A DNA stretch of 64,000 bases from contig JAVEEI010000131.1 in the NCBI GenBank assembly GCA_030840525.1, forward strand, positions 526 to 64,525, in the 5' to 3' direction. This document shows positions 1 to 64,000 of this stretch, piece after piece. Every line of letters begins with the position of its first letter. Within the stretch, counting starts at the first letter, position 1. The notes beneath the pieces were generated by a model. That model was given only the letters and a program-made list of their open reading frames with translations. It was not told where the DNA came from and searched no databases. This DNA is from Frankiaceae bacterium. Its GTDB lineage: Bacteria; Actinomycetota; Actinomycetes; JAFAQI01. The position numbers and the translations under genes are program-made.

Positions 1-357
1 CGAAGTCCGAGCGGGAAGCAGCGCGACGCTCTCGTCGGTCAGGCGGTAGACGACCGCCGCCGGGTCCGATGCCCGCTCGCCCCAGCCCGGCGTCGCCCCG
101 TGAGCGTCGTGGATCGCCGACCGCACACTGGCGCTCGCCAGCTCGTACGCCGCCGTCTCGTCGTCGGCGTCGACGGTCAGGTCGATGTCGACGGTGGCGT
201 GCCCGCCGTGGTCGCTGTAGCCCCACGAGCAGTCGAGCAGGTGGGCGTCGGCCGCCTCCAGCGTGGCGTACCTGTCGGTCACCCGCTCGAAGTGGCTTCG
301 TCGTACGTCGTCCGGGCCCTTGACGATCAAACCGAGCGTCACGGCGAAGGTCGTCAC
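1..357 (-). CDS. Hypothetical protein, 5' part only (the gene continues beyond the window start)
   Basis: Open minus-strand frame from the window edge. It begins at a GTG at 357-355 that overlaps the stop of the downstream small gene (GTGA), and an aagggag Shine-Dalgarno-like sequence sits in front of it. The translation (VTTFAVTLGLIVKGPDD...) is protein-like, but I recognise no family. Confidence 0.35.
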   Translation of the reverse strand, partial: MTTFAVTLGLIVKGPDDVRRSHFERVTDRYATLEAADAHLLDCSWGYSDHGGHATVDIDLTVDADDETAAYELASASVRSAIHDAHGATPGWGERASDPAAVVYRLTDESVALLPARTS

Positions 358-579
358 TCGCGTTCTCCCTTCTCGCGACACTCGCGTTCCATCATTCTGA
401 TGCGGTTCTTGAGTTGCTGGAAGTACAGCGGGTTCGACGGCGTCCGGTGGATCGTCTTCTGGTGGCGGCCGCACGGGCACCGCGCCCGCGGATAACCCGT
501 CCGATCCTCGTCGACCGTCCACGAGCGTGCCCGCAGCCAGGCTACGACCTCGCGGTACTGCTGCTTCCCGCTTCCCATG
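354..579 (-). CDS. Small hypothetical protein (about 74 aa) with a CPCG motif
   Basis: ATG at 579 (MGSGKQQYREVVAWLRARSW...RCPCGRHQKTIH...). It is the C-terminal ATG-initiated part of ORF 354..1022, and its stop overlaps the next gene's start. Confidence 0.4.
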
Positions 580-643
580 TCGAACACGTTGTCGAAAACT
601 CGCCATGGTGAGCGCCGCCGATGGCGGGTTGTGGACAGGGCAG

Positions 644-1126
644 CTAGCCGACGAGGCTGTGGATTTCTTGGACGGCGTACCAGGCCAGCTCGTACGCGTC
701 CGCCTCGTCGACCGCGAACTTCGCGTCCTCGTCGCCGTGGTCGGCCCGGGCCAGCGCGGACGCCGCGACCGACACGACGCCGTCGGCGTCTTCGTCGTCG
801 ACCAGCGCCGAAGCCCACCGCGACGTCTCGACCGGTACGCCGACCGCGACCGCCGCCCGCGGCGACCCGAGCACCGCGACGTCGGCGTCGGGCACGTCGA
901 CCGCGAGTACGACGCGCCGCCGCGGCACCATCGGCTCGGCGGCGAGCAACGCGAGCGACCCGCGCCCGGCGGCCTGCTGGGCGACGTACTCCATCTCCTC
1001 CTCGTCGCCCTCGCGGTACCACTCGCGCAGCGCGGGCGTGACGGCGTACGCGGTGCCGCCCGGCGCCCGCCCGGCGTCGAGCCAGGCGCGCAGCAGCGGC
1101 AGCGTCGCCGGGAGGTAGACGCGCAC
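644..1126 (-). CDS. Conserved hypothetical protein
   Basis: 160-aa ORF with a GTG start at 1126, 4 nt downstream of the patatin gene's stop. Acidic, non-repetitive protein; no family recognised. Confidence 0.5.
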   Translation of the reverse strand: MRVYLPATLPLLRAWLDAGRAPGGTAYAVTPALREWYREGDEEEMEYVAQQAAGRGSLALLAAEPMVPRRRVVLAVDVPDADVAVLGSPRAAVAVGVPVETSRWASALVDDEDADGVVSVAASALARADHGDEDAKFAVDEADAYELAWYAVQEIHSLVG

Positions 1127-1130
1127 CGGG

Positions 1131-2123
1131 CTACGCGGCGGGCAGGGTGGCGTCGCCGGCCCGCAGCGCCGCCGCGGACGTGCGCAGCGAGGTGTCGAGC
1201 ACGCGCAGCCGCCGGCGCGGGTCCATCAGGTTGACCCCGATCGCCTCGAGGTCCTCGCGGCCGGGGCCGAGGATCGTGACCGCGGTGCCGTGCCGCCGTA
1301 CCTTCGCCGCCTCGCGCAGCACCCGCTTGGTCATCGCCCGGCGGAACCGCCGCTCCACCCGGCCGACCAGCGACGGCGGCTCGTCGAACTCGAACGAGAC
1401 CATCGGCGCGAGTACGACGACCTCGTCTAGTCCGCGGCCGGCCAGCAGGTCGAGCGACGTCGGCGAGCAGGTGCCGCCGTCGACGTAGCGGCGGCCGTCG
1501 ATCGTGACCGGCGCGTACCAGCCGGGGATGGCGCACGAGGCCATGACCGCGTCGCGCAGCCGCGCGGGCGGCGCGCCGACCCGGCCGAACGGCACCCGCC
1601 GGCCGGTGTCGTAGTCCATCGTCACGATCCAAGTCGCCGGGTGCGGCGCCCAGCCGTCCGCGCTCTCCGCCGCCTCCACCCCGGCCTCGATCAGGGCGCC
1701 GACCGCGTCGAGCTGGCCGCGGCCCTGCGGCGCCAGGCCGGAGAGGATCGCGAGCGGCGGGAGCCGGCGCGGGTGGCGGACCGCGTGGGCGAGCAGCGCG
1801 GTCGACCCGATGCCCAGCTTCGGCCGCGGCGGCAGCGGGCCGCCGCTGGCGTTGTCGGGGTCGAAGTCGACGGCCGGGTCGCCGGGCGCCGGGATGCCGC
1901 GCTGGTGGTTGACCAGCGTGTCGACCGCGACGCCGCAGCCGAGCAGCCCGGACAGGACCGACCCGGCCGACGTGCCGACGAGCACCTCGGCCTCGCGCGG
2001 GTCCCAGCCGCAGGTGTCCTCGAGTGCGGCGAGCGCGCCGATCATCCAGCTCGCCCCGAGCACGCCGCCGCCGCCGAGGACGAGGCCGCGCCGCAGACTT
2101 TCGGGCCGTACCGCCTTGCTCAT
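1131..2123 (-). CDS. Patatin-like phospholipase
   Basis: GGGGVLGASWMIGALAALE oxyanion/Gly-rich motif, GTSAGS serine hydrolase motif and a DGG motif. ATG (MSKAV) at 2123 overlaps the WS/DGAT stop (ATGA). Confidence 0.85.
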   Translation of the reverse strand: MSKAVRPESLRRGLVLGGGGVLGASWMIGALAALEDTCGWDPREAEVLVGTSAGSVLSGLLGCGVAVDTLVNHQRGIPAPGDPAVDFDPDNASGGPLPPRPKLGIGSTALLAHAVRHPRRLPPLAILSGLAPQGRGQLDAVGALIEAGVEAAESADGWAPHPATWIVTMDYDTGRRVPFGRVGAPPARLRDAVMASCAIPGWYAPVTIDGRRYVDGGTCSPTSLDLLAGRGLDEVVVLAPMVSFEFDEPPSLVGRVERRFRRAMTKRVLREAAKVRRHGTAVTILGPGREDLEAIGVNLMDPRRRLRVLDTSLRTSAAALRAGDATLPAA

Positions 2124-3521
2124 CGGACCGTCTCCACGAGCTCGCCGAGCGACTCCTCTATGCACAACGCGATCACGTCGACGTCCGGCATGGCGTCACG
2201 GTCGGCGTTCAGCCCGTAGTACACCCCGCCGTTGTACGACGTCAGCCCTACGGTCACAGCTTGCTCCTTCGCGAGCGGTACGACGGGGTAGCACTCCAGC
2301 ATCTGTGCCCCGGCCGCGTACAGCGCGAACTGCGGGCCGGGCACGTTCGTGACGACGACATTGAACAGCCGCCGGGTCATCCGCGCGCCCAGCCTCGCCG
2401 CGGCGGCGTGGATCGTCGGCGGGGCAAACCCGGACAACGAGATCAAAGCGTCCGCGCCGACGGACTGGCCGGAGTCCTTGTGCGCCTTCATCGCGTACGA
2501 GACCCGGTGCAGGCGGACCAGCGGGCTGGCCTCGCCGACCGGCAGGTCGACGAAGATCGCGGAGACCCGGTTGCCCAGCGTCCCGGTCTGCTCGCCGGTG
2601 CGGACGCTGACGGGGACCATCGCGCGGACCGTGGTGGCCGGGGTGACCGACTCGCCGCGGGTCAGCAGCCAGGTGCGCAGCGCGCCGGCGACGGTGGCGA
2701 GGACGACGTCGTTGACCGTCCCGCCGTGCGCCTTGCGCACCCGCTTGTAGTCGTCGAGCGCGGTGGCCGCCATGCCGTAGCGCCGCTGCTCGCCGACCGT
2801 CGCGTTCAGCGCCGAGGCCGGGGCGGGGCGCAGCGAGGTACGGACGGTCGCGAGCACGCCGGCCGCCGTACCGAGCGCTCGCTCGGCGGTCGCCCGGGCG
2901 TCGGTGACGCCGGTACGCAGTGTCTCGACGACCTGGCTCGGCCGGCGCAGGTTGTCGACGATGGCGTCGGCGACGAGCGACAGGCCGCTCGGCGCGGGGC
3001 CGGGCAGCCAGCTGTCGCTCGGCAGGTCGTCGGGCGGAGCCGGCGAGTCGTCGAGGATCAGCGCGCCGACGTCGACGGCACTGACACCGTCGACCATCGC
3101 GTGGTGGGTCTTCGTGATGATGGCGAACCTGCCGTCGGCGAGGCCCTCCACGAGGTAGATCTCCCAGAGCGGGCGGTTGCGGTCGAGCTGGCGGGACTGC
3201 ACCCGGCCGACCAGCTCGCGCAGCTGGTCCGCGCTCCCCGGCCGCGGCAGCGCGCTGCGCCGTACGTGGTAGGAGATGTCGAAGTCCTCGTCGTCGACCC
3301 ATACCGGGTTGGCGAGGTGGCCGGGCACCCAGCGGACGACCTGCCGGTAGCGGGGTACGGCGGCGATCCGGTGGGCGACGAGGTCGCATAGCGCGTCGTA
3401 GTCGAACGGCTCGCTGCTCTGCGGCGGGGCGAAGATCGCGACCCCGCCGACGTGCATCGGCGTCGTCGGCGTCTCGAGGTAGAGGAACGAGACGTCGAGC
3501 GCGGAGAGCCGGTCGCTCACA
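2120..3521 (-). CDS. Wax ester synthase / diacylglycerol O-acyltransferase (WS/DGAT, Tgs-like)
   Basis: HHAMVDG catalytic motif (HHxxxDG) in an approximately 467-aa protein. The N-terminus [12 protein letters not shown] is typical of WS/DGAT. GTG (VSDRLSALD) at 3521 overlaps the HAD gene's stop. Confidence 0.85.
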
Positions 3522-4188
3522 CGGCCGCCAGGTCGAGCCGGAAGTGGGCCGCGAGCTCGGCGACGGTCTGAGCGGGGTCGACGTGCCGGATGCCGGTCAT
3601 GCCGACCTGCTCGGCGGCGCGGACGTTCGGGCCGAGATCGTCGACGAACACGCAGTCGGCCGGCGCGACGCCGAGCCGCTCGGCGGTGAGCAGGTAGATC
3701 TCCCGCTCCGGCTTGCGCAGGCCGACCTCCCCGGAGATGACTGTGACGTCGAACAACGCGTCCCAGTCGGTGCGGTCGTAGTCGAGGCCCCACGAGTTGG
3801 ACAGCAGGGCGGTCGGGTGACCCGCGGCGCGGATGCGCCGTACGACGTCAACCATGGCGGGCGCGGCCTGGAAGCCGGCGAACATCCGCCGGAGCATCCC
3901 GTCGGCGGTCAGCGGCCGGCCGTCGACGCTGCGCAGCTCGGCGGCCAGCAGCCGCTCGAACTCCGCTGCGGTGAGCTCGCCGCGCTCGAGCCGGTAGGCC
4001 GGGTTCGCGCCCGGGTCGGTGTCGCGCAGCCAGGTCGTCATCAGCGTGCGGAAGTGCTCGTTGTCGATGCCGTCGCCGTCGCACCAGGCGCGCATCGCCT
4101 CGTCGAGCGGGCTGGTGAGCACGCCGCCGTAGTCGACGACGAGCGCGCTCACGCCCGCCGCGCCGTGTTCCGAGCGGGATTCGGTCAT
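3517..4188 (-). CDS. HAD-like hydrolase family protein
   Basis: VVDYGGVLT motif-I-like segment (second Asp replaced) and a [13 protein letters not shown] motif-IV-like segment. 223 aa with an ATG start. Confidence 0.6.
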
Positions 4189-4221
4189 CGCTGCCGATGT
4201 TATCCGCGCGCTGCCAGCGGG

Positions 4222-4797
4222 CTATCCGCGCGGCGTCGTGCACACCGCCGGCGACGGCGCCGCGAGCCCGAGGTCGCGAGCTTTCGCGGCGGCGGCCTCG
4301 GCCGGGGTGGCGAGCCGCCGGAACCCGCTGCTGATGTCGAGCTGGACCGTGCCCGGGGTCTGCGTGGACAGCTCTTCGATCTGGGCGCCGGCCACCTGCT
4401 CGGCGAGGGTCAGCGCGAGACCGGTCTCGCCCGGGGCGTAGACCACCCGCGGCGGGCCGGTGGTCGAGGGGCCGTTGCCGACCTTGACGACGGCGAACCC
4501 GCGCAGCGTGAGCTGGCCCGCGACCGTGTGCGCGAGCCCGACCCGCGCGGTGCCGTTGAGTACGGCGACCTTGACGGTCTTCGCCGCGGCCGGCGAGGGC
4601 GACGACGACGGGGTCGCGCACACGGCGAGCGGCCGGGCCGGCGCGCCGCTCTTGCCGCCGTGCCAGGCCCGCCAGCCGAACCAGCCGCCGGCGGCGGCTG
4701 CGGCGAGCACCAAGACGGCGACGACGTACGGCGTCTTTGTCCTGCGGCGGCGGCCGCGGCGTCGGGGGGCGAGGTCGCCGCTGCCGAGGATCGTCAC
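4222..4797 (-). CDS. LytR_C (cell-envelope-related transcriptional attenuator C-terminal) domain membrane protein
   Basis: TM helix ([16 protein letters not shown]) followed by [34 protein letters not shown], typical of LytR_C. GTG at 4797 is in frame. Confidence 0.6.
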
Positions 4798-4845
4798 GGG
4801 CGGCGACGATACTGTCCGGGGACGCGCCACCACAGGAGGGCTTCC

Positions 4846-6057
4846 GTGGATTTTGCTCTGTCCCCCGCCGCGCAGGACTATGCCAAGCGGCTCGAAGACT
4901 TCATGGACAGCCATGTGTATCCGGCGGAGAAGGTCTACGAGGAGCAGCGCCGCGCGCTGTTCGTTGACGGCCAACCGCACCGGGTGCCGGCGGTCGTCGA
5001 GGACCTGAAGGTCGAGGCGAAGAGCCGCGGGCTGTGGAACCTCTTCCTGCCGGACGTCTCCGGGCTGTCGAACGTCGACTACGCCCACCTGGCCGAGATC
5101 ATGGGCCGCTCCGCGCACCTGGCTCCGGAGGCGACCAACTGCGCCGCGCCGGACACCGGGAACATGGAAGTGCTGCACATGTTCGGCACGCCGGAACAGA
5201 AGGAGCGCTGGCTCCGGCCGCTCATGGACGGCGAGATCCGCTCCGCATTCGCGATGACCGAGCCGGCCGTGGCCTCCTCGGACGCGACGAACATCTCCAC
5301 CGAGATCACCCGCGACGGCGACCACTACGTGATCAACGGCCGCAAGTGGTGGATCAGCGGCGCGGCGGACGAGCGGTGCGCGTTCTTCATCCTCATGGGC
5401 AAGACCGACGCGGCCGCCCCGGCACACCGCCAGCAGTCGCAGATCCTCGTCCCGGTCGACACGCCCGGCGTCACCATCCTGCGCAACCTGCCGGTCTTCG
5501 GGTACGTCGACCAGCACGGTCACTGCGAGATCACGTTCGACGACGTGCGGGTGCCGGTGACCAACCTCATTGGCGAGGAGGGCGGCGGCTTCGCGATCGC
5601 GCAGGCGCGGCTCGGCCCCGGCCGGATCCACCACTGCATGCGGGCGATCGGCGTGGCCGAGCGCGCGCTCGAGCTGATGTGCCGCCGGGCGCTGTCGCGG
5701 ACCGCGTTCGGCCGCACCCTCGCCGAGCAAGGCGTCGTCCGCCAGCAGATCGCCGAGTCGCGGATGGCGATCGACCAGGCGCGCCTCTACACGCTCTACA
5801 CCGCTTGGCTGATCGACAGTGTCGGCGCGAAGGGCGCCCGCTCCGAGATCGCCGCGATCAAGGTGATCGCGCCGCGGGTGTGCCTCGACGTACTGGACCG
5901 GGCCATCCAGGTGCACGGTGCCGGCGGGGTGTCGGACGACTTCCCGCTCGCCAGCATGTGGGCGCACGCGCGCACCCTGCGCATCGCCGACGGCCCCGAC
6001 GAGGTGCACGTCCGGTCGGTGGCCCGCCAGGAGCTGGGCAAGTACGTCGACCGCTGA
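4846..6057 (+). CDS. Acyl-CoA dehydrogenase (FadE family)
   Basis: ACAD motifs ([23 protein letters not shown]-terminal [15 protein letters not shown]). GTG at 4846 is preceded by ggaggg. The 434-aa N-terminal extension in the ORF track is Arg/Gly-rich and antisense to real genes. Confidence 0.9.
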
Positions 6058-6092
6058 GCGGGTCCGTGTCCGTGTCCGCGGCGGCGTCGGCG

Positions 6093-7418
6093 TCAGGCAC
6101 GGCGCCACCGGCCTCGCTGCCGGGCCGCCGCCAGTCGCCGACCGGCGCCTCGTAACGCACCGGCGCCTCGTAGCTCACCGGCGCCTCGTAGCTGAGCGGC
6201 TAGCGCGGCCAGCGCGTGCCGCGCGGGGCTGGACGGCGCGGCCTCGACCAGCGTGCGGGCTCGCATGACGGCCCGGTCCACCGCGGGTTGGTCGAGCGGC
6301 ACGAACGCATCCGGGGTGACCGACGCGAACCGCCGGAGCGCCTCGCCGACCTGCGCGCACGGGTCGCCGGGCCCCACCGCGCGGGCGCGGACCCGGTTGA
6401 CCACGACGACCGGCTCGGCGCCCGGCGCCGCCTCCCGAAGCTCGGCGAGCCCGCGGACCAGCCGCTGGAGCCCGACCGGGTCGGCCGTCCCGACGGCGAC
6501 GACCGTGTCGGCAGCGCGCAGCGCGGTGAGGGTCGCGCCGTTGCGCTGCGGCGCGACAGTGTCGTAGGCCAGCTCCTCGTCCTCCTCCAGGCAGAAGCCG
6601 CAGTCGACGACGACGTACGCGCTTACCGTCCGCGCCAGCGCGAGGACGGCCGCCGCGGCGCTCGGCCGTACCTCGTCCCACCGGTCGGCCCGCGCGATGC
6701 CCGTGAGCACGCGCAGCCGGTCGCCGACCCCGCGCGCCAGCCCGGCGAGCGCGGCCCCGTCGAGCCGCCCGGCGTTGGCGAGCCGGCAGGCGGACGCGAA
6801 CCCGGCGATGTCGTCGAGCACGCCGAGAGCCGGCGCGATGGTCCCGCCGTACACGTCCGCATCGACGAGGACGACCTCGTCTCCGGCGGCGGCGAGCTCG
6901 GCGGCGAGACCGATCGCGACGGTGGTCCGGCCCGGCGCGCCGGCGGGGCCCCAGACGGCGATCAGCCGGCCGACACCCTCCGCGGGCTCGCCATCGTCGG
7001 GCTCACCCGGCGGCGCTTCGGACGGTGCGGTGGTGGCCGGCGCGTGCGCGGGACTCATCGCGTCGACGGCCGCGCGCATCCGTACGACGACTTCCTCGGT
7101 GGGCGCGTCGGCCCCGATCAGGTGCGTGACACCGAGGCGGCGCAGCGTCTGCTCCGCCTCCGCGTCGTCGGGTCGCACGAGCGCGAGGACGGCGACTCCC
7201 ATGAGGTCGAGCCGCGTGACGACGTCGCGATCGAGCCGGCGCAGGTCGGCCGACGCGACGACGGCGCTCGCGATCCCGGCACTCGCGGTCGCGAGCAGGT
7301 CGGCGACGTCGACGCAGCGGCGCACGACCGCGACGCCGTCGGCGCGGGACAGCCCGGCGACCAGGTCGGCCTCCCACCGCGGGTCGGCGATCGCGGTGAT
7401 GACGGACAGCGTCACGTG
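6093..7418 (-). CDS. Ssd/CpaE-like ParA/MinD-family ATPase (septum-site-determining-like)
   Basis: N-terminal receiver-like domain, then GRTTVAIGLAAELAAAGDEVVLVDADVYGG (deviant Walker A of the CpaE/Ssd subgroup). GTG at 7418 with ccggaggg upstream overlaps the cpaB-like stop. The C-terminus carries an (LRGAGx)3 repeat. Confidence 0.7.
   Translation of the reverse strand, partial: HVTLSVITAIADPRWEADLVAGLSRADGVAVVRRCVDVADLLATASAGIASAVVASADLRRLDRDVVTRLDLMGVAVLALVRPDDAEAEQTLRRLGVTHLIGADAPTEEVVVRMRAAVDAMSPAHAPATTAPSEAPPGEPDDGEPAEGVGRLIAVWGPAGAPGRTTVAIGLAAELAAAGDEVVLVDADVYGGTIAPALGVLDDIAGFASACRLANAGRLDGAALAGLARGVGDRLRVLTGIARADRWDEVRPSAAAAVLALARTVSAYVVVDCGFCLEEDEELAYDTVAPQRNGATLTALRAADTVVAVGTADPVGLQRLVRGLAELREAAPGAEPVVVVNRVRARAVGPGDPCAQVGEALRRFASVTPDAFVPLDQPAVDRAVMRARTLVEAAPSSPARHALAALAAQLRGAGELRGAGALRGAGRRLAAARQRGRWRRA
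6138..6191. repeat. 18-bp tandem repeat, 3 copies (caccggcgcctcgtagct), inside the 3' end of the ATPase gene
   Basis: Direct visual repeat. It encodes the LRGAGELRGAGALRGAG tail on the minus strand. Confidence 0.6.
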
Positions 7419-8089
7419 CCCCCTCCGGCACCGGCCGGAACAGCGACGAGGTCGACCGCACCGGACTCCGCGGCCCGCACGACGTCGGCGACGCGGTCGG
7501 CCGGTACGACGAGAACGACCGACAGCGCGGCGTCCGCGCCGAACGTCCGGCCACCGCTGGGGCGGGCCTGCACGACCGCGGCGGCGAGGACGAGCGACGG
7601 CGGAGCCGGGCCGCTGGTGCTTGACCCACCGGCGGATCGCGGGCTCAGGTAGACGTCGACGCGGTCGCCCGGCGCGAGATCGGGCGGCAGGTGCCCGGCC
7701 TGCACAGGCACGGTGACCAGCCGCGACGAGTCGGTCCGCGGCGACGCCGCGAGTGCGGCCGCGGGCAGCAACTCGCGCGCTGCGACGAACCGCACGACGA
7801 CGTATCCGGCCGGCGCGGCGCCGGTGAGATAGCCCGCGGCGGCCTCGTTGAGGCGGACCCGCACCGGTGTCAGGTCGCCGGCCGCCACCCGCTCGCCCGG
7901 CGCGAGGTCGTGGGCGGCGGCCCACACCGTCGTCTCCCGGCTCGCGGCGGCGAACAGCCGCGCGCCGCCGACCATCGAGCCGAGCAGCAGCACGATCCCG
8001 AGCACCGCGCGCGTGTCGAGCCACCGCCGCGACCCCAGTCGCAGCGCCGCCGGCGACGCCACGCCATCGGCTCTCCGCCCGTCGTCCAT
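7412..8089 (-). CDS. CpaB/RcpC-like SAF-domain protein
   Basis: N-terminal TM helix (LGIVLLLGSMVGGARLFAAA), SAF-like region and an Ala/Pro-rich C-terminus. ATG at 8089. Operon partner of the ATPase. Confidence 0.65.
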   Translation of the reverse strand: MDDGRRADGVASPAALRLGSRRWLDTRAVLGIVLLLGSMVGGARLFAAASRETTVWAAAHDLAPGERVAAGDLTPVRVRLNEAAAGYLTGAAPAGYVVVRFVAARELLPAAALAASPRTDSSRLVTVPVQAGHLPPDLAPGDRVDVYLSPRSAGGSSTSGPAPPSLVLAAAVVQARPSGGRTFGADAALSVVLVVPADRVADVVRAAESGAVDLVAVPAGAGGGT

Positions 8090-8132
8090 TCGCTACCCTC
8101 CCGTCCGTTCGATCGTCTCCCGAGCAGGACTG

Positions 8133-8152
8133 CCTACCATTGGGTAGGTACG
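8133..8152. promoter_or_regulatory. Palindrome cctacc-attg-ggtagg in the divergent promoter region between the cpaB-like and HTH genes
   Basis: 6-bp inverted arms seen directly. The position suits an operator for the adjacent HTH protein. Confidence 0.25.
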
Positions 8153-8252
8153 CGGAGCAATTCGCGTCGTCGCGGTTGGGGACGGCGCGCCCGCAGAACG
8201 CGACTGTGGACGACGCGACCGCGGCCGGCGAGACCTGCCAGACTCTGGGCCG

Positions 8253-8504
8253 ATGGACCGACCGCGGTTTCTCCAACTCGCCGACGTGGCGGAGATCCTC
8301 AATATCTCCGCGGCGCAGGCGTACGCGCTGGTGCGCAGCGGTGAGCTGCCCGCCATCAAGGTGGGCGGCCGTGGGCAGTGGCGGGTGGAGCACGAACAAC
8401 TCGAGCAGTACATCGCCCGGGCATACGCCGAGACGAAACGGTTCGTCGAAGAACATCCGTTCGGCCGCACGGATGCGGAAGTCGGCGCGGCCGACCTCGA
8501 CTGA
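8253..8504 (+). CDS. Helix-turn-helix DNA-binding protein (excisionase/MerR-like family)
   Basis: LADVAEILNISAAQAYALVRSGELPAIKVGGRGQWRV is a classic excisionase-family HTH. 83 aa. Confidence 0.75.
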   Translation: MDRPRFLQLADVAEILNISAAQAYALVRSGELPAIKVGGRGQWRVEHEQLEQYIARAYAETKRFVEEHPFGRTDAEVGAADLD

Positions 8505-8535
8505 GCGCCGGGTGAGCCAGGTCAGGTGAGCCCGG

Positions 8536-9071
8536 TCAGGTGAGCCGTAGGGAGGCGACGGCGGCGAGCGGCAGGCAGCGTTCGGCGCGCGCGGACCGCG
8601 GCTCGGGGCCGATGTCGACGAAGTCGGCACCGACGCGGCTCACCGTCCCGCGGAAGTCGGTGCCGTTGCGCAGGCGCACGTGTACGACGCGGCGGTCCCG
8701 TGCGGTCGCGCGGAGGACGGAACCGACTCCCAGCCGTTGATCCACCGGCGAGACTGCCGCCGGATCCACAGCGCGGGGTGGCAGCCCCTCTACCCACATG
8801 GTCGCCGCCGCGAGCACGAGAAGCTCGCCCGCTGCGCCATCGTCGATGAGCAGCCAGTCCGGTCCCACGCGGTGCACCCGGCCACGGACCGGGCTGGACC
8901 CCTCGAGGCCCAGCGTGAGGTCGCGGCCGGCGGCGGCGCGCAGCCGGTCGACGAGGTGCAGGCGGGCGAGCTCCCGGCGGGTCCGGTCGGCCACCTCCCC
9001 GGCGAGCTCGCGCCGCTCCTCGGCGTCGAGGTCGGCTTCCAGCTCGTCGATCAGCCGCTCCCACTGCATCC
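8536..9071 (-). CDS. Conserved hypothetical protein
   Basis: ATG (MQWERLIDELEADLDAEERREL...) at 9071; 178 aa; no family recognised. Confidence 0.5.
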
Positions 9072-9185
9072 CCAATGTCGAGCTCCCGTCACGGTATCCA
9101 CAAGCAACCGAAGGCAATTGACCGCAAACGCGCGAATCGGATACAACCGGTACGACGCCAACATACGGAGAGGAAGGAATCTCGC

Positions 9186-9959
9186 GTGATTTCGGTCCGT
9201 CGCCCGCCAGGACGCGGCCGGGCGCTGCTCGTCTTGCTCGTGGCGGCGGTGGCCGGGGTGGTGCTGGCCGGCGTCCGCGGGCAGGTCGGCAGGACGCCGG
9301 GCATCGCGCCCGACGCTGCGACTCTTGTCGTTGCGGCGCAGTGGGCGGTGTGGCTGCTGACGTCTTACGCGGTCGCCGTCGCTGGGTGCGTCGCGGCGCT
9401 CACCGCCCTGGGCCGACCAAGTAGAGCTCGTGCCCTGCTCTGGCTGCTGCCCGCGGCCGGGCGTCCCGCTCTTGCCGCGGCACTCGGAGTCGTGCTGACG
9501 GCCAGCCCGGCCGTCGCGAGCCCGTCGCCATCGCCAGCCGCACCGCCGAGTACGACTACCGCCGACCCGTTCGACTGGACCGCGCCGACGGAGGCCGCGG
9601 CCGGCATCGCCGCCCGCATCTCCCCGGCGTCGCCGCCGGCCCAGCAGGTCGCTCGCCGGGCGCCGCCGCGCCAGCCCACGGTGGGCCCGGCGCCACGCCC
9701 GATCCGCCGGCCCCTGCCCCGCACGGTGCGCGTCCGCCCCGGCGACTGCCTCTGGTCGCTGGCCGCGCGCGATCTTGCCGCCCGCCGATCCGGTCCTCGT
9801 CCGGCCGACATCGCGGTGGCCTGGCACCGCTGGTACGCCGACAACCGGCCGGTCATCGGCCCGGACCCGGGTCTGCTGCATCCCGGCGAGGTGCTGCGCG
9901 TGCCGCTGCTCAACCCGCCCCTCCACCCGTCGACCCGCATCACCAGGAGACCGTCATGA
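9186..9959 (+). CDS. LysM domain-containing membrane protein
   Basis: GTG at 9186 preceded by ggagaggaagg. TM segments, a Pro/Ala-rich linker and a C-terminal LysM-like segment (VRPGDCLWSLAARDL...LLHPGEVLRVP). Confidence 0.65.
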   Translation: MISVRRPPGRGRALLVLLVAAVAGVVLAGVRGQVGRTPGIAPDAATLVVAAQWAVWLLTSYAVAVAGCVAALTALGRPSRARALLWLLPAAGRPALAAALGVVLTASPAVASPSPSPAAPPSTTTADPFDWTAPTEAAAGIAARISPASPPAQQVARRAPPRQPTVGPAPRPIRRPLPRTVRVRPGDCLWSLAARDLAARRSGPRPADIAVAWHRWYADNRPVIGPDPGLLHPGEVLRVPLLNPPLHPSTRITRRPS

Positions 9960-10537
9960 CCGCCGGACCGCCCACCGACCGCACTCTGCGCCTGCTCCCC
10001 GCGCCACCCACCGACCCGCCCTACGACGACGAGCTGGGTGCCGCCGCGCTCGTGGTGGACGGCGCGCTCGCGCTCGCGTTCCCGGCGCCGGCATCGTCGG
10101 TGCCGCTGCGCCTGGCTCCCCCGGCACTCGAAGAGGAGATGGAGGACCGGGCGACCCCGCGGACATTGCTGCCCGACCCTGTCCCGCTCGCCCACCGCTT
10201 CGCGCAAGCAGTCGTCGAGATCCTCGCCGGCGACCGCCCGGCCGCCCAGCTCAGCCGCTACGCGACCCTCGACGTGCTCGACCAGCTCGAGCGTTCCGTA
10301 CGGCGTGGACCGGCCCGCGCGGTCGCGATGGCCCGGCGACCGGTCGGTGGCGCGGCGGGGTCAGCGGGCGCGCTGGCCGCCCGGCCACGAGTGACCTCGG
10401 TGCACGTGAGCGAGCCGGCCGACGGGGTGGCCGAAGCATGCGCCGTGATCACCGCGGGGCCGCGCCGGCGCGCTCTCGCGTTCCGGCTCGAAGGCCTCGA
10501 CGGCCGGTGGCAGTGCACCGCACTGCACCCGGGCTGA
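9956..10537 (+). CDS. Conserved actinobacterial Ala/Arg/Pro-rich protein (Rv3235-like)
   Basis: ATGA overlap with the LysM gene. It sits next to secA on the opposite strand, as mycobacterial Rv3235 does. Confidence 0.5.
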   Translation: MTAGPPTDRTLRLLPAPPTDPPYDDELGAAALVVDGALALAFPAPASSVPLRLAPPALEEEMEDRATPRTLLPDPVPLAHRFAQAVVEILAGDRPAAQLSRYATLDVLDQLERSVRRGPARAVAMARRPVGGAAGSAGALAARPRVTSVHVSEPADGVAEACAVITAGPRRRALAFRLEGLDGRWQCTALHPG

Positions 10538-10559
10538 CATGCGGTGCCGAGGAGGCGTC

Positions 10560-13610
<3,051 letters not shown>

Positions 13611-13742
13611 GGTTGGCTCCCTGCTCGTCTAGTCGGTCTCGGCTGCTCGTCGGCTCGGCGTCGCGCACCGCCAAGGCACACATCGTAGGCGTGCTCGGGC
13701 CGGATTGGCCCGGCTGCGCGGGTGGCAGGCCATGATCGGCGA

Positions 13743-15245
13743 ATGTCGACGGCGCACCTCGACCTCGCCTTGCTGGCGGGCGCCGGGGTGCTGCTCGCCG
13801 CGGTCGCGGGGGTCAGGCTGTCGTCGCGGCTCGGCGTGCCCAGCCTGCTGCTGTACCTCGGTCTCGGCATCCTGCTGGGCGAGGACGTCATCGGCGTACG
13901 GTTCGACGACCCCGCGCTCGCCCGCAACATGGGGCTGGTCGCGCTTGCCCTGATCGTTGCCGAGGGCGGCCTCACCACCGAGTGGGCGGTCATCCGGCCG
14001 GTACTGCCGGCGGCCGTCGCGCTGTCGACGGTCGGGGTCGCGGTCAGCGTCGCCGTCATGGCCGCCGTCACCCATCTCGTCCTCGGCCTGCCTTGGCGGG
14101 CGGCCGTCGTGGCCGGCGCGGTCGTCTCGTCCACCGATGCGGCGGCGGTGTTCGCGACCCTGCGGTCGTTGCGGCTGCCGGCGCGGCTCGTCGGCGTCCT
14201 CGAGGCCGAGTCCGGGCTGAACGACGCCCCCGTCGTGATCCTCGCGACCTTGTTGTCGACCGGGCACTCCGGCGCCGGCAATGTCGCGGCGCACGTCGGC
14301 TACGAGCTGGCCGTCGGGGCCGGCATCGGTGTCGCGGCCGGGGTTCTCGGCGCCTCGGGGCTGCGGCGGGCGGCGCTACCGGCGGTCGGGCTATACCCGA
14401 TCGCGACGCTCGGCGTGGCGATCGCGTCGTACGCCGCGGCCGCGAGCGCGGCGGCGAGCGGGTTCCTCGCGGTTTATGTGACCGCGCTCATCCTCGGCAA
14501 CGCCACCCTGCCGCACCGGCGGGCGACGCTCGGGTTCGCGAACGGGGTCGCTTGGTTGGCGCAGATCGGGTTGTTCGTCATGCTCGGGCTGCTGGTCACG
14601 CCGAGCCGGCTCGGGTCGGCGCTGCTGCCGGCGCTCGCGATCGGGGCGGCCCTGCTCGTGGTCGCGCGACCGCTGTCGGTCGCAGCGAGCACTGTCGGGT
14701 TCCGGTTCGGCTGGAGGCCGCAGGTGCTCGTCGCGCTCGCCGGGCTGCGCGGCGCGGCGCCGATCGTGCTCGCGACGATTCCGCTGTCGGCGCACGTGAG
14801 CGGAGCGCGCCGGCTCTTCGACGTCGTGTTCGTGCTCGTCGCGGCGTTGACGTTGCTGCAGTCGCCATTGCTCGCGCCGGCGGCCCGGCGGCTGCGGCTC
14901 GTCGACGACGACGCCGGTCGCGACCTCGACGTCGAGGCAGCGCCGCTGGACCGGATGCTCGCCGACCTCGTGACGGTGACGATCGGCTCCCGGTCGAAGC
15001 TGCACGGCGTCGAGGTCTGGGAGCTGCGCTTGCCGCCGACGGCGGCGGTCGCGTTCGTGGTCCGCGCGGGCGAGGGCTTCGTGCCGGACCGGCGTACGAC
15101 GCTGCGTCATGGCGACGACCTGCTCGTCGTGGTCGCCCGCGCGGAGCGGGCCGCGGTCGAGCAGCGACTGCGTGCGGTGGCGCGCGACGGCCGGCTCGCG
15201 CCGTTGCCTGCCGCTGCCGCCGCACCCCGGCCGCGGCGACGGTGA
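13743..15245 (+). CDS. K+/H+ (cation/proton) antiporter, CPA1/NhaP2 family, with C-terminal TrkA-C-like domain
   Basis: Multi-TM N-terminal domain (GLGILLGEDVIGVRFDDP..., LEAESGLNDAPVVILATLL) and a regulatory C-terminus. A GTG at 13722 is an alternative start. Confidence 0.8.
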   Translation: MSTAHLDLALLAGAGVLLAAVAGVRLSSRLGVPSLLLYLGLGILLGEDVIGVRFDDPALARNMGLVALALIVAEGGLTTEWAVIRPVLPAAVALSTVGVAVSVAVMAAVTHLVLGLPWRAAVVAGAVVSSTDAAAVFATLRSLRLPARLVGVLEAESGLNDAPVVILATLLSTGHSGAGNVAAHVGYELAVGAGIGVAAGVLGASGLRRAALPAVGLYPIATLGVAIASYAAAASAAASGFLAVYVTALILGNATLPHRRATLGFANGVAWLAQIGLFVMLGLLVTPSRLGSALLPALAIGAALLVVARPLSVAASTVGFRFGWRPQVLVALAGLRGAAPIVLATIPLSAHVSGARRLFDVVFVLVAALTLLQSPLLAPAARRLRLVDDDAGRDLDVEAAPLDRMLADLVTVTIGSRSKLHGVEVWELRLPPTAAVAFVVRAGEGFVPDRRTTLRHGDDLLVVVARAERAAVEQRLRAVARDGRLAPLPAAAAAPRPRRR

Positions 15246-15261
15246 CGCCACCGGCAAATGG

Positions 15262-15480
15262 GTGACGTGCGCGACGGGCGCATCGGCACCCGTCGGCGGC
15301 ATCGCACGCGGGTGGACGCGACGCGCGACGGACGCATCGGCAAGTTGGCGGCATCGCGCGCGGGTGGACGCGGCGCGCGACGGACGCATCGGCAAGTTGG
15401 CGGCATGCCACGCGGGTGGCGCGCGCGACACACGCGCCGGCACCGTTGGCGCCATGGGCACGCGGGTGGGGTGCGCGCCG
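15262..15480. repeat. Intergenic tandem repeat, about 52-bp unit, two near-identical copies (15298-15349, 15350-15401) flanked by degenerate partial copies
   Basis: Unit ggcatcgc[a/g]cgcgggtggacgc[g/a][a/g]cgcgcgacggacgcatcggcaagttggc seen directly. It lies between the antiporter stop and the next gene's start. Confidence 0.7.
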
Positions 15481-15602
15481 CGGGCGGCGCAGCGGCCAGT
15501 TACAGGTTCGCCCTACGAGGCGCACCCGCTGTCGCCCGCCGAGGCGCACCCACCCGCGCTTGTGCGACGTGCGCGCCGGCGGCGGTCGCCGGCCCGGGCG
15601 CG

Positions 15603-16403
15603 ATGGAGCGCGGGTGCCGCCGCAGGGGTCGCCGGAATGGCGGGCCGGGCGGGCCGGTTGGCCCCATCGTGACGTCGTCTCGCGGGCCGGTCCGCGTTGT
15701 ACCGACACTCCCCTGGTCGGCAACGTCGCGGTGGCGGCCACGGCCGTCCTCGCTGCCCGTACTGCTTGTCGGCCTATGGATCTTCGGTACCGGCGAGGCG
15801 CTGCTGGTCGCATCCCGGTGGGGGAACACGCCGTGGACGGTGCTGGCCGAAGGGGTCAGCCGGCACAGCCCGCTGTCGATCGGCGGGGCCACGCTCGTGA
15901 TCAGCGCCGTGGTGCTGCTCGGCTGGATTCCGCTGCGCGAGCGACCGGGGCTGGGGACCGTGGCGAACGCCGTGGTCATCGCGGTCGCGATCGACGTCGT
16001 ACTCGACGTGCTGCCGCGCCAGCACCACCCGCTCGGGCAGGCCGGCTTCGTCGTAGCCGGCATCGCCGCGATCGGGATCGGCAGCGCGCTCTACCTCACC
16101 GCCGCGCTCGGGCCGGGGCCGCGCGACGGCTGGATGACCGGCCTGGCCCGCCGGTTCGACCTGCCGCTCGCCTGGGTACGGCTTGGCCTCGAACTCACGG
16201 TTATGGTCGCCGGGCTGGTGCTCGGCGGGCGGGCCGGCGTCGGTACGGCGGCGTTCGCGCTGACCATCGGGTACGCCGTGACCACGACGATGTGGCTGCT
16301 CGACGCAGCGGCAGGGACTCCGGGGCGCCGACGACGGCGACCGGCGGGCGAGGCAGCCAGCGAGACGGCCGGAGCCACCGCGAGCTCGGTAACCGCTCGC
16401 TAG
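15603..16403 (+). CDS. YczE/YitT-like integral membrane protein
   Basis: Four or more hydrophobic helices (LPVLLVGLWIFGTGEALLV; ATLVISAVVLLGWIPL; GIAAIGIGSALYLTAALG). The ATG at 15603 is the first in-frame ATG downstream of the repeat, and the start is uncertain. Confidence 0.5.
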   Translation: MERGCRRRGRRNGGPGGPVGPIVTSSRGPVRVVPTLPWSATSRWRPRPSSLPVLLVGLWIFGTGEALLVASRWGNTPWTVLAEGVSRHSPLSIGGATLVISAVVLLGWIPLRERPGLGTVANAVVIAVAIDVVLDVLPRQHHPLGQAGFVVAGIAAIGIGSALYLTAALGPGPRDGWMTGLARRFDLPLAWVRLGLELTVMVAGLVLGGRAGVGTAAFALTIGYAVTTTMWLLDAAAGTPGRRRRRPAGEAASETAGATASSVTAR

Positions 16404-17119
16404 GTGATCTCGAGCAGCTTCTCGCGTACCGCGTAGACGACGGCTTCCATCCGCGAGTGCAGCTGGAGCTTCTCCAGGATGTTGCGGATGTGGTTCTTGA
16501 CCGTGTTCTCGCTGATGAACAACTGCTTGGCGATGTCGCGGTTGTTGAGGCCTTTGGCGACCAGCCGCAGCACCTCCATCTCGCGGTCGGTGAGCCGCGG
16601 CGCCGGCACCTGCTGCCGCTCGTCGCCGCGCTTGATCATCGTCGCGAACTCGTTGAGCAGCTTCGAGGCCATCGACGGCGAGATGAGCGACTGCCCGCCG
16701 TGCACGGCCCGGATCGCCGCGGCGACCTCTTCGACCGGGATCTCCTTGAGCAGGTAGCCCATCGCGCCGGCCTTGATCGCGTCGTAGAGGTCGGCCTCCT
16801 CGTCGCTGATCGTGAGCATGATGATCTTGACGCTCGGGACCGCGTCCTTGATCGCCGTGCAGGCGTCGATGCCGCCCCGCTTCGGCATCCGCACGTCCAT
16901 CAGCACGATGTCGGGGGTCGTCTCGACCGTCTTCTGCACCGCTTCGGCCCCGTCTTCGGCCTCGCCGACGACGTCGATGTCGGGCTCCTGCTCGAGGACC
17001 ATCTCCAGGCCGCGCCGGAACAGCGCGTGGTCGTCGACGACGAGCACGCGGATCGGCTCGCCGCTCACAGCGGCGCTGGGCGCGACGCTTTCGGGCGTCT
17101 CGGTCACTCGTTCTCCCAC
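16400..17119 (-). CDS. Two-component response regulator, NarL/LuxR family (REC + LuxR HTH)
   Basis: IRVLVVDDHALFRRGLEMVL receiver domain with D...MDVRMP, and a C-terminal LuxR HTH (LTDREMEVLRLVAKGLNNRDIAKQLFISENTVKNHIRNIL). GTG start; an internal start 5-19 codons downstream is possible. Confidence 0.85.
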   Translation of the reverse strand: MGERVTETPESVAPSAAVSGEPIRVLVVDDHALFRRGLEMVLEQEPDIDVVGEAEDGAEAVQKTVETTPDIVLMDVRMPKRGGIDACTAIKDAVPSVKIIMLTISDEEADLYDAIKAGAMGYLLKEIPVEEVAAAIRAVHGGQSLISPSMASKLLNEFATMIKRGDERQQVPAPRLTDREMEVLRLVAKGLNNRDIAKQLFISENTVKNHIRNILEKLQLHSRMEAVVYAVREKLLEIT

Positions 17120-17179
17120 GGTTGGGGGCCTGCCGCGCTCATGATGACACGCGCAGCCACGCCGGACGGGCCAGACGCG

Positions 17180-17800
17180 CTATTCGCCCACCACCGCGTC
17201 CAGGTCAGTCGTGACCAGGCGGATGACTCCATAGTCGTAGCCCCGGCGCCGGTAGACGACGCTGGGCAGGCCCTGCTCGGCGTCGACGAAGAGGTAGAAG
17301 TCGTGCCCGACCAGCTCCATCTCGAGCAGCGCCTGGTCGAGCGTCATCGGCGGCGCCGTGTGCTGCTTCTCCCGCACCAGCAGCCCCGGGTCCTCCTCCA
17401 CCGCCTCGTCGGCCGGCCCGTCACCGTTGACCGACGGAGACGGGGCGGCAAGGGTCGCCGTCGCGGCGGCCACCGACACCGGCGTGCGGATGCCGTGGTG
17501 GATGCGTCGCCGGTCGGCCGCCTTGCGCAACCGGCCCTCGAGCCGGGCCGAGGCGAGATCGAGCGCGGCGTACGGGTCGCCGGCCGCCGCCTCCGCGCGC
17601 ACCACCGGGCCGCGGGTGCGGCAGGTGAGCTCGACCCGCGACCGCTGGTCGGCGAGCCGCGGGTTGTGCTCCTCGCAGACCTCGACGTCGATGCGGCTGA
17701 CCTTCGCATCGAGCTTCGCGAGCTTGCTGAGCTTCTCTTCGGCGTGCCCGCGGAACCTCTCCGCTACCTCGGTGTGCCGGCCCTTTACGACGATGTCCAC
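17180..17800 (-). CDS. hpf: Ribosome hibernation-promoting factor, long form (HPF)
   Basis: MDIVVKGRHTEVAERFRGHAEEKLSKL N-terminal S30AE domain plus a C-terminal dimerisation domain (HDFYLFVDAEQG...VVYRRRGYDYGVIRLV). Confidence 0.9.
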   Translation of the reverse strand: MDIVVKGRHTEVAERFRGHAEEKLSKLAKLDAKVSRIDVEVCEEHNPRLADQRSRVELTCRTRGPVVRAEAAAGDPYAALDLASARLEGRLRKAADRRRIHHGIRTPVSVAAATATLAAPSPSVNGDGPADEAVEEDPGLLVREKQHTAPPMTLDQALLEMELVGHDFYLFVDAEQGLPSVVYRRRGYDYGVIRLVTTDLDAVVGE

Positions 17801-17833
17801 TCGGGTGCCTCCTCGAGACGGCGGCTGTCCTCC

Positions 17834-18574
17834 TCAGCACCGTAATCCCCACCCGCGCTGTTGTGCAGCCGGACTGCCCAACCCCGCCGCCGCAACGCCC
17901 GGCGCGTGCGCCCGCCGGGTCGTCGCCGCGATGGTCGCGGCGGCCAGCACCGTCGCCGACGCCGCGCGCAGCACCCGCGCCGACTCGGCGAGACTGACCC
18001 CCGTCGTGACGAGGTCGTCGACGAGCACGACCGTCCGACCGGCCACCAGCGGGCCGGCGCCGCGGCGCACGGCGAGGGCGCCCACCACGTTGGCCACCCG
18101 GGCGTGCGCGCCGAGACCGGCCGAGTCGGCGACCGCGCGCACGTGCCGCAGCGCGCGCACGAGCTGAACCCGGTGGCCCAGCGCCCGCAGCTCCCGCACC
18201 GCCCGGGCCGCGATCTCGACGACGACGTCGGCGCCGCGCCGGCGGCACTGCCGCCCCGACGACGGCACCGGCACGACGACGACGGCCCCGGCGCCCGGAC
18301 CCCGCGCCAGCAGCAGCGAACGGGCCAAGGCCCCGCCGAGCGGGCGAGCGAGGCCGGAGACGCCGTGCTCCTTGTAACCGATGAGCAGGCCGCGCACCGG
18401 TCCGCCGTACGCCGCGACCGTCGCAACCGGAGGCAGGCCGGCGGGGCACGGGTCGGGCCGAGTCCACCGGGCCGGGCCGGACAGCGCGCGCAGGCAGCCC
18501 GGGCAGCCCGGGCCGGCCGGGTCTCCGCAGCCGGCGCAACGAGCCGGCAGCACCAGGTCGAGCAGTGCGCGCAT
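17834..18574 (-). CDS. ComF family phosphoribosyltransferase-domain protein
   Basis: N-terminal CxxC...CxxC zinc finger (PARCAGCGDPAGPGCPGC) and a C-terminal PRTase motif (VVLVDDLVTTGVSL). Confidence 0.75.
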   Translation of the reverse strand: MRALLDLVLPARCAGCGDPAGPGCPGCLRALSGPARWTRPDPCPAGLPPVATVAAYGGPVRGLLIGYKEHGVSGLARPLGGALARSLLLARGPGAGAVVVVPVPSSGRQCRRRGADVVVEIAARAVRELRALGHRVQLVRALRHVRAVADSAGLGAHARVANVVGALAVRRGAGPLVAGRTVVLVDDLVTTGVSLAESARVLRAASATVLAAATIAATTRRAHAPGVAAAGLGSPAAQQRGWGLRC

Positions 18575-18662
18575 GGCTACGACGATGCCGCCGCAGCCCG
18601 CGGACCACCGCCGAAAGACACATACCTGTGGACGCAGCGGCGTACGACCGCGACCTGTGGAC

Positions 18663-20354
18663 TCAGCCCGGGTATGCCGCCGCCGACCCGCGGCCCACCT
18701 GGTGCCAGCCGCCGCTCTCCGACCACAGCGTGCCGGCGGCGGTCGTCACCAGCAGCGCCCGGCCCGGCGCCGCGGCGACGTCGACCGGCTGCCCGTGCAG
18801 GCCGTCGATGCTGACCGAGCGGTCGGCGTACCCGTCGACGTCCGTGGCGAGGAGACCACGGGTCGTGCGTCCGGAGCGCACTGTCGCGATCACGTCGCCG
18901 GCGTCGAGCCACGAGACGCCGCGTACGTCCGGGGCGGCCGGCAGCACGTTGCGGAACCCGGCGAGCACCGGACCAGTCCGGCCGGGCTGCACCCGGCCGA
19001 CGAGTAGCCGGCCGCCGGTGACGGCCGCCACCCGCGCGCCGTCCCGCGACAGCTTCAGCGCCGTGACGGCACCGACCGCAAGGCCGCCGTCGACCGTCAC
19101 CGGCCGGACCGCGCCGGACCGCAGCACCGCCATCACCTTGCGGCCGGCCGGACCGGTCGTGACCGTGAGCACGTCGCCGTCTGCATCGACGGTCGGCGCT
19201 GTCATCGTGCGCGCGGTCAGCCGGTCGAACAGCGCACCGCCGACCGGCCCGGTCGCGAGCACCATGCCGACGCGCACGCGGCGGACGACCGCGACGACGT
19301 CGGACGTCGTCGACTCGACGACCGCGACGACGTCACGCCGGCCGCTGAGGGTCGCCGCCGAGCCGTTGACGGCGTGCACCTGCCCATCCGCGACGAACAG
19401 CGAGGGCCCGGACACGACGGCGGCCGGGTCGTACGCCGGCCACGCGCTCACGGCCTGCGTCGCGCCGACGCCCGGCAGCGACAACGAGGCGCCGTCGACG
19501 AGCAGCCGCACCGACAGGATGTCGGGGACCTGGTGCAGGGTCCACACGACCGCCGCCGACAGCCGGGCCATCTGCTCGGGGGTCGCCTGCCGCGCGGCCG
19601 GGCTCAGGTTGACGTCGGCGACGCCATCGACCACGGGGACGTTGCCGATCAGCGTCGTACCCGACGGTGCCACCCGGCTGACCGCCGGAGCGAGCCAGCG
19701 ACCCGGCCCGGCGAGCAACGTGCGCATCAGCGCCGTCGCAAAACCGGCCTGCGTCGTGCGCACGAACGTCTGCTCGGGCACCAGCGCCGACCCGGAACGG
19801 TTCGGGTAGTAGACCCGCGCCAGCCGGACGAATCGCTGCGCGTCGAGCGTCGACAGCAGTACGCCGGCCGGCACCCGGTCGATGCGCCACTGCCCGTCGC
19901 CGCGGAGGAGACCAAGCGTCGTGTCGATCGCGCCGCGGGTCGGGTCGAAGTCACCGCGTTCGTCGACCGCACCGGTGCGCACCGCGCGCAGCCGCACCAA
20001 CCGGACCGCGCCCGTCCCCGACAGTCCGACGTGCATCCCGTCGTACATCGTGATCGAACGGGTCGGGTCCCAGCCGCGGGCCGCGGCGGACGAGAGGTAC
20101 GAACGCGCGATCGCGTAGTCGCCGTCGCCGTTGACGACGGCGCGCAGGAAGCCGGCGACGATCTCGTCCGGCGTCATGCCGGACCGCCAAGGCGGCGGCA
20201 ACGCCTTGACGTCGAAGTCGAACGCGTCGTCCGCGCCGCCGACCGCGGGTAGTTGCCGGCCGAGGTGCACACCGCCGCCGTCGGGTACGCCGCCACAGCC
20301 GGTCACCACGACGGCGGCGAGCAGCGCGAGCGTGCGCCGGAGCCGGTCAGACAC
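18663..20354 (-). CDS. lpqB: Lipoprotein LpqB (MtrAB-associated)
   Basis: GTG start with a lipobox (LLAAVVVTGCGG). It overlaps the mtrB stop by 8 nt, as is typical for mtrB-lpqB. Gene order is conserved. Confidence 0.8.
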   Translation of the reverse strand: MSDRLRRTLALLAAVVVTGCGGVPDGGGVHLGRQLPAVGGADDAFDFDVKALPPPWRSGMTPDEIVAGFLRAVVNGDGDYAIARSYLSSAAARGWDPTRSITMYDGMHVGLSGTGAVRLVRLRAVRTGAVDERGDFDPTRGAIDTTLGLLRGDGQWRIDRVPAGVLLSTLDAQRFVRLARVYYPNRSGSALVPEQTFVRTTQAGFATALMRTLLAGPGRWLAPAVSRVAPSGTTLIGNVPVVDGVADVNLSPAARQATPEQMARLSAAVVWTLHQVPDILSVRLLVDGASLSLPGVGATQAVSAWPAYDPAAVVSGPSLFVADGQVHAVNGSAATLSGRRDVVAVVESTTSDVVAVVRRVRVGMVLATGPVGGALFDRLTARTMTAPTVDADGDVLTVTTGPAGRKVMAVLRSGAVRPVTVDGGLAVGAVTALKLSRDGARVAAVTGGRLLVGRVQPGRTGPVLAGFRNVLPAAPDVRGVSWLDAGDVIATVRSGRTTRGLLATDVDGYADRSVSIDGLHGQPVDVAAAPGRALLVTTAAGTLWSESGGWHQVGRGSAAAYPG

Positions 20355-21922
20355 CGCTCGCCTCCGGCCGCGGCTCCGGTACGTCGACCTGCTCCGCGGG
20401 CCCGAGCGACAGCGGCGGCTCGCCGATGTCGTCACCGGCCCGCCACGGCAACGTCAGCCGGAACACCGAGCCCGCGCCGACCTCGCCCCACGCCTGCAAC
20501 CACCCGCCGTGCAGCCGCGCGTCTTCGAGCGCGATCGACAGCCCGAGCCCGGTGCCGCCGGACGTGCGCGCACGGGCCGGGTCGGCCCGCCAGAAACGAC
20601 CGAATACCAACGACGTCTCGCCCGGGCGGAGGCCACGGCCGCGGTCGCGCACGGTCACGCAGACGCCGCCGTCGCCGCCGCGAAGGCACACCTCGACCGG
20701 CTGCCCGTCGCCGTGCTCGACGGCGTTGACCAGCAGGTTGCGCAGCACGCGGTCGATCCGGCGCGCGTCGACCTCGACGATCACCGGCTCGTCCGGGAGG
20801 TCGAGTACGAGCGAGCAGTCCCGACGCTCGGCGATCGGCGTCGCGGCAGCGGCCGCCCGGTTGACGAGCGAACGAAGGTCGACCGACTCGGCGTCGAGGA
20901 CGACCGCGCCGGCGTCGTGCCGGCTGATCTCGAGCAGGTCGGCGAGCAACGCCTCGAACCGGTCGAGCTCGTTCTGCAGCAGCTCGGCCGAGCGGGCGAG
21001 CTCCGGCGTCATCTTGGTGCGCGACTCGTGCAGCACGTCGGCGGCCATCCGGATCGTCGTGATCGGCGTGCGCAGCTCGTGCGACACGTCGGCGACGAAC
21101 CGGCGTTGCACGCGCGACAGCTCGCGCAGCTGCGAGATCTGCTTCTCGACGGTCTCCGCCATCCGGTTGAACGACGACGCGAGGCTCGCGAGGTCGTCCT
21201 CGCCGCGGACGTACATCCGGTCGCGCAACCGACCGGCCGCAAGCCGTTCCGCGGTCGCCGCGGCATGCCGCACCGGGCGGACGACCTGGCGCGTGACCAC
21301 CGCGGTGATCACGACGAGCAGCAGCACGATGAGAAGCCCGGACAGCAGCATCGTCCGCTCGACGAGGTAGAGCGTCTGCTGCTCCTGCGCGAGCGGGAAC
21401 AGGTAGTAGAGCTGGTAGCCAGCGGTGCTGCTCGCGACTGTGCCGCCGACGACGAGCACCGGCCGGTGACCGGGCGACAGAGCCGTGTACGCCCACGCCT
21501 CGCGGTTGTACCGGGTCACGGCCTGCCGCAACGCCGCCGGCACCGTCGCCGGCTGGAACTCGCTCGCGGTCGTCTCCGACTCGTCGTTCGGGTCGGTCGC
21601 CAGCAGCAGGACGTCGTACGAGTCGGACGTCGTACTGCGGTCGCGCAGCTCGCTGATGATGACGCTCGCCGTCCGGCTCGCACTCGCGGCGTCCGCGGTC
21701 TCGACGGCGGAGAGCTGGTCGGTCGCGCGTTGCAGGCCGAAGTCGAGCTGCGACAGCGACGACCGTTGCTTCGCGTCGAGTACGCCGTTGCGGATCTGCT
21801 GCAGCAGCAGGATGCCGAGCAGCAGCACGACCAGGCCCGACAGCAGGAACGTCGTGACCGCGACCCGGGTCTGCAGCGATCCCCGCCAGCGGTGCAGCAC
21901 CCGCGCGCCGAGCTCGCCGATC
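20347..21922 (-). CDS. mtrB: Sensor histidine kinase MtrB
   Basis: ATG (MIGELGARVL) at 21922 overlaps the mtrA stop. Two TM helices, a HAMP domain, an H-box (ADVSHELRTPITTI) and an ATPase G-boxes (GTGLGLSIA). Confidence 0.85.
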
Positions 21923-22602
21923 ATGGCGGTCCGGCTTTGTAGCCGACCCCCCGTACGGTCACGACGATCTCGGGGCGCTCGGGGTCGCGTTCGATCTTCG
22001 CCCGCAGCCGCTGCACGTGCACGTTGACGAGCCGGGTGTCGGCCGCGTGCCGGTAGCCCCACACCTGCTCGAGCAGGTGCTCGCGGGTGAACACGTGGCC
22101 GGGCTTGCGGGCGAGTGCCGTCAGCAGGTCGAACTCCAGCGGTGTCAGGCTGATCGCCTTGCCGTCGCGCGACACGACGTGACCCGCGGTGTCGATGACG
22201 AGGTCGGCGATCTCGACGACCTCGTTGGTCGGGACCTCGTTGCGCCGCAGTCGCGCGCGCATCCGCGCGACGAGCTCCTTCGGCTTGAACGGCTTGACGA
22301 TGTAGTCGTCGGCGCCGGACTCGAGGCCGAGGACGACGTCGACCGTGTCGCCGCGCGCGGTGAGCATGACGATCGGCGTACCGCTCTCCGCGCGGATCTG
22401 CCGGCATACGTCGATGCCGTCGGTGCCCGGCAGCATCAGGTCGAGCAGGACGAGATCCGGCTTGGTCGCCCGGAACGCGGCCAGCGCGCGGTCGCCGTCG
22501 GCGACGAACGACGGCTCGAAGCCCTCGGTGCGCAAGACGATGCCCAGCATCTCGGCGAGAGCCGGGTCGTCGTCGACGACGAGCACGCGTCCTTTGGCCA
22601 CG
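21921..22602 (-). CDS. mtrA: Response regulator MtrA (OmpR family)
   Basis: RVLVVDDDPALAEMLGIVLRTEGF receiver domain and a winged-helix C-terminus (VHVQRLRAKIE...VTVRGVGYKA). GTG at 22602. Confidence 0.9.
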
Positions 22603-22675
22603 CATCCATCGTCGCATCCGTCGCGCGTTTCGCGCGGTCGTCTGCCAGGATGGCCCGCGCGAGAGGAGGTACCCG

Positions 22676-23806
22676 GTGACAGGGTGGAGCGCGCCCGAGG
22701 GCGCCGGACCGGTCCCGCCGGCCGCACCCGGCGAGACGGCCCCGAGCCCGCCGTACGTCCCCCCGCCCGGTACGGCGTACGGCGCACCGCCGTACGGCTA
22801 CGGCGCGACGGCGTACGGGTACGGGTACGGCGCGCCGCCGCGGCCGGAGGCACCGCGGCCGGGCATCGTCCCGCTGCGGCCGCTCGGTGTCGGCGAGGTG
22901 CTCGACGGGTCGTTCACGGCCATCCGCACCGCGCCGCTCGCGTCGCTGGGCTACGCGGCGATCGTCATGCTCGTCTACCAGGCGATCTTCCTGCTGCTCA
23001 ACTACACCGTCCTGCGGCCGGCCACGACGACGAACGTCGACGGGTCGACCGTCAGCGACGCGGGCGACGCGGCTGCGCGCGTCGGCGCGGTCTACATCGC
23101 GACGGCCGTCTTCACATCCATCGCGTTGCTCGTGTTGACCGGCGTCATGGCTGCCGTCGTCGGCGAGCGGATCATGGGCCGCCGGGTCACGTGGACGGTC
23201 GCGCGCGACCGGTTGCGTCCGGTCGCGTGGCCGTTGTTGCGCGTCGTCGGCGCGGTGACCTTCATCGTCGCCGGCACGGTCGCCGTCGCGTTGGGTCCCG
23301 GCATCGCGCTCTCGGTCACCGGCTCCAACAGCGGTGGCCCGGCTCTGTTGGCCATCGGCTTCCTGCTGCTCGTGGTGCCGGTGATCTACGCATGGACGAC
23401 GCTGTCGCTCGCGCCCGCGGCGGTCGTTCTCGAACGGCGAGGTGCGCGCGCGGCGCTGCGCCGGTCGCGCAAGCTGGCGCATGGCGGGTGGTGGCGGGTC
23501 TTCTGGATCAGCCTGTTGGCGTGGGTCACCGCGTCGATCGTCGGAACCATACTTTCGTTGCCGTTCCTCATCTTCGGCGGCGGCCTGAGCGACATCTTCG
23601 CCGGCCGGTCGGACAACCTGTCCTTCGTCGTCCTGCTGATGCGAGCGCTCGGCGGGTTCGTCGCCGGGACGCTGGCGCGGCCGTTCCAGGGCGGTGTCTC
23701 GGCGCTGCTCTACATCGACCGCCGGATGCGCGCGGAGGGCCTCGACATGGCGTTGCAAGCCGCCAACGCCGAGGCGTCGACGGCGAACGGCGCGGCCGGC
23801 GCGTGA
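22676..23806 (+). CDS. Conserved polytopic membrane protein (first gene of the MoxR/DUF58 cluster)
   Basis: GTG preceded by gagaggagg. Low-complexity Pro/Gly/Tyr N-terminus (YGAPPYGYGATAYGYGYGAPP), then at least six TM helices. Confidence 0.6.
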   Translation: MTGWSAPEGAGPVPPAAPGETAPSPPYVPPPGTAYGAPPYGYGATAYGYGYGAPPRPEAPRPGIVPLRPLGVGEVLDGSFTAIRTAPLASLGYAAIVMLVYQAIFLLLNYTVLRPATTTNVDGSTVSDAGDAAARVGAVYIATAVFTSIALLVLTGVMAAVVGERIMGRRVTWTVARDRLRPVAWPLLRVVGAVTFIVAGTVAVALGPGIALSVTGSNSGGPALLAIGFLLLVVPVIYAWTTLSLAPAAVVLERRGARAALRRSRKLAHGGWWRVFWISLLAWVTASIVGTILSLPFLIFGGGLSDIFAGRSDNLSFVVLLMRALGGFVAGTLARPFQGGVSALLYIDRRMRAEGLDMALQAANAEASTANGAAGA

Positions 23807-24450
23807 CGGCGTACCCGATCCTCGCCGGCCTCGGCATGGACCCGGTCAACCGCGACGACGCACGCCGCCGCGCGCGCGAGGAGCTGTCGCACGCGGTCTA
23901 CCACCGCTACGACGACTCGTGGCCGGTGCGCGCGGTGAAGGCCGTCGAGCACGCACTCGATAACGCGTTCAACGCGGCCGCCTCGCACTCGCCGGGCGGC
24001 GGCGCCGGCGCGATCGTCTTCCTGGCTTTGCTGGTCGCCCTCGTCGCGTTCGCGCGCTGGCGGCTCGGCCCGACGTCGCGGCGCGCGCACGTGTCGCTCG
24101 ACGTGCTCGCCGACACGACCATGACCGCGGCCGAGCACCGCCGGCGTGCCGACGCAGCGGCCGGCGACGGCGACTGGAAGACGGCCGTCGTCGAGCGGAT
24201 GCGCGCGCTCGCCCGCGGCCTCGAAGAGCGCGCGGTCCTCGACCCGCGGCCGGGCCGCACCGCCGACGAGCTCGCAGCCGAAGGAGGCCGGGTGCTGCCG
24301 GCCGCGCGCGAGTCGCTCGCGACCGCGGCCGCGACGTTCGACGCCGTCGTGTACGGCGACCGGGCGGCGAGCGCCGACGACCACGACGCGGTACGTCGCG
24401 GCGACGAGGCCGCGGCCGCCGCTCGGCCGGTCGAGCTGAGCACCGTATGA
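23803..24450 (+). CDS. DUF4129-like protein
   Basis: GTGA overlap with the upstream gene. Position and size match the DUF4129 partner in conserved MoxR clusters. One TM helix. Confidence 0.5.
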   Translation: MTAYPILAGLGMDPVNRDDARRRAREELSHAVYHRYDDSWPVRAVKAVEHALDNAFNAAASHSPGGGAGAIVFLALLVALVAFARWRLGPTSRRAHVSLDVLADTTMTAAEHRRRADAAAGDGDWKTAVVERMRALARGLEERAVLDPRPGRTADELAAEGGRVLPAARESLATAAATFDAVVYGDRAASADDHDAVRRGDEAAAAARPVELSTV

Positions 24451-25664
24451 GCCCAGGTATGAGCACAGCTATGAGCACAGCCGTCGCCGAGTCCCCGGCG
24501 GAGACCCGACCAGCGGGTCCGCCGTACGACGAACCGCCCGCCCCGGACTTCGCCGGGTGGCTGCGCCGGGCGTGGCGGCCGGTGCTGCTCGTCGCTCTCG
24601 TCGTCGCGACCGCGGTCGGGCTGGCGGTCGTCGGGTCGGCGCCGGTCGCGCGGCCGCTCGACCCCACCGACGCGTCGCCCGACGGCGCGCGCGCAATCGT
24701 CGCGTTGCTGCGCCAGCAAGGTGTCGAGGTACAGACGGCCGACAGCGTCGACGCGCTCACCTCGTCGGGTGACGCGACCGTCGTCGTCTCGGTACCCGAC
24801 GTCCTCGGGCCGAGCCAGCTCGCCAGCCTGTCCGCGACCGACAGCGACCTCGTCCTCATCGCGCCCGGCGACGACGCGCTGTCGATGCTCGGCCTTCCGG
24901 TGCACGAGGCCGGCGACGTCGCCGCGGACAAGGTCGGGCCGCACTGCGACCTGCCGGCGGCGACGTCGGCCGGCACGATCACCGTCGACGGGCCGGTCTA
25001 CACGGCGAGCGGCGACGTCGCGCAGAGCTGCTACCCGGTCGCGGGCGAGCACGCCGTCGTCGTCACGAAAGGGCCGGCCGGCAACAAGGTCACCGTCGTC
25101 GGGTCGCGGGCGGTGTTCGCCAACCGCACCCTCGGCGACGACGGCAACGCGGCGCTCGCCCTCGGCCTGCTCTCCGACCACCCGCGCCTCGCCTGGCTGA
25201 TCCCCGTCGCGCCGACGGAGGCGACCGACACCCAGCGGCACGGCCTGTTCGAGCTGCTGCCGGGCCGGCTCGGATGGGCGTTGCTCGAGGTCGGCGTCGC
25301 GTTGCTGCTGTTCGCGGTGAGCCGGGCCCGCCGGCTCGGACCGCTCGTCGCCGAGCCGCTGCCCGTCGTCGTACGTGCCACCGAGACGGTCGAGGGCCGC
25401 GCCCGGCTGCTTCGCGGCGCGCGGGCCCGCGGGTCCGGCGCCGACGCGCTGCGCGCCGCGGCCCGGCGCCGGCTCGGGACGAGGCTCGGGCTCGGCGCCG
25501 CGCCCGACCGGGCCGCGCTCGTCGACCGCGTCGTCGCGCGCACCGGCCGCGGCGCCGACGACGTGTCCGATTTGCTGTACGGTTCCTCCCCGGCAGACGA
25601 CCGCGGCCTGGTCGCGCTCGCGACCGCACTGGACCGGCTCGAAGAGGAGATGCGCCGACAGTGA
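24447..25664 (+). CDS. DUF4350-like protein
   Basis: ATGA overlap. N-terminal TM helix, a periplasmic-type domain and a second TM helix near the C-terminus. Conserved position upstream of MoxR. Confidence 0.55.
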   Translation: MSPGMSTAMSTAVAESPAETRPAGPPYDEPPAPDFAGWLRRAWRPVLLVALVVATAVGLAVVGSAPVARPLDPTDASPDGARAIVALLRQQGVEVQTADSVDALTSSGDATVVVSVPDVLGPSQLASLSATDSDLVLIAPGDDALSMLGLPVHEAGDVAADKVGPHCDLPAATSAGTITVDGPVYTASGDVAQSCYPVAGEHAVVVTKGPAGNKVTVVGSRAVFANRTLGDDGNAALALGLLSDHPRLAWLIPVAPTEATDTQRHGLFELLPGRLGWALLEVGVALLLFAVSRARRLGPLVAEPLPVVVRATETVEGRARLLRGARARGSGADALRAAARRRLGTRLGLGAAPDRAALVDRVVARTGRGADDVSDLLYGSSPADDRGLVALATALDRLEEEMRRQ

Positions 25665-26650
25665 CAACAGCTCGCCGTACCGGTTCTCGTGCCGTCACCG
25701 AGGACGACGCGCGCGCCGCGCTGACCGCGGTCCGGACCGAGGTCGCGAAAGCGGTCGTCGGGCAGGACGCCGTCGTCACCGGCCTCGTCATCGCGCTGCT
25801 CTGCCGCGGCCACGTACTGCTCGAAGGCGTGCCGGGTGTCGCGAAAACACTGCTGATCCGCGCCCTCGCGGCGTCGCTCTCGCTCGACAACAAGCGGGTG
25901 CAGTTCACCCCCGACCTGATGCCCGGCGACGTGACGGGATCGCTGGTGTACGACGCACGCACCGCGCGGTTCGAGTTCCACGACGGCCCGGTATTCACCA
26001 ACCTGTTGCTCGCAGACGAGATCAACCGCACCCCGCCGAAGACGCAGGCCGCCCTGCTCGAAGCGATGGAGGAGCGGCAGGTCACCGTCGAGGGCGCCGC
26101 GCGGCCGCTGCCCGAGCCGTTCCTCGTCGCGGCGACCCAGAACCCGGTCGAGTACGAGGGGACCTACCGGCTGCCCGAGGCGCAGCTCGACCGGTTCCTG
26201 ATGAAGCTCGTCGTGCCGCTGCCCGACCGCGACAGCGAGATCGACATCCTCACCCGCCACCACGACGGCTTCGACCCGCGCGACCTCGCCGGCGCCGGCG
26301 TGCGGCCGGTGGCCGGCCGCCCCGAGCTCGACGCCGGCCGCGCCGCCGCCAACGCCGTCACGGTCACCCCTGAGGTCCTCGGGTACGTCGTCGACCTGTG
26401 CCGGGCGACGCGGTCGGCGCCGTCGCTGTCGCTCGGGGTCTCGCCGCGCGGTGCGACGTACCTGCTCGCCGCCGCGAAGGCGTGGGCGTGGCTGTCCGGC
26501 CGCGACTTCCTCACCCCGGACGACGTGAAGGCGCTGGCCCGGCCGGTGCTGCGGCACCGGGTGCAGCTGCGGCCCGAAGCCGAGCTCGAAGGCGCGTCGA
26601 CCGACGGCGTCCTCGACGGGGTGCTGGCCGCGGTCCCGGTACCGCGCTGA
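25661..26650 (+). CDS. MoxR-family AAA+ ATPase
   Basis: Walker A (GVPGVAKT), Walker B (LLADEINR), sensor region and a C-terminal lid typical of MoxR. GTGA overlap. Confidence 0.9.
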   Translation: MTTARRTGSRAVTEDDARAALTAVRTEVAKAVVGQDAVVTGLVIALLCRGHVLLEGVPGVAKTLLIRALAASLSLDNKRVQFTPDLMPGDVTGSLVYDARTARFEFHDGPVFTNLLLADEINRTPPKTQAALLEAMEERQVTVEGAARPLPEPFLVAATQNPVEYEGTYRLPEAQLDRFLMKLVVPLPDRDSEIDILTRHHDGFDPRDLAGAGVRPVAGRPELDAGRAAANAVTVTPEVLGYVVDLCRATRSAPSLSLGVSPRGATYLLAAAKAWAWLSGRDFLTPDDVKALARPVLRHRVQLRPEAELEGASTDGVLDGVLAAVPVPR

Positions 26651-26651
26651 C

Positions 26652-27947
26652 GTGGCCCTCACCGGCCGGGTCGGACTGGTCGCGCTCGTCGCGACGCTGC
26701 TCGTCTGGGCCGTGCCCGCCGACGGCTACACGGTCGCGTGGGTCGCGGCCGCTCTCGTCGCCGGCATCGTCGCCGACCTCGTGCTCGCGGCGTCGCCGCG
26801 CGCGCTGACGGTGCAGCGCGCCCCGGAGCTGACGACCCGGCTCGGCGAGACCGTCGACTCGCCGCTCGTCGTGCACAACCACGGCCGCCGCCGCGCCCGC
26901 GGGAGGCTGCGCGACGGCTGGCCGCCGAGCGCGTCCGCCCGGCCGCGCGCCGCCGCCCTCGACATCGGCCCGCTCGACCGGCAGCGCGTCGTCATCCGGG
27001 TGTCGCCGCAACGCCGCGGCGAGACGGCGAGCGAGAAGGTGACGGTGCGCCTGGTCGGGCCGCTGGGGCTGGCGGCGCGGCAGCGCACCCGTAGCTGCCC
27101 CGGACAGATCCGGGTGCTGCCCGCGTTCACCAGCCGCAAGCTGCTGCCGGAGAAGCTCACCCGGCTGCGCCAGCTCGAAGGCGAGGTGGTCGCGCCGGTC
27201 CGCGGCCAGGGCACCGAGTTCGACTCGCTGCGGGAGTACGTCGTCGGCGACGACCCGCGGTCGATCGACTGGCGGGCGACCGCGCGGCGGGCCGACGTCG
27301 TCGTCCGCACCTGGCGGCCGGAACGCGACCGGCACGTCGTCCTGGTGCTCGACACCGGGCGCACGTCGGCCGCGCGCGTCGCGGGGGCGCCGCGGCTGGA
27401 GACGGCCCTCGACGCCGCGCTGCTGATGACCGCGCTCGCGCGTCATGCGGGTGACCGTGTGACCGTGCTCGCGCACGACGTGCGGCTCCGCGCGGCCGTC
27501 GACGCGGGGCGCGGCGGCGGCGCGCTGGCCGCGGTCGTCGCGGCGACGACCGGCCTGCAGCCTGCGCTGGTCGAGACCGACATGGCCGCGGTCGTCACGC
27601 AGGTGTTGCGCCGGGTGCGCCAGCGTGCGCTGGTCGTCCTGCTCACCGCGATGGACCCCGCGCCGGTGTCGGAAGGCCTGCTGCCCGCGGTCCCGAGCCT
27701 GGTACGCCGGCACACCGTGCTCGTCGCGTCGATCGCCGACCCCGCGGTCGACGCGATGGCCGCCGGTCGCGGCGACGCGGAGGCCGTCTACGCCGCGGCC
27801 GCGGCCGAGGCGACGCGGACCGAGCGCGCCGATGTCGCCGCGGCGCTGCGGCGGCGCGGCGTCGACGTACTCGAAGCTCCACCCGCGACGTTCGCGTCTA
27901 AGCTCGCCGACGCTTACTTGGATTTGAAGGCCTCCGGGCTGCTCTGA
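26652..27947 (+). CDS. DUF58 (VWA-like) domain protein
   Basis: Immediately follows MoxR. N-terminal TM hairpin, then DSLREYVVGDDPRSIDWRATARR...VVLVLDTGRTSAA (degenerate MIDAS-like). Confidence 0.8.
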   Translation: MALTGRVGLVALVATLLVWAVPADGYTVAWVAAALVAGIVADLVLAASPRALTVQRAPELTTRLGETVDSPLVVHNHGRRRARGRLRDGWPPSASARPRAAALDIGPLDRQRVVIRVSPQRRGETASEKVTVRLVGPLGLAARQRTRSCPGQIRVLPAFTSRKLLPEKLTRLRQLEGEVVAPVRGQGTEFDSLREYVVGDDPRSIDWRATARRADVVVRTWRPERDRHVVLVLDTGRTSAARVAGAPRLETALDAALLMTALARHAGDRVTVLAHDVRLRAAVDAGRGGGALAAVVAATTGLQPALVETDMAAVVTQVLRRVRQRALVVLLTAMDPAPVSEGLLPAVPSLVRRHTVLVASIADPAVDAMAAGRGDAEAVYAAAAAEATRTERADVAAALRRRGVDVLEAPPATFASKLADAYLDLKASGLL

Positions 27948-27952
27948 GTCGG

Positions 27953-28990
27953 CTAGCCGGCGACCGGCGCGACGTCGCCGCGCAGGTCCGCGTCGAGGTC
28001 ACCGGTCTCACCGGCGCGCACCGCCCGCCGGCCGAGGACCACGACGTACGTCAGGAACGCGACCTCGACGACCGCGCCGATCGCGATCCGCAGCCACGTC
28101 GGCAGCGACGACGGCGTCACGAACGCCTCGATCATCCCGGACACGGCGAGTACGACGACGAGACCGAGGGCGATGGTGACGGTCGAGCGGCCCTCCTCGG
28201 CGAGCGCCTGCGGCCGCGACCGCGGGCCGGGATCGATGATCGTCCAGCCGAGCTTCAGCCCGGCGCCGGCGGCGATGAAAACAGCGGTGAGCTCGAGCAG
28301 CCCGTGTGGGGTGATGAGACCGAAGAACTCGCCGGCCTTGCCGGCCGCGACCATGTAGCCGCCGGCGACGCCGAGGTTGGCCGCGTTGACGAACAGCGAC
28401 CACAGCGTGAGCGTTCCGAGCGCGAGTCCGCCGACGAGAACTTGCGCGCTGACCCACACGTTGTTGGTCCAGACCCGCGCCGCGAAGTCGTGCGCCGGGC
28501 TCGCGCTGTAGTAGTGCGAGAACTCGGAGTTGACGAGCTGCCGCACCTCCTCCGGCGGCAGCAACGACCGCTGCACGCTCGGGTGCGTGTCGATCCAGAA
28601 GCCGAGCGCGAACGCGACGAGTAGCGACCCGACCGCCGCGCCGATCCACCAACCCCGGGTCCGGTAGACGACCGCGGGGAACGTCGTCGTGAAGAACGTG
28701 ACCAGCTGCCGCCACGCCGGCGCGTGGCTGCCCGCCACGACCGACCGCGACTGCGCGACCAGCCGGGAGAGGCGGCCGACGAGCTGCGGGTCCGGCGACC
28801 GGGTCTGCACGATCGACAGGTGCGTCGCCGTCCGCTGGTAGAGCGCCACGATCTCGGCGACCTCGTCGTCGGCCAGCCGCGACGGCCGCGCCGCCCGGCG
28901 GACGAGCAGCTCCAGCCGGCTCCACTCGCCGCGATGTGCCACGACGAACGCATCGATGTCCACGGGGCAGACTAACGGCGTGAGCACCAA
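27953..28990 (-). CDS. Stage II sporulation protein M-like (DUF95) integral membrane protein
   Basis: Polytopic membrane protein convergent with the MoxR operon and divergent from the RDD gene. The start is uncertain, either 28990 or a GTG near 28963. Confidence 0.6.
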   Translation of the reverse strand: MVLTPLVCPVDIDAFVVAHRGEWSRLELLVRRAARPSRLADDEVAEIVALYQRTATHLSIVQTRSPDPQLVGRLSRLVAQSRSVVAGSHAPAWRQLVTFFTTTFPAVVYRTRGWWIGAAVGSLLVAFALGFWIDTHPSVQRSLLPPEEVRQLVNSEFSHYYSASPAHDFAARVWTNNVWVSAQVLVGGLALGTLTLWSLFVNAANLGVAGGYMVAAGKAGEFFGLITPHGLLELTAVFIAAGAGLKLGWTIIDPGPRSRPQALAEEGRSTVTIALGLVVVLAVSGMIEAFVTPSSLPTWLRIAIGAVVEVAFLTYVVVLGRRAVRAGETGDLDADLRGDVAPVAG

Positions 28991-29870
28991 TGGTGGCTAC
29001 CTCGGCACGCCGATCGTCACCGGCGAGGCCGTCGCGCTCGACCTGCGGCCGGCCGGTGTCGCGACCCGCGCGCGCGCCGTCGTCATCGACCTCGCGGTGC
29101 AGTTCGCGTTGTTGCTCGTCGCGTCGTTGCTGCTGTTCCGGTTCGCGTTCAGCTCCGACACGGCGGCGTACGCGGCCATCGCGGTCTCGCTGTACGTGCT
29201 GGTGCTGCTCGGGTATCCCGTGCTGTTCGAGACGCTGACCCGCGGCCGCACCCTCGGCAAGATGGCCCTCGGCTTGCGGGTGGTCCGCGACGACGGCGGG
29301 CCGATCCGGTTCCGGCACGCACTTGTCCGCGCGCTCGTCGGCGTGGTCGTCGAGAAGCCCGGTATCTCGTTCGGGTCGGTCGCGCTGATCACGATGCTGG
29401 TCAGCCGGACCGGCAAGCGGCTCGGCGACATGGCCGCCGGCACCGTCGTCCTCCAGGAGCGGATCCCGGTGCGCGTCGCCGCCCCGCCGGACATGCCGCC
29501 CGCGCTCGCCGGGTGGGCGAGCGGCCTCGACCTGTCCGGCGTCGGCGACGAGCTCGCGTTGCGGGTCCGCCAGTTCCTGGCCCGCGCGCACGAGCTCGAC
29601 CCGTCGGCGCGGGAGACGATCGGCACCGGTCTCGTCGCCGAGATCGCCGGCCGTACGTCGGCACCCATCCCGCCGGGCGTCCCCGGCTGGGCCTACCTCG
29701 CCGCCGTACTCGCCGAGCGGCGCAACCGGGAGCTGTCGCGGGCCGCGGCGGTCACGCCGGCCACCCCCGCTAACCCGGCGCCGTGGTCGCCGTTGCCGGT
29801 GCCGCCGGCTCCGGTCGTGCCGCCGACGCCACCGCCGCCGGCCGGCGACGGCTTCGCCCCGCCGGGCTAG
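28956..29870 (+). CDS. RDD family membrane protein
   Basis: RDD motif context (RGRTLGKMALGLRVVRDDGGPIRF), three TM helices and a Pro-rich C-terminus. Confidence 0.7.
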   Translation: MSTGQTNGVSTNGGYLGTPIVTGEAVALDLRPAGVATRARAVVIDLAVQFALLLVASLLLFRFAFSSDTAAYAAIAVSLYVLVLLGYPVLFETLTRGRTLGKMALGLRVVRDDGGPIRFRHALVRALVGVVVEKPGISFGSVALITMLVSRTGKRLGDMAAGTVVLQERIPVRVAAPPDMPPALAGWASGLDLSGVGDELALRVRQFLARAHELDPSARETIGTGLVAEIAGRTSAPIPPGVPGWAYLAAVLAERRNRELSRAAAVTPATPANPAPWSPLPVPPAPVVPPTPPPPAGDGFAPPG

Positions 29871-31316
<1,446 letters not shown>

Positions 31317-31339
31317 GCCGCCAGACTACGGGAGTGACC

Positions 31340-32483
31340 TCAGTCGAGGGCTTGCAACCGCCGCTTGACGTCGTCGATCGGCGGCACCGGCGACGGGTCG
31401 ATGCCTTGCAGGATCGCGAGGTAGACGGTCGCGAAGTCGATCAGGCAGACCAACGACGCCAGCCGCTCGACCGCCGACGCGCCTTCCGCCCTGAGCACCG
31501 TCGTCGGCACCGACCGTTGGGCCGCGACGTCTTCGCTGATCCGCGCGCGGACCGACGACACGTCGTCGTCGTCGCGCAGCAACACCAAGCGCAGCCGTAC
31601 CTCGGCGCCGTCGTCGACCCGGTCGCGGAAGATGTCGTCGTCGGCGCTCGCACCGGCGAACGCGCCGTCGAACGTCACGACCTGGTTGTGGTGCGCCTCG
31701 GAGAGGACACCGGGTACGGCGGGGTACTTCGCGTTCTCGGCGAGCTGGCAGGCCATCCGCGCGGCCGCGACCCCGCCGACCTGACCACTCCCCCACACCA
31801 TCGGCAGCGACCCGCTGAGCTCGAGGGCCAGGATCTTGGCCGGGTTGACGAACGACTCGCGGTCCGGGCGGCAGGCCTCGGCCACCGCCTCCAGCCGCAC
31901 GGCCGCGGCTTCGAGCGCGCCGTCGCCGGGGCCGAGGTCGAGCAGGCCGAGCCGCGCGCCGAGCACGAGCAACGGCGTCGCCAGCCCCCACAGCGTCGCG
32001 CGCGGGCCGACCTGCATGGCCACCGGCGCGAGCGGCGCGCGGGCGTGCTCGCAGCGGCGGGCCAGCGGCGAGCCGGCCGCGCCGATGCCGACCAGCGTGG
32101 CGCCGCGGCGGACCGCCTCGTCCGCCGCGGACAAGGTCTCGTCCGTCGTACCGGAGCAGCTCACCGCGGCGACGACGTCTGCGGCGCCAACCCAGCCGGG
32201 CAGCCCGGGCCCGCGGTGTACGACGACCGGCACCGGGCAGGTGAGGCCGGCGACCGCCGCGAGCACGTCGCCGGCGATGCCGGACCCGCCCATCCCGGCG
32301 ACGACGAGCGCGCGCGGCCGGCCGACCGCGGCGACGTCGGCGAACCCGGCATCCTGCGCGGCGGTGATGCCCATCCGGACCTGCGCGGCCGAGGTGGCGA
32401 CGGCCCGCAGCATGCCCTGCGGGTCGGTCGCCGCGATGGCCGCGGCGTCGTCGAGGCGCGCCTCGTCGACCTCGACGGTCACG
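31340..32483 (-). CDS. SIS-domain sugar isomerase (bifunctional phosphoglucose/phosphomannose isomerase family)
   Basis: Two SIS-like segments (ALVVAGMGGSGIAGDV; AAVSCSGTTDETL). It sits where manA lies in mycobacteria. GTG at 32483. Confidence 0.65.
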
Positions 32484-32676
32484 ACGACGGCTCGGGCGCC
32501 GGGTCGCCTTCCGGCCGGCGCGCCTCGTCGACCAGCAGCACCGGGATGTCGTCGCGCACCGGGTAGGCGTAGCCGCACGACGTGCACACCAGCTCGGCGG
32601 CGTCGTCGTCGGCGCGCAGGGTCGCGCGGCAGTTCGGGCAGGCCAAGATGTCGAGCAGGGCCGGGTCGAGGTTCAC
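32479..32676 (-). CDS. Trm112-family small zinc-ribbon protein
   Basis: LDILACPNC...LVCTSCGYAYPVRDDIPVLL. 65 aa. Confidence 0.7.
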   Translation of the reverse strand: MNLDPALLDILACPNCRATLRADDDAAELVCTSCGYAYPVRDDIPVLLVDEARRPEGDPAPEPSS

Positions 32677-32691
32677 GCCCCGGGAGCCTAG

Positions 32692-34044
32692 CTAGCCGCG
32701 CAGCAGCGCGAGCACCTCGTCGCGGATCCGCGTCATCTCGGTCTCGTCCGCGGCCTCGACGTTGAGCCGCAGCAGCGGCTCGGTGTTGGACGCGCGCAGG
32801 TTGAACCACGAGCCGTCCGGCAGCGCGACCGTCATCCCGTCGAGGTGGTCGACGGTCACGCCGTCGCGGTCCTTGTACGCCGCCTCGACCGCGGCCATCG
32901 TCGCGGCCTGGTCGTCCACCCGGGTGTTGATCTCGCCGGAGGCGACGTACCGGCTGAACTCCGCGAGCAGCGACGACAGCGGCCGGTCCTGCGTACCCAG
33001 GGCGGCGAGGGTGTGCAGCGCGGCGAGCATGCCGGAGTCGGCCCGCCAGAAGTCGCGGAAGTAGAAGTGGCCCGAGTGCTCGCCGCCGAAGACCGCGTTG
33101 GTCTCGGCCATCGTGGCCTTGATGAACGAGTGGCCGACCCGGGTGCGTACGGCGGTGCCGCCGTGCTCGGCGACGATCTCCGGTACGGCGTGCGACGTGA
33201 TCAGGTTGTAGATGACGGTCGCGCCGGGCTCCTTCGCCAGCTCGCGGGTCGCGATCAGCGCGGTGAGCACCGACGGCGAGACGAGGTCGCCCTTCTCGTC
33301 GACGACGAAGCAGCGGTCGGCGTCGCCGTCGAACGCGAGGCCGATGTCGGCGCCGGTCTCGCGGACCTTCGCTTGCAGGTCGCGCAGGTTGTCCGGCTCG
33401 ATCGGGTTGGCCTCGTGGTTCGGGAACGAGCCGTCGAGCTCGAAGTACATCGGCACGAGGTCGACCGGAAGGTGCCCGAACACGACCGGCGCGGTGAGGC
33501 CGCCCATCCCGTTGCCGGCGTCGACGGCGACCGACAGCGGCCTGATGTCGGTGACGCCCGGCACCAGCGACACGAGGTATGCGGCGTAGTCGGACAGCAG
33601 GTCGCGCTCGCTGACGGTGCCCGGCTCGCCGTCGTACGGCGGGATGCCCTGCTCGACCATCGCGCGGATCTCGGCGAGGCCGCTGTCTTGACCGACCGGT
33701 GCGGCACCGGCCCGGCAGAGCTTGATCCCGTTGTACTTCGCCGGGTTGTGGCTGGCGGTGAACATCGCGCCGGGGATGCCGAGCGACCCGGCGGCGAAGT
33801 AGAGCATGTCGGTCGAACCGAGGCCGGCGTCGACGACATCGGCGCCTTGCGACGTCGCGCCGGCAGCGAACGCGCGGGCGAGGCCGGGCGACGAGTCGCG
33901 CATGTCGTGCGCGGTGACGATCCGGTCGGCGCCGACGACGCGGACGAACGCGGCGCCGATGTCGCGGGCGACGGACTCGTCGAGCTCGTCCGGGACGATG
34001 CCCCGGATGTCGTACGCCTTGACGATGTTGCCGAGATCGGGCAC
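32692..34044 (-). CDS. Phosphomannomutase/phosphoglucomutase
   Basis: Active-site TASHNP, a metal-binding loop (FDGDADR) and the C-terminal domain. 450 aa. Confidence 0.9.
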   Translation of the reverse strand: MPDLGNIVKAYDIRGIVPDELDESVARDIGAAFVRVVGADRIVTAHDMRDSSPGLARAFAAGATSQGADVVDAGLGSTDMLYFAAGSLGIPGAMFTASHNPAKYNGIKLCRAGAAPVGQDSGLAEIRAMVEQGIPPYDGEPGTVSERDLLSDYAAYLVSLVPGVTDIRPLSVAVDAGNGMGGLTAPVVFGHLPVDLVPMYFELDGSFPNHEANPIEPDNLRDLQAKVRETGADIGLAFDGDADRCFVVDEKGDLVSPSVLTALIATRELAKEPGATVIYNLITSHAVPEIVAEHGGTAVRTRVGHSFIKATMAETNAVFGGEHSGHFYFRDFWRADSGMLAALHTLAALGTQDRPLSSLLAEFSRYVASGEINTRVDDQAATMAAVEAAYKDRDGVTVDHLDGMTVALPDGSWFNLRASNTEPLLRLNVEAADETEMTRIRDEVLALLRG

Positions 34045-34062
34045 GGGCCCGACCCTAAAGGG

Positions 34063-34309
34063 TCAGACCTTGACCTTCGTGGCCCGGGCGAGGACGTCGG
34101 TGAACTCGAGCTCGCCGCCGTCGTGCACCCAGGTGCGGTGCTCGCACTCGTGGCACGAGGAGAAGCGCACCGGCGTGCCGTCGGTGAGCGTCATCGCGAG
34201 GGCGGTGAGGCGGGTGCTGCCGCACGACGGGCAGGTGCCCGCGGTACGGGAGCCGGCTTGCGTGAGCGAGCTCGGCGAGGTGGAGCGCTGGGCAGGAATG
34301 CCGTTCATG
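34063..34309 (-). CDS. Small Cys4 zinc-ribbon protein (about 82 aa)
   Basis: ATG (MNGIPAQRST) with CPSCGS...CHECEH. It is the only credible part of the 754-aa ORF 34063..36327. Confidence 0.45.
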
Positions 34310-34433
34310 AGTACTCCCGGGTGGGCGGCGGGACCTGACAGTCGTCGGCGGGAGTCGCGAAAACCTTTAGCGACGGGCGATTCCCTCCCAAACCGGACAC
34401 TCGCGTCCCGTGCAGCGGGCGGGTGGCGGGCGG

Positions 34434-42779: not shown

Positions 42780-45242
42780 TTACGCAGGAACCGCGTACGT
42801 CGTCGTCCGCTGGCGCGCCGGTCGGCCCGCGGCCGCCGCCATCGCGACGAGGTCGGCGACCTCCTTGCTCGAGCCGTGCGCGCTGCCGGCCATCCGGCTG
42901 ATGGTCTCCTCCATCAACGTGCCGCCGAGGTCGTTGACACCGCCGCGCAGCACGGTGACGCACGCGTCCGGGCCGAGCTTCACCCAGCTGCACTGGATGT
43001 TGTCGATCTGGCCGTGCAACAGGATCCGCGCCATCGCGTGCACGGCGCGGTTCTCCAGCACGGTCGGCCCCGGCCGGGCCAGCCCGGCGAGGTAGAGCGG
43101 CGCGTTGAGATGCACGAACGGCAGCGGCACGAACTCGGTGAACCCACCGGTCTCGTCCTGCAGCCGCGCGAGCAGCTTGAGGTGCGCGACCCAGTGCGCG
43201 GGCGTGTCGACGTGGCCGTACATCATCGTCGACGTCGTCGGGATGCCGAGCCGGTGCGCCGTCGTCACGACCTCGACCCACGTCGCCGCCGGCAGCTTGC
43301 CCTTCGTCAGGATCCAGCGCACGTCGTCGTCGAGGATCTCCGCCGCCGTACCGGGCAGCGAGTCGACGCCGGACTCCTTCGCCTTCGCCAGCCAGTCGGC
43401 GATCGACAGACCGGTGCGGGCCGCGCCGTTCACGACCTCCATCGGGCTGAACGCGTGCACGTGCAGCTGCGGCTGCCGCCGCTTCACTTCGGCGGCGAGG
43501 TCGAAGTACGCCGACCCCGGCAGGTCCGGGTGGATGCCGCCCTGCATGCAGACCTCGGTCGCGCCGGCCGCCGCGGCCTCGTCCGCGCGGACGCCGACCT
43601 GCTCGACCGACAGCGTGTAGGCGTCGGCATCGGTACGGCGCTGCGCGAACGCGCAGAACCGGCAGCCGGTGTAACAGACGTTGGTGAAGTTGATGTTGCG
43701 GTTGACCACGAACGTGACGTCGTCGCCGACGGCGTCGCGGCGCAGCCCGTCGGCGAGCGCGGCAAGCGCGTCGATCTCCGCGCCCGGCGCGGCGTCGAAC
43801 AACGTCAACGCGTCGCTGTCGGAGAGCGTCGACGGCGCGCGCTCGGCATGCCGCAACGCGGCCGCGAACTCCGCCCGGACGCGGTCGCTGCGCTGCCGCT
43901 TCTTTTGCTCGAGCTGCGGCACCGCGAGCGAGCCCCAGTCGCCGTACGCGGTGTCGAAGTCGGAGCGGCGGTCGGCCGAACGTCCGTCGGTGTCGATGCT
44001 GCGGTGCAGGTCGGTCCGGCCGCCGTCGGACCAGCCGCCGTCGGGCTCCTGCCAGGGCAGGCCGCGCGGCAGCATGTCGACGCGGGCGAGACCGCGATCG
44101 TCGGCGAGCGCGGCGACGTGCGGCCGCAGCCGCGGGTCCAGCCAGGGCTCGTCGAGGTACGGCGGGTGCGCGGCCAGCCGCTCGGTCAACACGAAACCCG
44201 CGGCGCCGGTGACGGCGGCGAGGTCGTCGAGGTGCGGCCACGGGCGTTCCGGGTTCACGTGGTCGGGAGTGAGTGGCGAGACGCCGCCCCAGTCGTCGAC
44301 GCCGGCCGCGAGCAGCCGCCGGCACTCGTCGAGGTCGACAAGGTTCGGCGGCGCCTGCACCCGCACGCCGGGACCGAGCAGGATCCGAGCAACCGCAACG
44401 GTCGCGACGTAGTCGTCGAGGTCGCAGTCCGGCGCCGCCTGCATCGCGGTCGCCGGCTTCGCGCGGAAGTTCTGCACGATGACTTCCTGCACGTGCCGGT
44501 ACTGCCGCGACAGCGCGCGCAGCGCGAACACCGACGCGACTCGGTCGGCGTACGTCTCGCCGATGCCGACGAGGATCCCGGTGGTGAACGCGACCGACGA
44601 GCGGCCGGCGTCTTCGATGCAGCGCAGCCGCACCGCGGGCACCTTGTCCGGGCTGCCGCGATGCGCCGCGACGTCGCCGGTCGTCTCGAGCATCAGCCCC
44701 ATCGACGGCGCGACCGGCTTGAGCCGTTGCAGCTCCTCCCACGACATGACGCCGGGGTTGAGATGCGGCAGCAGGCCGGTCTCTTCGAGCACCCGGATCG
44801 CCATCGCGCGGACGTAGTCGAGCGTCGTCGCGTACCCCGCCTCGGCCAGCCACTGCGCGGCTTGCGGCCACCGCATCTCGGGCCGGTCGCCGAGGGTGAA
44901 CAGCGCCTCCTTGCAACCGAGCACCGCGCCCCGGCGCGCGATGTCGAGCACCTCGTTCTCGGTGAGGTACGGCGCCGGCAGCCGGCCCGGTGTCGTCGCG
45001 AACGTGCAGTAGTGGCAGCGGTCGCGACACAACCGCGTCAGGGGGATGAAAACCTTGCGGCTGTAGGTGATCGTGCCCGGCCGGCCGAGCTCGGCGAGGC
45101 CGGTGTCGCGCACCCGCGCCGCGGTCGCGCACAACTCGTCGAGCGCCTCGCCGCGTGCGGACAGCAGCGTTTCGGCTTCGCTGTTGTCGAGGGTCTTGCC
45201 GGCGGCGGCGCGGGCGAGCGCACGTCGCAGCCCGCTGTCCAT
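42780..45242 (-). CDS. fbiC: FO synthase, bifunctional CofG/CofH (FbiC)
   Basis: 820 aa with two radical-SAM CxxxCxxC motifs ([10 protein letters not shown]; [10 protein letters not shown]) and a typical FbiC N-terminus. Confidence 0.95.
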
Positions 45243-45279
45243 GTCTCGACCCTACGCGGGTGCTGAAAGACTGCCGCTC

Positions 45280-46236
45280 ATGCGGATCACGGTGCTGGCC
45301 GGCGGCATCGGCGGCGCGCGCTTTCTCACCGGACTGCGCACGCTGGGCCACGACATCACGGTGATCGGCAACAACGGCGACGACGTCACGATGTACGGGC
45401 TGCGCATCTGCCCGGACCTCGACACCGTGATGTACACGCTCGGCGGCGGCATCAGCGCCGAGCGCGGCTGGGGGCGCGAGGACGAGACGTTCCGGGTGCG
45501 CGACGACATCGGCGCGTACGTCGGCGCGAGCGGCACCGACGACCTGCCGTCGTGGTTCGGTCTCGGCGACCTCGACCTCGCGACGCACCTGGTCCGGGCG
45601 CACTGGCTGGCCGAGGGGGTGCCGCTGTCGGCGGTGACGGCGCGGCTGTGCGCGCGGTGGGACCCCGGCGTACGGCTGCTCCCGTCGACCGACGACCGGG
45701 TCGAGACGCACGTGACCCTTGCCCACGGGGAACGCGTGCACTTCCAGGAGTGGTGGGTCCGGTTGCACGCGTCGGTGCCCGCGACCGCGATCGAGCTGTT
45801 CGGTGCGTCCGAGGCACGGCCCGCGCCCGGCGTCCTCGACGCGATCGCGGGCGCGGACGTCGTCGTGCTGCCGCCGAGCAACCCGGTCGTCAGCGTCGGG
45901 ACCATCCTCGCCGTACCCGGGATCCGCGACGCGGTCGTCGCGACGAGCGCGCCGGTCGTCGGGGTGTCGCCGATCGTCGGCGGCGCACCGGTCCGCGGCA
46001 TGGCCGACGCGTGCCTCGCCGCGATCGGGGTGGAGACGTCGGCGTACGCCGTCGCCCGCCACTACGGCGAGCTTCTCGACGGCTGGCTCGTCGACGAGGG
46101 CGACAAGGCGGACGCGGACCGGCTCAACGAGGAGGGCCTGCCGGCCCGCGCCGCACCGCTGCTGATGACCGACGTGGACGCGACCGCACGGATCGCGGAT
46201 GCCGCGCTGAGCCTGGCCGCGGACGTCCGGAAGTGA
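45280..46236 (+). CDS. fbiA: 2-phospho-L-lactate transferase CofD (FbiA)
   Basis: [20 protein letters not shown]-terminus and a CofD/YvcK fold. ATG at 45280, 37 bp from the divergent fbiC. Confidence 0.9.
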
Positions 46237-47276
46237 TCCGCATCTGGGGTGTCGACGGCATCCCGGAGATCACCGCCGGCGACGACCTCGCCGCCGTCAT
46301 CGCGTCGCGCAAGCCCGGCCTGCGCGACGGCGACATCGTCGTGGTCACCAGCAAGGTCGTGAGCAAGAGCGAGGGGCGGCTGGTCGCCGGCGACACCCGC
46401 GACGCGGCCATCGACGCCGAGACGGTGCGGGTGGTCGCGCGCCGCGGCGACCTGCGGATCGTCGAGACGCGGCACGGCCTGGTGCTGGCGGCGGCTGGCG
46501 TCGACGCGAGCAACGTCCCGGCCGGGACGGTCGCGCTGCTTCCGGTCGACCCGGACGCGTCCGCGGCGCGGCTGCGGGCCGGGCTGCACGACCGGCTCGG
46601 CATCGACGTCGGCGTACTCGTCACCGACACGATGGGCCGGCCGTGGCGCAACGGGCTCGTCGACGTCGCGATCGGCGCTTCGGGCGTCGTAGTCCTGGAC
46701 GACCACCGCGGCCGGGTCGACGACCACGGGCACACGCTGGAGATGACGGTCACCGCGCTCGCGGACGAGGTCGCGGCCGCGGCCGAGCTGGTGAAAGGGA
46801 AGCTCGACAAGGTGCCCGTGGCGGTCGTCCGCGGGCTGGGCCATCTCGTCGGCGGCGACTCGGCCGGACGCGCGGCCGACCTGGTCCGCCCGCCGGACGA
46901 GGACCTTTTCCGCTGGGGCGCCCGCGAGGCCGTGCAGGCGGCGCTTAACACCGCCCGTCTGCGCGCCCAAGGCACACTTGAGGGTGCGCCGGACGAAGTG
47001 GTCGATGCTGCGATCGCCGCAGTCCACTCGGATGGCGTGGTCCTCGTGCCGGTTTCGTCGGGCGACAGCCGCGTCGGCCACGTGCTCGCGTGCGTTCAGC
47101 GCGGTGAGGTGATCGACGAAGCTCAAGTACTTTCTGTCGGCAGGGTCGCCGAACGATTCGCGCTTTGGGTCGTCACCGAGGGCTGGTCGGCTGTCGTGAC
47201 GTCGTCGGCAACCGGAACAGCGCCCGCCGGGCTCGTCGCGGTGGCCACCATCCAAATGTCGAAGCTCGCTGAGTGA
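46233..47276 (+). CDS. fbiB: Coenzyme F420:L-glutamate ligase CofE (FbiB), short form
   Basis: GTGA overlap with cofD. CofE domain ([20 protein letters not shown]...[13 protein letters not shown]...[11 protein letters not shown]). It is only 347 aa, against about 448 aa for mycobacterial FbiB. Confidence 0.85.
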
Positions 47277-47368
47277 CTGCACGAGGCTGGGCGCTTGACC
47301 GATCGGCTCAGTCTTGACCGCTCTCGACGATCGGGTCGAAGGGAGCGCGACGGGCGTGACCGGAGTGT

Positions 47369-47893
47369 CTAGTCGTCCTCATCCGTGGAAACCGTGTCGG
47401 AGGAAGTGGCGCGCAGCTGCCGGGTAACTCCGAGGACGCCCACCGCGACGATGCCGGTACCGAAGATTGCGACTCCAACCGCCGTGGCGCCCGTCACGAT
47501 CGCGACGAAGCCGGCAGCGATCAGCGCCAATGCCAACAGGAACTGCAATACGGTGCCAAGCCGGGTGATGCGAGCTGGCGCGAGCTCCAGCTCGTGCCGG
47601 TGCCGCTGCTCGTCCCGAATGATGTCGATGATCTCCCGGGCGGCACCCTCCCCGAGGACCGAGTCGTACTGGGCAAGCATCTCCGGGTCGGGCCACGGAG
47701 ACGGCTCCGATGACGAGATGTGCAACGCCGCGAGGATGAACTCGACCGTGGCCTTGTCGACGTTCGGAGGCAGTTGCGCGAGTAGATCGTCGAATCCGCC
47801 CTGAGCCTCGCGGGGTACCACCTCGCCGGCCGAAGGCTGCTGAGACTCCGCGCCGGCTTCCCGCCGGGGACGGTCCGCCCCGGCCTCGCTCAA
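47369..47893 (-). CDS. DUF2335-domain membrane protein
   Basis: LAQYDSVLGEGAAREIIDIIRDEQRHRHELE followed by two TM helices. Local GC is visibly lower than the flanks. Confidence 0.6.
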   Translation of the reverse strand: MSEAGADRPRREAGAESQQPSAGEVVPREAQGGFDDLLAQLPPNVDKATVEFILAALHISSSEPSPWPDPEMLAQYDSVLGEGAAREIIDIIRDEQRHRHELELAPARITRLGTVLQFLLALALIAAGFVAIVTGATAVGVAIFGTGIVAVGVLGVTRQLRATSSDTVSTDEDD

Positions 47894-48309
47894 CGCCCGA
47901 TGCCGCGCATCGCTGCCTGACCGGGCCCGCCCGCGGCTATCCAGTTATCCATGCGCTTGTATGCGGCGGTCATGTCACGAGCTACGGCCTGCGCGTCTCC
48001 CGCCGGACCACCCGACCGGCCTGTCTTGAGCTGCTGACGCAACATCCGTCCAGCGCCCTTAGGGTCGATCAGAGCGTTGCTGACTAACGCAGCGGGCAAG
48101 ACCGGGTGGCTCTTGCCCGAACCCCTGGTCCCCCGGAAAACAAGACCCTCATGCCCATGGCTTCTGATGGCACTGCAGGTCGGGCACGCCTTCTTCCGGA
48201 TGGGCAGCATGTAAGCGTTCGTCGAGGCCCACTTTGAAGAGTTGGACAGGCGGAAGCCCTTCGCGGCGCTGCCGACCTTTACGATCGGCCGGCGCGGGGT
48301 CTTCGCCAT
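47890..48309 (-). CDS. Hypothetical basic protein with a CPTC motif
   Basis: ATG (MAKTPRRPIVKVGSAAKGFRLS...) preceded by aggagt at -6. Its stop abuts the DUF2335 start. Lower GC. No family recognised. Confidence 0.45.
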   Translation of the reverse strand: MAKTPRRPIVKVGSAAKGFRLSNSSKWASTNAYMLPIRKKACPTCSAIRSHGHEGLVFRGTRGSGKSHPVLPAALVSNALIDPKGAGRMLRQQLKTGRSGGPAGDAQAVARDMTAAYKRMDNWIAAGGPGQAAMRGIGR

Positions 48310-48497
48310 CGGACTCCTATCGGGCGGCGGGGCCTCGCAGCCAAGCCTAGTCACTCTCTGCGCATGTCATCGGCCAGCGGGCGGCGGCGATGAAGTCGTG
48401 TCGAACGCTACCGAGCATGTGAATGACACCGCAACGGCCCAACGCCCTCACTCGCCGTCATCTTCCGCGAGGCGCGTCGGGGTGGAATCTGCACCGG

Positions 48498-49418
48498 CTA
48501 GATCGCGCGGATGTCGCCGACCGGCATGCGCGGGCCGAACTTCGGCTTCTGCGCGCCGGACAGCTCCACCAGCCGGACGGCGCGCTGGCGATGCCCCGGG
48601 TACGCCGCCAGCACCTCCATCATCTCGTCGTCGTCGATGGGCCGGCCGAGCAGCGCCCAGCCGACGAGGGCCGGCACGTGGTAGTCGCCGTACGACACCT
48701 CGTCGGGGTCGCCCCAGGCGCGCTGCGCAACTTCCGCTGCCGTCCACCGCCCGACGCCGGGCACGGAACGCAACCGGCGCAGCCGCTCGTCACGAGGCAG
48801 CTCGATGCTCTCGTCGAGCCGGTGCGCGACCGCGGCCGCGCGCAGCACGGTCCGCGCCCGGCCGGGGTCGACGTTGGCGCGGTGCCACTCCCACGACGGG
48901 ATCCGCCGCCAGACCTCCGGGCCCGGGAAGACGCGCATGCCGTCCGGGGCCGGCCCGGGCGCGGGCTCGCCGTATCGGCGGACGAGGTGCCGCCAGGACC
49001 GCCGCGCCTCCTTGCCGGTGACGCGCTGCTCCAGCACGGCCGGCACCAACAGCTCGAACACCAGGCCGAGCCGGCACAGCCGCAGGTGCGGCAGCCGGCG
49101 CCACGTCTGCGCGACCAGCTCGTGCGCCGGCCGGAACCCGGTGACGTCGTCCGCGGCGCCGAGCAGGTCGGGCACCCGGGCGAGCATCCACTCGCGGCCC
49201 GGGCCCCACGCCCGCGCGTCGACCTCGCGGTCGCGTACGGCGAGGCGCAGGGTGACCGGCCCGTCGGGGGTGCGCGCGGTGCGCCACAGCGCCCCGTCCG
49301 GCCCGACCTGCTGCGTCGGGTCGCCCGGGCCGCGCTGCAAGGCGCCGAGCGTCAGGGTCAGCGAGACGGGAGCGGGCGCGGTCCACGCCGTCGCCACCTC
49401 GTCCGCGCACATCCCCAC
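48498..49418 (-). CDS. DNA-3-methyladenine glycosylase II-like (HhH-GPD family, AlkA-type)
   Basis: HhH-GPD segment (LRSVPGVGRWTAAEVAQRAWGDPDEVSYGDYHV) with the catalytic Asp context. Confidence 0.7.
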   Translation of the reverse strand: MGMCADEVATAWTAPAPVSLTLTLGALQRGPGDPTQQVGPDGALWRTARTPDGPVTLRLAVRDREVDARAWGPGREWMLARVPDLLGAADDVTGFRPAHELVAQTWRRLPHLRLCRLGLVFELLVPAVLEQRVTGKEARRSWRHLVRRYGEPAPGPAPDGMRVFPGPEVWRRIPSWEWHRANVDPGRARTVLRAAAVAHRLDESIELPRDERLRRLRSVPGVGRWTAAEVAQRAWGDPDEVSYGDYHVPALVGWALLGRPIDDDEMMEVLAAYPGHRQRAVRLVELSGAQKPKFGPRMPVGDIRAI

Positions 49419-49487
49419 GATTGTGGCTTGTCGACCTAGACTCGTCGGCCAGACCTACGGCCGCGCAGCACGACCAGGAGAAGTTCG

Positions 49488-50354
49488 GTGCCCAAGAACT
49501 CGAACCGTCGCAACGACGTGCGGCGGGCCAACAAGGACCGCAGGGCCCGCCTCGACGAGATGCGCCGCCAGCAGCGGGCCGCCGAGCGCCGCAAGAACAT
49601 GCTGACGTTCGGCTCCGCGATCGTCGTCGCGTTGCTGCTCGTGGGCACCGCGATCCTGCTCGCGTACAACAAGGCGCAGGCCAACGACGCGAAGAACCAC
49701 AAGGTCGCCAACACGCTCAACGCCGAGAAGAAGGAAGGCCACCAGAGCAAGCCGACCGCGGCCGAGCTCAGGGACGGCTGCACCGGCGTGCACACCGACC
49801 CGCTGGCCAAGGCGCGCGACCACGTCGCGACCCCGATCGACTACTCGCAGCAGCTCTACGGCGACACCGCCGACGGCGCGGCGCCGATCCCGCCGAGCGG
49901 CGGCAAGCACAACGGCTTGTCCCTCGGCGACACCACCCGCTTCTACCCGCTGTCCGAGAAGCCGCGGCCCGAGCGCGCGGTGCACAACCTCGAGCACGGT
50001 TACGTCGTGATCTGGTACGACGCGCAGCTGCCGGCGGCGCAGGTGCAGCTGTTGAACAGCATCGCCCGCGACCCGAGCATGAGCCGGCTGCTCGTCGTCG
50101 GCTGGTGGGAGGGCGACCTCCCGCTCGGCAAGCACGTGGTCATGACGTCGTGGCAGAAGACCGACCGGTGCTCGTCGATCGACACCGCGGCCGTGCGCGA
50201 GTTCTACACCGTGCACCACGACGCGCCGAACGCGCCCGAGCACAACTACCCGCCGATCCAGGGCGCCGACTCTGTCCCGCCGGGTCAGCTGCCGGGCCAG
50301 AAGCCCACGCCGTCGGCGTCGACGAGCCCGAGTCCGAGCAGCACCAAGAAGTAG
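49488..50354 (+). CDS. DUF3105-domain membrane-anchored protein
   Basis: GTG preceded by aggaga. Basic N-terminus, one TM helix, then HNLEHGYVVIWYD typical of DUF3105. Confidence 0.7.
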   Translation: MPKNSNRRNDVRRANKDRRARLDEMRRQQRAAERRKNMLTFGSAIVVALLLVGTAILLAYNKAQANDAKNHKVANTLNAEKKEGHQSKPTAAELRDGCTGVHTDPLAKARDHVATPIDYSQQLYGDTADGAAPIPPSGGKHNGLSLGDTTRFYPLSEKPRPERAVHNLEHGYVVIWYDAQLPAAQVQLLNSIARDPSMSRLLVVGWWEGDLPLGKHVVMTSWQKTDRCSSIDTAAVREFYTVHHDAPNAPEHNYPPIQGADSVPPGQLPGQKPTPSASTSPSPSSTKK

Positions 50355-50355
50355 C

Positions 50356-51339
50356 TCAGCCGAGCGAGGCGCCGTCGGCGACGACTGCGTCGGCGAGGAC
50401 GCAGCCGGGCCCGACCACGGCGCCCGCGCCGATCGCGGAGCGGGTCACGACCGCGCCCGCGCCGATGCGTACGCCGTGCTGCACGACGGACGCCGCGACG
50501 ACGGCGCCGGCTCCGACCTCGACGCCCGGGCCCAGCGCCGTACCGCCGACCACCGACGCGGACGGGTCGACCGTCGCCGTCGGGTCGACGAGCACGTCCG
50601 TCCCGTTCGGGCGGTACGCCGGCGACGCGACGACGCCGGTGACGATGTCGACGCCGGCCTGCACGTACGCCGCCGGCGTGCCGACGTCGAGCCAGTAGGA
50701 GTCGTCGACGACGCCGACGACGGGCGCGCCGCCGGCGAGCAGCGCCGGGAACGTCTCGCGCTCGACCGACACGACCGTGCCGGCGGGGATCGCGTCGACC
50801 ACCGCGCGGTCGAGGACGTAACAGCCGGCGTTGATCTGCCGCGACACCGGGTTCGGCATCTTCTCGTGGAACGCGAGCACCCGCCCGGCGGCGTCGGTCG
50901 GCACGCACCCGTACGCGCGCGCGTCCTCGACGGTGACGAGGTGCAGCGTCGCGACCGCGCCGGTCGACTCGTGCGTCGCGACCTGCGCGGCGAGGTCGTG
51001 GCCGGAGAGCACGTCGCCGTTCTGTACGACGACCGGGTCGTCGCCGCCGTCCAGCGCGGCGGCCGCGTTGCGAATCGCGCCACCGGTGCCGAGCGGCTCC
51101 GTCTCGACGACGTACGACAGCCGCAGGCCGAGACTCGCGCCGTCGCCGAAGTGCGCGGCGAAGACCTCGGCGCGGTAGCTGGTCGCGAGGACGACGTGGT
51201 CGAAGCCGGCGGCCGCGAGCCGGGCGAGCTGGTGGGTGACGAACGGGACGCCGGCCACCGGCAGCATCGGCTTCGGCGTCGTCAGCGTCAGCGGGCGGAG
51301 CCGGGTGCCCTGCCCGCCGACGAGCAGGATGGCCTGCAC
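50356..51339 (-). CDS. Mannose-1-phosphate guanylyltransferase (nucleotidyltransferase + LbH)
   Basis: MQAILLVGGQGTRLRPLT...GGAIRNAA nucleotidyltransferase motifs and C-terminal left-handed β-helix hexapeptide repeats. Confidence 0.85.
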   Translation of the reverse strand: MQAILLVGGQGTRLRPLTLTTPKPMLPVAGVPFVTHQLARLAAAGFDHVVLATSYRAEVFAAHFGDGASLGLRLSYVVETEPLGTGGAIRNAAAALDGGDDPVVVQNGDVLSGHDLAAQVATHESTGAVATLHLVTVEDARAYGCVPTDAAGRVLAFHEKMPNPVSRQINAGCYVLDRAVVDAIPAGTVVSVERETFPALLAGGAPVVGVVDDSYWLDVGTPAAYVQAGVDIVTGVVASPAYRPNGTDVLVDPTATVDPSASVVGGTALGPGVEVGAGAVVAASVVQHGVRIGAGAVVTRSAIGAGAVVGPGCVLADAVVADGASLG

Positions 51340-51352
51340 CGCGGCGACGTCT

Positions 51353-52480
51353 TCAGCCCTGTTGGGCCGCGCGCTGGTAGGACGCCATGTGCGCCTCCGC
51401 GCTCGCCGCCCAGGTGAACTCGCGGGCCCGGGCCAGCGCGGCCTGACCGAGCGACGCCCGGCGCGCGCCGTCGTCGAGCAGCGCGGTCAGCGCGGTCGCG
51501 ATGTCGTCGGCGCCCGGCTCGGTGTAGGCGACCGCGTCGCCGCCGACCTCGGGCAGCGACAGCCGGTGCGTCGTGAGTACCGCGGCGCCGCACGCCATCG
51601 CCTCCAGCACCGGCAGGCCGAAACCCTCGCCATGACTGGGAAACGAGACGACCGTCGCGCCGCCGAGGTAGCCGGGCAGGTCGGCGAAGCGCAGGTATCC
51701 GGGGCGCACGACCCGCAGGTGCGACGGCACCTCGGCGATGGCCGCGTCGACCTCGTCGTCCCACCCGCTGCCGCCGGCGAGGACGAGGGCCGGCGGGTCG
51801 TCGCGCCAGTGCACGGCCTGGACCCAGCCGCGGATCAGGTTGGGCACGTTCTTGCGCGGCTCGAGCACGCCGAGGAACGCGATGTACGCGCCGCGCAGGC
51901 CGAGCCGCGCCGCGACCCGCGCCTTCTCCGCGTCGGTCGGCACGTGGAACACCTCGGGGTCGACGCCGTGGTAGGCGACGTCGACCGAGGTGGGGTCGGC
52001 GTCGAGGACGCGCACGAGCTCGTCGCGGGTCGCCTTGCTCGGCACGATTACCCGGGCGGCGCGGCGCAGCGCCGTACGGGTCGCGGACCGGAAGAACGTG
52101 CCCTTCACCGAGGTGTGCTGCTCGGGCTGGGTGAAGAACGTGACGTCGTGGATCGTGACGACGACGGGGCGGCCGACCCGCAGCGGCATCGTGTAGTGCG
52201 GCGAGTGGACGACCTCGGCGCCGAGCTGTTGCGCGACTAGCGGCAGGCCGGTCTGCTCCCAGGCGAGCCGGGCCGGGCGGTGCGCGATCGCGGCCGGGCC
52301 GGGCACGACCTCGACCAGGTCGGACATGCGGCTGTAGCGCTCGGCGTCGGCCCGCTGGCACACGACGGCGAGGTCGGCGCCGGCACGCGCGAGTGCGGGG
52401 ATGAGGCCGTCGACGTAACGTCCGACCCCGCCGCGGTCGGCGGGCACTGCCGTCGCGTCGACCAGCACACGGGGGGCCAC
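51353..52480 (-). CDS. Family 4 glycosyltransferase (GT-B; likely mannosyltransferase)
   Basis: GT4 C-terminal EX7E-type region (FPSHGEGFGLPVLEAMACGAAV). 375 aa with a GTG start. Confidence 0.85.
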   Translation of the reverse strand: MAPRVLVDATAVPADRGGVGRYVDGLIPALARAGADLAVVCQRADAERYSRMSDLVEVVPGPAAIAHRPARLAWEQTGLPLVAQQLGAEVVHSPHYTMPLRVGRPVVVTIHDVTFFTQPEQHTSVKGTFFRSATRTALRRAARVIVPSKATRDELVRVLDADPTSVDVAYHGVDPEVFHVPTDAEKARVAARLGLRGAYIAFLGVLEPRKNVPNLIRGWVQAVHWRDDPPALVLAGGSGWDDEVDAAIAEVPSHLRVVRPGYLRFADLPGYLGGATVVSFPSHGEGFGLPVLEAMACGAAVLTTHRLSLPEVGGDAVAYTEPGADDIATALTALLDDGARRASLGQAALARAREFTWAASAEAHMASYQRAAQQG

Positions 52481-52553
52481 TGTGCGGCTCCCTCCCGGTC
52501 TGTCTCGATCTGGTCTCGTCTGTCGGCTAGCAGCCTACGCCGCTCGCCGCGGC

Positions 52554-55253
52554 TCAGCCCGACGACCAGCCGACGATGTCGACGACGAGACTCAGCGCGG
52601 CGGACGAGCCGTTGCGCACGGAGACCTTCGCGCCGCTGCCGAGCGGGACGAGGATCGTCGACCCGACCGGCGTCGTACCGCGAAGCTGCAGGTTGCCGGT
52701 GCCCGGCGCGGTGGTCCCCGCGGGCCAGGCGATGACGTACCCGTGCGCGGCGCCGGTCGCGGTCAGCGCGAGCAGCACGCTGTGCGCCGAAGCCGGTACG
52801 CCGACCGTCGCCGGGAGGGCCAGCGTCGTCGTGCCGTTGGCCGGCACCGTGACGGCGGCGAGCCGCCGCGGCGGCGCTACCAACGTCGTCGCCCCGCTGG
52901 CCGGCGACGCGGCGACCGGCACGAACCAGCCGAGCAGGTCCGCGGTCACCGCCGTCGGGTAGTGCGGCGACAGGCTCACCGACCCGGTCGAGTCGAGCGG
53001 CACGACCGTCGTCACGGTGCGCGACCCGCCCGGGCCGTACAGGTCGTACGCGCCGGTCCGCGTCCCGCCGGACGGCCAGGCCTGCAGGTACGACGACGTG
53101 GTCGGGTTGACGACGGTCAGCTGCAGCACGGCGGCCGAGGCGCCGGACGGCACGCCGTCGCGGCCGACGACCGGGAACGTCGCGGTGCCGCTGCCGGCGA
53201 TCGTCGTACCGGCCCGGCCGCCGAACAACCGGTACGCCGCGACGGCCTTGAGTGCGCTGCCCGCGGTCGAGTCCGGGCCGTAGTAGCCCTCGGTCATGAC
53301 GATCAGCCGGGTGGTGCCGGTGCTGTTGTTGGACACGTCGACGAGACCGCTCGTGCCGGCGTCGACGTAGACGGTCGCGCTGACCCGCTGGCCGGCCGCC
53401 CACGACAGCTGCGCGGTCGGCGGCTTCTTGCCGCCGTGCGGCCAGACGGTGAAGCTGCCGGCCGCGGTCGAGGTGAAGCTGACGACCTCGAGGGCGACCG
53501 CCTTGACGCCGCTGGAAGGCATCCCGCCGACCCCGGTCACTGCGACCGAGCGGGTCGCGCGCGCGGCGATGCCGCCGGTGCCGGTGTCGAGGATCACCGC
53601 GTGCCGCAACGGGTGGAACAGCAGCCGCGCCGACGGAGTCTGCGGCGGGGTGGTCGCGGCCGCGCCGGCACCCGCGGAGTTGTGCGCGACGATCGAGAAC
53701 ACGTACGTCGTGTCGTTGGTCAGCCCGGTGACCACCGCGCTGCGCGCGCTGGGCGCCAGCGTCACCGTCGGGATCGCGGGGCTCGCCGTGATCGTGTAGC
53801 TCGTGACCCCGCCGCCGCCGTCGCTCGACGGCGCGGCCCATTTCAACGAGACCTGCGCGTCGCCCGCGGTCGCGGTCACGCTCTGCGGCGCGGTCGGCTT
53901 CGTCACGACGACGGTGAACCACTCGCTCATCAGGCCGAGCGCGGACCGGAACGACGTGCCGGTCGTGTCTACCGAGCCGCGGCTGCCGGTCAGCGTCATG
54001 GTCAGCACCCGGCCGCCCCACTGCTCGCCGACGGTGTGGCCGTTCTGGTCGGTGCCGGACAGCCGCTCGCGCGAGTCGATCGTCAGCGAGCGGAACGAGC
54101 CGATCGCCGGGTACGCCGCTTGCAGCTGCGCCGCCGTCACGGTGTCGGACCAGCTATGGCTGTTCCAGCTCTCGGTCGGCCGGCCGTCCCACGCGTCCGG
54201 CCGCGACGGCAGGTAGGTCTGCCCGCCGTCCAATTCGAAGCCGCCGTTCGAGGCGGAGTACTGCGCGAAGATCGCGCGCCCCGACGAGTCGACCATGATC
54301 TGGCCCGCGGTCGCGTCGACCGCCGCGTCGCTCGTCGACGTCTTCGCGCCGCTGCTCGTCGTCCACGGGCAGTCGCTCGCGGCCGTCAGCTCGGCGCTGT
54401 AGCCGCCGTACGCCTGGTCGAAGGTGTTGTCGACGATCGTCGCGAAACTGCTGCGCGGGTTGGCGATCCGCCACGACGCGTAGCTGCGCGCGGCGACCGC
54501 CTGCGCGGCCAGGCCGTCGAGCCGCTTGGTGCCGCCGACGGTCGGGACCCACGAACACGGCATCTCCGACGGCACGACGCCGTACAGGTAGTGCTCGAGG
54601 GTGACGAGGTTCACCGTCATCCCGCTGCTGCTGCTCACCTTGTCGAACTGGATCGAGTCGCGGTAGGCGACCCGGGTGCCGCTCGGCCGGACGAGGGTGA
54701 CGACGTGCGCCCCTGCGGTGAACCGCAGCCACGTGCCCGACCACGTCGTCGTCGTGCCACCGGCCGGGGCTACGTCGGTCCACCCGCTGGACGTGTGGCC
54801 CTGCACCCGCAAGGTGCCGTCAGACGCGAGGGCGCCGCGCCACAGGTCGTAGGTCTTGCCGCCGACAGAGGCCGGCAGCACGAGGGTGTGACTCGCGCCG
54901 TCGAGGACGGTGAGACCGGTCACGGGGGCGACCGTCGTCGGCCCGGACCCGGCCGCGCTCAACTGCACCGCGATCGTGCCGCTCTTCGTCGCGAGCGCCG
55001 GTGCCGCGTAGTACCACGCGACGATCTGCTGCCACGTCTTGCCGGCTTCGGCGCCGCCGTACGCGCCCCACTGCGACAGGCCGTGGCCGTGACCGAACCC
55101 GTGGCCGGCGATGTGCAGTACGCCGTCGGCCGGCCGGTTGTAGGTCTCGGTCGCCGCGGCCGCCGGTGGCCCGAAGGCCACGAGCGCGGTGAGCAACGCG
55201 GCCGCGGTCGTCACCGCGGCGGTGACGGCACCGGTGCGTCGTCGTGGCCGCAT
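52554..55253 (-). CDS. SpoIID/LytB-domain protein with fibronectin-III and multiple β-rich repeat domains (about 900 aa, secreted)
   Basis: ATG (MRPRRRTGAVTAAVTTAAALLTALVAFG signal/TM). SpoIID-like segment (GAYGGAEAGKTWQQIVAWYY...DQAYGGYSAE...QYSASNGGF) and an FN3-like segment (PTAPQSVTATAGDAQVSLKWAAPSSDGGGGVTSYTIT). Confidence 0.8.
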   Translation of the reverse strand: MRPRRRTGAVTAAVTTAAALLTALVAFGPPAAAATETYNRPADGVLHIAGHGFGHGHGLSQWGAYGGAEAGKTWQQIVAWYYAAPALATKSGTIAVQLSAAGSGPTTVAPVTGLTVLDGASHTLVLPASVGGKTYDLWRGALASDGTLRVQGHTSSGWTDVAPAGGTTTTWSGTWLRFTAGAHVVTLVRPSGTRVAYRDSIQFDKVSSSSGMTVNLVTLEHYLYGVVPSEMPCSWVPTVGGTKRLDGLAAQAVAARSYASWRIANPRSSFATIVDNTFDQAYGGYSAELTAASDCPWTTSSGAKTSTSDAAVDATAGQIMVDSSGRAIFAQYSASNGGFELDGGQTYLPSRPDAWDGRPTESWNSHSWSDTVTAAQLQAAYPAIGSFRSLTIDSRERLSGTDQNGHTVGEQWGGRVLTMTLTGSRGSVDTTGTSFRSALGLMSEWFTVVVTKPTAPQSVTATAGDAQVSLKWAAPSSDGGGGVTSYTITASPAIPTVTLAPSARSAVVTGLTNDTTYVFSIVAHNSAGAGAAATTPPQTPSARLLFHPLRHAVILDTGTGGIAARATRSVAVTGVGGMPSSGVKAVALEVVSFTSTAAGSFTVWPHGGKKPPTAQLSWAAGQRVSATVYVDAGTSGLVDVSNNSTGTTRLIVMTEGYYGPDSTAGSALKAVAAYRLFGGRAGTTIAGSGTATFPVVGRDGVPSGASAAVLQLTVVNPTTSSYLQAWPSGGTRTGAYDLYGPGGSRTVTTVVPLDSTGSVSLSPHYPTAVTADLLGWFVPVAASPASGATTLVAPPRRLAAVTVPANGTTTLALPATVGVPASAHSVLLALTATGAAHGYVIAWPAGTTAPGTGNLQLRGTTPVGSTILVPLGSGAKVSVRNGSSAALSLVVDIVGWSSG

Positions 55254-55282
55254 CGACTCACCGTAACCGCGCGCCGCGCGGA

Positions 55283-58051
55283 TCACCGGGTCGACACGGA
55301 GACGGTACGGGAAGCTCGACCCGCCGCCACACACCAGAAGTCGCTCGGGTGGTCGACCATCCGCTTGAGCGACCAGCGGCCGAGCGAGTTGACGGTCAGC
55401 GTGCCGATCAGGGTGCGGACGGTGGTGCCGTGGAACCGTTGGTACACCGCGACTTTCCAGCCGGGCACGCCCGTCCCTGCGATGGTCACGACCGTTCGTC
55501 GTAGCACCGACGCCGGTGCGCTGAGTGTCGGCGCGACGAGCACTTGCTTCGTCGCGGTCTGGCCGCTCGGTGTCTGCACGGCCCACTCGATGTCGCGGCG
55601 CAGCGCCACCGCGAGGGTGAACGCGCCGGTGCGCGGGTCGGCCGTCGCCGTCGCCGTCCACGCGAACGTCTTCGCCCCTACGGCGCGGGTGTAGAGCTTC
55701 ACCCGGTCGCCGGGGACGGCCTTGCCGGTGTAGCCGACCGGGACGCCGTAGTGGCCGCTGGCCGGCGCGGTCGCGGTCGGAGCGAACGTCGGCAGCACGG
55801 TCGTCGTACCGGTCGCGTCCGCGCCGTAGCCGGTCGACACCCGCCACGGCAACGACGACGACGTCGCCACCGCCGGCAGCGTGACTTTCGCCGTGAACGC
55901 GCCGGTCGGCGCCGCGGTCACCATGGCCGCGACCGCGAACGACGACGCGCCGGGCGGCTTGGTGAGGACGCGTACGGCGACCGGCGCATGGCCGGCGTTG
56001 CCGGTGACTGTGAGGGTCCGGGCCGAGTAGCCGGTCGACGGCGCCGACGCGGCCGGCGGGTCGACCGGGTAGACGGTGAGCGGTGTCGACGAGAGCCCGC
56101 GGGCGTCGGTGACGGCGACCGACACCGGGATCGAAGGTGTCGTCACCGCCGACCACGACCCGTTGGCGGCGACCGCGGCGGGCAGCGTCGCTTGCGTCGT
56201 GCCGGTCGACAGCGAGGTCGTGGTCAGGGTGACCTGCGGACCGGCCGACGGCAGCGCCGTACCGGCCAGCCGCAACGCCGTTGCCTTCGTCAGGAACACC
56301 GTGTTGCCGGTCGCGACCGGCGACGTGACGACCGGCGCGACCCTGGTGCTGCGCGACGGCGTCGAGTAGCCGTTCACGGCCGCGGACCACGTGTAGTCCT
56401 CGTCGGCGGTGAACGTCGCGGTCCACGTCGGCGCGGTCGTGTGGATGAGCTGCGCGGGCAGCGCAGTGCCGGCGCGGGTCAGCGACAGCGTGACGTCACT
56501 CCCGGTCGGCGCGGTGCCGGTGAGCTTCACCTGCTGGCCGTAGCCGGCCACCGCCGGACCGGTCACGGTGACCGGCGGGGTGACGGTGACCTTGGTCGAG
56601 TAGGGCAGCGCGCTGCTCGACGACGTCGTGCTCGACAGCAGCACGGTGTAGGTGCCCGGCGGGACCGGAGCGCCGAGGTCGTCGGTGCCGTCCCACGTAC
56701 CCGCGATCGGCGCGGTCGGCGTCGCGCTGCCGGTGAGGCTGCGGACGACGTTGCCGGTCGAGTTCGTGACGGTGAGCGTCCACGCCTGCGACCGGAGCAC
56801 GCCGGAGTGCACGGAGACGGCCTGCCCGGAGAGCATGCGGATCGACGTCGGGCTGACCGTCGGCGCGACGAGACCGGCGCCGATCAACGACTTCACCGCG
56901 GACCGGATCGTCGGAAGCTGCGCGTACGCCGCGCTGCCCGGGCAGGTCGTCGTGTCGGCGTCGCGGTGACCCGACACGACCTTGAACGTGACGGTCGAGC
57001 CGGCGGCGTACCGCGACCCGCCGAACGATCCCGCGAGCATCGTGGTCGTCGCCGTCGGGTCGCGGTAGTACGCGCCGAGCCGCCAGGCGAACAGCTTCTC
57101 CGTCGCGCTGACCATCGCGGCCGGCGGCGCCGTGCTGGTGAAGTTGCCGATGAGCGACGTGCCGAACGAGTCGGTGTTGAAGCCGCCGGTGTGGGCGCCG
57201 ATGACCGGCTTCGTGATGCCGCCGTACCGGCCTTCCCAGATGCGGCCGAACCGGTCGACGAGGAAGTTGTAGCCGATGTCGCACCAGCCGTTGGACTCGA
57301 CGTGGTACGCGTAGATCGAGCGGATGATCGAGGGCACCGCGCTGCTGGGGTAGCCGTTGGCACCGTCGGTGTGGTGGATGAAGCCCATCTTGACCGTCGA
57401 GCCGTAGTCCGGGGTGCCGCAGCCGGAGTTGTACGTGCGCAGCCGCTCGTCCGCGCCCCACTGCGCGCGGGTGTAGACGGTCGGCTGCGACATCGCGGCG
57501 GCCGCGGTCGACATCGCGGTCGCGGGGTGGGCGGCCGCGTCGGCCGGGCTGCTGCCGCCGTCGACGAGTACGACGGACAGGCCCGCGGGTGCGGTCGCCG
57601 GCCGGTCGCCGCGCGCCGAGACGACGCGGGCCTCGACGCCGTCCGCGGACCCGACCCACAGCGGGTCGGTCGCGGTGACGTGCCGGTGCGCGGCGGCGCG
57701 CGCGTCGCGGCTACCGTCGTCCGGGCCGCCGTCGGGCAGCGTCAGCGGGTTCCAGCCCGACCACGTGCCGTGCTGGCGGACCCGGATCTGGACCTGCGCG
57801 CCGGCGGCGAGGCTGCCGCTGCGCCAGGTCGCGCCGACGAGACCGAACTTCTGCGTGGCCCGCCGGCCGGTGTCCGCGACGACGCCGCGCGTGGCCGGCA
57901 GCGCCGTGACCGCGATCATCGACGTGGCCGGCGCAACGGGATGCGCGTCGACGCTCGGCGAGCCGACGACCGGCGCGCCGACGACGACGGCGGTGGCGGC
58001 AAGGACGAGACCGGCAACGGCGGGCACCGAGGCGGCGGACAAGCGGGGCAC
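55283..58051 (-). CDS. N-acetylmuramoyl-L-alanine amidase (Amidase_2/PGRP domain) with a long Ig-like repeat tail (922 aa, secreted)
   Basis: Signal peptide. Amidase_2 core (GFIHHTDGANGY...YAYHVESNGWCDIGYNFLVDRFGRIWEGRYGG...GAHTGGFN...SGHRDADTTTCPG), then about 550 aa of Thr/Ala/Val-rich β repeats. Confidence 0.8.
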   Translation of the reverse strand: MPRLSAASVPAVAGLVLAATAVVVGAPVVGSPSVDAHPVAPATSMIAVTALPATRGVVADTGRRATQKFGLVGATWRSGSLAAGAQVQIRVRQHGTWSGWNPLTLPDGGPDDGSRDARAAAHRHVTATDPLWVGSADGVEARVVSARGDRPATAPAGLSVVLVDGGSSPADAAAHPATAMSTAAAAMSQPTVYTRAQWGADERLRTYNSGCGTPDYGSTVKMGFIHHTDGANGYPSSAVPSIIRSIYAYHVESNGWCDIGYNFLVDRFGRIWEGRYGGITKPVIGAHTGGFNTDSFGTSLIGNFTSTAPPAAMVSATEKLFAWRLGAYYRDPTATTTMLAGSFGGSRYAAGSTVTFKVVSGHRDADTTTCPGSAAYAQLPTIRSAVKSLIGAGLVAPTVSPTSIRMLSGQAVSVHSGVLRSQAWTLTVTNSTGNVVRSLTGSATPTAPIAGTWDGTDDLGAPVPPGTYTVLLSSTTSSSSALPYSTKVTVTPPVTVTGPAVAGYGQQVKLTGTAPTGSDVTLSLTRAGTALPAQLIHTTAPTWTATFTADEDYTWSAAVNGYSTPSRSTRVAPVVTSPVATGNTVFLTKATALRLAGTALPSAGPQVTLTTTSLSTGTTQATLPAAVAANGSWSAVTTPSIPVSVAVTDARGLSSTPLTVYPVDPPAASAPSTGYSARTLTVTGNAGHAPVAVRVLTKPPGASSFAVAAMVTAAPTGAFTAKVTLPAVATSSSLPWRVSTGYGADATGTTTVLPTFAPTATAPASGHYGVPVGYTGKAVPGDRVKLYTRAVGAKTFAWTATATADPRTGAFTLAVALRRDIEWAVQTPSGQTATKQVLVAPTLSAPASVLRRTVVTIAGTGVPGWKVAVYQRFHGTTVRTLIGTLTVNSLGRWSLKRMVDHPSDFWCVAAGRASRTVSVSTR

Positions 58052-58263
58052 GTGAACATCTCCAGCGGGCAGCGGCGGCGGCTTTCGGGCGCGGGTCGTC
58101 GTGAGAGGAATCGGCTCTACCCTGCCGTCACTTCAGTCACATGGCCACCGTCGCGGCCAAACTCACAGGATCCGGGCACGCCGGTCAGCCAGGACTTCCC
58201 CGGGCGCCACCCTGCTCGCCTCGCGCGCGGGTTCCGGCCTGCCCGCGCGGGTACACGGACGCG

Positions 58264-59130
58264 GTGACGACCCCGTACCCGGACGAGCAAGGCGAGGAGA
58301 CCCCAGGCGCCGGCGGCCTCAACGAGCAAGCGGTGGAGGACACGCTCCAGCGCACGGTCGAGGAAGGCCGGCGCCGGATGCACCGCAAGTTCCTGCCGTT
58401 GCTGTCGACCGGCCTGGTCGGCGGGATCGACGTCGGCACCGGCGTGATGGCGATGCTCGTCGTCGAGACGCGCACCGGCGACAAGCTGCTCGCCGGGCTG
58501 GCGTTCTCCATCGGCTTCGTCGCGCTCACGCTCGCCCGCAGCGAGTTGTTCACCGAGGACTTCCTGGTGCCGGTGAGCGCGGTCGTCGCGCGGCAGTCGC
58601 GGTTCCGCTCGCTGCTGCGGCTCTGGGGCGCGACCGCGTTGATGAACCTCGTCGGCGGTTGGATCCTCACGAAGCTCGTCATCGACGGGTTCCCGGATGT
58701 GCGCAAGACCGCCGTCGCGGCGGGGCAGCACTACATCGGCCTCGGCCTCGGCTGGCGCGCGTTCGCGCTGGCGCTGCTCGGTGGCGCGGCCATCACGTTG
58801 ATGACGTGGATGCAGCACGCGACCGAGTCCACGGGCGTCAAGCTGGTCCCGGCCGTGACGACCGGCTTCCTGCTCGCCGGGCTGCAGCTCAACCACGCGA
58901 TCGTCAACTCACTGCTCATCTTCGCGGGCCTGCACACCGGCCATACGTCGTACGGCTATCTCGACTGGGCCGCGACGGCGGGCTGGGCCGCGCTCGGCAA
59001 CATGGTCGGCGGCGTCGCGCTGGTCACGTTGCTGCGGATGCTGCAGGTGCCGCACAAGGTGCGCGAGCACGCGGAGAACCCGGCCCCGTGTGTCGAGGAT
59101 CGCAAGCAGTCGCAGACGATTGACGCGTGA
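58264..59130 (+). CDS. Formate/nitrite transporter family (FNT) channel
   Basis: Six-TM FNT pattern (FLPLLSTGLVGGIDVGTG; LARSELFTEDFL; LQLNHAIVNSLL). GTG at 58264; an upstream GTG at 58141 is possible. Confidence 0.7.
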   Translation: MTTPYPDEQGEETPGAGGLNEQAVEDTLQRTVEEGRRRMHRKFLPLLSTGLVGGIDVGTGVMAMLVVETRTGDKLLAGLAFSIGFVALTLARSELFTEDFLVPVSAVVARQSRFRSLLRLWGATALMNLVGGWILTKLVIDGFPDVRKTAVAAGQHYIGLGLGWRAFALALLGGAAITLMTWMQHATESTGVKLVPAVTTGFLLAGLQLNHAIVNSLLIFAGLHTGHTSYGYLDWAATAGWAALGNMVGGVALVTLLRMLQVPHKVREHAENPAPCVEDRKQSQTIDA

Positions 59131-59789
59131 GCGTCGCCGACCTGTTGGCTGCCGAGTTACGCCGCGACGGTGCGCGCCCGTTCCTGACCTGGTACGACGA
59201 CGCGACCGGCGAGCGGGTCGAGCTGTCGGTTTTGACGTTGGCCAACTGGGCGGCGAAGACCGCGAACCTGCTCGCCGACGACCACAGCTTGGAGCCCGGC
59301 GACCTCGTTCGGCTGGCGCCGCCGGACCACTGGCTCGCCGTCGTCGCGGCGATGGGCGCGTGGACGATGGGCGCGTGCGTGTGCGTGTCGGTCGACGCGG
59401 CCGATGCTCTCGACCTGCCTGGCGACGCGGCCAGGTTCATGGCCGCGGTGCTGCCGCAGCCGGACGCGTTGCTCACATCGCCGGCGCCGGCGACGAGCCC
59501 GGCGTTGCGCGGCGAGGCGAAGACGTGGACGGCGGCAGAGCTCGCCGACGCGGCCCGGCACGCGGCGCACGAGCATGCCGTTCCGTCCGGTGCGCGGGTG
59601 TTGTCGACGCTGCCGCTCGACACCGTCACGGGGGTGGACGCCAGCGTGCTGGTGCCACTGGCCGCCGGTGGCTCGGTCGTGTGGTGCGCGAACGCGGATA
59701 AGACGCGGCTGGCGGAACGCGCGCGGATGGAGCGGGCGACGCACACCGCCGGCTGCGACGTCGCCGGCCTGCCGCGACTCACGGACTAG
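59127..59789 (+). CDS. Conserved actinobacterial protein (TIGR03089-like)
   Basis: GTGA overlap with the FNT gene. RPFLTWYDDATGERVELSVLTLANWAAKTANLL is characteristic of this family. Confidence 0.5.
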   Translation: MSVADLLAAELRRDGARPFLTWYDDATGERVELSVLTLANWAAKTANLLADDHSLEPGDLVRLAPPDHWLAVVAAMGAWTMGACVCVSVDAADALDLPGDAARFMAAVLPQPDALLTSPAPATSPALRGEAKTWTAAELADAARHAAHEHAVPSGARVLSTLPLDTVTGVDASVLVPLAAGGSVVWCANADKTRLAERARMERATHTAGCDVAGLPRLTD

Positions 59790-59798
59790 CGCGTCGGC

Positions 59799-60473
59799 TC
59801 AGGCAGCGCCGAGCACTCCGACCGACATGACGGCCGGCTCGTCCGGCACCTCCAGCGGCGGCTCCGTCGCGGCGCGGACGTCGTCGACACTGACTCCCGG
59901 CGCGACCTCGCGCAGCACGAGCCCCGCGGAGGTCACGTCGATGACGGCAAGGTCGCTGACGATGCGCTGCACGACGCCGCGGCCGGTCAACGGCAGCGAG
60001 CACTCGCGCACGATTTTCGGGCTGCCGTCCTTGGCGACGTGCTCCATCAGCACGATGACTTTCTTCGCGCCGTGCACGAGATCCATTGCCCCGCCCATGC
60101 CTTTGATCATCTTGCCGGGGATGGTCCAGTTGGCGAGGTCGCCGGCGACCGACACCTGCATCGCGCCGAGGATCGCGGCGTCGACGTGCCCGCCGCGGAT
60201 CATCGCGAACGACGTCGCCGAGTCGAAGAACGCGGATCCCTTCAACACCGTCACCGTCTCCTTGCCGGCGTTGATGAGGTCCGGGTCCTCGTCGCCGTCG
60301 TACGGGTACGGGCCGACGCCGAGGATGCCGTTCTCGCTCTGCAGTACGACGGAGACGCCGGCCGGGAGGTAGTTGGGCACCAGCGTCGGCAGGCCGATCC
60401 CGAGGTTGACGTACGCGCCGTCGGTGAGCTCGAGCGCGGCACGCGCCGCCATCTGCTCGCGGGTCAACGTCAT
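59799..60473 (-). CDS. scoB: 3-oxoacid CoA-transferase subunit B
   Basis: [14 protein letters not shown]...ENG (catalytic Glu context)...GMGGAMDLV. Its ATG overlaps the scoA stop. Confidence 0.9.
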
Positions 60474-61249
60474 GCCGCACCTCCGGTCACGCGCTCCGGG
60501 CGCGGCCGCACCGTGCGCCGCTCGATCCGCTTCTCCTCGTCGGGCACGTGCACGACGCGTTGCACGAACACGCCCGGCAGGTGGACCGCGTCGGGGTTGA
60601 TCGCGCCGGGCTCGACGATCCGCTCGACTTGCGCGATGGTCACCCGGCCGGCCATCGCGCACAGCGGGTTGAAGTTGCGCGCGCTCTCGTGGAACACGAG
60701 GTTGCCGTGCCGGTCGCCGACCATCGCGTGCACGAGCGCGTAGTCGGTCGTGATCGCCTCTTCCAACACGTAGTCGCGGCCGCCGAACGAGCGCACCTCT
60801 TTCGGCGGGCTCGCGACCGCAGTCGAGCCGTCGGCGCCGTACCGCCAGGGCAGGCCGCCCTCGCTGATCTGCGTGCCGACACCGGTCGCGGTGAAGAACG
60901 CGGCGATGCCGGACCCGCCCGCGCGCAGCCGCTCGGCCAGCGTCCCCTGCGGCGTCAGCTCGAGCTCGAGCTCACCGGCGAGGTACTGCCGGGCGAACTC
61001 CTTGTTCTCGCCGACGTACGACGACGTCATCCGCGCGATGCGTTTCGCGTACAGCAGGATGCCGAGGCCCCACTCGTCGACGCCGCAGTTGTTCGACACG
61101 ACCGAGAGGTTGTCGACACCGGCGTCGTACAGGGCCTGGATGAGAACGGACGGGATGCCGCAGAGGCCGAAGCCGCCGACGGCGAGCGAGGCGCCGGACG
61201 GGATGTCGGCGACGGCGTCAGCGGCGCTGCTGACAGTCTTGTCGATCAC
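60470..61249 (-). CDS. scoA: 3-oxoacid CoA-transferase subunit A
   Basis: [32 protein letters not shown] is the typical subunit-A N-terminus. Confidence 0.9.
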
Positions 61250-61265
61250 GCGCTAGACCATAACC

Positions 61266-61931
61266 GTGACGGGGACCGGCGACACGGATCCGGTGCTGGC
61301 CGCGCAGCTCCGCTACTACCGCGAGCGCGCGGCCGAGTACGACGCGACCAGCTACGGCGACGAGCGCGCGTTCGTCGGCCCGGTCGCGCGGACGATCGAA
61401 CCGCTCGGCGACGTGCTCGAGCTGGCCTGCGGCACCGGCGTCTGGACCCGCGAGCTGGCACCGCGGGCGGCGTCGTACCTCGCCGTCGACGCGGCCCCGG
61501 AGATGCTCGCCTTCGCCGCCGCGAACCTCGACGGCCCCGACAGCACCGCCGTCGAGCTGCGCTGCGCCGACGTGTTCGACCTGGGTCTAGGCCGCGAGTT
61601 CGACACCGTGTTCTTCGCCGCCTGGATATCGCACGTGCCGCCGGATCGGTTCGCCGAGTTCTGGGCGTCGGTCGCGTCCGTGCTCCGGCCCGGCGGCCGC
61701 GCCGTCTTCCTCGACGAGCTACCCGAGCGCGCCCGGAACGAGACCGAGCTCGCCGGCTCGATGGCGACGCGAACGCTCGCCGACGGGTCGCGGCACCGGA
61801 TCGTCAAGGTGTTCTATGACCCGGACGATCTGGTGGCGCGGCTGCGCGAGCTCGGCTGGGAGACCACGGTGACGCGGACGCCCAACGACTGGTTCGTCGC
61901 GACCGCGCGGCCGGCTCAGCGCCAGGGGTAG
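61266..61931 (+). CDS. Class I SAM-dependent methyltransferase
   Basis: SAM-binding motif I (VLELACGTGVWT) and the post-I acidic residue (LAVDAAPEM). Confidence 0.7.
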   Translation: MTGTGDTDPVLAAQLRYYRERAAEYDATSYGDERAFVGPVARTIEPLGDVLELACGTGVWTRELAPRAASYLAVDAAPEMLAFAAANLDGPDSTAVELRCADVFDLGLGREFDTVFFAAWISHVPPDRFAEFWASVASVLRPGGRAVFLDELPERARNETELAGSMATRTLADGSRHRIVKVFYDPDDLVARLRELGWETTVTRTPNDWFVATARPAQRQG

Positions 61932-63037
61932 GCGCCGAGCGCGGCCCACTGCGGCGTGCGCGTCTCGCTGTAGACGTAGAGGCTCGCGCCGATCGCGCCG
62001 GCCCGCCTGCCGGCGTCGAGGAACCGCCAGATCTCGCGGCCCGACGGCATCCCGCGGCGGCCGCCGTCGGGGCCCATGTCGTAGGACTGCCCGACGAGGT
62101 GCACCGGCCGGAGCTTCGCCAGCGCGCGCACCGATTGCACGGCGAGGGTGCCCGGCTCGCTGCACGACCAGTAGACCATCGGCGCGAACACGTCGACGTA
62201 CGGCGCTTCGGCGCGGTACGGGTACGTCTTCAGCTGGTACGGCGTGGGCCGCATCACGGTCGCGACGACCGGCAGGTTGCCGGCCGCGCGGCGGACCAGC
62301 GACAGGTAGAGCGCGACCCGGCGCGGCGCGTTGAAGGTGCCTTCGTTGATGGTCTCGATGTCGGGGCTGAAGCCGTCGATGTGCTGGCCGGCGAACGTGC
62401 CGGTGATGGCGGCGACTGCGCGCTTCGCGTCGGCGACCGGGTCGGAGAGCGCCGGGAAGTCCCAGGCGACGACCGACAGGCCGGCCGCGTGCGCCAGCGG
62501 CAGCAACGGCGTGAGGAACTTCGCGCCGTACCAGCCCTGCTTGGTCCCGCCGGTGCGCACCCATAGCTGGGTCAGCCCGGCGCCCTTCGCCTGCCGGACG
62601 ACCTTTGCCGCGTCGAGCGTGCTGTCCGGCCACGTGGTCAGCCACATGCCCTTGCCGCTGACCGCGGCCAGGTCGACGTGGCGGGTGCGGGGTACGGCGA
62701 CCGGTGCCGGCAGCTTCGCGGTCGGTACGGCGGGCGTCGGCGGGTGGAACGGCGGGCCCGGCGGCCGGGGGCGCGGCGGGCAGCCCGTCGGGTACGCCGG
62801 CGGCGCGGGGATCGCGTACAGCGGGCCGGTCGCTCTCGCCGGCTTCGGCTTGGGTTTGGGCTTCGGCGTCGTCCGGGCCGGCGCAGGCGCGGTCGGCGTA
62901 GGGGCTGGTGGGAGCACGGGTGCGGTGTGCGCGGCGGGACGCGGCGCGTCATGCCCGGGCTGCAGCGTCGCCGCCACCCCGACGCCGCTTGCGAACACCC
63001 CGACGGCAGCGACCGCCACCCACCGCTCCAGTCGCAT
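61916..63037 (-). CDS. Secreted/membrane-anchored protein with a Pro-rich (PKPKPKPKP) linker and a possible glycoside-hydrolase-like TIM-barrel domain
   Basis: ATG (MRLERWVAVAAVGVFASG) signal anchor, a proline-rich linker and a 250-aa C-terminal domain. Its C-terminal 16 nt overlap the convergent methyltransferase gene. Confidence 0.45.
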   Translation of the reverse strand: MRLERWVAVAAVGVFASGVGVAATLQPGHDAPRPAAHTAPVLPPAPTPTAPAPARTTPKPKPKPKPARATGPLYAIPAPPAYPTGCPPRPRPPGPPFHPPTPAVPTAKLPAPVAVPRTRHVDLAAVSGKGMWLTTWPDSTLDAAKVVRQAKGAGLTQLWVRTGGTKQGWYGAKFLTPLLPLAHAAGLSVVAWDFPALSDPVADAKRAVAAITGTFAGQHIDGFSPDIETINEGTFNAPRRVALYLSLVRRAAGNLPVVATVMRPTPYQLKTYPYRAEAPYVDVFAPMVYWSCSEPGTLAVQSVRALAKLRPVHLVGQSYDMGPDGGRRGMPSGREIWRFLDAGRRAGAIGASLYVYSETRTPQWAALGAYPWR

Positions 63038-63118
63038 GACCCGATTGTGCGCGCCCCACCCCGTCGAGTGTGACGAAATACGTCTTTTCAGGCCGTCAGA
63101 GGACGAGTTTCGTCGCAC

Positions 63119-64000
63119 TCAACGGGGGGCGGGGTTGTTCTTCAGGAGGTTGCGGGCCATCACGAGGCGCTGGATCTGGTTGGTGCCTTCGTAGATCTGG
63201 GTGATCTTGGCGTCGCGCATCATCCGCTCGAGCGGGTAGTCGCGGGTGTAGCCGTAGCCGCCGAGCAGCTGCACGCCGTTGGTCGTGACCTCCATCGCGA
63301 CATCACTCGCGAAGCACTTCGCCGCCGCCGACATGAACGTGAGGTTGGGGTCCATCCGCTCCGACGCGGCGGCCGCGGTGTAGATGAGCGACCGCGCGGC
63401 CTCGGTCTTCATCGCCATGTCGGCGAGCATGAACGACACACCCTGGAACTCGGCGATCGGCTTGCCGAACTGCTTGCGCTCCTGCACGTACCGGATGCAG
63501 TAGTCGACCGCGCCCTGCGCGACGCCGAGCGCCTGCGCGCCGATCGTCAAACGAGTGTGGTCGAGCGTCGCGAGCGCGGTCTTGAAGCCGGTCCCGGGCT
63601 CGCCGATCATCCGGTCGGCTGGGATGCGGACGTTGTCGAAGTAGACCTCGCGGGTGGGCGAGCCCTTGATGCCCATCTTCTTCTCCGGCGCGCCGAACGA
63701 CACGCCCTCGTCGGACTTCTCCACGACGAACGCCGAGATGCCGCGCGCCCCGGCTTCGGGGTCGGTCACGGCCATGACGGTGTAGTACTCCGACTCGCCC
63801 GCGTTGGTGATCCAGCGCTTCACGCCGTTGAGGACGTACGCGTCGCCGTCGCGCACCGCGCGCGTCTTCATCCCGGCCGCGTCGCTGCCGGCTTCCGGCT
63901 CGGAGAGCGCGTAGCTGAACATCACCTCGCCGCGCGCGAGCGGCGGCAGGTAGCGCTGCTTGAGCTCCTCCGAGCCGGAGAGCAGCAGGCCCATCGTGCC
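63119..64000 (-). CDS. Acyl-CoA dehydrogenase, C-terminal portion (N-terminus beyond the window)
   Basis: ACAD signature segments (YALSEPEAGSDAAGMKT; the C-terminal QLLGGYGYTRDYPLERMMRDAKITQIYEGTNQIQ). Stop at 63119; no start within the window. Confidence 0.9.
   Translation of the reverse strand, partial: GTMGLLLSGSEELKQRYLPPLARGEVMFSYALSEPEAGSDAAGMKTRAVRDGDAYVLNGVKRWITNAGESEYYTVMAVTDPEAGARGISAFVVEKSDEGVSFGAPEKKMGIKGSPTREVYFDNVRIPADRMIGEPGTGFKTALATLDHTRLTIGAQALGVAQGAVDYCIRYVQERKQFGKPIAEFQGVSFMLADMAMKTEAARSLIYTAAAASERMDPNLTFMSAAAKCFASDVAMEVTTNGVQLLGGYGYTRDYPLERMMRDAKITQIYEGTNQIQRLVMARNLLKNNPAPR

Follow-up and report, generated by a model that had tools for sequence, protein, structure and literature searches.

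The HTH_17, SAF and ATPase-like genes at positions 6,093–8,504 of the window (the whole 64-kb stretch of DNA that was analysed) represent the Frankiales type of a module that is conserved in Actinomycetota, and in many orders of the phylum this HTH_17/SAF/CpaE-like module belongs to the core genome. The best reading of its function, to which we give an even chance of being right, is that the trio belongs, in an accessory and regulatory role, to the actinobacterial regulon for Tad/Com DNA uptake and probably helps to control that regulon. We tie it to Tad/Com uptake because of the genetics of Micrococcus luteus (PMC8467076) and because its 8-mer box, GTCCACAG, also occurs at the promoters of tad, flp, comF, comM and ssb genes. 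The HTH_17/SAF/CpaE-like module is the one that genetics has implicated in the switching on of DNA uptake in Actinomycetota. Its MinD-like protein has a P-loop that naturally lacks lysine, and the 8-mer, which marks the trio and these other promoters on unrelated contigs, provides a concrete candidate operator together with a candidate regulon.

Gene order and conservation beside secA

Direct reading of the sequence confirmed the arrangement first described for this locus, with three open reading frames, a stop/start overlap and a 163-bp divergent gap. The ATPase-like gene (6,093–7,415, − strand) encodes a 440-residue protein with a receiver-like part and a MinD/ParA fold, a TadZ/CpaE-like pseudo-ATPase whose P-loop lacks lysine. 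The SAF/CpaB-like gene (7,412–8,089, − strand) encodes a 225-residue bitopic RcpC/CpaB-like protein, and the GTGA at 7,412–7,415 forms the 4-nt overlap of its stop with the ATPase-like start. On the other side of the promoter region (8,090–8,252, 163 bp), the HTH_17 gene (8,253–8,504, + strand) encodes an 83-residue excisionase/MerR-like DNA-binding protein, and convergent with it lies the gene for X179 (8,536–9,069, − strand), a 177-residue protein of a family without assignment. The identities originally given to the trio, i.e., a CpaB/RcpC-like SAF membrane protein, a coupled receiver plus MinD/ParA-fold protein and a divergent excisionase-type HTH protein, also held. A LysM-like membrane protein and a LytR_C protein are among the neighbours.

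The earlier note had proposed asking whether other Actinomycetota also carry the trio beside secA, and the outcome was strongly positive. The order secA-DUF6459-LysM-like-X179-HTH-SAF-ATPase-(ACAD)-WS/DGAT was kept in 80/80 genome loci; these represent several orders and include those of Frankia, Modestobacter, Blastococcus, Actinopolymorpha and Jiangellaceae, and the trio adjoined secA in more distant contexts as well. SAF relatives at 37–43% identity had the same gene context. The divergent orientation of the HTH and SAF genes and the syntenic position of X179 were seen in every locus, and the stop/start overlap of the SAF and ATPase-like genes was retained in 72 of the 80.

The neighbourhood of the trio consists of housekeeping genes. 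As the earlier note had stated, tad genes are missing from the 64-kb window: none of its ~46 predicted proteins matched the T2SSE, T2SSF, Flp, TadE or secretin families. The same held elsewhere, since across more than 85 related contexts tadA/B/C never stood beside the trio and T2SSE/T2SSF did not occur within ±10 kb of it.

Of the three proteins, the HTH protein is the best conserved, being 57–82% identical across orders. It matched PF12728 with 51.9 bits (cutoff 27) and TIGR01764 with 36.4 bits (cutoff 28.8), and 7928 of 7932 candidate relatives scored at E ≤ 1e-5. Like the Xis/BldC-type HTH_17 proteins, it is a small, single-domain, MerR-like winged HTH protein. Unlike excisionases, it is encoded by a core-genome gene; no integrase was found among the neighbours of the trio and no mobile element or att site nearby. 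We therefore rejected its assignment as a true excisionase, given the synteny in 80/80 loci and the integrase-free neighbours. PADLOC returned a single weak, generic mad1 HTH match for the locus.

An RcpC-like membrane protein and a lysine-less MinD-like partner

The SAF protein has a cytoplasmic tail with conserved R17, W23, D25 and R27, followed by a transmembrane helix and two beta domains (SAF/D1 and D2). The helix is predicted at residues 22–49 (7,943–8,026, − strand) from the AF2 helix and the sequence composition, and its arginine-rich N-terminal tail suggests an N-in orientation. When the AF2 model (pLDDT 84.9) was compared with the PDB by Foldseek, the sole significant matches were to Pseudomonas aeruginosa RcpC (9gzr; E 2e-8, 24–26% identity over ~190 columns), and the SAF domains of FlgA, NeuB and antifreeze proteins ranked lower. 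RcpC, which belongs to the alignment complex of the Tad pilus, is likewise anchored by one N-terminal transmembrane helix and carries two beta domains, a SAF-like D1 and D2 (PMC12307814). The SAF protein differs from RcpC/CpaB in lying outside a tad locus, in having its own R..W.D.R cytoplasmic tail and in falling below the Pfam RcpC and TIGR03177 cutoffs. The Pfam families RcpC, ChapFlgA and SAF each scored just under cutoff (PF16976, 24.0 against 28.8), and TIGR03177 gave 32 against 71; several close homologues do have precomputed PF16976 or PF08666 matches. The SAF protein ends ~10 residues past D2, with 225 residues against 303 in RcpC, and judging by length only it would have no room for the C-terminal secretin-binding hairpin. 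A hairpin-less protein fits a cell without an outer-membrane secretin, and the host is presumably a monoderm of this kind.

That RcpC is the only significant fold match of the SAF protein suits the rather unlikely possibility that the pair are purely structural, unlinked parts of the Tad machine, in which the CpaB/RcpC ring that the actinobacterial Tad/Com pilus lacks would be supplied by the SAF protein, the ATPase-like protein would be a further TadZ-type localisation hub and the HTH protein would only repress or activate the pair locally, with some other regulator binding the box. That rcpC/cpaB are missing from Gram-positive tad loci (PMC8467076, citing Tomich 2007) would suit it as well. 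Against this stand the true actinobacterial tad operons, which encode their own TadZ (as Ssd, in L132 and in M. tuberculosis), the housekeeping neighbourhood of the trio, never beside tadA/B/C in those more than 85 contexts, and the HTH protein, which would be merely local and yet is the most conserved of the three. The fold also bears on a still less probable idea, that the SAF protein senses peptidoglycan or glycan in an envelope or cell-wall signalling route unrelated to pili and signals through the pseudo-ATPase to HTH_17, with competence affected indirectly. The SAF/beta-clip domain is a general fold for carbohydrate binding, FlgA, NeuB and the antifreeze SAF domains are among the lower-ranked matches, and the LysM-like membrane protein and LytR_C protein encoded nearby would fit; the specific two-domain match is, however, to RcpC and not to generic SAF proteins.

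The ATPase-like protein resembles TadZ/CpaE and Ssd (Rv3660c) in having an atypical receiver followed by a MinD/ParA-fold domain. Its AF2 model, of moderate confidence and with pLDDT below 50 at the P-loop, showed a (beta-alpha)5 domain over residues 1–120 and then a MinD fold, with a likeness to MinD, FleN, FlhG and ParA; TadZ/CpaE was not the closest structural neighbour of the model, and PF16968 (TadZ_N) gave no match in the protein. The pseudo-receiver (7,056–7,415, − strand) carries the family hallmark RRCxD (R32, R33, C34 and D36), its acidic pocket is incomplete and an equivalent of Lys109 was not seen.

The switch I DxD motif and the Walker B aspartate of the MinD/ParA fold are present. 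The P-loop (GPAGAPGRTT, residues 156–165; 6,921–6,950, − strand), which had been described as a deviant Walker A motif, contains neither lysine: Arg163 stands in the place of the Walker lysine, and in the HMM alignment to GGKGGVGKT of FleN the signature lysine is replaced by Ala/Thr and the canonical GK[ST] lysine by Arg. Of 150 cluster representatives, 140 had a recognised P-loop and 138 of these had GPxG[AS]PGR[ST][TS]; the lysine-less loop was invariant in alignments A1/A3. The earlier note had named a missing Walker lysine as an observation that would speak against its proposal; this lysine is absent, and the signature lysine is gone as well in effectively every member. Because both lysines of xKGGxxK[ST] are absent, membership in the deviant-Walker-A ATPases of the MinD/ParA group was rejected. 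Family-wide, R163 and the aspartates of the DxD motif and of Walker B are conserved while both lysines are lost. The replacement of the P-loop lysine by arginine suggests a loss of hydrolysis, the loss of both lysines speaks against ATP-dependent dimerisation and hydrolysis, and the MinD-like member is most likely a switch or an adaptor, not a motor. For TadZ/CpaE, too, a role as adaptor or in localisation is presumed, not one as a motor.

These features bear on the proposal that the trio is a stand-alone ParA/MinD/Ssd system for ATP-driven positioning or septum-site selection with the SAF protein as its membrane partner, which we now consider very improbable. The conserved DxD and Walker B aspartates, the basic C-terminal tail found in many family members and the lack of tad genes within 64 kb would suit it. 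Both P-loop lysines, which MinD/ParA need for the ATP-sandwich dimer and hydrolysis, are nevertheless absent family-wide, and the protein is not an Ssd equivalog, as it scored 23.2 bits with TIGR03815 (Ssd/CpaE_hom_Actino) against a cutoff of 154.45 while a real Ssd used as positive control (L132) scored 324.4. Moreover, Ssd is itself a TadZ encoded in a tad operon: Rv3660c, the tadZ gene, heads the Rv3654c–Rv3660c tad/flp cluster (PMC9531140), and secA1 is Rv3240c in the M. tuberculosis literature, so that the statement that Ssd also sits close to secA was mistaken. The ATPase-like protein further differs from Ssd in its lysine-free GPxGAPGR[ST]T loop and in where it is encoded, which is next to secA and paired with a CpaB-like protein instead of ahead of tadA. 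As judged from these profiles and motifs, the "Ssd/septum site-determining" and "chromosome partitioning" labels carried by this family are without support, which corrects an annotation trap.

The C-terminal tail of the ATPase-like protein contains the (LRGAGx)3 repeat that had been noticed earlier. TRF confirmed an 18-bp × 2.9 tandem repeat at 6,141–6,193 (− strand) in the non-conserved tail; the repeat was absent from all homologues, the closest relatives (L081 and L082) having a single LRGAG unit, and by this comparison it is a private expansion.

A promoter box shared with DNA-uptake genes

The HTH-SAF promoter region contains the box GTCCACAG at 8,204–8,211 on the − strand, i.e., the strand of the SAF gene, 99 nt upstream of its start, with a degenerate inverted partner, GCCCGCAG, at 8,189–8,196. 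The exact 8-mer was found in 57% of 82 HTH upstream regions against 1.4% of background, and with up to one mismatch in 91% against 12%; the hexamer TCCACA occurred in 62 of 74 intergenic regions where 2.3 were expected. In 38 of 74 trio regions the box was directed toward SAF. A second enriched element was AGTCTG (34 of 74 regions, 0.7 expected), a CAGACT/CACACT-type hexamer being enriched upstream of the HTH start. At this locus TGcCAGACT (8,236–8,244, + strand) ends 8 nt before the HTH ATG and is a probable extended −10 element, in which case the HTH transcript would be leaderless or have a very short leader. The palindrome CCTACC-ATTG-GGTAGG pointed out in the earlier note does exist at 8,133–8,148 but is no more than chance would give and is not conserved: a 6-bp inverted repeat with a spacer of up to 12 appeared in 61% of composition-matched resamples, a search of the 73 other loci found it in none (0/73), and in the closest relative, L081, one mismatch breaks the pairing.

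The box recurs at other genes. In the window, two direct GTCCACAG(G) boxes, 29 nt apart (18,626–18,662, − strand), lie 45–90 nt upstream of a comF-like gene (17,834–18,574, − strand), whose product has a Pribosyltran domain and gives ComF/GntX as the best NCBIfam matches, below cutoff. A box with up to one mismatch stood upstream of ComF in 12 of 14 loci. A box-like TGTGGAT is found upstream of X179 (9,096–9,102), where boxes with up to one mismatch occurred in 41% of 78 loci against 12% of background. An unbiased double-box scan of metagenomes recovered yraN-yifB/comM three times, SSB three times and dnaB twice, and also an operon of a bona fide Ssd (TIGR03815, 324 bits) with TadA and, as a further target, a DUF4244 Flp-like pilin. 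At all 11 of these targets, the box reads GTCCACAG in the sense direction of the gene that follows. The comF, yraN-comM, ssb-paralogue, ssd-tadA and Flp-like pilin genes thus appear to share the box with the trio promoter, which makes it, on promoter sequence, a candidate operator and these genes a candidate regulon.

This gene set argues against pili-independent envelope signalling, as ssd-tadA, the Flp-like pilin, comF and yraN-comM are the classical DNA-uptake set, and a box common to tad, com and ssb genes is not what the positioning system would predict. The orientation of the box toward the SAF operon, and likewise toward ssd-tadA and flp-like genes, would in turn be expected if the pair were structural Tad parts. 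Boxes were also present at dnaB, at MatE and between EccC-like and WXG100 genes in Geodermatophilaceae, as the envelope proposal would have it, with HTH_17 governing a broad stress or DNA-metabolism regulon (ssb, dnaB, MatE and the T7SS-like WXG100/EccC genes). About half of the intergenic high-GC metagenome matches adjoined genes without an obvious link to DNA uptake, such as MazG, TilS, HAD, NUDIX and YgjP-like genes.

The boxes stood at irregular distances (16–32 nt) and in direct as well as inverted arrangement, as would be unusual for a regulator that binds as a dimer, and the box binder could be a regulator other than HTH_17. Xis and BldC bind direct-repeat arrays as monomers or head-to-tail multimers, and array binding in this style would fit the irregular spacing. 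To our knowledge, GTCCACAG is unrelated to any known BldC or Xis site.

The M. luteus counterpart and a possible mechanism

In M. luteus, Mlut_14660 (HTH_17) diverges from an operon of Mlut_14650 (SAF, RcpC/CpaB-like) and Mlut_14640 (TadZ/CpaE-like), called "cluster 13", which lies outside the tad loci, and the arrangement was reported to be conserved in Geodermatophilus, Rothia, Jonesia and Cellulomonas (PMC8467076). The order of a divergent HTH_17 gene facing a SAF-then-CpaE-like operon is the same at our loci, and those of Modestobacter, Blastococcus and other Geodermatophilaceae carry the same trio as in that report. From its synteny statement for Geodermatophilus and our Geodermatophilaceae loci we infer orthology to Mlut_14640–14660. 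The flanks differ: in M. luteus a PAS histidine kinase gene adjoins the HTH gene and the operon includes a third gene, Mlut_14630, and here the corresponding genes are those of X179 and an acyl-CoA dehydrogenase.

In competence medium the M. luteus operon is strongly expressed; without the SAF gene, transformation falls 10^4- to 10^5-fold, and the comEA/EC promoters become more active when the HTH gene carries point mutations (PMC8467076). The HTH gene resisted deletion and thus appears essential, although pili and competence are dispensable (PMC8467076). Transformation of M. luteus depends on tad pili (PMC8467076; PMC12849477), so the SAF knockout phenotype would also be expected of a structural Tad part; the apparent essentiality of the HTH gene and the altered comEA/EC promoter activity, in contrast, indicate more than a local role. 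The same essentiality suits an envelope or cell-wall signalling function, against which the size of the transformation defect speaks. A 2026 study of M. luteus (PMC12849477) states that the signals upstream of competence and its regulatory cascade "remain to be identified". Finally, the phenotypes concern transformation and a division defect was not reported (PMC8467076). The genetics and the shared cis-element therefore also point to the Tad/Com DNA-uptake apparatus and not to division, making a septum-site function unlikely.

Under the accessory and regulatory reading, the SAF protein would form an extracytoplasmic scaffold or ring, and its tail residues R17, W23, D25 and R27 would dock the lysine-less MinD-like protein, which may act as a nucleotide-binding adaptor or switch without hydrolysis, like TadZ and FleN. 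HTH_17 would bind GTCCACAG boxes both in the divergent promoter that it shares with the pair and ahead of comF, yraN-comM, ssb paralogues, ssd-tadA and flp-like genes. All protein-protein contacts among the trio are ones that we infer. A possible analogy for the link to HTH_17 is FleN, an anti-activator that binds a transcription factor (PDB titles 7ejw and 8p53). FleN/FlhG and MinD differ from the protein studied here, as they have the KGGxGK[ST] deviant Walker A motif, hydrolyse ATP and have neither an N-terminal receiver nor a CpaB-like partner.

A bolder version, which we put forward tentatively and hold somewhat less probable than the accessory and regulatory reading, is that HTH_17 is the long-sought regulator at the top of natural competence in Actinomycetota, with GTCCACAG serving as its "com box". 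Its regulon would then take in the Tad/Flp operon (ssd-tadA), the Flp-like pilin, comF, yraN-comM(-dprA), an SsbB-like SSB and the SAF and MinD-like pair, with a type VII-like WXG100/EccC locus added in some lineages, and the pair might feed information on the envelope machine back to the regulator, in much the way that FleN works on FleQ.

Conserved position of the HTH, SAF and ATPase-like genes

In the window, which has a GC content of 73.6% and whose nearest named relatives are Frankiaceae/Frankiales metagenome-assembled genomes, a 225-aa ORF (7412–8089, −) gave sub-threshold, mutually consistent matches to RcpC/CpaB, FlgA-chaperone and SAF models, and a 440-aa ORF (6093–7415, −) matched CbiA and ParA-type P-loop models just above the cutoff. 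The two ORFs overlap by GTGA at 7412–7415 (−), and an 83-aa gene of the HTH_17/excisionase family (8253–8504, +) lies across a 163-bp gap from the SAF gene. None of the ~46 predicted window proteins belonged to the T2SSE/CpaF, T2SSF/TadBC, Flp, TadE or secretin families of Pfam. An earlier note had described a pair of SAF and ATPase-like ORFs with a divergent HTH gene and no tad genes in the window, and all of this was borne out. The possibility that the genes form an anti-phage defence system was ruled out, as PADLOC returned a weak generic HTH match only.

When genomes were scanned with an ATPase-like protein alignment, 80 loci were obtained, among them Frankia, Modestobacter, Blastococcus, Actinopolymorpha, Jiangellaceae and many Frankiales/Mycobacteriales MAGs. 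Wherever the contig was long enough, the gene order was secA – DUF6459 – LysM-like – X179 – HTH – SAF – ATPase – (acyl-CoA dehydrogenase) – WS/DGAT, and SAF relatives at 37–43% identity had the same neighbourhood. Conservation of the trio beside secA in other Actinomycetota, a question raised in the earlier note, thus holds in the loci whose contig reaches that far. No tad genes were found within 10 kb of the trio in any of these contexts. The module is thus part of the core genome, as opposed to a piece that has strayed from a tad island. The stop codon of the SAF gene and the start codon of the ATPase-like gene overlap in 72 of the 80 loci (TGATG in 45, NTGA in 27), which argues for translational coupling and a stoichiometric pair. 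Identity across loci was highest for the HTH protein (57–82%), followed by the ATPase-like protein (51–60%) and the SAF protein (32–52%).

X179, a 177-aa protein encoded convergently with the HTH gene (8536–9069, −), is syntenic in ~78 loci and had no match in Pfam, NCBIfam or PADLOC. Between the convergent HTH and X179 stops lies a 14-bp tandem repeat, GGTGAGCCAGGTCA × 2.6 (8511–8546), part of which is kept in L081, the locus of the closest relative. The acyl-CoA dehydrogenase and ATPase-like genes are convergent and separated by 35 bp, and a GTCCGT hexamer × 2.8 (6062–6078) lies in this gap.

A lysine-less P-loop and an RcpC-like SAF protein

The AlphaFold2 model of the ATPase-like, or MinD-like, protein was of moderate confidence (pLDDT 70.7; below 50 at the P-loop) and consisted of a (beta-alpha)5 domain (1–120), a disordered linker (122–147) and a MinD/ParA fold (150–412). 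The candidate acceptor of the N-terminal domain, Asp57, does not vary among close relatives but falls short of 90% conservation in a diverse 109-sequence set, and no equivalent of Lys109 was visible in the family alignments. A true phosphorylatable receiver was therefore set aside and the domain treated as a pseudo-receiver.

The P-loop reads G156-P-A-G-A-P-G-R163-T-T; in a profile alignment to GGKGGVGKT of FleN, the signature lysine is replaced by Ala/Thr and the canonical Walker lysine by Arg. The sequence VWGPxGAPGR[ST]T is invariant in 14 relatives and is found also in members at only 43–55% identity. When 150 representatives of 50%-identity clusters were surveyed, 140 had a recognised P-loop, and 138 of these carried GPxG[AS]PGR[ST][TS]. 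Conservation of R163 reaches 98% in the 109-sequence alignment, whose members are 40–53% identical to the window protein, and the switch-I DxD (D185, D187), Walker B D271, the N-terminal-domain hallmark RRCxD and an RW.E motif are conserved as well. Across the family, the magnesium- and water-activating aspartates are thus kept and both lysines are replaced. The deviant Walker A motif reported in the earlier note is thus not supported, since its signature and canonical lysines are both missing throughout the family; the note had itself named loss of the Walker lysine beforehand as evidence against its reading, and R163 stands in that position.

The architecture of the MinD-like protein resembles that of TadZ/CpaE, yet its family is separate from TadZ and Ssd, because it scored only 23 bits against the Ssd model TIGR03815 (cutoff 154). 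Ssd heads a tad operon, both in the metagenome contig L132 and in M. tuberculosis, whereas the window protein lies outside tad. The statement that Ssd also sits close to secA is incorrect: Rv3660c is tadZ, the first gene of a seven-gene tad/flp cluster (PMC9531140), and secA1 is indexed as Rv3240c in the literature found. The (LRGAGx)3 repeat near the end of the protein is real (18 bp × 2.9 at 6141–6193, within the ATPase-like gene), but it is not conserved. The LRGAG unit occurs only once in L081 and the triplet is absent from all homologues, so we regard the repeat as a recent private expansion in a non-conserved tail and rule it out as a functional motif.

The SAF protein was modelled with higher confidence (pLDDT 84.9) as a long helix (22–49) followed by two beta domains. 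Its only significant PDB matches were both chains of P. aeruginosa RcpC (9gzr; E 2e-8, 24–26% identity, ~190 aligned columns), and the next, FlgA and generic SAF domains, had E>0.06. RcpC is a TM-anchored dodecameric ring whose C-terminal hairpin connects the inner-membrane Tad platform to the secretin (PMC12307814). Whereas RcpC has 303 residues and this secretin-binding hairpin, the SAF protein has 225 and stops just past D2; judged from length alone, the hairpin is therefore probably missing, which fits a cell without a secretin. The most conserved stretch of the SAF protein is its short arginine-rich cytoplasmic tail, in which R17 and W23 are invariant and D25 and R27 are at least 90% conserved (46 sequences, down to 36% identity), and which is likely a docking site for a cytoplasmic partner.

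A box shared by the HTH–SAF gap and DNA-uptake genes

The palindrome to which the earlier note drew attention is present in the HTH–SAF gap (8133–8148), but it is neither conserved nor more than expected by chance. It has one mismatch in L081, where the SAF protein is 95% identical, and none of 73 other loci contains it. Among composition-matched resamples, 61% have a 6-bp inverted repeat whose spacer is at most 12, and 10% have one whose spacer is exactly 4. The palindrome was thus ruled out as an operator.

Common to the HTH–SAF gaps is an 8-mer, GTCCACAG, read on the SAF strand. Of 74 gaps, 62 contain TCCACA, where 2.3 would be expected, and exact GTCCACAG is present in 57% of 82 HTH upstream regions (91% at ≤1 mismatch), compared with 1.4% and 12% of random 150-nt segments. 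An inverted copy is often found 6–12 nt away; in the window, the box lies at 8204–8211 on the SAF strand with a degenerate partner at 8189–8196. The box points toward SAF in 38 of the 74 trio gaps, toward HTH in 21 and in both directions in 14. On the HTH side, ~29 nt from the box, TGnCAGACT/CACACT is enriched and resembles an extended −10. In the window an element of the TGnCAGACT type ends 8 nt ahead of the HTH ATG, suggesting that the HTH mRNA may be leaderless. A scan for E. coli-type sigma-70 promoters gave zero matches and is uninformative for 74% GC DNA.

The long overlapping 5′UTRs of M. luteus leave room for another explanation, in which the GTCCACA...TGTGGAC inverted repeats form a conserved RNA hairpin. 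This is less likely, because the stem is conserved and not covarying, most loci have no partner arm, and other promoters carry single or direct copies. No RNA element was detected by Rfam at E≤1 in 5800–10600.

Across the window, GTCCACAG at ≤1 mismatch is under-represented (31 observed, ~58 in Markov shuffles), so that intergenic pairs stand out. At the DUF6912 3′ end (629–664), TTGTGGAC and CTGTGGAT, spaced by 28 nt, each differ from the box at one position, and this pair was set aside, as the region is not conserved in L081. Ahead of the comF-like gene (17834–18574, −), directly after the lpqB stop, two direct GTCCACAGG boxes, the same 8-mer as in the HTH–SAF gap, lie 29 nt apart at 18626–18662 (−), 45–90 nt before the start. 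At ≤1 mismatch the box was found upstream of ComF in 12 of 14 loci and upstream of X179 in 41%, and eight control genes were at background level. A box-like TGTGGAT (9096–9102) is located in the promoter shared divergently by X179 and the LysM-like gene (9183–9959).

Metagenome contigs were scanned without bias for pairs of boxes 8–24 nt apart, which gave at least 80 loci, at least 40 of them with GC ≥0.62. The genes downstream of the intergenic high-GC matches listed included yraN (UPF0102) followed by yifB/comM (at least three: L088, L098, L161), SSB paralogues (at least three: L092, L136, L157) and dnaB (at least two: L164 and L115, one divergent from a MatE gene). A double box also precedes a bona fide Ssd gene (TIGR03815, 324 bits) followed by TadA (L132:1403–1439), and another precedes a DUF4244 Flp-like pilin gene (L154:1085–1121) that lies downstream of two tadB/tadC-looking genes, one with only a weak T2SSF match. 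In all eleven targets, that is, ten listed metagenome matches and the window comF-like gene, GTCCACAG is on the coding strand of the downstream gene. We estimate the probability of three independent matches to one promoter class among the ~27 intergenic matches listed at ~5e-8 for a 4000-gene genome, so this recurrence is far beyond chance. About half of the other matches listed adjoin MazG, TilS, HAD, NUDIX or YgjP-like genes, with no obvious connection.

Pairs of the form CTGTGGAC-N11-CTGTGGAC were also seen between an FHA-FtsK/SpoIIIE (EccC-like, 1412 aa) gene and a WXG100 gene in ~10 Geodermatophilaceae loci (L049:17719–17746; also L040, L051, L053, L056, L059, L069, L073, L078 and L080). 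They hint at a type VII-like locus with the same element, which recalls how competence and T6SS are co-regulated in Vibrio.

Relation to the M. luteus competence genes and a putative role

The HTH_17/SAF/CpaE-like arrangement is described in a paper on M. luteus (PMC8467076), and no second paper on these genes was found in the literature searched. A screen on comEA/EC expression led to a 550-bp region spanning Mlut_14660 (HTH_17) and Mlut_14650 (SAF, RcpC/CpaB-like), the latter in an operon with Mlut_14640 (TadZ/CpaE-like). Activity of the com promoter rose when the HTH gene, which could not be deleted, carried point mutations, and either SAF G27D or a clean SAF deletion lowered transformation 10^4 to 10^5-fold. 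The SAF operon was among the most highly expressed in competence medium, the same arrangement was reported in Geodermatophilus, Rothia, Jonesia and Cellulomonas, and Gram-positive tad loci were described as lacking rcpC/cpaB (all PMC8467076). Given this reported arrangement, and because our Geodermatophilaceae loci carry exactly this trio, the window module appears to be orthologous to the M. luteus genes.

A directional promoter element is common to the SAF/MinD-like operon and to a tad/flp operon, a pilin gene, comF, comM and ssb paralogues; genes of this kind are what a DNA-uptake regulon classically contains. In M. luteus, the SAF protein is needed for transformation and the HTH protein controls com. 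The pair is most simply read as an accessory to the Tad/Com machine of actinobacteria. In this reading, the CpaB missing from Gram-positive tad loci would be supplied by the RcpC-like ring, the MinD-like protein with its lysine-less P-loop could act as an adaptor or switch, and the HTH_17 protein would be the regulator recognising the box. Among small HTH proteins, the excisionase/BldC type binds single sites or arrays arranged head to tail, so the irregular box spacing would be tolerable. Both the identity of the box-binding protein and all protein–protein contacts in this scheme are what we infer.

The stand-alone positioning or septum-site system proposed in the earlier note, modelled on MinD and Ssd, is disfavoured on four grounds: both lysines are gone, the protein does not qualify as an Ssd, the premise about Ssd was mistaken, and the regulon context speaks against it. 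Its alternative, that these are simply displaced tad genes, is right in one part, since a tad system located at another site may well make use of the cpaB-like gene. It fits the ATPase-like gene less well, as a TadZ is already encoded within true actinobacterial tad operons (L132; M. tuberculosis).

The module is poorly understood; it is known from one genetic study, and its parts fall into known superfamilies. The loss of both P-loop lysines throughout the family, the wide and strict synteny, and the GTCCACAG box shared with DNA-uptake genes appear to be unreported in the literature searched. In 2026 the laboratory behind the M. luteus study wrote that the cascade regulating competence in actinobacteria has yet to be identified (PMC12849477); together, the three features turn this open question of competence control in Actinomycetota into testable predictions.

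Elsewhere in the window, an orphan LuxR-type response regulator (16400–17107, −) lies between hpf and secA with no adjacent cognate kinase, and is found in L081 and the related locus L083 too. Downstream of mtrA, five genes (22676–27947) encode a UPF0259-like membrane protein, DUF4129, DUF4350, a MoxR AAA_3 ATPase and DUF58, and SpoIIM-like and RDD genes come next. The segment 35340–42750 encodes a 1071-aa family-2 glycosyltransferase with a DUF5719 protein beside it, as well as a 702-aa apolipoprotein-like coiled-coil protein.

Follow-up and report, generated by a model that had tools for sequence, protein, structure and literature searches.

Bacterial minisatellites, the VNTR class, are tandem arrays of units of about 10–100 bp that arise by slippage or unequal exchange. 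A second kind of actinobacterial repeat, the MIRU-like elements, has to our knowledge so far been described in mycobacteria. The MIRU unit measures 40–100 bp, and about 40–50 MIRU loci are present in a Mycobacterium tuberculosis genome (PMC3184786). MIRUs sit between the genes of polycistronic operons, the ends of their ORFs overlap the neighbouring genes, and their insertion is believed to take place at start codons, with a −4 spacing (PMC3184786, PMC12548453).

We analysed a 52-bp tandem repeat in the spacer between an antiporter gene and yczE, within a 64-kb stretch of DNA (hereafter the window) from a metagenome-assembled genome (MAG) of the Frankiaceae. With head-to-tail units of 48–52 nt in a non-coding spacer, graded divergence among the units and a near-identical central pair, the array resembles a bacterial minisatellite or VNTR; the resemblance extends to copy number and unit length, which differ in a sister lineage (L001), and to absence of the array from other relatives, in what is a comparison between lineages. 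With MIRUs as described by Supply et al. 1997 (via PMC3184786, PMC12548453), the array shares an actinobacterial host, a tandem unit of 40–100 bp, a position at a probable operon junction and contact with the upstream stop codon, and here too open frames with 4-nt GTGA overlaps reach the next gene. Unlike MIRUs, the array comes without evidence of dispersal, its unit appears to derive from local sequence and not from an insertion, its open frames are compositional, and its host is a Frankiaceae MAG, not a Mycobacterium; the MIRU likeness is one of description, judged by size, arrangement and position. Iterons and operator arrays offer a third comparison, in that direct repeats upstream of a gene are spaced here by a whole number of helical turns, but the repeats are not conserved at the orthologous junctions, no core motif is shared with other sites, and neither a promoter consensus nor a cognate protein was identified. 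Taking these comparisons together with the evidence below, we consider it likely that the array is a non-coding minisatellite, most probably neutral, which arose by a recent local tandem duplication confined to this lineage, at a junction prone to rearrangement. The feature is real but ordinary.

Tandem Repeats Finder (TRF) placed the repeat at 15269–15469, with a period of 52, 3.9 copies, 83% matches and a score of 236, which is the top score of the window, the runner-up being a 39-nt array at 40675–40830 with a score of 235. In a scan for self-similarity, the lag-52 signal was highest from 15286, where 78 of 100 positions matched; the background across all lags and positions was 30.7 ± 5.8, and the single signal stronger than this one came from a coding repeat at 40.7 kb. 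A profile of the unit matched on five consecutive units. The locus thus shows head-to-tail units within the range of about 10–100 bp and a similarity above chance, in a window whose base composition is about 75% G+C, and ‘minisatellite’, the term used in the original prediction, is an apt description of what TRF, the lag scan and the profile matches detect.

In the register adopted here, five units on the plus strand, u0 to u4, span 15243–15498 and occupy about 250 of the 357 bp first taken as the gap. The array had been predicted to hold about 3.5 copies; it is real, but four to five is the better count, and it starts on the antiporter stop codon (TGA, 15243–15245), which is the first triplet of u0. 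The central units u1 (15295–15346, 52 nt; nhmmer E=1e-09) and u2 (15347–15398, 52 nt) are 96% identical, with 2/52 differences; in the register of the original prediction the pair differs at 3/52 positions (94%), just as had been stated. From this centre similarity falls outward, to 65–77% for the flanking units. Unit u3 (15399–15446; nhmmer E=2e-08), which carries a 4-nt deletion and is 48 nt long, is 73–75% identical to u1 and u2, and u4 (15447–15498, 52 nt; nhmmer E=1e-04), a degenerate distal copy, is 75–77% identical to them. At the other end, u0 (15243–15294), which would be a degenerate founder copy, is 73% identical to u1, compared with a 99th percentile of 71% for random 52-mers from the window, and it is recovered by a profile of u1–u4 alone (15254–15289, E=0.007). 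Degenerate copies on both sides of the central pair had been described, and the identities to u1 of u3 (75%), u4 (77%) and u0 bear this out. The same does not hold for the 18-mer sub-motif GACGGACGCATCGGCAAG, which had been assigned to each unit: it occurs exactly in two units only, with a third match at 3 mismatches.

Downstream of the array lie a second small direct repeat, formed by two 20-nt copies of TCGCCCnnCGAGGCGCACCC (15508–15527 and 15532–15551, plus strand; 24-nt spacing, 90% identity), and the proximal spacer before the conserved yczE start (15564–15636, plus strand), which is outside the array and homologous to the spacer of L001. That the repeats fill most of a 357-bp gap is correct as to coverage, but the gap end at 15602 is doubtful, the non-coding gap probably ending at 15636 or 15668.

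Both neighbours of the array had been named correctly, as a K+/H+ antiporter and a YczE-like protein, judging by their Pfam domains and homologues. The cation/proton antiporter gene (13722–15245, plus strand) matches PF00999 Na_H_Exchanger (7e-40) and PF02080 TrkA_C (3e-06). Downstream, the gene for a YczE/DUF6198-type membrane protein (15669–16403, plus strand) has 3423 homologues, most of them with PF19700 and named ‘uncharacterized membrane protein YczE’ by JGI. Its start is uncertain, the candidates being GTG 15669, ATG 15603 and GTG 15840, the last of them the NCBI choice. By alignment and translation, ATG 15637 corresponds to a conserved start: it aligns with the yczE start of four other lineages (invariant CGGAATGGC), and YczE homologues, 205–267 aa in length, start near this conserved ATG. 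In the present genome, a 1-nt deletion after CGGTTGGCC throws ATG 15637 out of frame, so that some other yczE start must serve. The displaced ATG now reads an 11-codon ORF, MAGRAGRLAPS (15637–15672, plus strand), whose stop codon, TGA 15670–15672, overlaps the in-frame GTG 15669. The deletion may be a genuine frameshift, which would yield a coupled mini-ORF, or else an error in the MAG consensus. The NCBI protein P0004 (MAG: Frankiaceae bacterium, QOD07_1819) equals the last 187 residues of the window YczE, with Met for GTG, and the GTG 15840 start on which it is based removes the conserved YczE N-terminus.

We compared the orthologous locus in 11 other lineages (20 related loci), which gives 12 lineages with the window. 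The best non-self match of YczE is 91% identical, and the comparisons are thus between lineages, not strains. Gene order is constant throughout, namely secA(−), antiporter(+), yczE(+), LuxR-type response regulator(−), hpf(−), Pribosyltran(−), lpqB(−) and HisKA/HATPase histidine kinase(−), with the antiporter–yczE junction as the sole exception. In an outgroup clade (L141, L140, L002, L015 and L007), a minus-strand Na_Ca_ex gene encoding 350–360 aa separates the antiporter gene from yczE. It is found at 2855–3910 of L002, 2834–3898 of L007 and 1827–2909 of L141, and also, in part, in L015 and L140; in this clade it overlaps the 3′ end of the antiporter gene by 29 bp. Neighbour-joining trees built from YczE together with the response regulator (424 columns), and from YczE by itself (189 columns), point to, and are consistent with, a single loss of Na_Ca_ex in the clade that holds the window. 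A decayed exchanger gene within the gap was also considered and rejected, since tblastn searches of the window with the exchanger proteins from L002 and L007 gave no match there.

Within the clade that lacks Na_Ca_ex, the spacer measures 6 bp in L012–14, 19 bp in L003, 59 bp in L138, about 145 bp or less in L016, 169 bp in L001, 181 bp in L011 and 357 bp or more in the window. The unit profile found no match in the 20 related loci of the 11 other lineages, apart from a weak one at the orthologous site of L001 (E=0.018). In L011, the next closest lineage, the 181-bp spacer (563–743) is of unrelated sequence and repetitive by eye (GGGGAC / CTCCGGCGCG); a repeat search reported no family there.

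The sister lineage L001 is 92.7% identical to the window at the nucleotide level in the antiporter gene, 91.9% in yczE and 97.6% in the response regulator gene, and despite flanking genes that are 92–98% identical, the two gaps differ by 222 nt. Two segments are common to both spacers, namely the 28 nt that directly follow the stop codon (25/28 identical) and the last ~70 nt before the conserved start; in between, the window carries 222 additional nucleotides. Around the first, positions 15201–15273 of the window align to L001 3787–3859 at 85%; for the second, blastn aligned 15564–15700 with L001 3926–4065 (79%, E=2e-24). L001 has a two-unit duplication of its own at the orthologous junction, with a 46-bp spacing and units of 46–52 nt, and each copy opens with the same exact 22 nt, GCGGCGCTGACGCCACCGGCGC (3822–3843 and 3868–3889), which takes in the last 7 nt of the antiporter gene and its stop codon.

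Comparison of the units across the two genomes bears on their origin. Units u1–u4 of the window are 67–96% identical to one another and the two L001 units, a and b, 79%, while u1–u4 are 62–69% identical to the L001 units; u0 is 75% identical to L001 unit a. The units therefore group by genome and not across genomes, the pattern expected if a shared founder had been amplified separately in each lineage. The first 31 nt of u0 are common to L001, alone among the relatives, and as u0 passes without a break into unique flanking sequence that L001 also has, the unit would derive from local sequence. An origin from a conserved 3′ coding segment of the antiporter gene (73% over 33 nt) was not supported by the unit profile and remains a hint. 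By sequence divergence, the u1/u2 duplication (2/52 differences) is much younger than the split from L001, whose flanking genes have diverged by ~7–8%, and u2 would be the youngest duplicate in the array, copied from u1. The expectation that the array varies between strains holds among relatives and in a loose sense, with four to five units of 52 nt in the window, two of 46–52 nt in L001 and none elsewhere.

For a local duplication, a simple history can be proposed. The antiporter gene and yczE would first have lost an ancestral Na/Ca-exchanger gene that lay between them, and this would have left the two nearly abutting, as they are in several relatives (6–19 bp), and presumably co-transcribed and translationally coupled. 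Next, the shared ancestor of the window and L001 would have gained a short spacer right behind the antiporter stop codon. Head-to-tail amplification of this spacer would have followed in each of the two lineages on its own, through replication slippage or unequal recombination. The outcome would be five units of 48–52 nt here and two units of 46–52 nt, including the stop codon, in L001, with the u1/u2 duplication as the latest step in the window lineage. Most likely, the array does not act through its sequence, and the one effect that is probable would be structural: with a spacer of ~390–420 nt and 79% G+C, the ancestral coupling of yczE expression to the antiporter may be weakened or lost. 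The data show the repeat itself, its non-coding nature, its absence from the orthologous junctions and a separate expansion in L001, whereas slippage, neutrality and the effect on coupling are inferred. The original prediction had itself named the finding that would reduce the array to an inconsequential local duplication, namely that it be unrepeated or absent in relatives and without other copies, and this is essentially what the data show. At most, the array may prove useful for typing strains of an uncultured soil actinobacterium, and it offers a small example of a tight two-gene junction that would have passed through gene loss, near-abutment and minisatellite expansion among close lineages.

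Of the other explanations, the one that survives best would make the array part of a MIRU-like family, dispersed and possibly mobile, of 40–100-bp intergenic elements at operon stop/start junctions, the units of which would carry short ORFs with 4-nt overlaps to their neighbours and so keep downstream translational coupling. We regard this as unlikely. The unit length of 52 bp falls within the MIRU range (PMC3184786), the array begins on a stop codon, and it lies between co-oriented genes that are spaced 6–19 bp apart in the relatives L012 and L003 and were presumably co-transcribed. The tetranucleotide GTGA at 15242–15245, 15262–15265 and 15669–15672 accounts for all three plus-strand stop trinucleotides in 15240–15672 and forms a chain of 4-nt stop/start overlaps, in frames 0→2→1→0, from the antiporter gene through the array to yczE, which resembles the −4 coupling described for MIRUs (PMC12548453); through it, coupling could be preserved rather than broken. 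We give this chain little weight, since stop codons are rare by composition, the chance that all three TGAs are preceded by G is ~0.08 by our own estimate, and its last link requires the 1-nt deletion, which may be an assembly error. The open frames, too, are roughly as composition predicts, with one plus-strand stop trinucleotide observed against 2.4 expected from dinucleotide shuffles (p=0.27), and 52 is not a multiple of 3. Moreover, u0 grades into unique sequence shared with L001, with no hint of an inserted element with ends of its own, and the units are more similar within a genome than between genomes.

Dispersal itself found no support in the sequences searched. The 64-kb window has no further site that matches GACGGACGCATCGGCAAG at 3 or fewer mismatches, and the unit profile, applied to the window and up to 141 loci (0.98 Mb), matched only the array and the weak L001 site. 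A strict 24-base pattern gave no match in viral contigs and one in the JGI metagenomes, inside a coding region without a tandem repeat and hence a chance match; a looser 18-base pattern in genome contigs yielded, among the matches listed, single chance matches in unrelated phyla. A literature search on tandem repeats or VNTRs in Frankia returned no papers. At the density of ~40–50 loci per M. tuberculosis genome (PMC3184786), a stretch of 64 kb should contain less than one further copy on average, which makes the dispersal searches weak and the lack of a second copy in the window weak evidence against such a family. The MIRU-type family of the original prediction thus appears unsupported rather than refuted or excluded. 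The array would gain in interest only if copies of its unit turned up at further operon junctions, MIRU-like elements being known from mycobacteria so far. The more specific form of this idea, in which the array would represent a MIRU-like family found at several loci in uncultured Frankiaceae/Mycobacteriales, seeded on operon stop/start junctions and tolerated through chained GTGA overlaps, we judge very improbable; the notion of junction seeding draws on the L001 duplicate, which includes the stop codon, and on a 12-nt repeat at 24437–24481 that is seated on an ATGA junction.

A second alternative, that the units are an operator or iteron-like array of binding sites controlling yczE, for instance for the adjacent LuxR-type response regulator, and phased every five helical turns, appears quite unlikely. 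Direct repeats do lie ahead of the gene, and a response-regulator gene is always beside yczE; the 52-bp period corresponds to about 5 × 10.4 bp, which would set the sites on one face of the DNA, an arrangement compatible with protein binding but not evidence for it. Tandem operator sites were part of the original prediction, yet all 12 lineages have both the response regulator and yczE, and the motif is confined to the window, the L001 version being weak and partial. The unit is absent before the orthologous yczE genes, and in several relatives just 6–19 bp separate the two genes, the gaps of 6, 19 and 59 bp being too small to hold it. The unit shows no dyad symmetry beyond that of GC-rich, low-complexity sequence, and there is no promoter consensus nearby on which such sites could act: simple consensus scans, which are ill-suited to actinobacterial promoters, found neither a sigma-70-type promoter nor an intrinsic terminator.

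It is very unlikely that the copies or their number, together with the 1-nt deletion, are products of short-read metagenome assembly. The window does come from a metagenome-assembled genome, and assembly readily collapses or expands tandem repeats; against this, the units are distinguishable, which permits unambiguous assembly, except for u1 and u2 with their two differences, and the independent assembly of L001 has a related duplication at the orthologous site.

Translation of the array, whether it were to lengthen the N-terminus of YczE from ATG 15258 or to act as a switch governed by reading frame, in which the gain or loss of one 52-nt unit shifts the frame by 1 nt and turns yczE on or off, is extremely unlikely. 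An ORF at 15258–16403 does run uninterrupted through the whole array in frame with the body of yczE, the conserved ATG 15637 is out of frame, which requires a different start, and 52 mod 3 = 1. The last property also means that the translation of 15258–15602 samples all three frames of the unit. The resulting Arg-rich product has no homologue at E≤0.01 among 5.8 billion proteins and no Pfam match, and the known YczE homologues, as noted, are shorter and start near the conserved ATG; in-frame starts nearer to the conserved part are available at ATG 15603 and GTG 15669. In the antiporter gene, G+C content is 0.93–1.00 at third and ~0.47 at second codon positions, with strong periodicity to ~15130 that weakens in the variable C-terminal tail, and third-position G+C is 0.93–1.00 in both flanking genes; in contrast, this periodicity is absent from ~15200 to 15700, where all positions are flat at 0.72–0.88, and resumes at ~15780. 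An open frame through the array is expected from base composition. A conserved ORF across the region, which the original prediction had allowed for, is rejected on the codon-position profile, the search for homologues and the stop-codon counts given above: the frame is open, yet it has neither periodicity nor homologues.

A structured RNA in the antiporter–yczE transcript (a leader, riboswitch, attenuator or small RNA), for which the original prediction had suggested folding the transcript, is likewise extremely unlikely and already disfavoured, for although the region is long, G+C-rich, untranslated and upstream of a gene, and contains a local hairpin with a 10-nt perfect stem (15551–15560 paired with 15607–15616), none of 4227 Rfam families matched it even at E≤10, the terminator scan was empty, and the minimum free energy of the plus strand was no lower than that of dinucleotide shuffles, with positive z-scores for the whole gap (+0.82), single units (+0.05 to +1.45), the unit pair (+1.61) and the proximal 141 nt (+0.37), while the spacer sequence is unconserved in relatives, which leaves no room for covariation.

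Two further tandem repeats were observed in the window. The one at 24437–24481 consists of 3.8 copies of the 12-nt unit TATGAGCACAGC, at and just past the ATGA stop/start overlap between genes for DUF4129 (22345–24450) and DUF4350 (24447–25664) proteins; it keeps the reading frame, extends the DUF4350 N-terminus by MSTA repeats, and represents a second junction-seated tandem duplication in the window. The 39-nt array at 40675–40830, on the minus strand, is a coding repeat of 4.1 copies, which encodes the Lys/Ala/Pro-rich, PAKKAAA-type C-terminal tail of a long coiled-coil-like ORF.

Follow-up and report, generated by a model that had tools for sequence, protein, structure and literature searches.

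A block of seven genes (g1–g7), located in a 64,000-nucleotide stretch of Frankiaceae DNA (the window), was confirmed as genuine, is kept across actinobacteria and is the counterpart of Rv3689–Rv3695 of M. tuberculosis. We tentatively favour a reading in which the block encodes a dedicated, membrane-bound remodelling machine of the MoxR–vWA type together with its own membrane clients. The original prediction called the system uncharacterised. This holds experimentally, since the literature on the block genes consists of incidental mentions and no experimental characterisation was found. It does not hold in the sense of unrecognised: the block is already catalogued as Rv3689–Rv3695 in mycobacteria (PMC8191103), with archaeal analogues in Makarova et al. 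2015 (PMC5898192).

Results

Gene content and junctions

The codon-position GC profile backs all seven genes (22676–29870), among which the plus-strand genes g1–g5 span 22676–27947 (Table 1). All Pfam family calls for g2–g7 exceed the curated cut-offs; the predicted assignments to DUF4129, DUF4350, MoxR, DUF58, SpoIIM and RDD thus hold under profile search, as do the identities of the flanking genes mtrA, mtrB, lpqB and ahcY.

Table 1. Features of the seven-gene block (positions in the window)
Feature	Position	Strand	Evidence or remark
Divergent spacer mtrA–g1, 74 bp	22602..22675		direct reading
g1, polytopic membrane protein, 376 aa	22676..23806	+	GC3 0.93
g1 low-complexity N-terminal segment, ~62 aa, P/G/Y/A-rich	22676..22861	+	sequence
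g2, single-pass membrane protein, C-terminal DUF4129, 215 aa	23803..24450	+	Pfam DUF4129 2e-13
g3, DUF4350 protein, 405 aa (397 aa from 24471)	24447..25664	+	Pfam DUF4350 7e-30
g3 invariant juxtamembrane motif RARRLGPxVxEPLPVVVRAxETVEGRARL, residues 293-321	25323..25409	+	60 sequences; cytoplasmic
g4, MoxR-type AAA+ ATPase (MRP-like), soluble, 329 aa	25661..26650	+	AAA_3 1e-63, AAA_lid_2 9e-26
g5, DUF58 protein, 431 aa	26652..27947	+	PF01882 1e-21
g6, SpoIIM/DUF95-family membrane protein, 336 aa	27953..28963	-	PF01944 2e-41
g7 ATG / g6 GTG 8-nt opposite-strand overlap (ATGTCCAC / GTGGACAT)	28956..28963		direct reading
g7, RDD-family membrane protein, 304 aa, Pro-rich C-terminal tail	28956..29870	+	PF06271 6e-19

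The proposed translational chaining of g1–g5 is borne out by the junctions. The genes g1 and g2 share a 4-nt GTGA overlap (g1 ends at 23806, g2 starts at 23803), as do g3 and g4 (25661–25664), while g4 and g5 are separated by 1 nt (26650 versus 26652). The g2/g3 junction depends on the start of g3, where a 12-nt tandem repeat provides three in-frame ATGs (24447, 24459 and 24471). The JGI call for the identical gene begins at 24471 and most orthologues align there. The start is thus ambiguous, and the junction is either a 4-nt ATGA overlap (24447) or a 20-nt gap (24471). Within the four sets of orthologous junctions a start codon overlapping or abutting the upstream stop is available in 42/77, 73/79, 78/82 and 35/76 cases.

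Conservation of the block

We surveyed 80 species-representative genomes from about 16 actinobacterial genera. Order and strand of g1–g5 are identical in all of about 76 informative loci, i.e. wherever the contig allows, such that the operon is conserved and unsplit among Actinomycetota relatives as originally predicted. An orthologue of g1 was found upstream of g2 at every locus with a sufficiently long contig. In the window the block has the common location between mtrAB–lpqB and ahcY, which had been considered potentially informative: mtrAB–lpqB lies upstream of the block in 56 of 69 loci, with mtrA divergent. This location is dispensable, however. In Pseudonocardiales and Mycolicibacterium the intact seven-gene block occupies another genomic site without mtrAB nearby. 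Because the seven genes move together to other sites, the unit is the block itself and not the place beside mtrA; the adjacency looks like ancestral synteny that the system does not need.

The g6/g7 pair follows g5 in 38 of the 41 loci long enough to judge, and all 44 pairs are oriented g6(-)/g7(+). Both genes had been described as divergent, which is correct for g6 with respect to g7, whereas g6 and g5 are convergent with a 5-bp gap. The overlap of the g6 and g7 starts also appears in the JGI gene calls of loci L084 and L001. A TAGTCT hexamer sits 5 nt before the g6 GTG, a placement that would be compatible with a leaderless transcript.

The seven genes could in principle form two separate, unrelated groups, namely the five genes of a MoxR operon and an independent SpoIIM/RDD pair, that are adjacent by conserved synteny only. 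g6 and g7 are indeed separate transcription units, and g5 and g6 lie between 0 and about 7 kb apart, with an entire rRNA operon in between in Streptomyces. We nevertheless regard this explanation as unlikely given the frequency of the pair. Moreover, the linkage has outlasted the relocation of the block as well as an independent rearrangement in Actinophytocola, where g7 moved immediately upstream of g1 with all seven genes still together. In other bacteria, too, SpoIIM homologues adjoin vWA and MoxR (COG0714) genes (PMC5898192).

The MoxR and DUF58 proteins

Among orthologues g4 is almost invariant. It matches the MoxR protein of Cytophaga hutchinsonii (PDB 2R44) at 9e-75, and its catalytic motifs are intact (Walker A GVPGVAKT, Walker B LLLADE, ATQNP and SPRG). 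For g5, Pfam returned a weak VWA_2 match and the PDB search no sequence relative. Its TM helices at residues 3-21 and 28-46 form an N-terminal hairpin, followed by a DUF58/vWA-like body that is predicted to be cytoplasmic. The VVLVLD strand is followed by a MIDAS position with the sequence D-T-G-R-T (residues 234-238, nt 27351-27365) where DxSxS would be canonical, and this form is kept in the orthologues. It is therefore uncertain whether the domain could dock on an acidic residue through a metal.

The membrane proteins

The predicted layout of g3 comprises a TM helix, an extracytoplasmic alpha/beta domain, a second TM helix and a cytoplasmic helical tail. This topology would place DUF4350 outside the cell and the MoxR-facing parts in the cytoplasm. 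The fold of the ectodomain is similar to the GIFT domain of IFT52, to OST48/WBP1 and to GATase1-like proteins (11-16% identity to GIFT-domain proteins), in agreement with the published HHpred link of DUF4350 to GldG (PMC5898192); by itself, a GIFT fold does not specify a ligand. Two invariant Cys residues in the ectodomain are compatible with an extracytoplasmic disulfide; the orthologue alignment revealed no conserved Cys-His-Glu triad. The best-conserved stretch of the protein (60 sequences) is the juxtamembrane motif, which is specific enough for a genome scan to retrieve 561 relatives. Residues 302-312 are predicted to be disordered (pLDDT <50). A disordered cytoplasmic linear motif of this kind is typical of a docking peptide, which is what we infer it may be.

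The DUF4129 domain of g2 is predicted to be a cytoplasmic helical bundle with likeness to the HEPN fold, without the RNase motif. Both g2 and g3 carry a short post-TM motif R-(L/V)-G-(P/T). An hhalign comparison of g2 with the g3 tail gave no significant match (probability 7%).

Hydropathy and positive-inside analysis predict about six TM helices for g1, with both termini cytoplasmic. The protein is DUF7847/UPF0259/GPDPase_memb-like; its Pfam matches (UPF0259, GPDPase_memb, DUF7847, DUF975) all lie below the cut-off, as does a weak NCBIfam match to YciC, and PF25231/PF06790 are precomputed on a metagenome protein 100% identical to g1 and on g1 orthologues. The YG/PP-rich start noticed earlier is real. 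It derives from a 21-nt imperfect tandem repeat (22752-22824) and precedes a conserved KPG(V/I)(I/V)PLRPL motif. Its composition is conserved in most genera, whose orthologues have an N-terminal PGW motif and a P/G-rich segment containing repeats of Y or W (PPGYG, GWG, PGYGQ); Actinomadura instead has a short acidic version.

The N-terminal domain of g6 (~105 aa) is cytoplasmic, and PF28475 (DUF8413) is recorded on an identical JGI protein. We found no support for the label "permease-like" that this SpoIIM homologue had been given.

Discussion

Proposed mechanism

The co-inheritance and translational chaining of g1–g5 speak for a remodelling machine with its own clients, in which DUF58 is the obligate neighbour of MoxR. 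A precedent is provided by MoxR proteins that mature specific complexes with vWA cofactors. The DUF58 protein, anchored by its TM hairpin, would hold the MoxR hexamer at the membrane and dock on cytoplasmic elements of g2 and g3, for which the post-TM motif, the acidic EPLPVVVRAxETVEG stretch and the DUF4129 bundle are candidate sites. ATP hydrolysis could then assemble or conformationally switch a g1–g2–g3 complex, such that the external, non-catalytic GIFT-like domain engages or releases a cell-envelope ligand, for which a glycan or a partner that handles glycans would be the most plausible candidate. g6 and g7 would be membrane partners inherited along with the complex, probably with a scaffolding role.

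Physiologically, the machine would likely serve homeostasis of the cell envelope or septum. The envelope protein complex maturation proposed originally may be appropriate, as suggested indirectly by the GIFT-like ectodomain, by the co-purification of both Rv3694c and Rv3695 (the g6/g7 counterparts) with the divisome-associated Rv0954 (PMC8093794) and by the MRP MoxR RL3499 of Rhizobium, on which membrane integrity and cell shape depend (PMC3893208).

Relation to known systems and alternative readings

The closest known arrangement is M. tuberculosis Rv3689–Rv3695 with its matching family set (moxR-type Rv3692, DUF58 Rv3693, SpoIIM-like Rv3694c, RDD Rv3695; the Rv numbers of these and of the membrane protein and DUF4350 counterparts are mapped in PMC8191103). 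Family set and arrangement also agree in M. chelonae/M. abscessus, and a Mycolicibacterium sphagni locus (L053) has g1–g7 in the same order and orientation. The mycobacterial block differs in adjoining glpK rather than lying between mtrA and ahcY, its DUF4350 is only about 40% identical to g3, and its genes are equally uncharacterised. Rv3691 is induced at, and required for, slow growth in BCG (PMC2685279), a further hint about the setting. Co-regulation in M. chelonae covers the whole contiguous region including glpK/glpF (PMC8191103) and need not indicate a regulon.

Archaeal arCOG01314 neighbourhoods share the triad of DUF4350, COG0714 MoxR and vWA/DUF58, with an external, GldG/flavodoxin-like DUF4350. 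For these Makarova et al. predicted a novel secretion or membrane-remodelling apparatus, and noted bacterial SpoIIM homologues beside the same ATPase and vWA genes (PMC5898192). A similar system, in which MoxR/vWA powers or gates export via DUF4350 and a membrane-protein complex, appears improbable here, even though most block components are predicted membrane proteins and the GldG/GIFT fold is tied to gliding and secretion apparatus. Neither profile search nor the JGI calls revealed a candidate secreted substrate, a pore-forming protein or an S-layer/Ig-domain protein in the block, and MoxR proteins are not known as translocation motors. Unlike in archaea, DUF58 is predicted to be cytoplasmic rather than secreted, DUF4350 lies between two TMs with a conserved tail on the cytoplasmic side, and it is accompanied by DUF7847-like, DUF4129, SpoIIM-like and RDD proteins. 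From GldG, IFT52 and OST48/WBP1 the block also differs by having no ABC transporter partner.

The neighbourhood could further indicate that the block is an accessory module on the input or output side of MtrAB–LpqB, co-regulated from the shared spacer and modulating MtrB/LpqB signalling. The spacer, which separates the mtrA GTG (22601, minus strand) from g1 and holds the g1 ribosome-binding site GGAGG 7 nt before its GTG, matches its counterpart in the closest relative (L001) at 100% identity, although the proteins of the two share only about 92%. In Streptomyces, mtrA is transcribed without a leader and MtrA ChIP peaks at -50 (PMC5487470); an equivalent site would lie no more than about 25 bp from the g1 start. 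Yet the complete block occurs without mtrAB as described above, beside glpK in M. tuberculosis, many Streptomyces have an additional 1.3-2 kb between mtrA and g1, and no MtrA motif was identified here. We therefore give this module little credence. The frequent adjacency may still hint at an envelope setting.

According to its Pfam description, DUF4129 otherwise occurs at the C-terminus of proteins with a transglutaminase core, and it is shared with the TgpA/YebA operons. These also contain the MoxR–DUF58 pair and a polytopic membrane partner, and the parts list as a whole is similar (multi-TM protein, TM-flanked external domain, TM plus DUF4129); a role in degradation was inferred for such MoxR–vWA–TGL operons (Zhang & Aravind 2012, PMC3495828). 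By analogy the block might carry out membrane-proximal quality control or turnover, with the vWA protein recruiting, MoxR unfolding, a partner processing and DUF4129 as the shared adaptor. We consider this highly doubtful: in none of the seven proteins did Pfam detect a domain of the peptidase or transglutaminase type, DUF4129 here forms a single-pass protein of its own, and the external domain between the TM helices is GIFT/GATase1-like and lacks the triad.

Least probable is a chaperone for metal or cofactor insertion like NorQ/NorD, CoxD/CoxE or MoxR–methanol-dehydrogenase, with a target encoded elsewhere and auxiliary membrane proteins. Several MoxR–vWA pairs classically serve this purpose (PMC3893208), and a weak NCBIfam similarity to chelatase ATPases fits it. 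However, 0 of 80 loci link a metalloenzyme target, the g5 MIDAS is degenerate and no metal sites are recognisable in the invariant partners, which are membrane proteins.

The Bat/RL3499-type MRP operons (MoxR, DUF58, BatA/BatB vWA-TM, TPR) differ from the block, in which Pfam found neither vWA membrane proteins of the BatA/BatB type nor a TPR protein. In these operons an AAA_3 MoxR is directly followed by DUF58, as observed here, and the phenotypes reported for them (RL3499) concern the envelope.

Gene organisation and family assignments

The block comprises seven genes, g1 to g7, for which the reading frames were picked by the GC content at the third codon position (the G+C content of the window is approximately 74%). 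The corresponding NCBI proteins are MDQ1747564-70 of the metagenome-assembled "Frankiaceae bacterium". As described in the original prediction, the plus-strand genes form an overlapping chain: direct reading gave GTGA at g1/g2, ATGA at g2/g3, GTGA at g3/g4 and a 1 nt gap at g4/g5. At the second junction a 12-nt tandem repeat, TGAGCACAGCTA, present in 3.8 copies, spans the g2 stop and the g3 start and multiplies the possible g3 starts to three in-frame ATGs. The third one (24471) is favoured by the JGI call on an identical sequence and by most orthologues; with this start the g2/g3 junction becomes a 20-nt gap rather than an overlap. A relative with 92% identical proteins carries one repeat unit fewer, such that the g3 N-terminus and the exact translational coupling differ among close relatives.

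The SpoIIM-like gene g6 and the RDD gene g7 had been called divergent, which holds for g6 relative to g7, whereas g6 and g5 are convergent and 5 bp apart. On opposite strands, the start codons of g6 and g7 overlap by 8 nt (28956-28963, as called), an arrangement also found in the closest relative; in other genera the spacer is usually below 130 bp. With this overlap there is no space for promoters and leaders of the conventional kind; a TAGTCT hexamer 5 nt upstream of the g6 GTG suggests that g6 may be transcribed without a leader.

Genes of the block, their neighbours and repeats in the window
Feature	Position	Strand	Assignment or content	Profile match	Gene call
hpf, then secA			further upstream, beyond mtrA, mtrB and lpqB		
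mtrA-g1 spacer	22602-22675		74 bp; L001:8123-8196 in the closest relative		
g1	22676-23806	+	polytopic membrane protein		third-position GC; GGAGG 7 nt upstream of GTG
g2	23803-24450	+	DUF4129 (PF13559)	2e-13; 50.5 bits, cut-off 24.8	third-position GC
12-nt repeat	24437-24481		g2 stop and g3 start		
g3	24447-25664	+	DUF4350 (PF14258)	7e-30; Pfam above cut-off	third-position GC; start ambiguous
g4	25661-26650	+	MoxR, AAA_3 (PF07726) and AAA_lid_2 (PF17863)	1e-63 and 9e-26	third-position GC
g5	26652-27947	+	DUF58 (PF01882)	1e-21; 77.5 bits, gathering cut-off 23.4	third-position GC
g6	27953-28963	-	SpoIIM/DUF95 (PF01944)	2e-41; 142 bits, cut-off 26.9	third-position GC
g7	28956-29870	+	RDD (PF06271)	6e-19; 69 bits, cut-off 24.1	third-position GC
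ahcY, SIS/PGI_C gene, phosphomannomutase			downstream flank		
52-nt repeat	15269-15469		3.9 copies, 83% matches; intergenic		
39-nt repeat	40675-40830		4.1 copies; probably coding		

All proposed family calls withstood the profile search, g2 to g7 being well over the curated Pfam thresholds. For g1 a local Pfam scan gave 17-22 bits against UPF0259, GPDPase_memb, DUF7847 and DUF975, under the cut-offs of 28-31, while precomputed PF25231 and PF06790 (DUF7847/UPF0259) matches exist on the 100% identical metagenome protein P0121 and on nearly all g1 orthologues. The flanks were also as predicted, with the envelope-homeostasis genes mtrA, mtrB and lpqB upstream on the minus strand and ahcY downstream.

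Conservation and gene neighbourhood

With the DUF4350 alignment as seed, a genome scan returned at least 561 relatives among species representatives; the matches listed were all from actinobacteria. The best 80 loci were kept and compared by tblastn with the proteins of the window. The block was found across many genera of these best 80 loci, in agreement with the predicted wide conservation in Actinomycetota, and the operon was not split: order and strand of g1-g5 were constant in every locus long enough to judge. Genera with g1-g5 were Streptomyces, Embleya, Yinghuangia, Catenulispora, Actinomadura, Spirillospora, Jiangella, Amycolatopsis, Lentzea, Prauserella, Kibdelosporangium, Actinophytocola, Pseudonocardia and Mycolicibacterium, together with Kineosporiaceae and Frankiaceae MAGs. 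At most orthologous junctions, start codons overlapping or abutting the upstream gene are possible. The observation as a whole is real and was accurately described; it goes beyond chance and is conserved far outside the genome of the window. A tblastn search of a plasmid collection with g3 gave a single match, which is really an actinobacterial chromosome.

Adjacency of g4 and g5 was kept in about 70 of 76 loci. The sole break observed among the loci compared was an insertion in Amycolatopsis, where approximately 2.2 kb separate the MoxR and DUF58 genes (L019:12087-14311 and L023:12087-14304). The g6(-)/g7(+) pair followed downstream in 38 of the 41 loci that reach at least 7 kb beyond g5, and its orientation was the same in all 44 pairs (44/44).

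Two rearrangements were seen around this pair. In Streptomyces sp. NBC_01176 a complete 16S-23S-5S rRNA operon on the minus strand separates the DUF58 gene from the SpoIIM/RDD pair (L050:13455-18627). The insertion is also seen at contig ends (L003, L035, L036, L040, L046, L049, L058, L062-L064, L072, L073, L076, L079 and L081) and explains why about 15 draft Streptomyces contigs end just past DUF58. In Actinophytocola (L014:1912-3744, L052:810-2754, L083:6803-9336) the RDD gene now directly precedes g1 on the same strand, with the SpoIIM-like gene still behind DUF58. This rearrangement is independent and leaves g6 and g7 both operon-linked.

No thymidylate kinase gene was found between mtrA and ahcY (window 21921-31316), the position that in M. 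tuberculosis is occupied by tmk (Rv3247c). In the window and in many other orders this slot is filled by the seven-gene MoxR block. The distribution suggests that the block was ancestrally located at the mtrA-ahcY site and lies elsewhere in Mycobacteriales and Pseudonocardiales.

The membrane proteins

Topologies were obtained from hydropathy and positive-inside analysis together with two AlphaFold2 models. g1 is predicted to cross the membrane about six times and to have its two termini in the cytoplasm. Its low-complexity N-terminus, pointed out before, was confirmed: the first ~62 residues are rich in Pro, Gly, Tyr and Ala and derive from a 21-nt repeat. A short PGW motif stands before the tail and KPGVIPLRPL after it; the composition of the tail (P/G plus Y or W repeats) is kept across most genera, its sequence is not. 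g2 is predicted to contain one TM helix, a disordered linker and, in the cytoplasm, a DUF4129 bundle of five helices that was modelled with very high confidence. Over its DUF4129 part, alignment A5 showed no conserved His that would fit the HEPN RNase motif Rx4-6H.

g3 is predicted to hold an alpha/beta domain outside the cell, in which two cysteines are invariant, between two TM helices. The DUF4350 domain is predicted to have a flavodoxin/GATase1-like fold. The only invariant polar residues of the ectodomain are D72, C167, C195, Y196 and N226; with no conserved Cys-His-Glu triad and no invariant His, it was rejected as a catalytic class I glutamine amidotransferase. Conservation in g3 is highest directly past the second TM helix, in the stretch RARRLGPxVxEPLPVVVRAxETVEGRARL, which is predicted to be disordered in part; a helical tail comes next. 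The short motif R-(L/V)-G-(P/T) just past the TM helix is common to g2 and g3. A second DUF4129 domain in the cytoplasmic tail of g3 was not supported (hhalign probability 7%, P=0.005, the YG region alone being aligned).

For g6, a cytoplasmic N-domain of ~105 residues followed by the SpoIIM membrane domain is predicted, and for g7 a three-TM RDD core followed by a C-terminal domain with a Pro-rich tail. SpoIID/SpoIIP partner autolysins (DMP complex) were absent from the annotated genes of block and flanks.

The MoxR-DUF58 pair

g4 is a soluble MoxR protein, nearly invariant in orthologues, with intact Walker A/B (GVPGVAKT, LLLADE) and sensor motifs. By core, lid and motifs it is an MRP-like MoxR AAA+ ATPase, with its DUF58/vWA cofactor gene g5 beginning 1 nt past its stop. 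Its only solved-structure relative was the structural-genomics entry 2R44 (9e-75); for DUF58, DUF4129 and DUF4350 sequence searches, profiles included, found none. In g5, a TM hairpin at the N-terminus and, behind it, a DUF58/vWA-like body located in the cytoplasm are predicted. After the first vWA beta-strand it reads VVLVLD-T-G-R-T-S instead of the canonical vWA metal-site (MIDAS) motif DxSxS, the register being taken from sequence only. In the orthologues D234 is invariant, G236 is kept in at least 80% and T238 in at least 90%. No DUF58 paralogues for a comparison of this site were present in the 83 fetched loci.

Relation to known systems

The block belongs to the MRP-type MoxR-DUF58 operon family and does not represent a novel type of system. 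Its orthologue is a mycobacterial cluster that has long been annotated: in a M. chelonae transcriptome table the same family set appears as Rv3689, Rv3691, Rv3692, Rv3693, Rv3694c and Rv3695 (PMC8191103). In agreement with the original prediction, full-text literature searches gave no experimental study of the block. For single members, both Rv3694c and Rv3695 were recovered together with the divisome-associated Rv0954 (PMC8093794), slow growth in BCG requires Rv3691 and induces it (PMC2685279), Rv3689 contains a very strong CRP ChIP peak, and a Rv3690 substitution occurred, alongside a second mutation, in one cycloserine-resistant mutant.

The block also has an archaeal counterpart that earlier literature has treated: Makarova et al. 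(2015) reported neighbourhoods of DUF4350, MoxR and vWA genes in archaea, predicted a secretion or membrane-remodelling complex and noted that bacterial SpoIIM homologues adjoin vWA and MoxR genes (PMC5898192). MoxR proteins generally work with vWA cofactors in maturing specific complexes, and RL3499, from the MRP subfamily, influences cell shape and membrane integrity (PMC3893208).

Other known systems did not fit. A Bat-type aerotolerance operon was rejected, as g5 is followed by the SpoIIM-like and RDD genes and VWA or TPR matches were absent. An anti-phage or conflict MoxR-vWA ternary system was likewise dismissed: the seven proteins gave no PADLOC match, the bpMoxR match (2e-10) was far weaker than that of AAA_3, and the block occupies a conserved core-genome position.

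A model for the block

Our analysis shows a co-translated and co-inherited set made up of a functional-looking MoxR ATPase, a membrane-tethered, cytoplasm-facing vWA-like cofactor and three membrane proteins whose conserved cytoplasmic parts face the cofactor; one of the three displays an outside, non-catalytic domain that resembles the GIFT fold (likened to IFT52, OST48/WBP1 and GldG). In the model that we propose, DUF58 would bring MoxR to the membrane and dock on the cytoplasmic elements of g2 and g3. ATP hydrolysis would assemble or switch a g1-g2-g3 complex, which in turn may control what the external domain binds in the envelope; the SpoIIM-like and RDD proteins would join as further partners in the membrane. 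Physiologically, the system probably serves homeostasis of the envelope or septum. As a whole, with DUF58-recruited MoxR and an envelope role, the model is tentative and somewhat more apt to fail than to hold. Much firmer than the envelope and glycan part is the general notion of a dedicated MoxR-vWA module that acts on the membrane proteins encoded with it; the degenerate MIDAS position is a main weakness of the whole.

Among the rival readings, a secretion apparatus follows the archaeal prediction. A quality-control system recalls the MoxR-vWA-transglutaminase operons that Zhang & Aravind (2012) read as membrane-proximal degradation systems (PMC3495828). The TgpA/YebA system has a transglutaminase core in its membrane partner, whereas g1-g7 contain no Transglut_core at E<=0.01. 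An accessory module of MtrAB would draw on the position between mtrAB-lpqB and ahcY, which had been thought informative: this position is frequent, with mtrA divergently upstream in 56 of 69 loci, but dispensable, as Pseudonocardiales and Mycolicibacterium have g1-g7 together with neither mtrA nor ahcY close by. For cofactor insertion there is the chelatase/GvpN-type NCBIfam name of g4, which is weak, as is YciC for g1, all being far under the cut-offs. Two unrelated units, finally, contrast with the seven-gene block as the conserved unit, given that g1-g7 stay together without mtrA and ahcY and after rearrangements.

A bolder form of the model of a MoxR-switched membrane complex is an "inside-out" trans-membrane actuator. 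Here the membrane-tethered MoxR-DUF58 motor would grip invariant cytoplasmic juxtamembrane peptides (x-R-(L/V)-G-(P/T) followed by EPLPVVVRAxETVEG) common to the DUF4129 and DUF4350 proteins, and mechanically switch an external, catalytically dead GIFT domain, which would bind a wall glycopolymer or a glycan-handling enzyme; the DUF4129 bundle, as a putative nuclease-dead HEPN-like unit, would serve as docking or nucleotide-sensing hub. We consider this quite improbable; if true, it would represent a new class of ATP-driven envelope control in actinobacteria, alongside MtrAB-LpqB at the septum.

To our knowledge, few prokaryotic AAA+ systems that lack a known substrate are as widespread as MRP-type MoxR-DUF58 operons. 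The version studied here belongs to the core genes of many actinobacteria, Streptomyces and M. tuberculosis (Rv3689-Rv3695) among them. Knowing its role would give a function to seven "conserved hypothetical" membrane-associated proteins together and could reveal a process linked to the envelope or to division that matters in antibiotic producers and pathogens. The window itself gives no experimental handle, and the question of function is no more tractable here than in model organisms. The analysis adds docking hypotheses that are testable in tractable relatives and a sharper parts list: topologies, GIFT-like ectodomain, invariant cytoplasmic motif, degenerate MIDAS and SpoIIM/RDD co-inheritance.

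Non-coding features and repeats

The spacer between mtrA and g1 is 100% identical in the closest relative although the proteins differ by ~8%. It contains a CGCGCG-TTT-CGCGCG palindrome and, beside the mtrA start, short GCGACG direct repeats; in a search of this spacer for an MtrA-type direct repeat the visible repeats were not matched to a defined MtrA consensus. Between 22300 and 30100 a consensus scan gave no promoter-like sites and terminator-like sites at chance level, and Rfam had no match in the whole window. A 90-nt "tRNA-Glu(CTC)" called by ARAGORN (24566-24655) is almost certainly a false positive: it lies inside the g3 coding sequence with strong coding GC3 and has no Rfam tRNA match.

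Two further tandem repeats occur elsewhere in the window. The 52-nt repeat lies between a plus-strand gene ending at 15245 and a minus-strand LuxR-type response regulator gene (16400-17119). The 39-nt repeat would encode, on the minus strand, Ala/Lys/Pro-rich AKKAAPPAKKAAA-like repeats, comparable to the tails of actinobacterial HU/histone-like proteins.

Follow-up and report, generated by a model that had tools for sequence, protein, structure and literature searches.

The question raised by this locus is whether two small genes, which lie between fbiB and an alkA-like gene in a Frankiaceae bacterium, were acquired horizontally, by which route they arrived, and what their products might do. 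The stretch of DNA that was analysed (64,000 nucleotides at its full length, hereafter the window) has the local gene order fbiC, cofD, fbiB, the two genes in question, alkA-like, DUF3105, and manC-like. The left flank was identified as fbiB by an F420_ligase match; the right flank is a weak AlkA-like gene (NCBIfam PRK10308, 35.9 bits vs the cut-off of 229). An earlier note on this DNA had described two tightly abutting genes on the minus strand; both open reading frames are indeed present, and they overlap at TTGA. The coordinates of the features are listed in Table 1.

Table 1. Features of the islet and its junctions (positions are those of the window; GC3 is the GC content at third codon positions).
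Feature	Position	Strand	Remarks
fbiB 3' third, last 111 codons and stop	46944..47276	+	GC3 0.73; left part of the compositional islet
Spacer, 92 nt, between the convergent fbiB and DUF2335 genes	47277..47368	.	67.4% GC
DUF2335 gene, 174 aa	47369..47893	-	Matches to PF10097 and phrog_3996
139-aa orphan gene	47890..48309	-	Open reading frame, ATG start at 48309
Shine-Dalgarno AGGAGT	48313..48318	-	3 nt upstream of ATG 48309, read from the sequence
Upstream spacer, 185 nt, part of the insert	48310..48494	-	67% GC; no homology to relatives
Right junction	48495..48528	.	Homology to relatives starts again 3 nt ahead of the alkA-like stop codon

The synteny of the locus was compared with that of close relatives, which were taken as the contigs encoding the nearest FbiB homologues (L082, L083, L084, L085/L086, L087, L088, and L089). 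The genes fbiB and alkA-like are directly adjacent in all seven of them, with a spacing of -4 to +104 nt and nothing between. The two genes are also close to each other in Streptomyces/Kitasatospora, where the distance is 10-651 nt in 75 of the 76 loci. Neither islet protein is encoded in the seven close relatives or in the Streptomyces/Kitasatospora loci examined. The earlier note had asked whether fbiB stands next to the glycosylase gene elsewhere, and the answer is that it does so in the relatives without the islet genes. The flanks of L082, the closest relative, share 92-94% nucleotide identity with the window on both sides; the homology stops at 46943 and resumes at 48495.

The base composition of the locus is also deviant. 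The GC content of 47277-48497 is 66.8%, vs 73.6% for the whole 64-kb window, which corresponds to a z-score of about -2.5 (1.2-kb windows: mean 0.737, SD 0.028). Equally low values were found elsewhere in the 64 kb only at 11.4-13.8 kb and 29.8-31.4 kb. This sliding-window analysis bore out the GC drop over about 1.2 kb that had been noticed by eye, and the third codon positions gave a much sharper contrast than the overall GC. The GC3 is 0.823 in the DUF2335 gene and 0.764 in the 139-aa gene; whereas it is 0.94-0.98 across eight flanking genes (0.944-0.979 for fbiC, cofD, the N-terminal part of fbiB, alkA-like, DUF3105, and manC-like). The binomial z-scores of the islet are -8 to -11 against a GC3 of 0.955. 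Two AT-rich strings had been quoted as examples of the unusual composition; the first is exact and is located at 47941-47963, whereas the second was slightly misquoted (no match within 3 mismatches) and actually reads cccactttgaagagttggacagg near 48229.

The compositional islet extends from about 46944 to 48494 (about 1.55 kb). It is larger than the two-gene span and takes in the 3' third of fbiB. The start of the islet had been placed at 47290; however, the tract of low GC3 already starts at about 46944, inside fbiB. The description of the islet as inserted between fbiB and the alkA-like gene is correct for the two genes, but the foreign-looking tract also spans the last 111 codons of fbiB. 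Both marks of a horizontally acquired islet, i.e., deviant composition and absence from the syntenic position in relatives, were found. Because the relatives lack the genes and the composition deviates, the islet is regarded as an insertion specific to this lineage, and gain is overwhelmingly more likely than repeated loss. Synteny and composition therefore agree with the proposal of a small horizontally acquired two-gene module in a conserved core region, and the locus is best described as a small horizontally acquired accessory islet with a DUF2335-family protein.

The left junction lies in fbiB. Of the FbiB C-terminal domain, the fbiB tail retains a short remnant, and the GC3 of the tail contrasts with 0.958 in the rest of the gene. 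The GC3 of fbiB, taken in 30-codon windows, is 0.90 or more up to about 46911-46956, where it drops to 0.63-0.83. At the protein level the tail is homologous to those of P0007-P0011, with 27-39% identity. The FbiB of the window and P0007 share 89% identity in the N-terminal part and 32% in the tail; P0007 and P0010 also share 85% in the N-terminal part and 55% in the tail. Hypervariability of the tail is a feature of every lineage, and a break in identity on the left side would therefore be expected anyway.

On the right side the islet ends sharply. Beginning with the alkA-like stop codon (48498), the window and L082 are 100% identical and the GC3 is 1.0, and about 31 nt after the right junction, TAGATCGCGCGGATGTCGCCGACCGGCAT, are invariant in all relatives. 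This invariant 3' end of the alkA-like gene could hide a homologous crossover. The 92-nt spacer that separates fbiB from the convergent DUF2335 gene matches none of the spacers of the relatives. It holds two 11-nt direct repeats, CTTGACCG(A/C)TC, 19 nt apart, which could be due to chance. No terminator-like hairpin was found in this spacer (fold z-score -0.02), nor any stable fold in 47270-47380, and the Rfam search revealed nothing of note.

The usual signs of a mobile element were searched for around the islet. No tRNA gene is near the islet, and the only one in the window is at 24566. No matches to integrases, recombinases, or phage structural or hallmark genes were found. The search for flanking direct repeats and att-like sites, which the earlier note had recommended, gave nothing convincing; there are only short chance-level matches, and an 8-nt inverted core GAGTGACT occurs at 47271 and 48349. 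The features of an integrative island or a prophage remnant (integrase, tRNA/att target, flanking repeats, and phage hallmark genes) were thus not found.

Among the possible arrival routes, homologous replacement by DNA of a lower-GC relative fits these observations best. It is somewhat favoured that some 0.3 kb of native DNA gave way to a segment of about 1.55 kb (~46944-48494) from a donor of lower GC content, and that this segment carried in a cassette for a putative membrane-anchored complex. One argument for replacement is the fbiB tail, which is homologous to the tails of the relatives, yet has a GC3 of 0.73 vs 0.86-0.94 for the same tail in five relatives. The incoming segment would have brought two things: the fbiB 3' tail in a divergent allelic form, and a self-contained cassette of two genes that has an upstream region of its own, a strong RBS, and translational coupling (TTGA). 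The site of the presumed allelic replacement would be the convergent fbiB/alkA-like junction in this Frankiaceae lineage. The left crossover may have occurred in the conserved part of fbiB, and the right crossover in the invariant 3' end of the alkA-like gene. The donor would be a relative in which the cassette was already present at the same locus; scans of the metagenome, viral, phage, and plasmid collections with either protein revealed no donor for the segment.

An alternative route, which appears rather unlikely, is that a foreign fragment was captured between fbiB and the alkA-like gene through illegitimate recombination or end joining. The low-GC3 fbiB tail would then be native and decayed, and its GC3 could indeed reflect local decay under AT-biased mutation. 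Such a capture agrees with the lack of a donor allele and of repeats, with a right junction exactly at the alkA-like stop codon, and with the hypervariable fbiB tail, which is partly or wholly lost in sister lineages. However, the fall of GC3 within fbiB is abrupt and reaches the level of the inserted genes, whereas the equally unconstrained tails of the five relatives keep their high values; moreover, the tail reading frame is intact and still alignable. A chimeric join of two related populations during assembly or binning would also produce such a pattern. The source is a metagenome-assembled genome, and an assembler could have changed paths in the conserved sequence at the boundaries. This artefact is nevertheless very improbable, as the fbiB reading frame runs across 46944 into a homologous tail, and the invariant sequence at the right junction (about 31 nt) is short for assembler k-mers. 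The Logan assembly L090, which is independent, also reproduces 47208-48241 exactly (100% identity), including the junction of the fbiB tail and the spacer.

It is extremely improbable that the two genes are ancestral core genes deleted in the relatives. Many independent and precise deletions would be needed, as all seven close relatives and 75 of the 76 Streptomyces/Kitasatospora loci are without the genes. The deviant GC3 also argues against this explanation, and so does the near absence of homologues among 5.8 billion proteins; what speaks for it is that only seven close relatives were sampled and that the region is structurally unstable in the clade. Replacement by homologous recombination remains the preferred reading of the islet.

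The DUF2335 assignment of the earlier note proved correct. PF10097 (DUF2335) was matched above the gathering score at residues 68-103 (35.8 bits, cut-off 25, E 7.7e-9). The match to phrog_3996 (E 2.3e-17, residues 59-167) covers a helical motif (PDPE...EQRHRHE) and the two following membrane helices. The only non-self relative found by phmmer is P0003 (43% identity, E 3e-29), and the protein is a very divergent member of the DUF2335 family. The TTG start of the gene overlaps the TGA stop of the upstream gene. This start is supported by the N-terminus MSE.G, which also occurs in P0003, the only homologue.

The DUF2335 protein is acidic (pI 4.5). It begins with an acidic, disordered part, followed by a cytoplasmic helical domain (about residues 42-110), two membrane helices (about 112-134 and about 137-158), and a tail that is again acidic. 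The 19-residue Kyte-Doolittle mean exceeds 1.6 over residues 118-149, as expected of a membrane protein. The AF2 helices at 84-133 and 137-167 agree with the hydropathy, in a model of low confidence (pLDDT 60). Both termini are predicted to face the cytoplasm, because basic residues flank both sides of the membrane helices. The second membrane helix, VAIFGTGIVAVGV, is glycine-rich and invariant between the protein and P0003. A Foldseek search of viral structures gave one borderline match to an unnamed protein (S5WJH0, E 0.014), the rest being noise, and the PDB sequence searches gave chance-level matches only. No functional literature on the DUF2335 family was found, and PF10097 appears only in a data-mining paper. 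The term 'DUF2335 phospholipase' in the literature concerns the Tle1 domain; apparently DUF2235 is meant.

The 139-aa protein begins with MAKTPRRPIVKVG and is very basic (pI 11.6). Its first 72 residues, with C42-P-T-C45 and H51-G-H53, are predicted to be disordered; a helical structure is predicted for residues 73-134, which contain the motif LIDPKGAGxxLR. The AF2 model is of low confidence (pLDDT 40). The canonical aggagt RBS that had been reported was confirmed before this gene (48318-48313). A comparable AGGAG was found only at DUF3105 among the eight start regions compared. Sequence inspection of the upstream spacer revealed a candidate promoter, TTGCGG (48434-48429) and TAGCGT (48410-48405) with an 18-nt gap, and a further candidate element TAGGCT (48349-48344); a consensus sigma-70 scan of the spacer detected no promoter.

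The homologues of the 139-aa protein were searched for extensively. A word-indexed search of 5.8 billion proteins returned only the self-match, a full HMMER pass over 1.84 billion representatives gave nothing convincing, and an exact-match look-up in the contig index gave nothing. No match was found in Pfam, PHROG, NCBIfam, PADLOC, or PDB. Two weak HMMER matches, P0004 and P0005, are internally repetitive with repeat-inflated scores and were treated as chance. The statement that the protein matches nothing recognisable thus holds for families and credible homologues in the large searches, but not for one distant counterpart in a metagenome contig.

This contig, L001 (ENA ERZ25039604), carries the one distant counterpart of the gene pair (genes 3550/3598-4068 and 4094-4678). 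Both genes are homologous to the pair of the window and have the same order and orientation. The DUF2335 homologue encoded on L001 is P0003, and residues 49-120 of the 139-aa protein align with the product of the gene that directly precedes it; the match is weak, with 30-34% identity and pairwise E-values of 3e-6 to 4e-6. The motif common to both partners is L[IF]DPKG[AT]G..LR. The L001 pair lies near an SSB gene and a split fragment of a TraG/TraD-type coupling protein, and this context looks like a conjugative element. Each pair has its own upstream region, and that of L001 includes a near-consensus promoter.

The two pairs also differ in several respects. The GC content of L001 is about 52-60%, unlike that of the window. 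The L001 partner is acidic (pI 5.2), whereas the partner in the window has a pI of 11.6, and the charge is thus not conserved; it also lacks the basic extension with CPTC and HGH, and has an extra charged C-terminal part. The L001 genes are separated by 25 nt; whereas those of the window overlap. A tblastn search with both proteins and P0003 against 50,697 phage and 72,556 plasmid records gave no match, and pattern scans of metagenome and viral contigs, based on the two-sequence alignment, revealed no further instance of the cassette. As judged from these two instances, with a weak homology of the partners, the two genes probably represent a rare cassette that travels together and is associated with mobile elements. 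The claim that DUF2335 proteins are typical of phage or mobile contexts gained modest support from the phrog_3996 match and from the L001 pair beside conjugation-type genes.

The best guess at a function is that the products form a membrane-anchored complex, which serves as mobile-element cargo, possibly in exclusion. The cytoplasmic domain of the DUF2335 protein may bind the helical domain of its partner; the partner would be soluble and helical, and extended at its N-terminus by a basic, disordered stretch. Oligomerisation might be driven by the second membrane helix, which is invariant and rich in glycine. In the weakest step of this scheme, the complex might act at the membrane, e.g., in the exclusion of incoming DNA or phage; the evidence for exclusion consists only of the PHROG category 'moron...' and the mobile-element context of a single homologue. 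On a broader and quite doubtful proposal, the DPKG-motif protein and the divergent DUF2335 protein would constitute an undescribed and very rare two-component membrane module. Such a module would be cargo of conjugative elements that flanking homology can bring into core regions of the chromosome, with an exclusion, abortive-infection, or toxin-antitoxin-like role.

The earlier note had offered a phage remnant, a defence system, or a toxin-antitoxin-like pair as possible identities, and none of these was borne out by the searches. No phage hallmark genes are present, and the case for a phage remnant consists only of the PHROG membrane-protein match. Neither protein matched the defence models of PADLOC-DB 2.0, even at E-values up to 1, and neither product matched the toxin or antitoxin families in Pfam, NCBIfam, and PHROGs. 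A toxin-antitoxin-like or abortive-infection module, in which a two-helix membrane effector is held or triggered by its co-translated partner, would explain the two small, overlapping, and co-oriented genes with their own upstream region, the opposite charges of the products (pI 11.6 vs 4.5), the invariant and glycine-rich second membrane helix, and the mobile-element context of the only homologue. However, the charge complementarity is not kept in L001, and no antitoxin-type DNA-binding domain was detected. With no toxin, antitoxin, or defence model matched in Pfam, NCBIfam, or PADLOC, and only two instances known, such a module seems improbable. A membrane-anchored complex carried as mobile-element cargo is still the preferred guess.

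The FbiB protein itself deserves attention. The FbiB of the window matches PF01996 only, and PRK13294 was matched at positions 13-281 of 449. The C-terminal nitroreductase-like domain PF00881 is absent from the FbiB of the window and from its nearest homologues. It was considered that the islet truncated fbiB by replacing the nitroreductase domain; this was rejected, since PF00881 is also missing from all of the nearest homologues, several of which end in a short tail homologous to that of the window. The domain must therefore have disappeared before the islet arrived, and this whole Frankiaceae clade has lost or degraded the C-terminal reductase domain of FbiB. In the actinobacterial F420 pathway, this domain is generally regarded as necessary. 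The loss raises the question of how the clade completes the F420 synthesis, and may be of more biological interest than the islet, which by itself is a real but routine strain-specific gene gain. The islet is useful as a clean and well-bounded case of a tiny accessory cassette in a conserved core locus without a recombinase. The DUF2335 family also gains a candidate obligate partner and a testable association with mobile elements.

Comparison with known systems showed both similarities and differences. The islet differs from classical genomic islands and prophage remnants in its size (about 1.5 kb) and in the absence of an integrase, tRNA, att-like repeats, and phage structural genes; however, it shares with them the deviant composition, the absence from relatives, and accessory genes to which no function is assigned. 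It is unlike the type II toxin-antitoxin operons in that family homology and a DNA-binding domain were not found, and one product is a 174-aa membrane protein; whereas the small bicistronic organisation, the translational coupling, and the opposite charges of the products are common to both. The closest likeness at the family level is that of the DUF2335 protein, which matches both PF10097, described as 'predicted membrane protein', and PHROG 3996, a phage 'membrane protein' in the category moron/auxiliary/host takeover.

The C-terminal PF00881 nitroreductase-like domain is missing from FbiB across the whole clade; the comparison covered the close-relative loci L082-L089 and the proteins P0007-P0028. 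In actinobacterial FbiB this domain is the dehydro-F420-0 reductase. The closest homologues are 237-348 aa long and contain PF01996 alone, and their tails are of two types: a remnant of 90-110 aa from which some 50 internal residues have been deleted, and a hydrophobic tail of about 30 aa. PF00881 is present in the more distant homologues of the Frankiaceae and Mycobacteriales (425-446 aa). A tblastn search of the window revealed no stand-alone replacement for this domain. The features discussed here are listed in the table.

Coordinates of the features in the window and on the metagenome contig L001
Feature	Location	Strand	Remark
fbiB	window 46233-47276		compared with L082-L089 and P0007-P0028
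Imperfect 19-nt inverted repeat	window 47271-47289 and 48338-48356		flanks the two islet genes
1049-aa ORF	window 10539-13688	+	contains low-GC patch at about 11400-13800
S-adenosylhomocysteine hydrolase gene	window 29871-31316	-	about 68% GC; third patch of low GC
Long ORF upstream of fbiC, C-terminal part	window 40642-42780	-	
Near-consensus sigma-70 promoter (TTGACT-17 nt-TATACT)	L001 3501-3529		directly upstream of the homologous pair

The alkA-like gene beside fbiB is a single gene that was flipped in place in the course of Streptomyces evolution. In the Streptomyces and Kitasatospora loci (L002-L081, at about 7300-8900) it lies on the plus strand in 32 of 76 and on the minus strand in the other 44; a few of these loci also carry 400-650 nt of additional DNA at the fbiB/alkA-like junction.

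One arm of the inverted repeat overlaps the stop codon of fbiB, and the second is located upstream of the gene for the 139-aa protein. The arms are 74% complementary, with a perfect 8-nt core (GAGTGACT/AGTCACTC). The repeat probably arose by chance, because 53 such pairs occur within 1.8 kb. Low GC by itself is no sign of acquisition in this window, since the S-adenosylhomocysteine hydrolase is a core gene and yet has a low GC content. The lowest GC of the window (about 65.5-67%) was found within the 1049-aa ORF, which has no Pfam match and may be a further acquired or fast-evolving gene. On L001, which carries a homologous gene pair, the promoter is surrounded by an AT-rich spacer.

Several publications about effectors of the T6SS and T4SS give the name 'DUF2335' to a phospholipase/Tle1 domain, probably in error for DUF2235; this could misdirect the annotation of PF10097 proteins.

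A conserved protein of about 750-780 aa, with no Pfam match in the relatives, is located between whiB and fbiC. At its C-terminal end the window copy, encoded by the long ORF upstream of fbiC, carries repeated PAKKAAAAKK motifs that are reminiscent of a histone-like basic tail.

Follow-up and report, generated by a model that had tools for sequence, protein, structure and literature searches.

Ami3-type amidase and circularly permuted SpoIID/LytB-domain protein encoded side by side in a Frankiaceae genome: a probable actinobacterial variant of the amidase-then-SpoIID mechanism

In the DMP engulfment machinery of Bacillus and Clostridioides the membrane-anchored amidase SpoIIP is paired with the likewise membrane-anchored SpoIID, a lytic transglycosylase with a conserved catalytic glutamate, which is E88 in B. 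subtilis. SpoIID cannot act on peptidoglycan before SpoIIP has removed the peptides, and in the SpoIID from C. difficile residue E101 is needed for activity (PMC6221140). A SpoIID/LytB-domain gene is also found beside a wall amidase gene in the lytABC operon of B. subtilis. Its product LytB and the amidase LytC (family Amidase_3) are secreted, wall-bound components of the vegetative autolysin system and are functionally tied, LytB, which is described as a modifier, stimulating LytC. In this operon lytB precedes lytC. A third example comes from the Chlamydiales, where the SpoIID homologue of Waddlia, a non-sporulating, Gram-negative organism with minimal peptidoglycan, acts at the division septum on denuded glycan with AmiA, an amidase of another family, alongside; the paper on this system describes neither gene adjacency nor fusion.

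The mycobacterial amidase Ami3 (Rv3811; M. smegmatis Ami3) is a secreted envelope enzyme composed of an Rv3811_N and an Amidase_2 domain and is mainly known as a toxic enzyme. In M. smegmatis its toxicity is relieved by mutating H226, H362 and C370. Mycobacterial Ami3 is under the control of HtrA-LppZ and of Pmt, the latter stabilizing toxic Ami3. A SpoIID partner for mycobacterial Ami3 has not been reported in the literature.

The window analyzed here, a stretch of 64,000 nucleotides from a Frankiaceae MAG (contig JAVEEI010000131.1), carries on its minus strand, on which all features of the two proteins given below lie, the gene of a secreted Ami3/Rv3811-type N-acetylmuramoyl-L-alanine amidase (922 aa; 55283..58051), assigned by ORF, GC3 and Pfam, and the gene of a secreted SpoIID/LytB-domain protein (899 aa; 52554..55253), assigned by the same means and by NCBIfam. 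Both reading frames stand in the ORF list where the first-pass annotation had placed them as a pair of large genes. With GC3 values of 0.946 (amidase gene) and 0.959 (SpoIID-like gene) that hold over the entire length, both are true coding frames. The amidase gene starts with a GTG preceded by GGAG, in agreement with the NCBI record P0121. The gap between its stop codon and the SpoIID-like gene is 29 nt; an alternative GTG start of the latter at 55286, which is the JGI call and yields 910 aa, overlaps the amidase TGA as GTGA. Signal peptides had been claimed for both proteins, and on direct reading of the translations both N-termini look like such, each with a hydrophobic stretch: the signal-like N-terminus of the amidase (aa 1-36; 57944..58051) ends in SPSVDA and is followed by HPVAP, the PHPVAP motif being the start of the mature part in amidase homologues too, and that of the SpoIID-like protein ends in AAA before ATE.

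The amidase shows the trait of the Ami3/Rv3811 family, an Rv3811_N domain N-terminal to Amidase_2: for the identical protein P0121 the precomputed matches are PF27503 (Rv3811_N), PF01510 and PF13860, from which the Rv3811_N domain is placed at aa ~45-175 (approximately 57527..57919, boundaries estimated). The Amidase_2 catalytic domain with the PGRP/T7-lysozyme fold (aa 218-372; 56936..57400) scored 56.1 bits with PF01510 (cutoff 26) and was matched by PGRP structures in the PDB (best E 2e-17); its IHHT and HRD...TxCPG motifs align with PGRP3. The zinc ligands H226 (codon 57374-57376), H362 (56966-56968) and C370 (56942-56944), whose codons were checked, and the catalytic Y261 are all present, and together with T368 they are invariant in 118 amidase homologues. 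In T7 lysozyme the corresponding zinc ligands and catalytic tyrosine are H17, Y46, H122 and C130. Y261 aligned with Y46 in a BLASTP comparison with T7 lysozyme, which covered the central part and mis-registered the first histidine; the PGRP alignments and the motif conservation were used instead. Catalytic PGRPs retain the cysteine and non-catalytic ones have serine in its place. H226, H362 and C370 carry the same numbers in M. smegmatis Ami3; T122, T130 and T138, which are O-mannosylated there, have no conserved counterparts at these residue numbers in the window amidase. Judged by its catalytic residues, the amidase looks competent.

In the second protein Pfam SpoIID (PF08486) matched aa 212-321 with 63.7 bits (cutoff 23) and TIGR02669 (SpoIID_LytB) matched with 124.7 bits (cutoff 83.3), so that the two domain assignments of the first-pass annotation stand; the sporulation equivalog TIGR02870 reached 80.3 bits, far under its cutoff of 234.75. 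The protein has the three-dimensional fold of SpoIID, and its catalytic domain (aa 34-448; 53910..55154) is circularly permuted. The GHGFGHGHGLSQWGA...WYY segment (aa 42-89; 54987..55130), which in canonical SpoIID is C-terminal, aligns in PDB comparisons with residues 273-319 of 4rwr and 306-346 of 5txu and has invariant G/H/S/Q/G/A columns in alignments of 14 and 49 sequences. Canonical SpoIID domains end with the GHGxGMSQ segment, whereas the window protein carries it N-terminally, aa 45-83 corresponding to model positions 226-264 of 270 and the remainder to positions 2-216 of 270. As a consequence of the permutation, domain models cover these proteins only partly. All eight actinobacterial SpoIID homologues that were read have the permuted order; a literature search for a prior report of a SpoIID permutation returned nothing relevant. 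The predicted catalytic glutamate E230 (in VVPSEMP; codon 54564..54566, checked) lines up with E101 in the 5txu structure of C. difficile SpoIID and is invariant in the same two alignments, as is the GHGxGxSQWGA motif across the family. The protein therefore looks catalytically competent and is predicted to be a lytic transglycosylase; the intactness of the His-His-Cys triad and of the SpoIID glutamate, on which the first-pass annotation had staked its proposal, is borne out by the alignments.

More than half of each protein consists of repeat or binding modules. In the amidase an Ig-like FlgD domain (aa 422-477; 56621..56788; FlgD_ig, PF13860, E 1.2e-10) is followed by five tandem Thr/Ala/Val-rich repeats of ~87 aa (55286..56596; aa 486-575, 576-660, 661-745, 746-830 and 831-922), recognized with self-built profiles, one per segment, that match the other segments with i-E values down to 2.5e-12. 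Pfam gave no match for the C-terminal 442 aa or the N-terminal domain even at E up to 5, and none for LGFP repeats in the window amidase; Big_6 or CarboxypepD_reg is present in some homologues, and in the Rhodococcus relative L055 LGFP repeats occupy the C-terminal place that FlgD-Ig and the five repeats take in the window amidase. The SpoIID-like protein continues with a fibronectin type III domain (aa 455-533; 53655..53891; Pfam fn3, E 1.4e-11; titin FN3 in the PDB) and ends in three tandem jelly-roll repeats of ~118 aa that form one compact unit (aa 537-899; 52557..53645) and belong to no Pfam family. Of the Ig- or FN3-like repeats that had been ascribed to both proteins, the five of the amidase are probably Ig-like and the fn3 domain is real, the last 363 aa of the SpoIID-like protein being jelly-roll instead. 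In fold the jelly-roll repeats come closest to the tip domain of a prey-recognition fibre from Bdellovibrio. The module is also found on secreted proteases and on CHAP; a homologue search with it, run with a word-based prefilter, gave few matches. From its fold resemblance it is probably a carbohydrate or cell-wall targeting module. Neither this module nor the circular permutation had been noted in the first-pass annotation, which had called both partners greatly enlarged; for actinobacterial SpoIID/LytB proteins a length of 500-900 aa is ordinary.

Beyond the window, 79 SpoIID loci, each from a different actinobacterial species, were compared; 11 have the same type of amidase directly adjacent or fused (6 co-directional, 4 divergent, 1 fused). 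Amidase_2 is the commonest family among 60 upstream neighbours of SpoIID loci, and Amidase_3 is absent from the 25 most frequent families of these neighbours. Seen from the amidase side, SpoIID is present at 18 of 41 informative loci (those with at least 1.5 kb of downstream sequence), in 15 of the 18 immediately downstream. At least 15 pairs of close homologues each share a contig, and fusions occur in two distinct architectures (P0047/49/53/60 and P0102/105/108). The association spans Acidimicrobiales, Rhodococcus/Gordonia, Geodermatophilaceae and Intrasporangiaceae in varied surrounding contexts, its spread being judged on an NJ tree without support values. The pairing is not due to chance, and the co-localization in other genomes on which a functional pair had been made to depend is real. 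Neither enzyme strictly needs the other, since the partner is not nearby at 68 of the 79 SpoIID/LytB loci and at the majority of the amidase loci.

Downstream of the pair follow, on the minus strand, a GT4 glycosyltransferase gene (51353..52480; Pfam Glyco_transf_4 and Glycos_transf_1), which starts 73 nt 3' of the SpoIID gene with the SD sequence GGGAGGGAG, and a ManC-like NTP transferase gene of the GDP-mannose pyrophosphorylase type (50356..51339; Pfam NTP_transferase and hexapeptide), which begins 13 nt past the GT4 stop. The pair had been described as lying downstream of these two genes; transcriptionally it is upstream of both. From the spacing, amidase, SpoIID, GT4 and manC are probably co-transcribed, presumably from the intergenic region (58052..58264, unstranded) that separates the amidase gene from a divergent formate/nitrite transporter gene. 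A consensus scan for promoters and terminators was uninformative: it found no sigma-70 consensus promoter, no terminator on the coding strand and one terminator-like site, within chance, on the non-coding strand. Scanning the whole window against Rfam at gathering thresholds gave no matches and hence no regulatory RNA.

The order amidase-SpoIID-(GT4)-ManC is seen again in L027, L040, L080 and L081, all four with an NTP_transferase gene 3' of the pair or fusion, L040 and L081 also with GT4 after the pair, and L081 in addition with the formate/nitrite transporter gene as divergent neighbour. LCP and teichoic-acid genes adjoin the fusion genes in other genomes. Synteny of the surrounding region across Actinomycetota is strong (SecA, MtrB, LpqB, PMM, FbiC, ManC), and because manC is generally found at this locus in actinobacteria, its position next to the pair could simply reflect that synteny. 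The window also contains a SpoIIM-family gene (27953-28990), 24 kb from the pair; a tight link to SpoIIM was rejected, as no SpoIIM was found near SpoIID or amidase in the flanks of 159 related loci. An origin from a prophage or endolysin was rejected as well: the SpoIID part had no match in 50,697 phage records (tblastn), the amidase part matches only distant endolysin domains, and there are no phage genes nearby.

We consider it somewhat better than an even bet that the two secreted proteins work as a pair of peptidoglycan hydrolases, associated with the wall and acting in sequence. The Ami3/Rv3811-type zinc amidase would take the stem peptides off MurNAc, and the circularly permuted SpoIID/LytB-type lytic transglycosylase would then cut the denuded glycan strand, the same logic as expected for SpoIIP-SpoIID, in which the peptides are stripped from the glycan before SpoIID cuts. 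The amidase may be retained in the wall by FlgD-Ig and the five Ig-like repeats, and the SpoIID protein by FN3 and the triple jelly-roll head. The conserved actinobacterial cell-envelope locus and the probable co-transcription with GT4 and ManC suggest that the role lies not in endospore engulfment but in housekeeping turnover or remodelling of the wall. Compared with SpoIIP-SpoIID, the amidase has the Amidase_2/PGRP fold and is not SpoIIP, the SpoIID domain is permuted relative to that of Bacillus and Clostridium, the proteins are secreted and multidomain, and the organism is not an endospore former. The envelope-spanning machine that had been suggested finds no support, both proteins lacking a membrane anchor, a lipobox and a sortase signal. 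From LytB-LytC the pair differs in that its amidase is Amidase_2 instead of Amidase_3 and is encoded before the SpoIID-like protein; the wall-binding repeats also differ in type, and the SpoIID-like protein keeps the catalytic glutamate. The claim of novelty thus holds in part: no characterization of the actinobacterial pair was found in the literature searched, whereas partnerships between SpoIID-domain proteins and amidases are already known from SpoIIP-SpoIID and LytB-LytC, and the amidase is a homologue of Ami3/Rv3811.

The SpoIID-like protein could instead mainly activate or target the amidase, with weak catalysis of its own or none, and not serve as a second enzyme, as the stimulation of LytC by its SpoIID-domain neighbour LytB would suggest. 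Catalytically dead B. subtilis SpoIID has been reported to stimulate SpoIIP, and the fusions and adjacency fit a regulatory partnership equally well. The stimulation of SpoIIP by inactive SpoIID was, however, not reproduced with the C. difficile proteins, and the invariance of E230 and of GHGxGxSQWGA argues for kept catalysis, which is why we regard this reading as unlikely; the activator and catalytic roles are moreover not mutually exclusive. Loss of catalysis in both proteins, leaving surface adhesins, would agree with the large share of repeat and binding modules, but with every catalytic residue examined present and invariant it is hardly credible.

That the two are independent autolysins, which share a conserved cell-envelope neighbourhood and do not interact functionally, appears quite unlikely: the strong synteny of the region and the missing amidase at most SpoIID loci speak for it, but the pairing occurs in three geometries (co-directional, divergent and fused), in distant lineages and in differing contexts, and the existence of two fusion architectures would be difficult to account for if proximity were not selected. 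There is finally very little likelihood that the pair serves in development (sporangium or spore septum) or in antagonism (lysis of other bacteria) and not in housekeeping turnover. Frankiaceae form sporangia, and a jelly-roll that resembles the tip of a prey-recognition fibre and recurs on secreted proteases and CHAP would suit such a role; yet the pair is also present in the non-sporulating Rhodococcus and Gordonia, it lies in a housekeeping envelope locus apparently co-transcribed with manC, and no immunity, toxin-secretion or mobile-element context was seen, nor does the SpoIID part have phage relatives.

The sequential strip-then-cut pair is therefore the reading that we prefer, probably as an actinobacterial variant of the known amidase-then-SpoIID mechanism, which would then hold for a new phylum and with a new combination of enzymes. 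One may go further and speculate on a dedicated actinobacterial two-step disassembly module, made of two genes or a fusion, in which the Ami3-type enzyme strips, the permuted SpoIID cuts and an undescribed single-chain, pseudo-trimeric jelly-roll head guides, and whose abundance or activity is coupled via GT4 and ManC to protein O-mannosylation, paralleling Pmt and Ami3 in mycobacteria. We consider this extended version quite improbable; the link of mannosylation to the pair is speculative.

Current concepts are not overturned by the pair. Apart from RipA, the Rpf proteins and Ami1, the peptidoglycan hydrolases of Actinomycetota are poorly understood. Should the two proteins act in the suggested way, Ami3-type amidases would gain a partner and a rationale, the making of denuded glycan for a SpoIID-type cutter, and the natural fusion proteins would be ready constructs for processive strip-and-cut degradation. 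The SpoIID fold, as the circular permutation shows, tolerates re-ordering, and the triple jelly-roll, common to several secreted hydrolases, is a candidate for a new domain that binds the wall or glycan.

The amidase gene (58051..55283, minus strand, 922 aa) and the SpoIID-like gene (55253..52554, minus strand, 899 aa) are open reading frames at the coordinates given in the first-pass annotation, whose basic observation, a two-gene tandem, was correct. The window has a G+C content of about 73%, and GC3 is 0.946 in the amidase gene and 0.959 in the SpoIID-like gene (above 0.9 in all 100-codon blocks) versus about 0.65 in the plus-strand ORFs overlapping the pair, which identifies the minus-strand frames as the coding ones. 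The amidase starts with GTG, preceded by GGAG, in agreement with the NCBI-annotated protein P0121, a record labelled 'MAG: Frankiaceae bacterium' that is 100% identical to the window amidase, and its stop codon is TGA. Two starts are possible for the SpoIID-like gene: a GTG that shares bases with the amidase stop in the sequence GTGA, which gives the 910-aa protein called by JGI (P0001), or an ATG 29 nt past that stop. A GT4 glycosyltransferase gene with a strong GGGAGGGAG ahead of its start lies on the same strand 73 nt downstream of the SpoIID-like gene, a ManC-like NTP transferase gene begins 13 nt past the GT4 stop, and a consensus scan of the coding strand found no terminator-like sites. 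We therefore propose, from the close same-strand spacing and the terminator-free coding strand, that the four genes probably form one operon, with the pair at its promoter-proximal end. The pair had been placed downstream of manC and the GT4 gene; it lies upstream of both. The upstream neighbour of the amidase gene is a divergent formate/nitrite transporter gene.

In the amidase, Pfam recognizes Amidase_2 (aa 218-372) and FlgD_ig (aa 422-477), and its matches among PDB sequences are T7 lysozyme and animal PGRPs, the latter with E-values as low as 2e-17. Since the identical P0121 bears PF27503 (Rv3811_N), the enzyme is of the Ami3/Rv3811 type. When the catalytic domains of 118 homologues are aligned, H226, H227, Y261, H362, T368 and C370 are all invariant (codons checked), and H226, H362 and C370 are the residues whose mutation abolishes the toxicity of Ami3 from M. 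smegmatis (PMC6538288). The numbers of these three catalytic residues are identical in the two proteins, so that the N-terminal ~370 aa must be co-linear without net indels, although the proteins are phylogenetically distant. In PGRPs and T7 lysozyme, a Cys at this site marks the active zinc amidases, whereas non-catalytic PGRPs have a Ser. The sequence of the window amidase, with Cys rather than Ser, indicates an active zinc amidase. Its C-terminal 437 aa consist of five tandem repeats of ~87 aa (18% Thr, 16% Ala); a profile made from any one of them matches the others, with i-E down to 2.5e-12. The repeats have no Pfam match in the window protein, homologues carry Big_6 or CarboxypepD_reg, and the region is probably Ig-like.

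The SpoIID-like protein scores above the cutoffs for Pfam SpoIID, fn3 and TIGR02669 and far under that of the sporulation equivalog TIGR02870. Its predicted catalytic Glu, E230 (VVPSEMP), is invariant in alignments of 14 and of 49 sequences; its counterpart in the alignment with C. difficile SpoIID is E101, which is needed for activity and sporulation (PMC6221140). The order of its SpoIID/LytB domain is a circular permutation of that in the Bacillus/Clostridium structures and in the models TIGR02669 and TIGR02870. The segment GHGxGxSQWGA...YY, which in canonical SpoIID is the domain end (residues 273-319 of the SpoIID-fold structure 4rwr, model positions 226-264 of 270), here follows straight after the signal peptide (aa 42-89; 54987-55130, minus strand), and the part matching model positions 2-216 is C-terminal to it (53910-54986, minus strand). 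All 8 other actinobacterial homologues read have the same order; in the literature searched, of which coverage was incomplete, we found no report of a SpoIID circular permutation. By the active site (~54300-54560, minus strand; aa 232-300 and ~395-410) the protein also has clade-specific insertions, shared with close relatives, of 8 aa after EMP, ~16 aa (LTAASDCPWTTSSGAKTS) and ~11 aa (LSGTDQNG...). The only two cysteines of the protein (EMPCSW, SDCPW) are located at or inside the first two of these and, judged by this position, could form a disulfide.

Past FN3, the final 363 aa of the SpoIID-like protein (52557-53645, minus strand) are predicted with very high confidence (pLDDT 94.7, pTM 0.93) to fold into a single compact unit of three all-beta jelly-roll repeats, for which there is no Pfam family. 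The same three-repeat unit recurs in other genomes on S1 peptidase, CHAP, M10, Calx-beta, ThuA-type and other secreted proteins (P0242-P0255), which fits a putative portable targeting module.

At least 15 pairs of SpoIID and amidase homologues, with identities down to ~50%, come from contigs of matching length, and on one of these contigs, L081, the gene order equals that of the window over 11 genes. In a survey of 79 SpoIID loci from reference genomes of different actinobacterial species (ORF-level HMM scan, then Pfam confirmation), an Rv3811-type amidase directly adjoins SpoIID in 11: co-directional with the amidase upstream in six (L019, L027, L028, L040, L067, L070), divergent in four (Gordonia L047; Rhodococcus L055, L059, L065) and fused in one (L038). 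In the four divergent loci, all from mycolate actinobacteria, LGFP repeats end both proteins, the separate genes having this wall-binding module in common. Of the 79 loci, 62 extend at least 3 kb upstream; Amidase_2 was the most frequent Pfam family among the upstream neighbours called, and other amidase families were absent from the 25 most frequent families listed. Reciprocally, SpoIID is present in 22 of 80 metagenomic loci retrieved with the amidase and in 18 of the 41 having at least 1.5 kb downstream, immediately downstream in 15 of these 18. Fusions have two architectures, amidase-FlgD_ig-SpoIID-fn3-triple repeat (P0047, P0049, P0053, P0060) and amidase-SpoIID-FG-GAP (P0102, P0105, P0108). 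The SpoIIDs linked to an amidase do not group in a single clade but are dispersed over a rough NJ tree, which carries no support values. A back-of-envelope estimate that assumes a few such amidases in a genome of 5 Mb puts chance adjacency below 1%; the association is therefore real, though facultative.

The window is a conserved actinobacterial envelope region (SecA, MtrB, LpqB, SahH, PGI-like, PMM, 1071-aa GT2, FbiC, DUF3105, ManC), whose counterpart by synteny in M. tuberculosis is Rv3240c-Rv3264c. Its envelope and regulatory genes form a long syntenic block (10560-45242) that contains SecA (10560-13610), LpqB (18663-20435), an MtrB-like kinase (20347-22617), SahH (29871-31316), a PGI-like gene (31340-32809), PMM (32692-34044) and a fused FbiC (42780-45242). 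The 1071-aa protein (36827-40042, minus strand) has its GT2 domain only at the N-terminus (aa 18-241), the other ~800 aa being without Pfam match. High-GC3 ORFs without Pfam match at E<=0.001 are found at 45252-46001, 46062-47282, 48498-49418 (a counterpart of which is a conserved neighbour of DUF3105 in L081), 59790-60480 and 61916-63118 (-), and at 40516-41895 (+). At every locus examined the pair or fusion is flanked by CoA-transferase genes and by manC or wall-glycopolymer genes (LCP genes in L080, teichoic-acid genes in L082), which favours a housekeeping role in the wall. About 24 kb from the SpoIID-like gene, a gene at 27953-28990 (minus strand) encodes a membrane protein of the SpoIIM family (PF01944, E 1.9e-41), so that the window combines homologues of two components of the Bacillus DMP machine, 'D' and 'M', with an amidase; among 159 related SpoIID or amidase loci, none had a SpoIIM-like ORF in its flanks. 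The SpoIIM-family gene has an RDD-family gene and a DUF58 gene beside it (28956-29870 and 26652-27947, both plus strand).

The best-supported reading of the pair is a sequential two-enzyme module, in which the amidase would denude the glycan and SpoIID would then cleave the denuded strand. It is based on the demonstrated dependence of SpoIID on earlier SpoIIP action, on the intact active sites and on the existence of fusions, the activities themselves being deduced from sequence and analogy. By analogy with LytB, the SpoIID-like protein may instead stimulate the amidase, an effect that could coexist with sequential action. The evidence for a link to mannosylation is no more than suggestive: the GT4 and ManC genes are probably co-transcribed with the pair, the sequences are Thr-rich and Ami3 is stabilized by Pmt; the positions of the modified threonines of Ami3 are not conserved in the window amidase.

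Thus, of the interpretation in the first-pass annotation, enzymology and pairing hold, novelty and architecture were overstated, and the 'envelope-spanning degradosome' finds no support: anchor motifs are absent, and the accessory domains resemble binding or spacer modules. The predicted pair belongs to the known type of amidase and SpoIID/LytB partnership, from which it differs in the Amidase_2/Ami3 partner, in the permuted order of the SpoIID domain and in accessory modules that are new. This version of the partnership is widespread yet facultative across the Actinomycetota.
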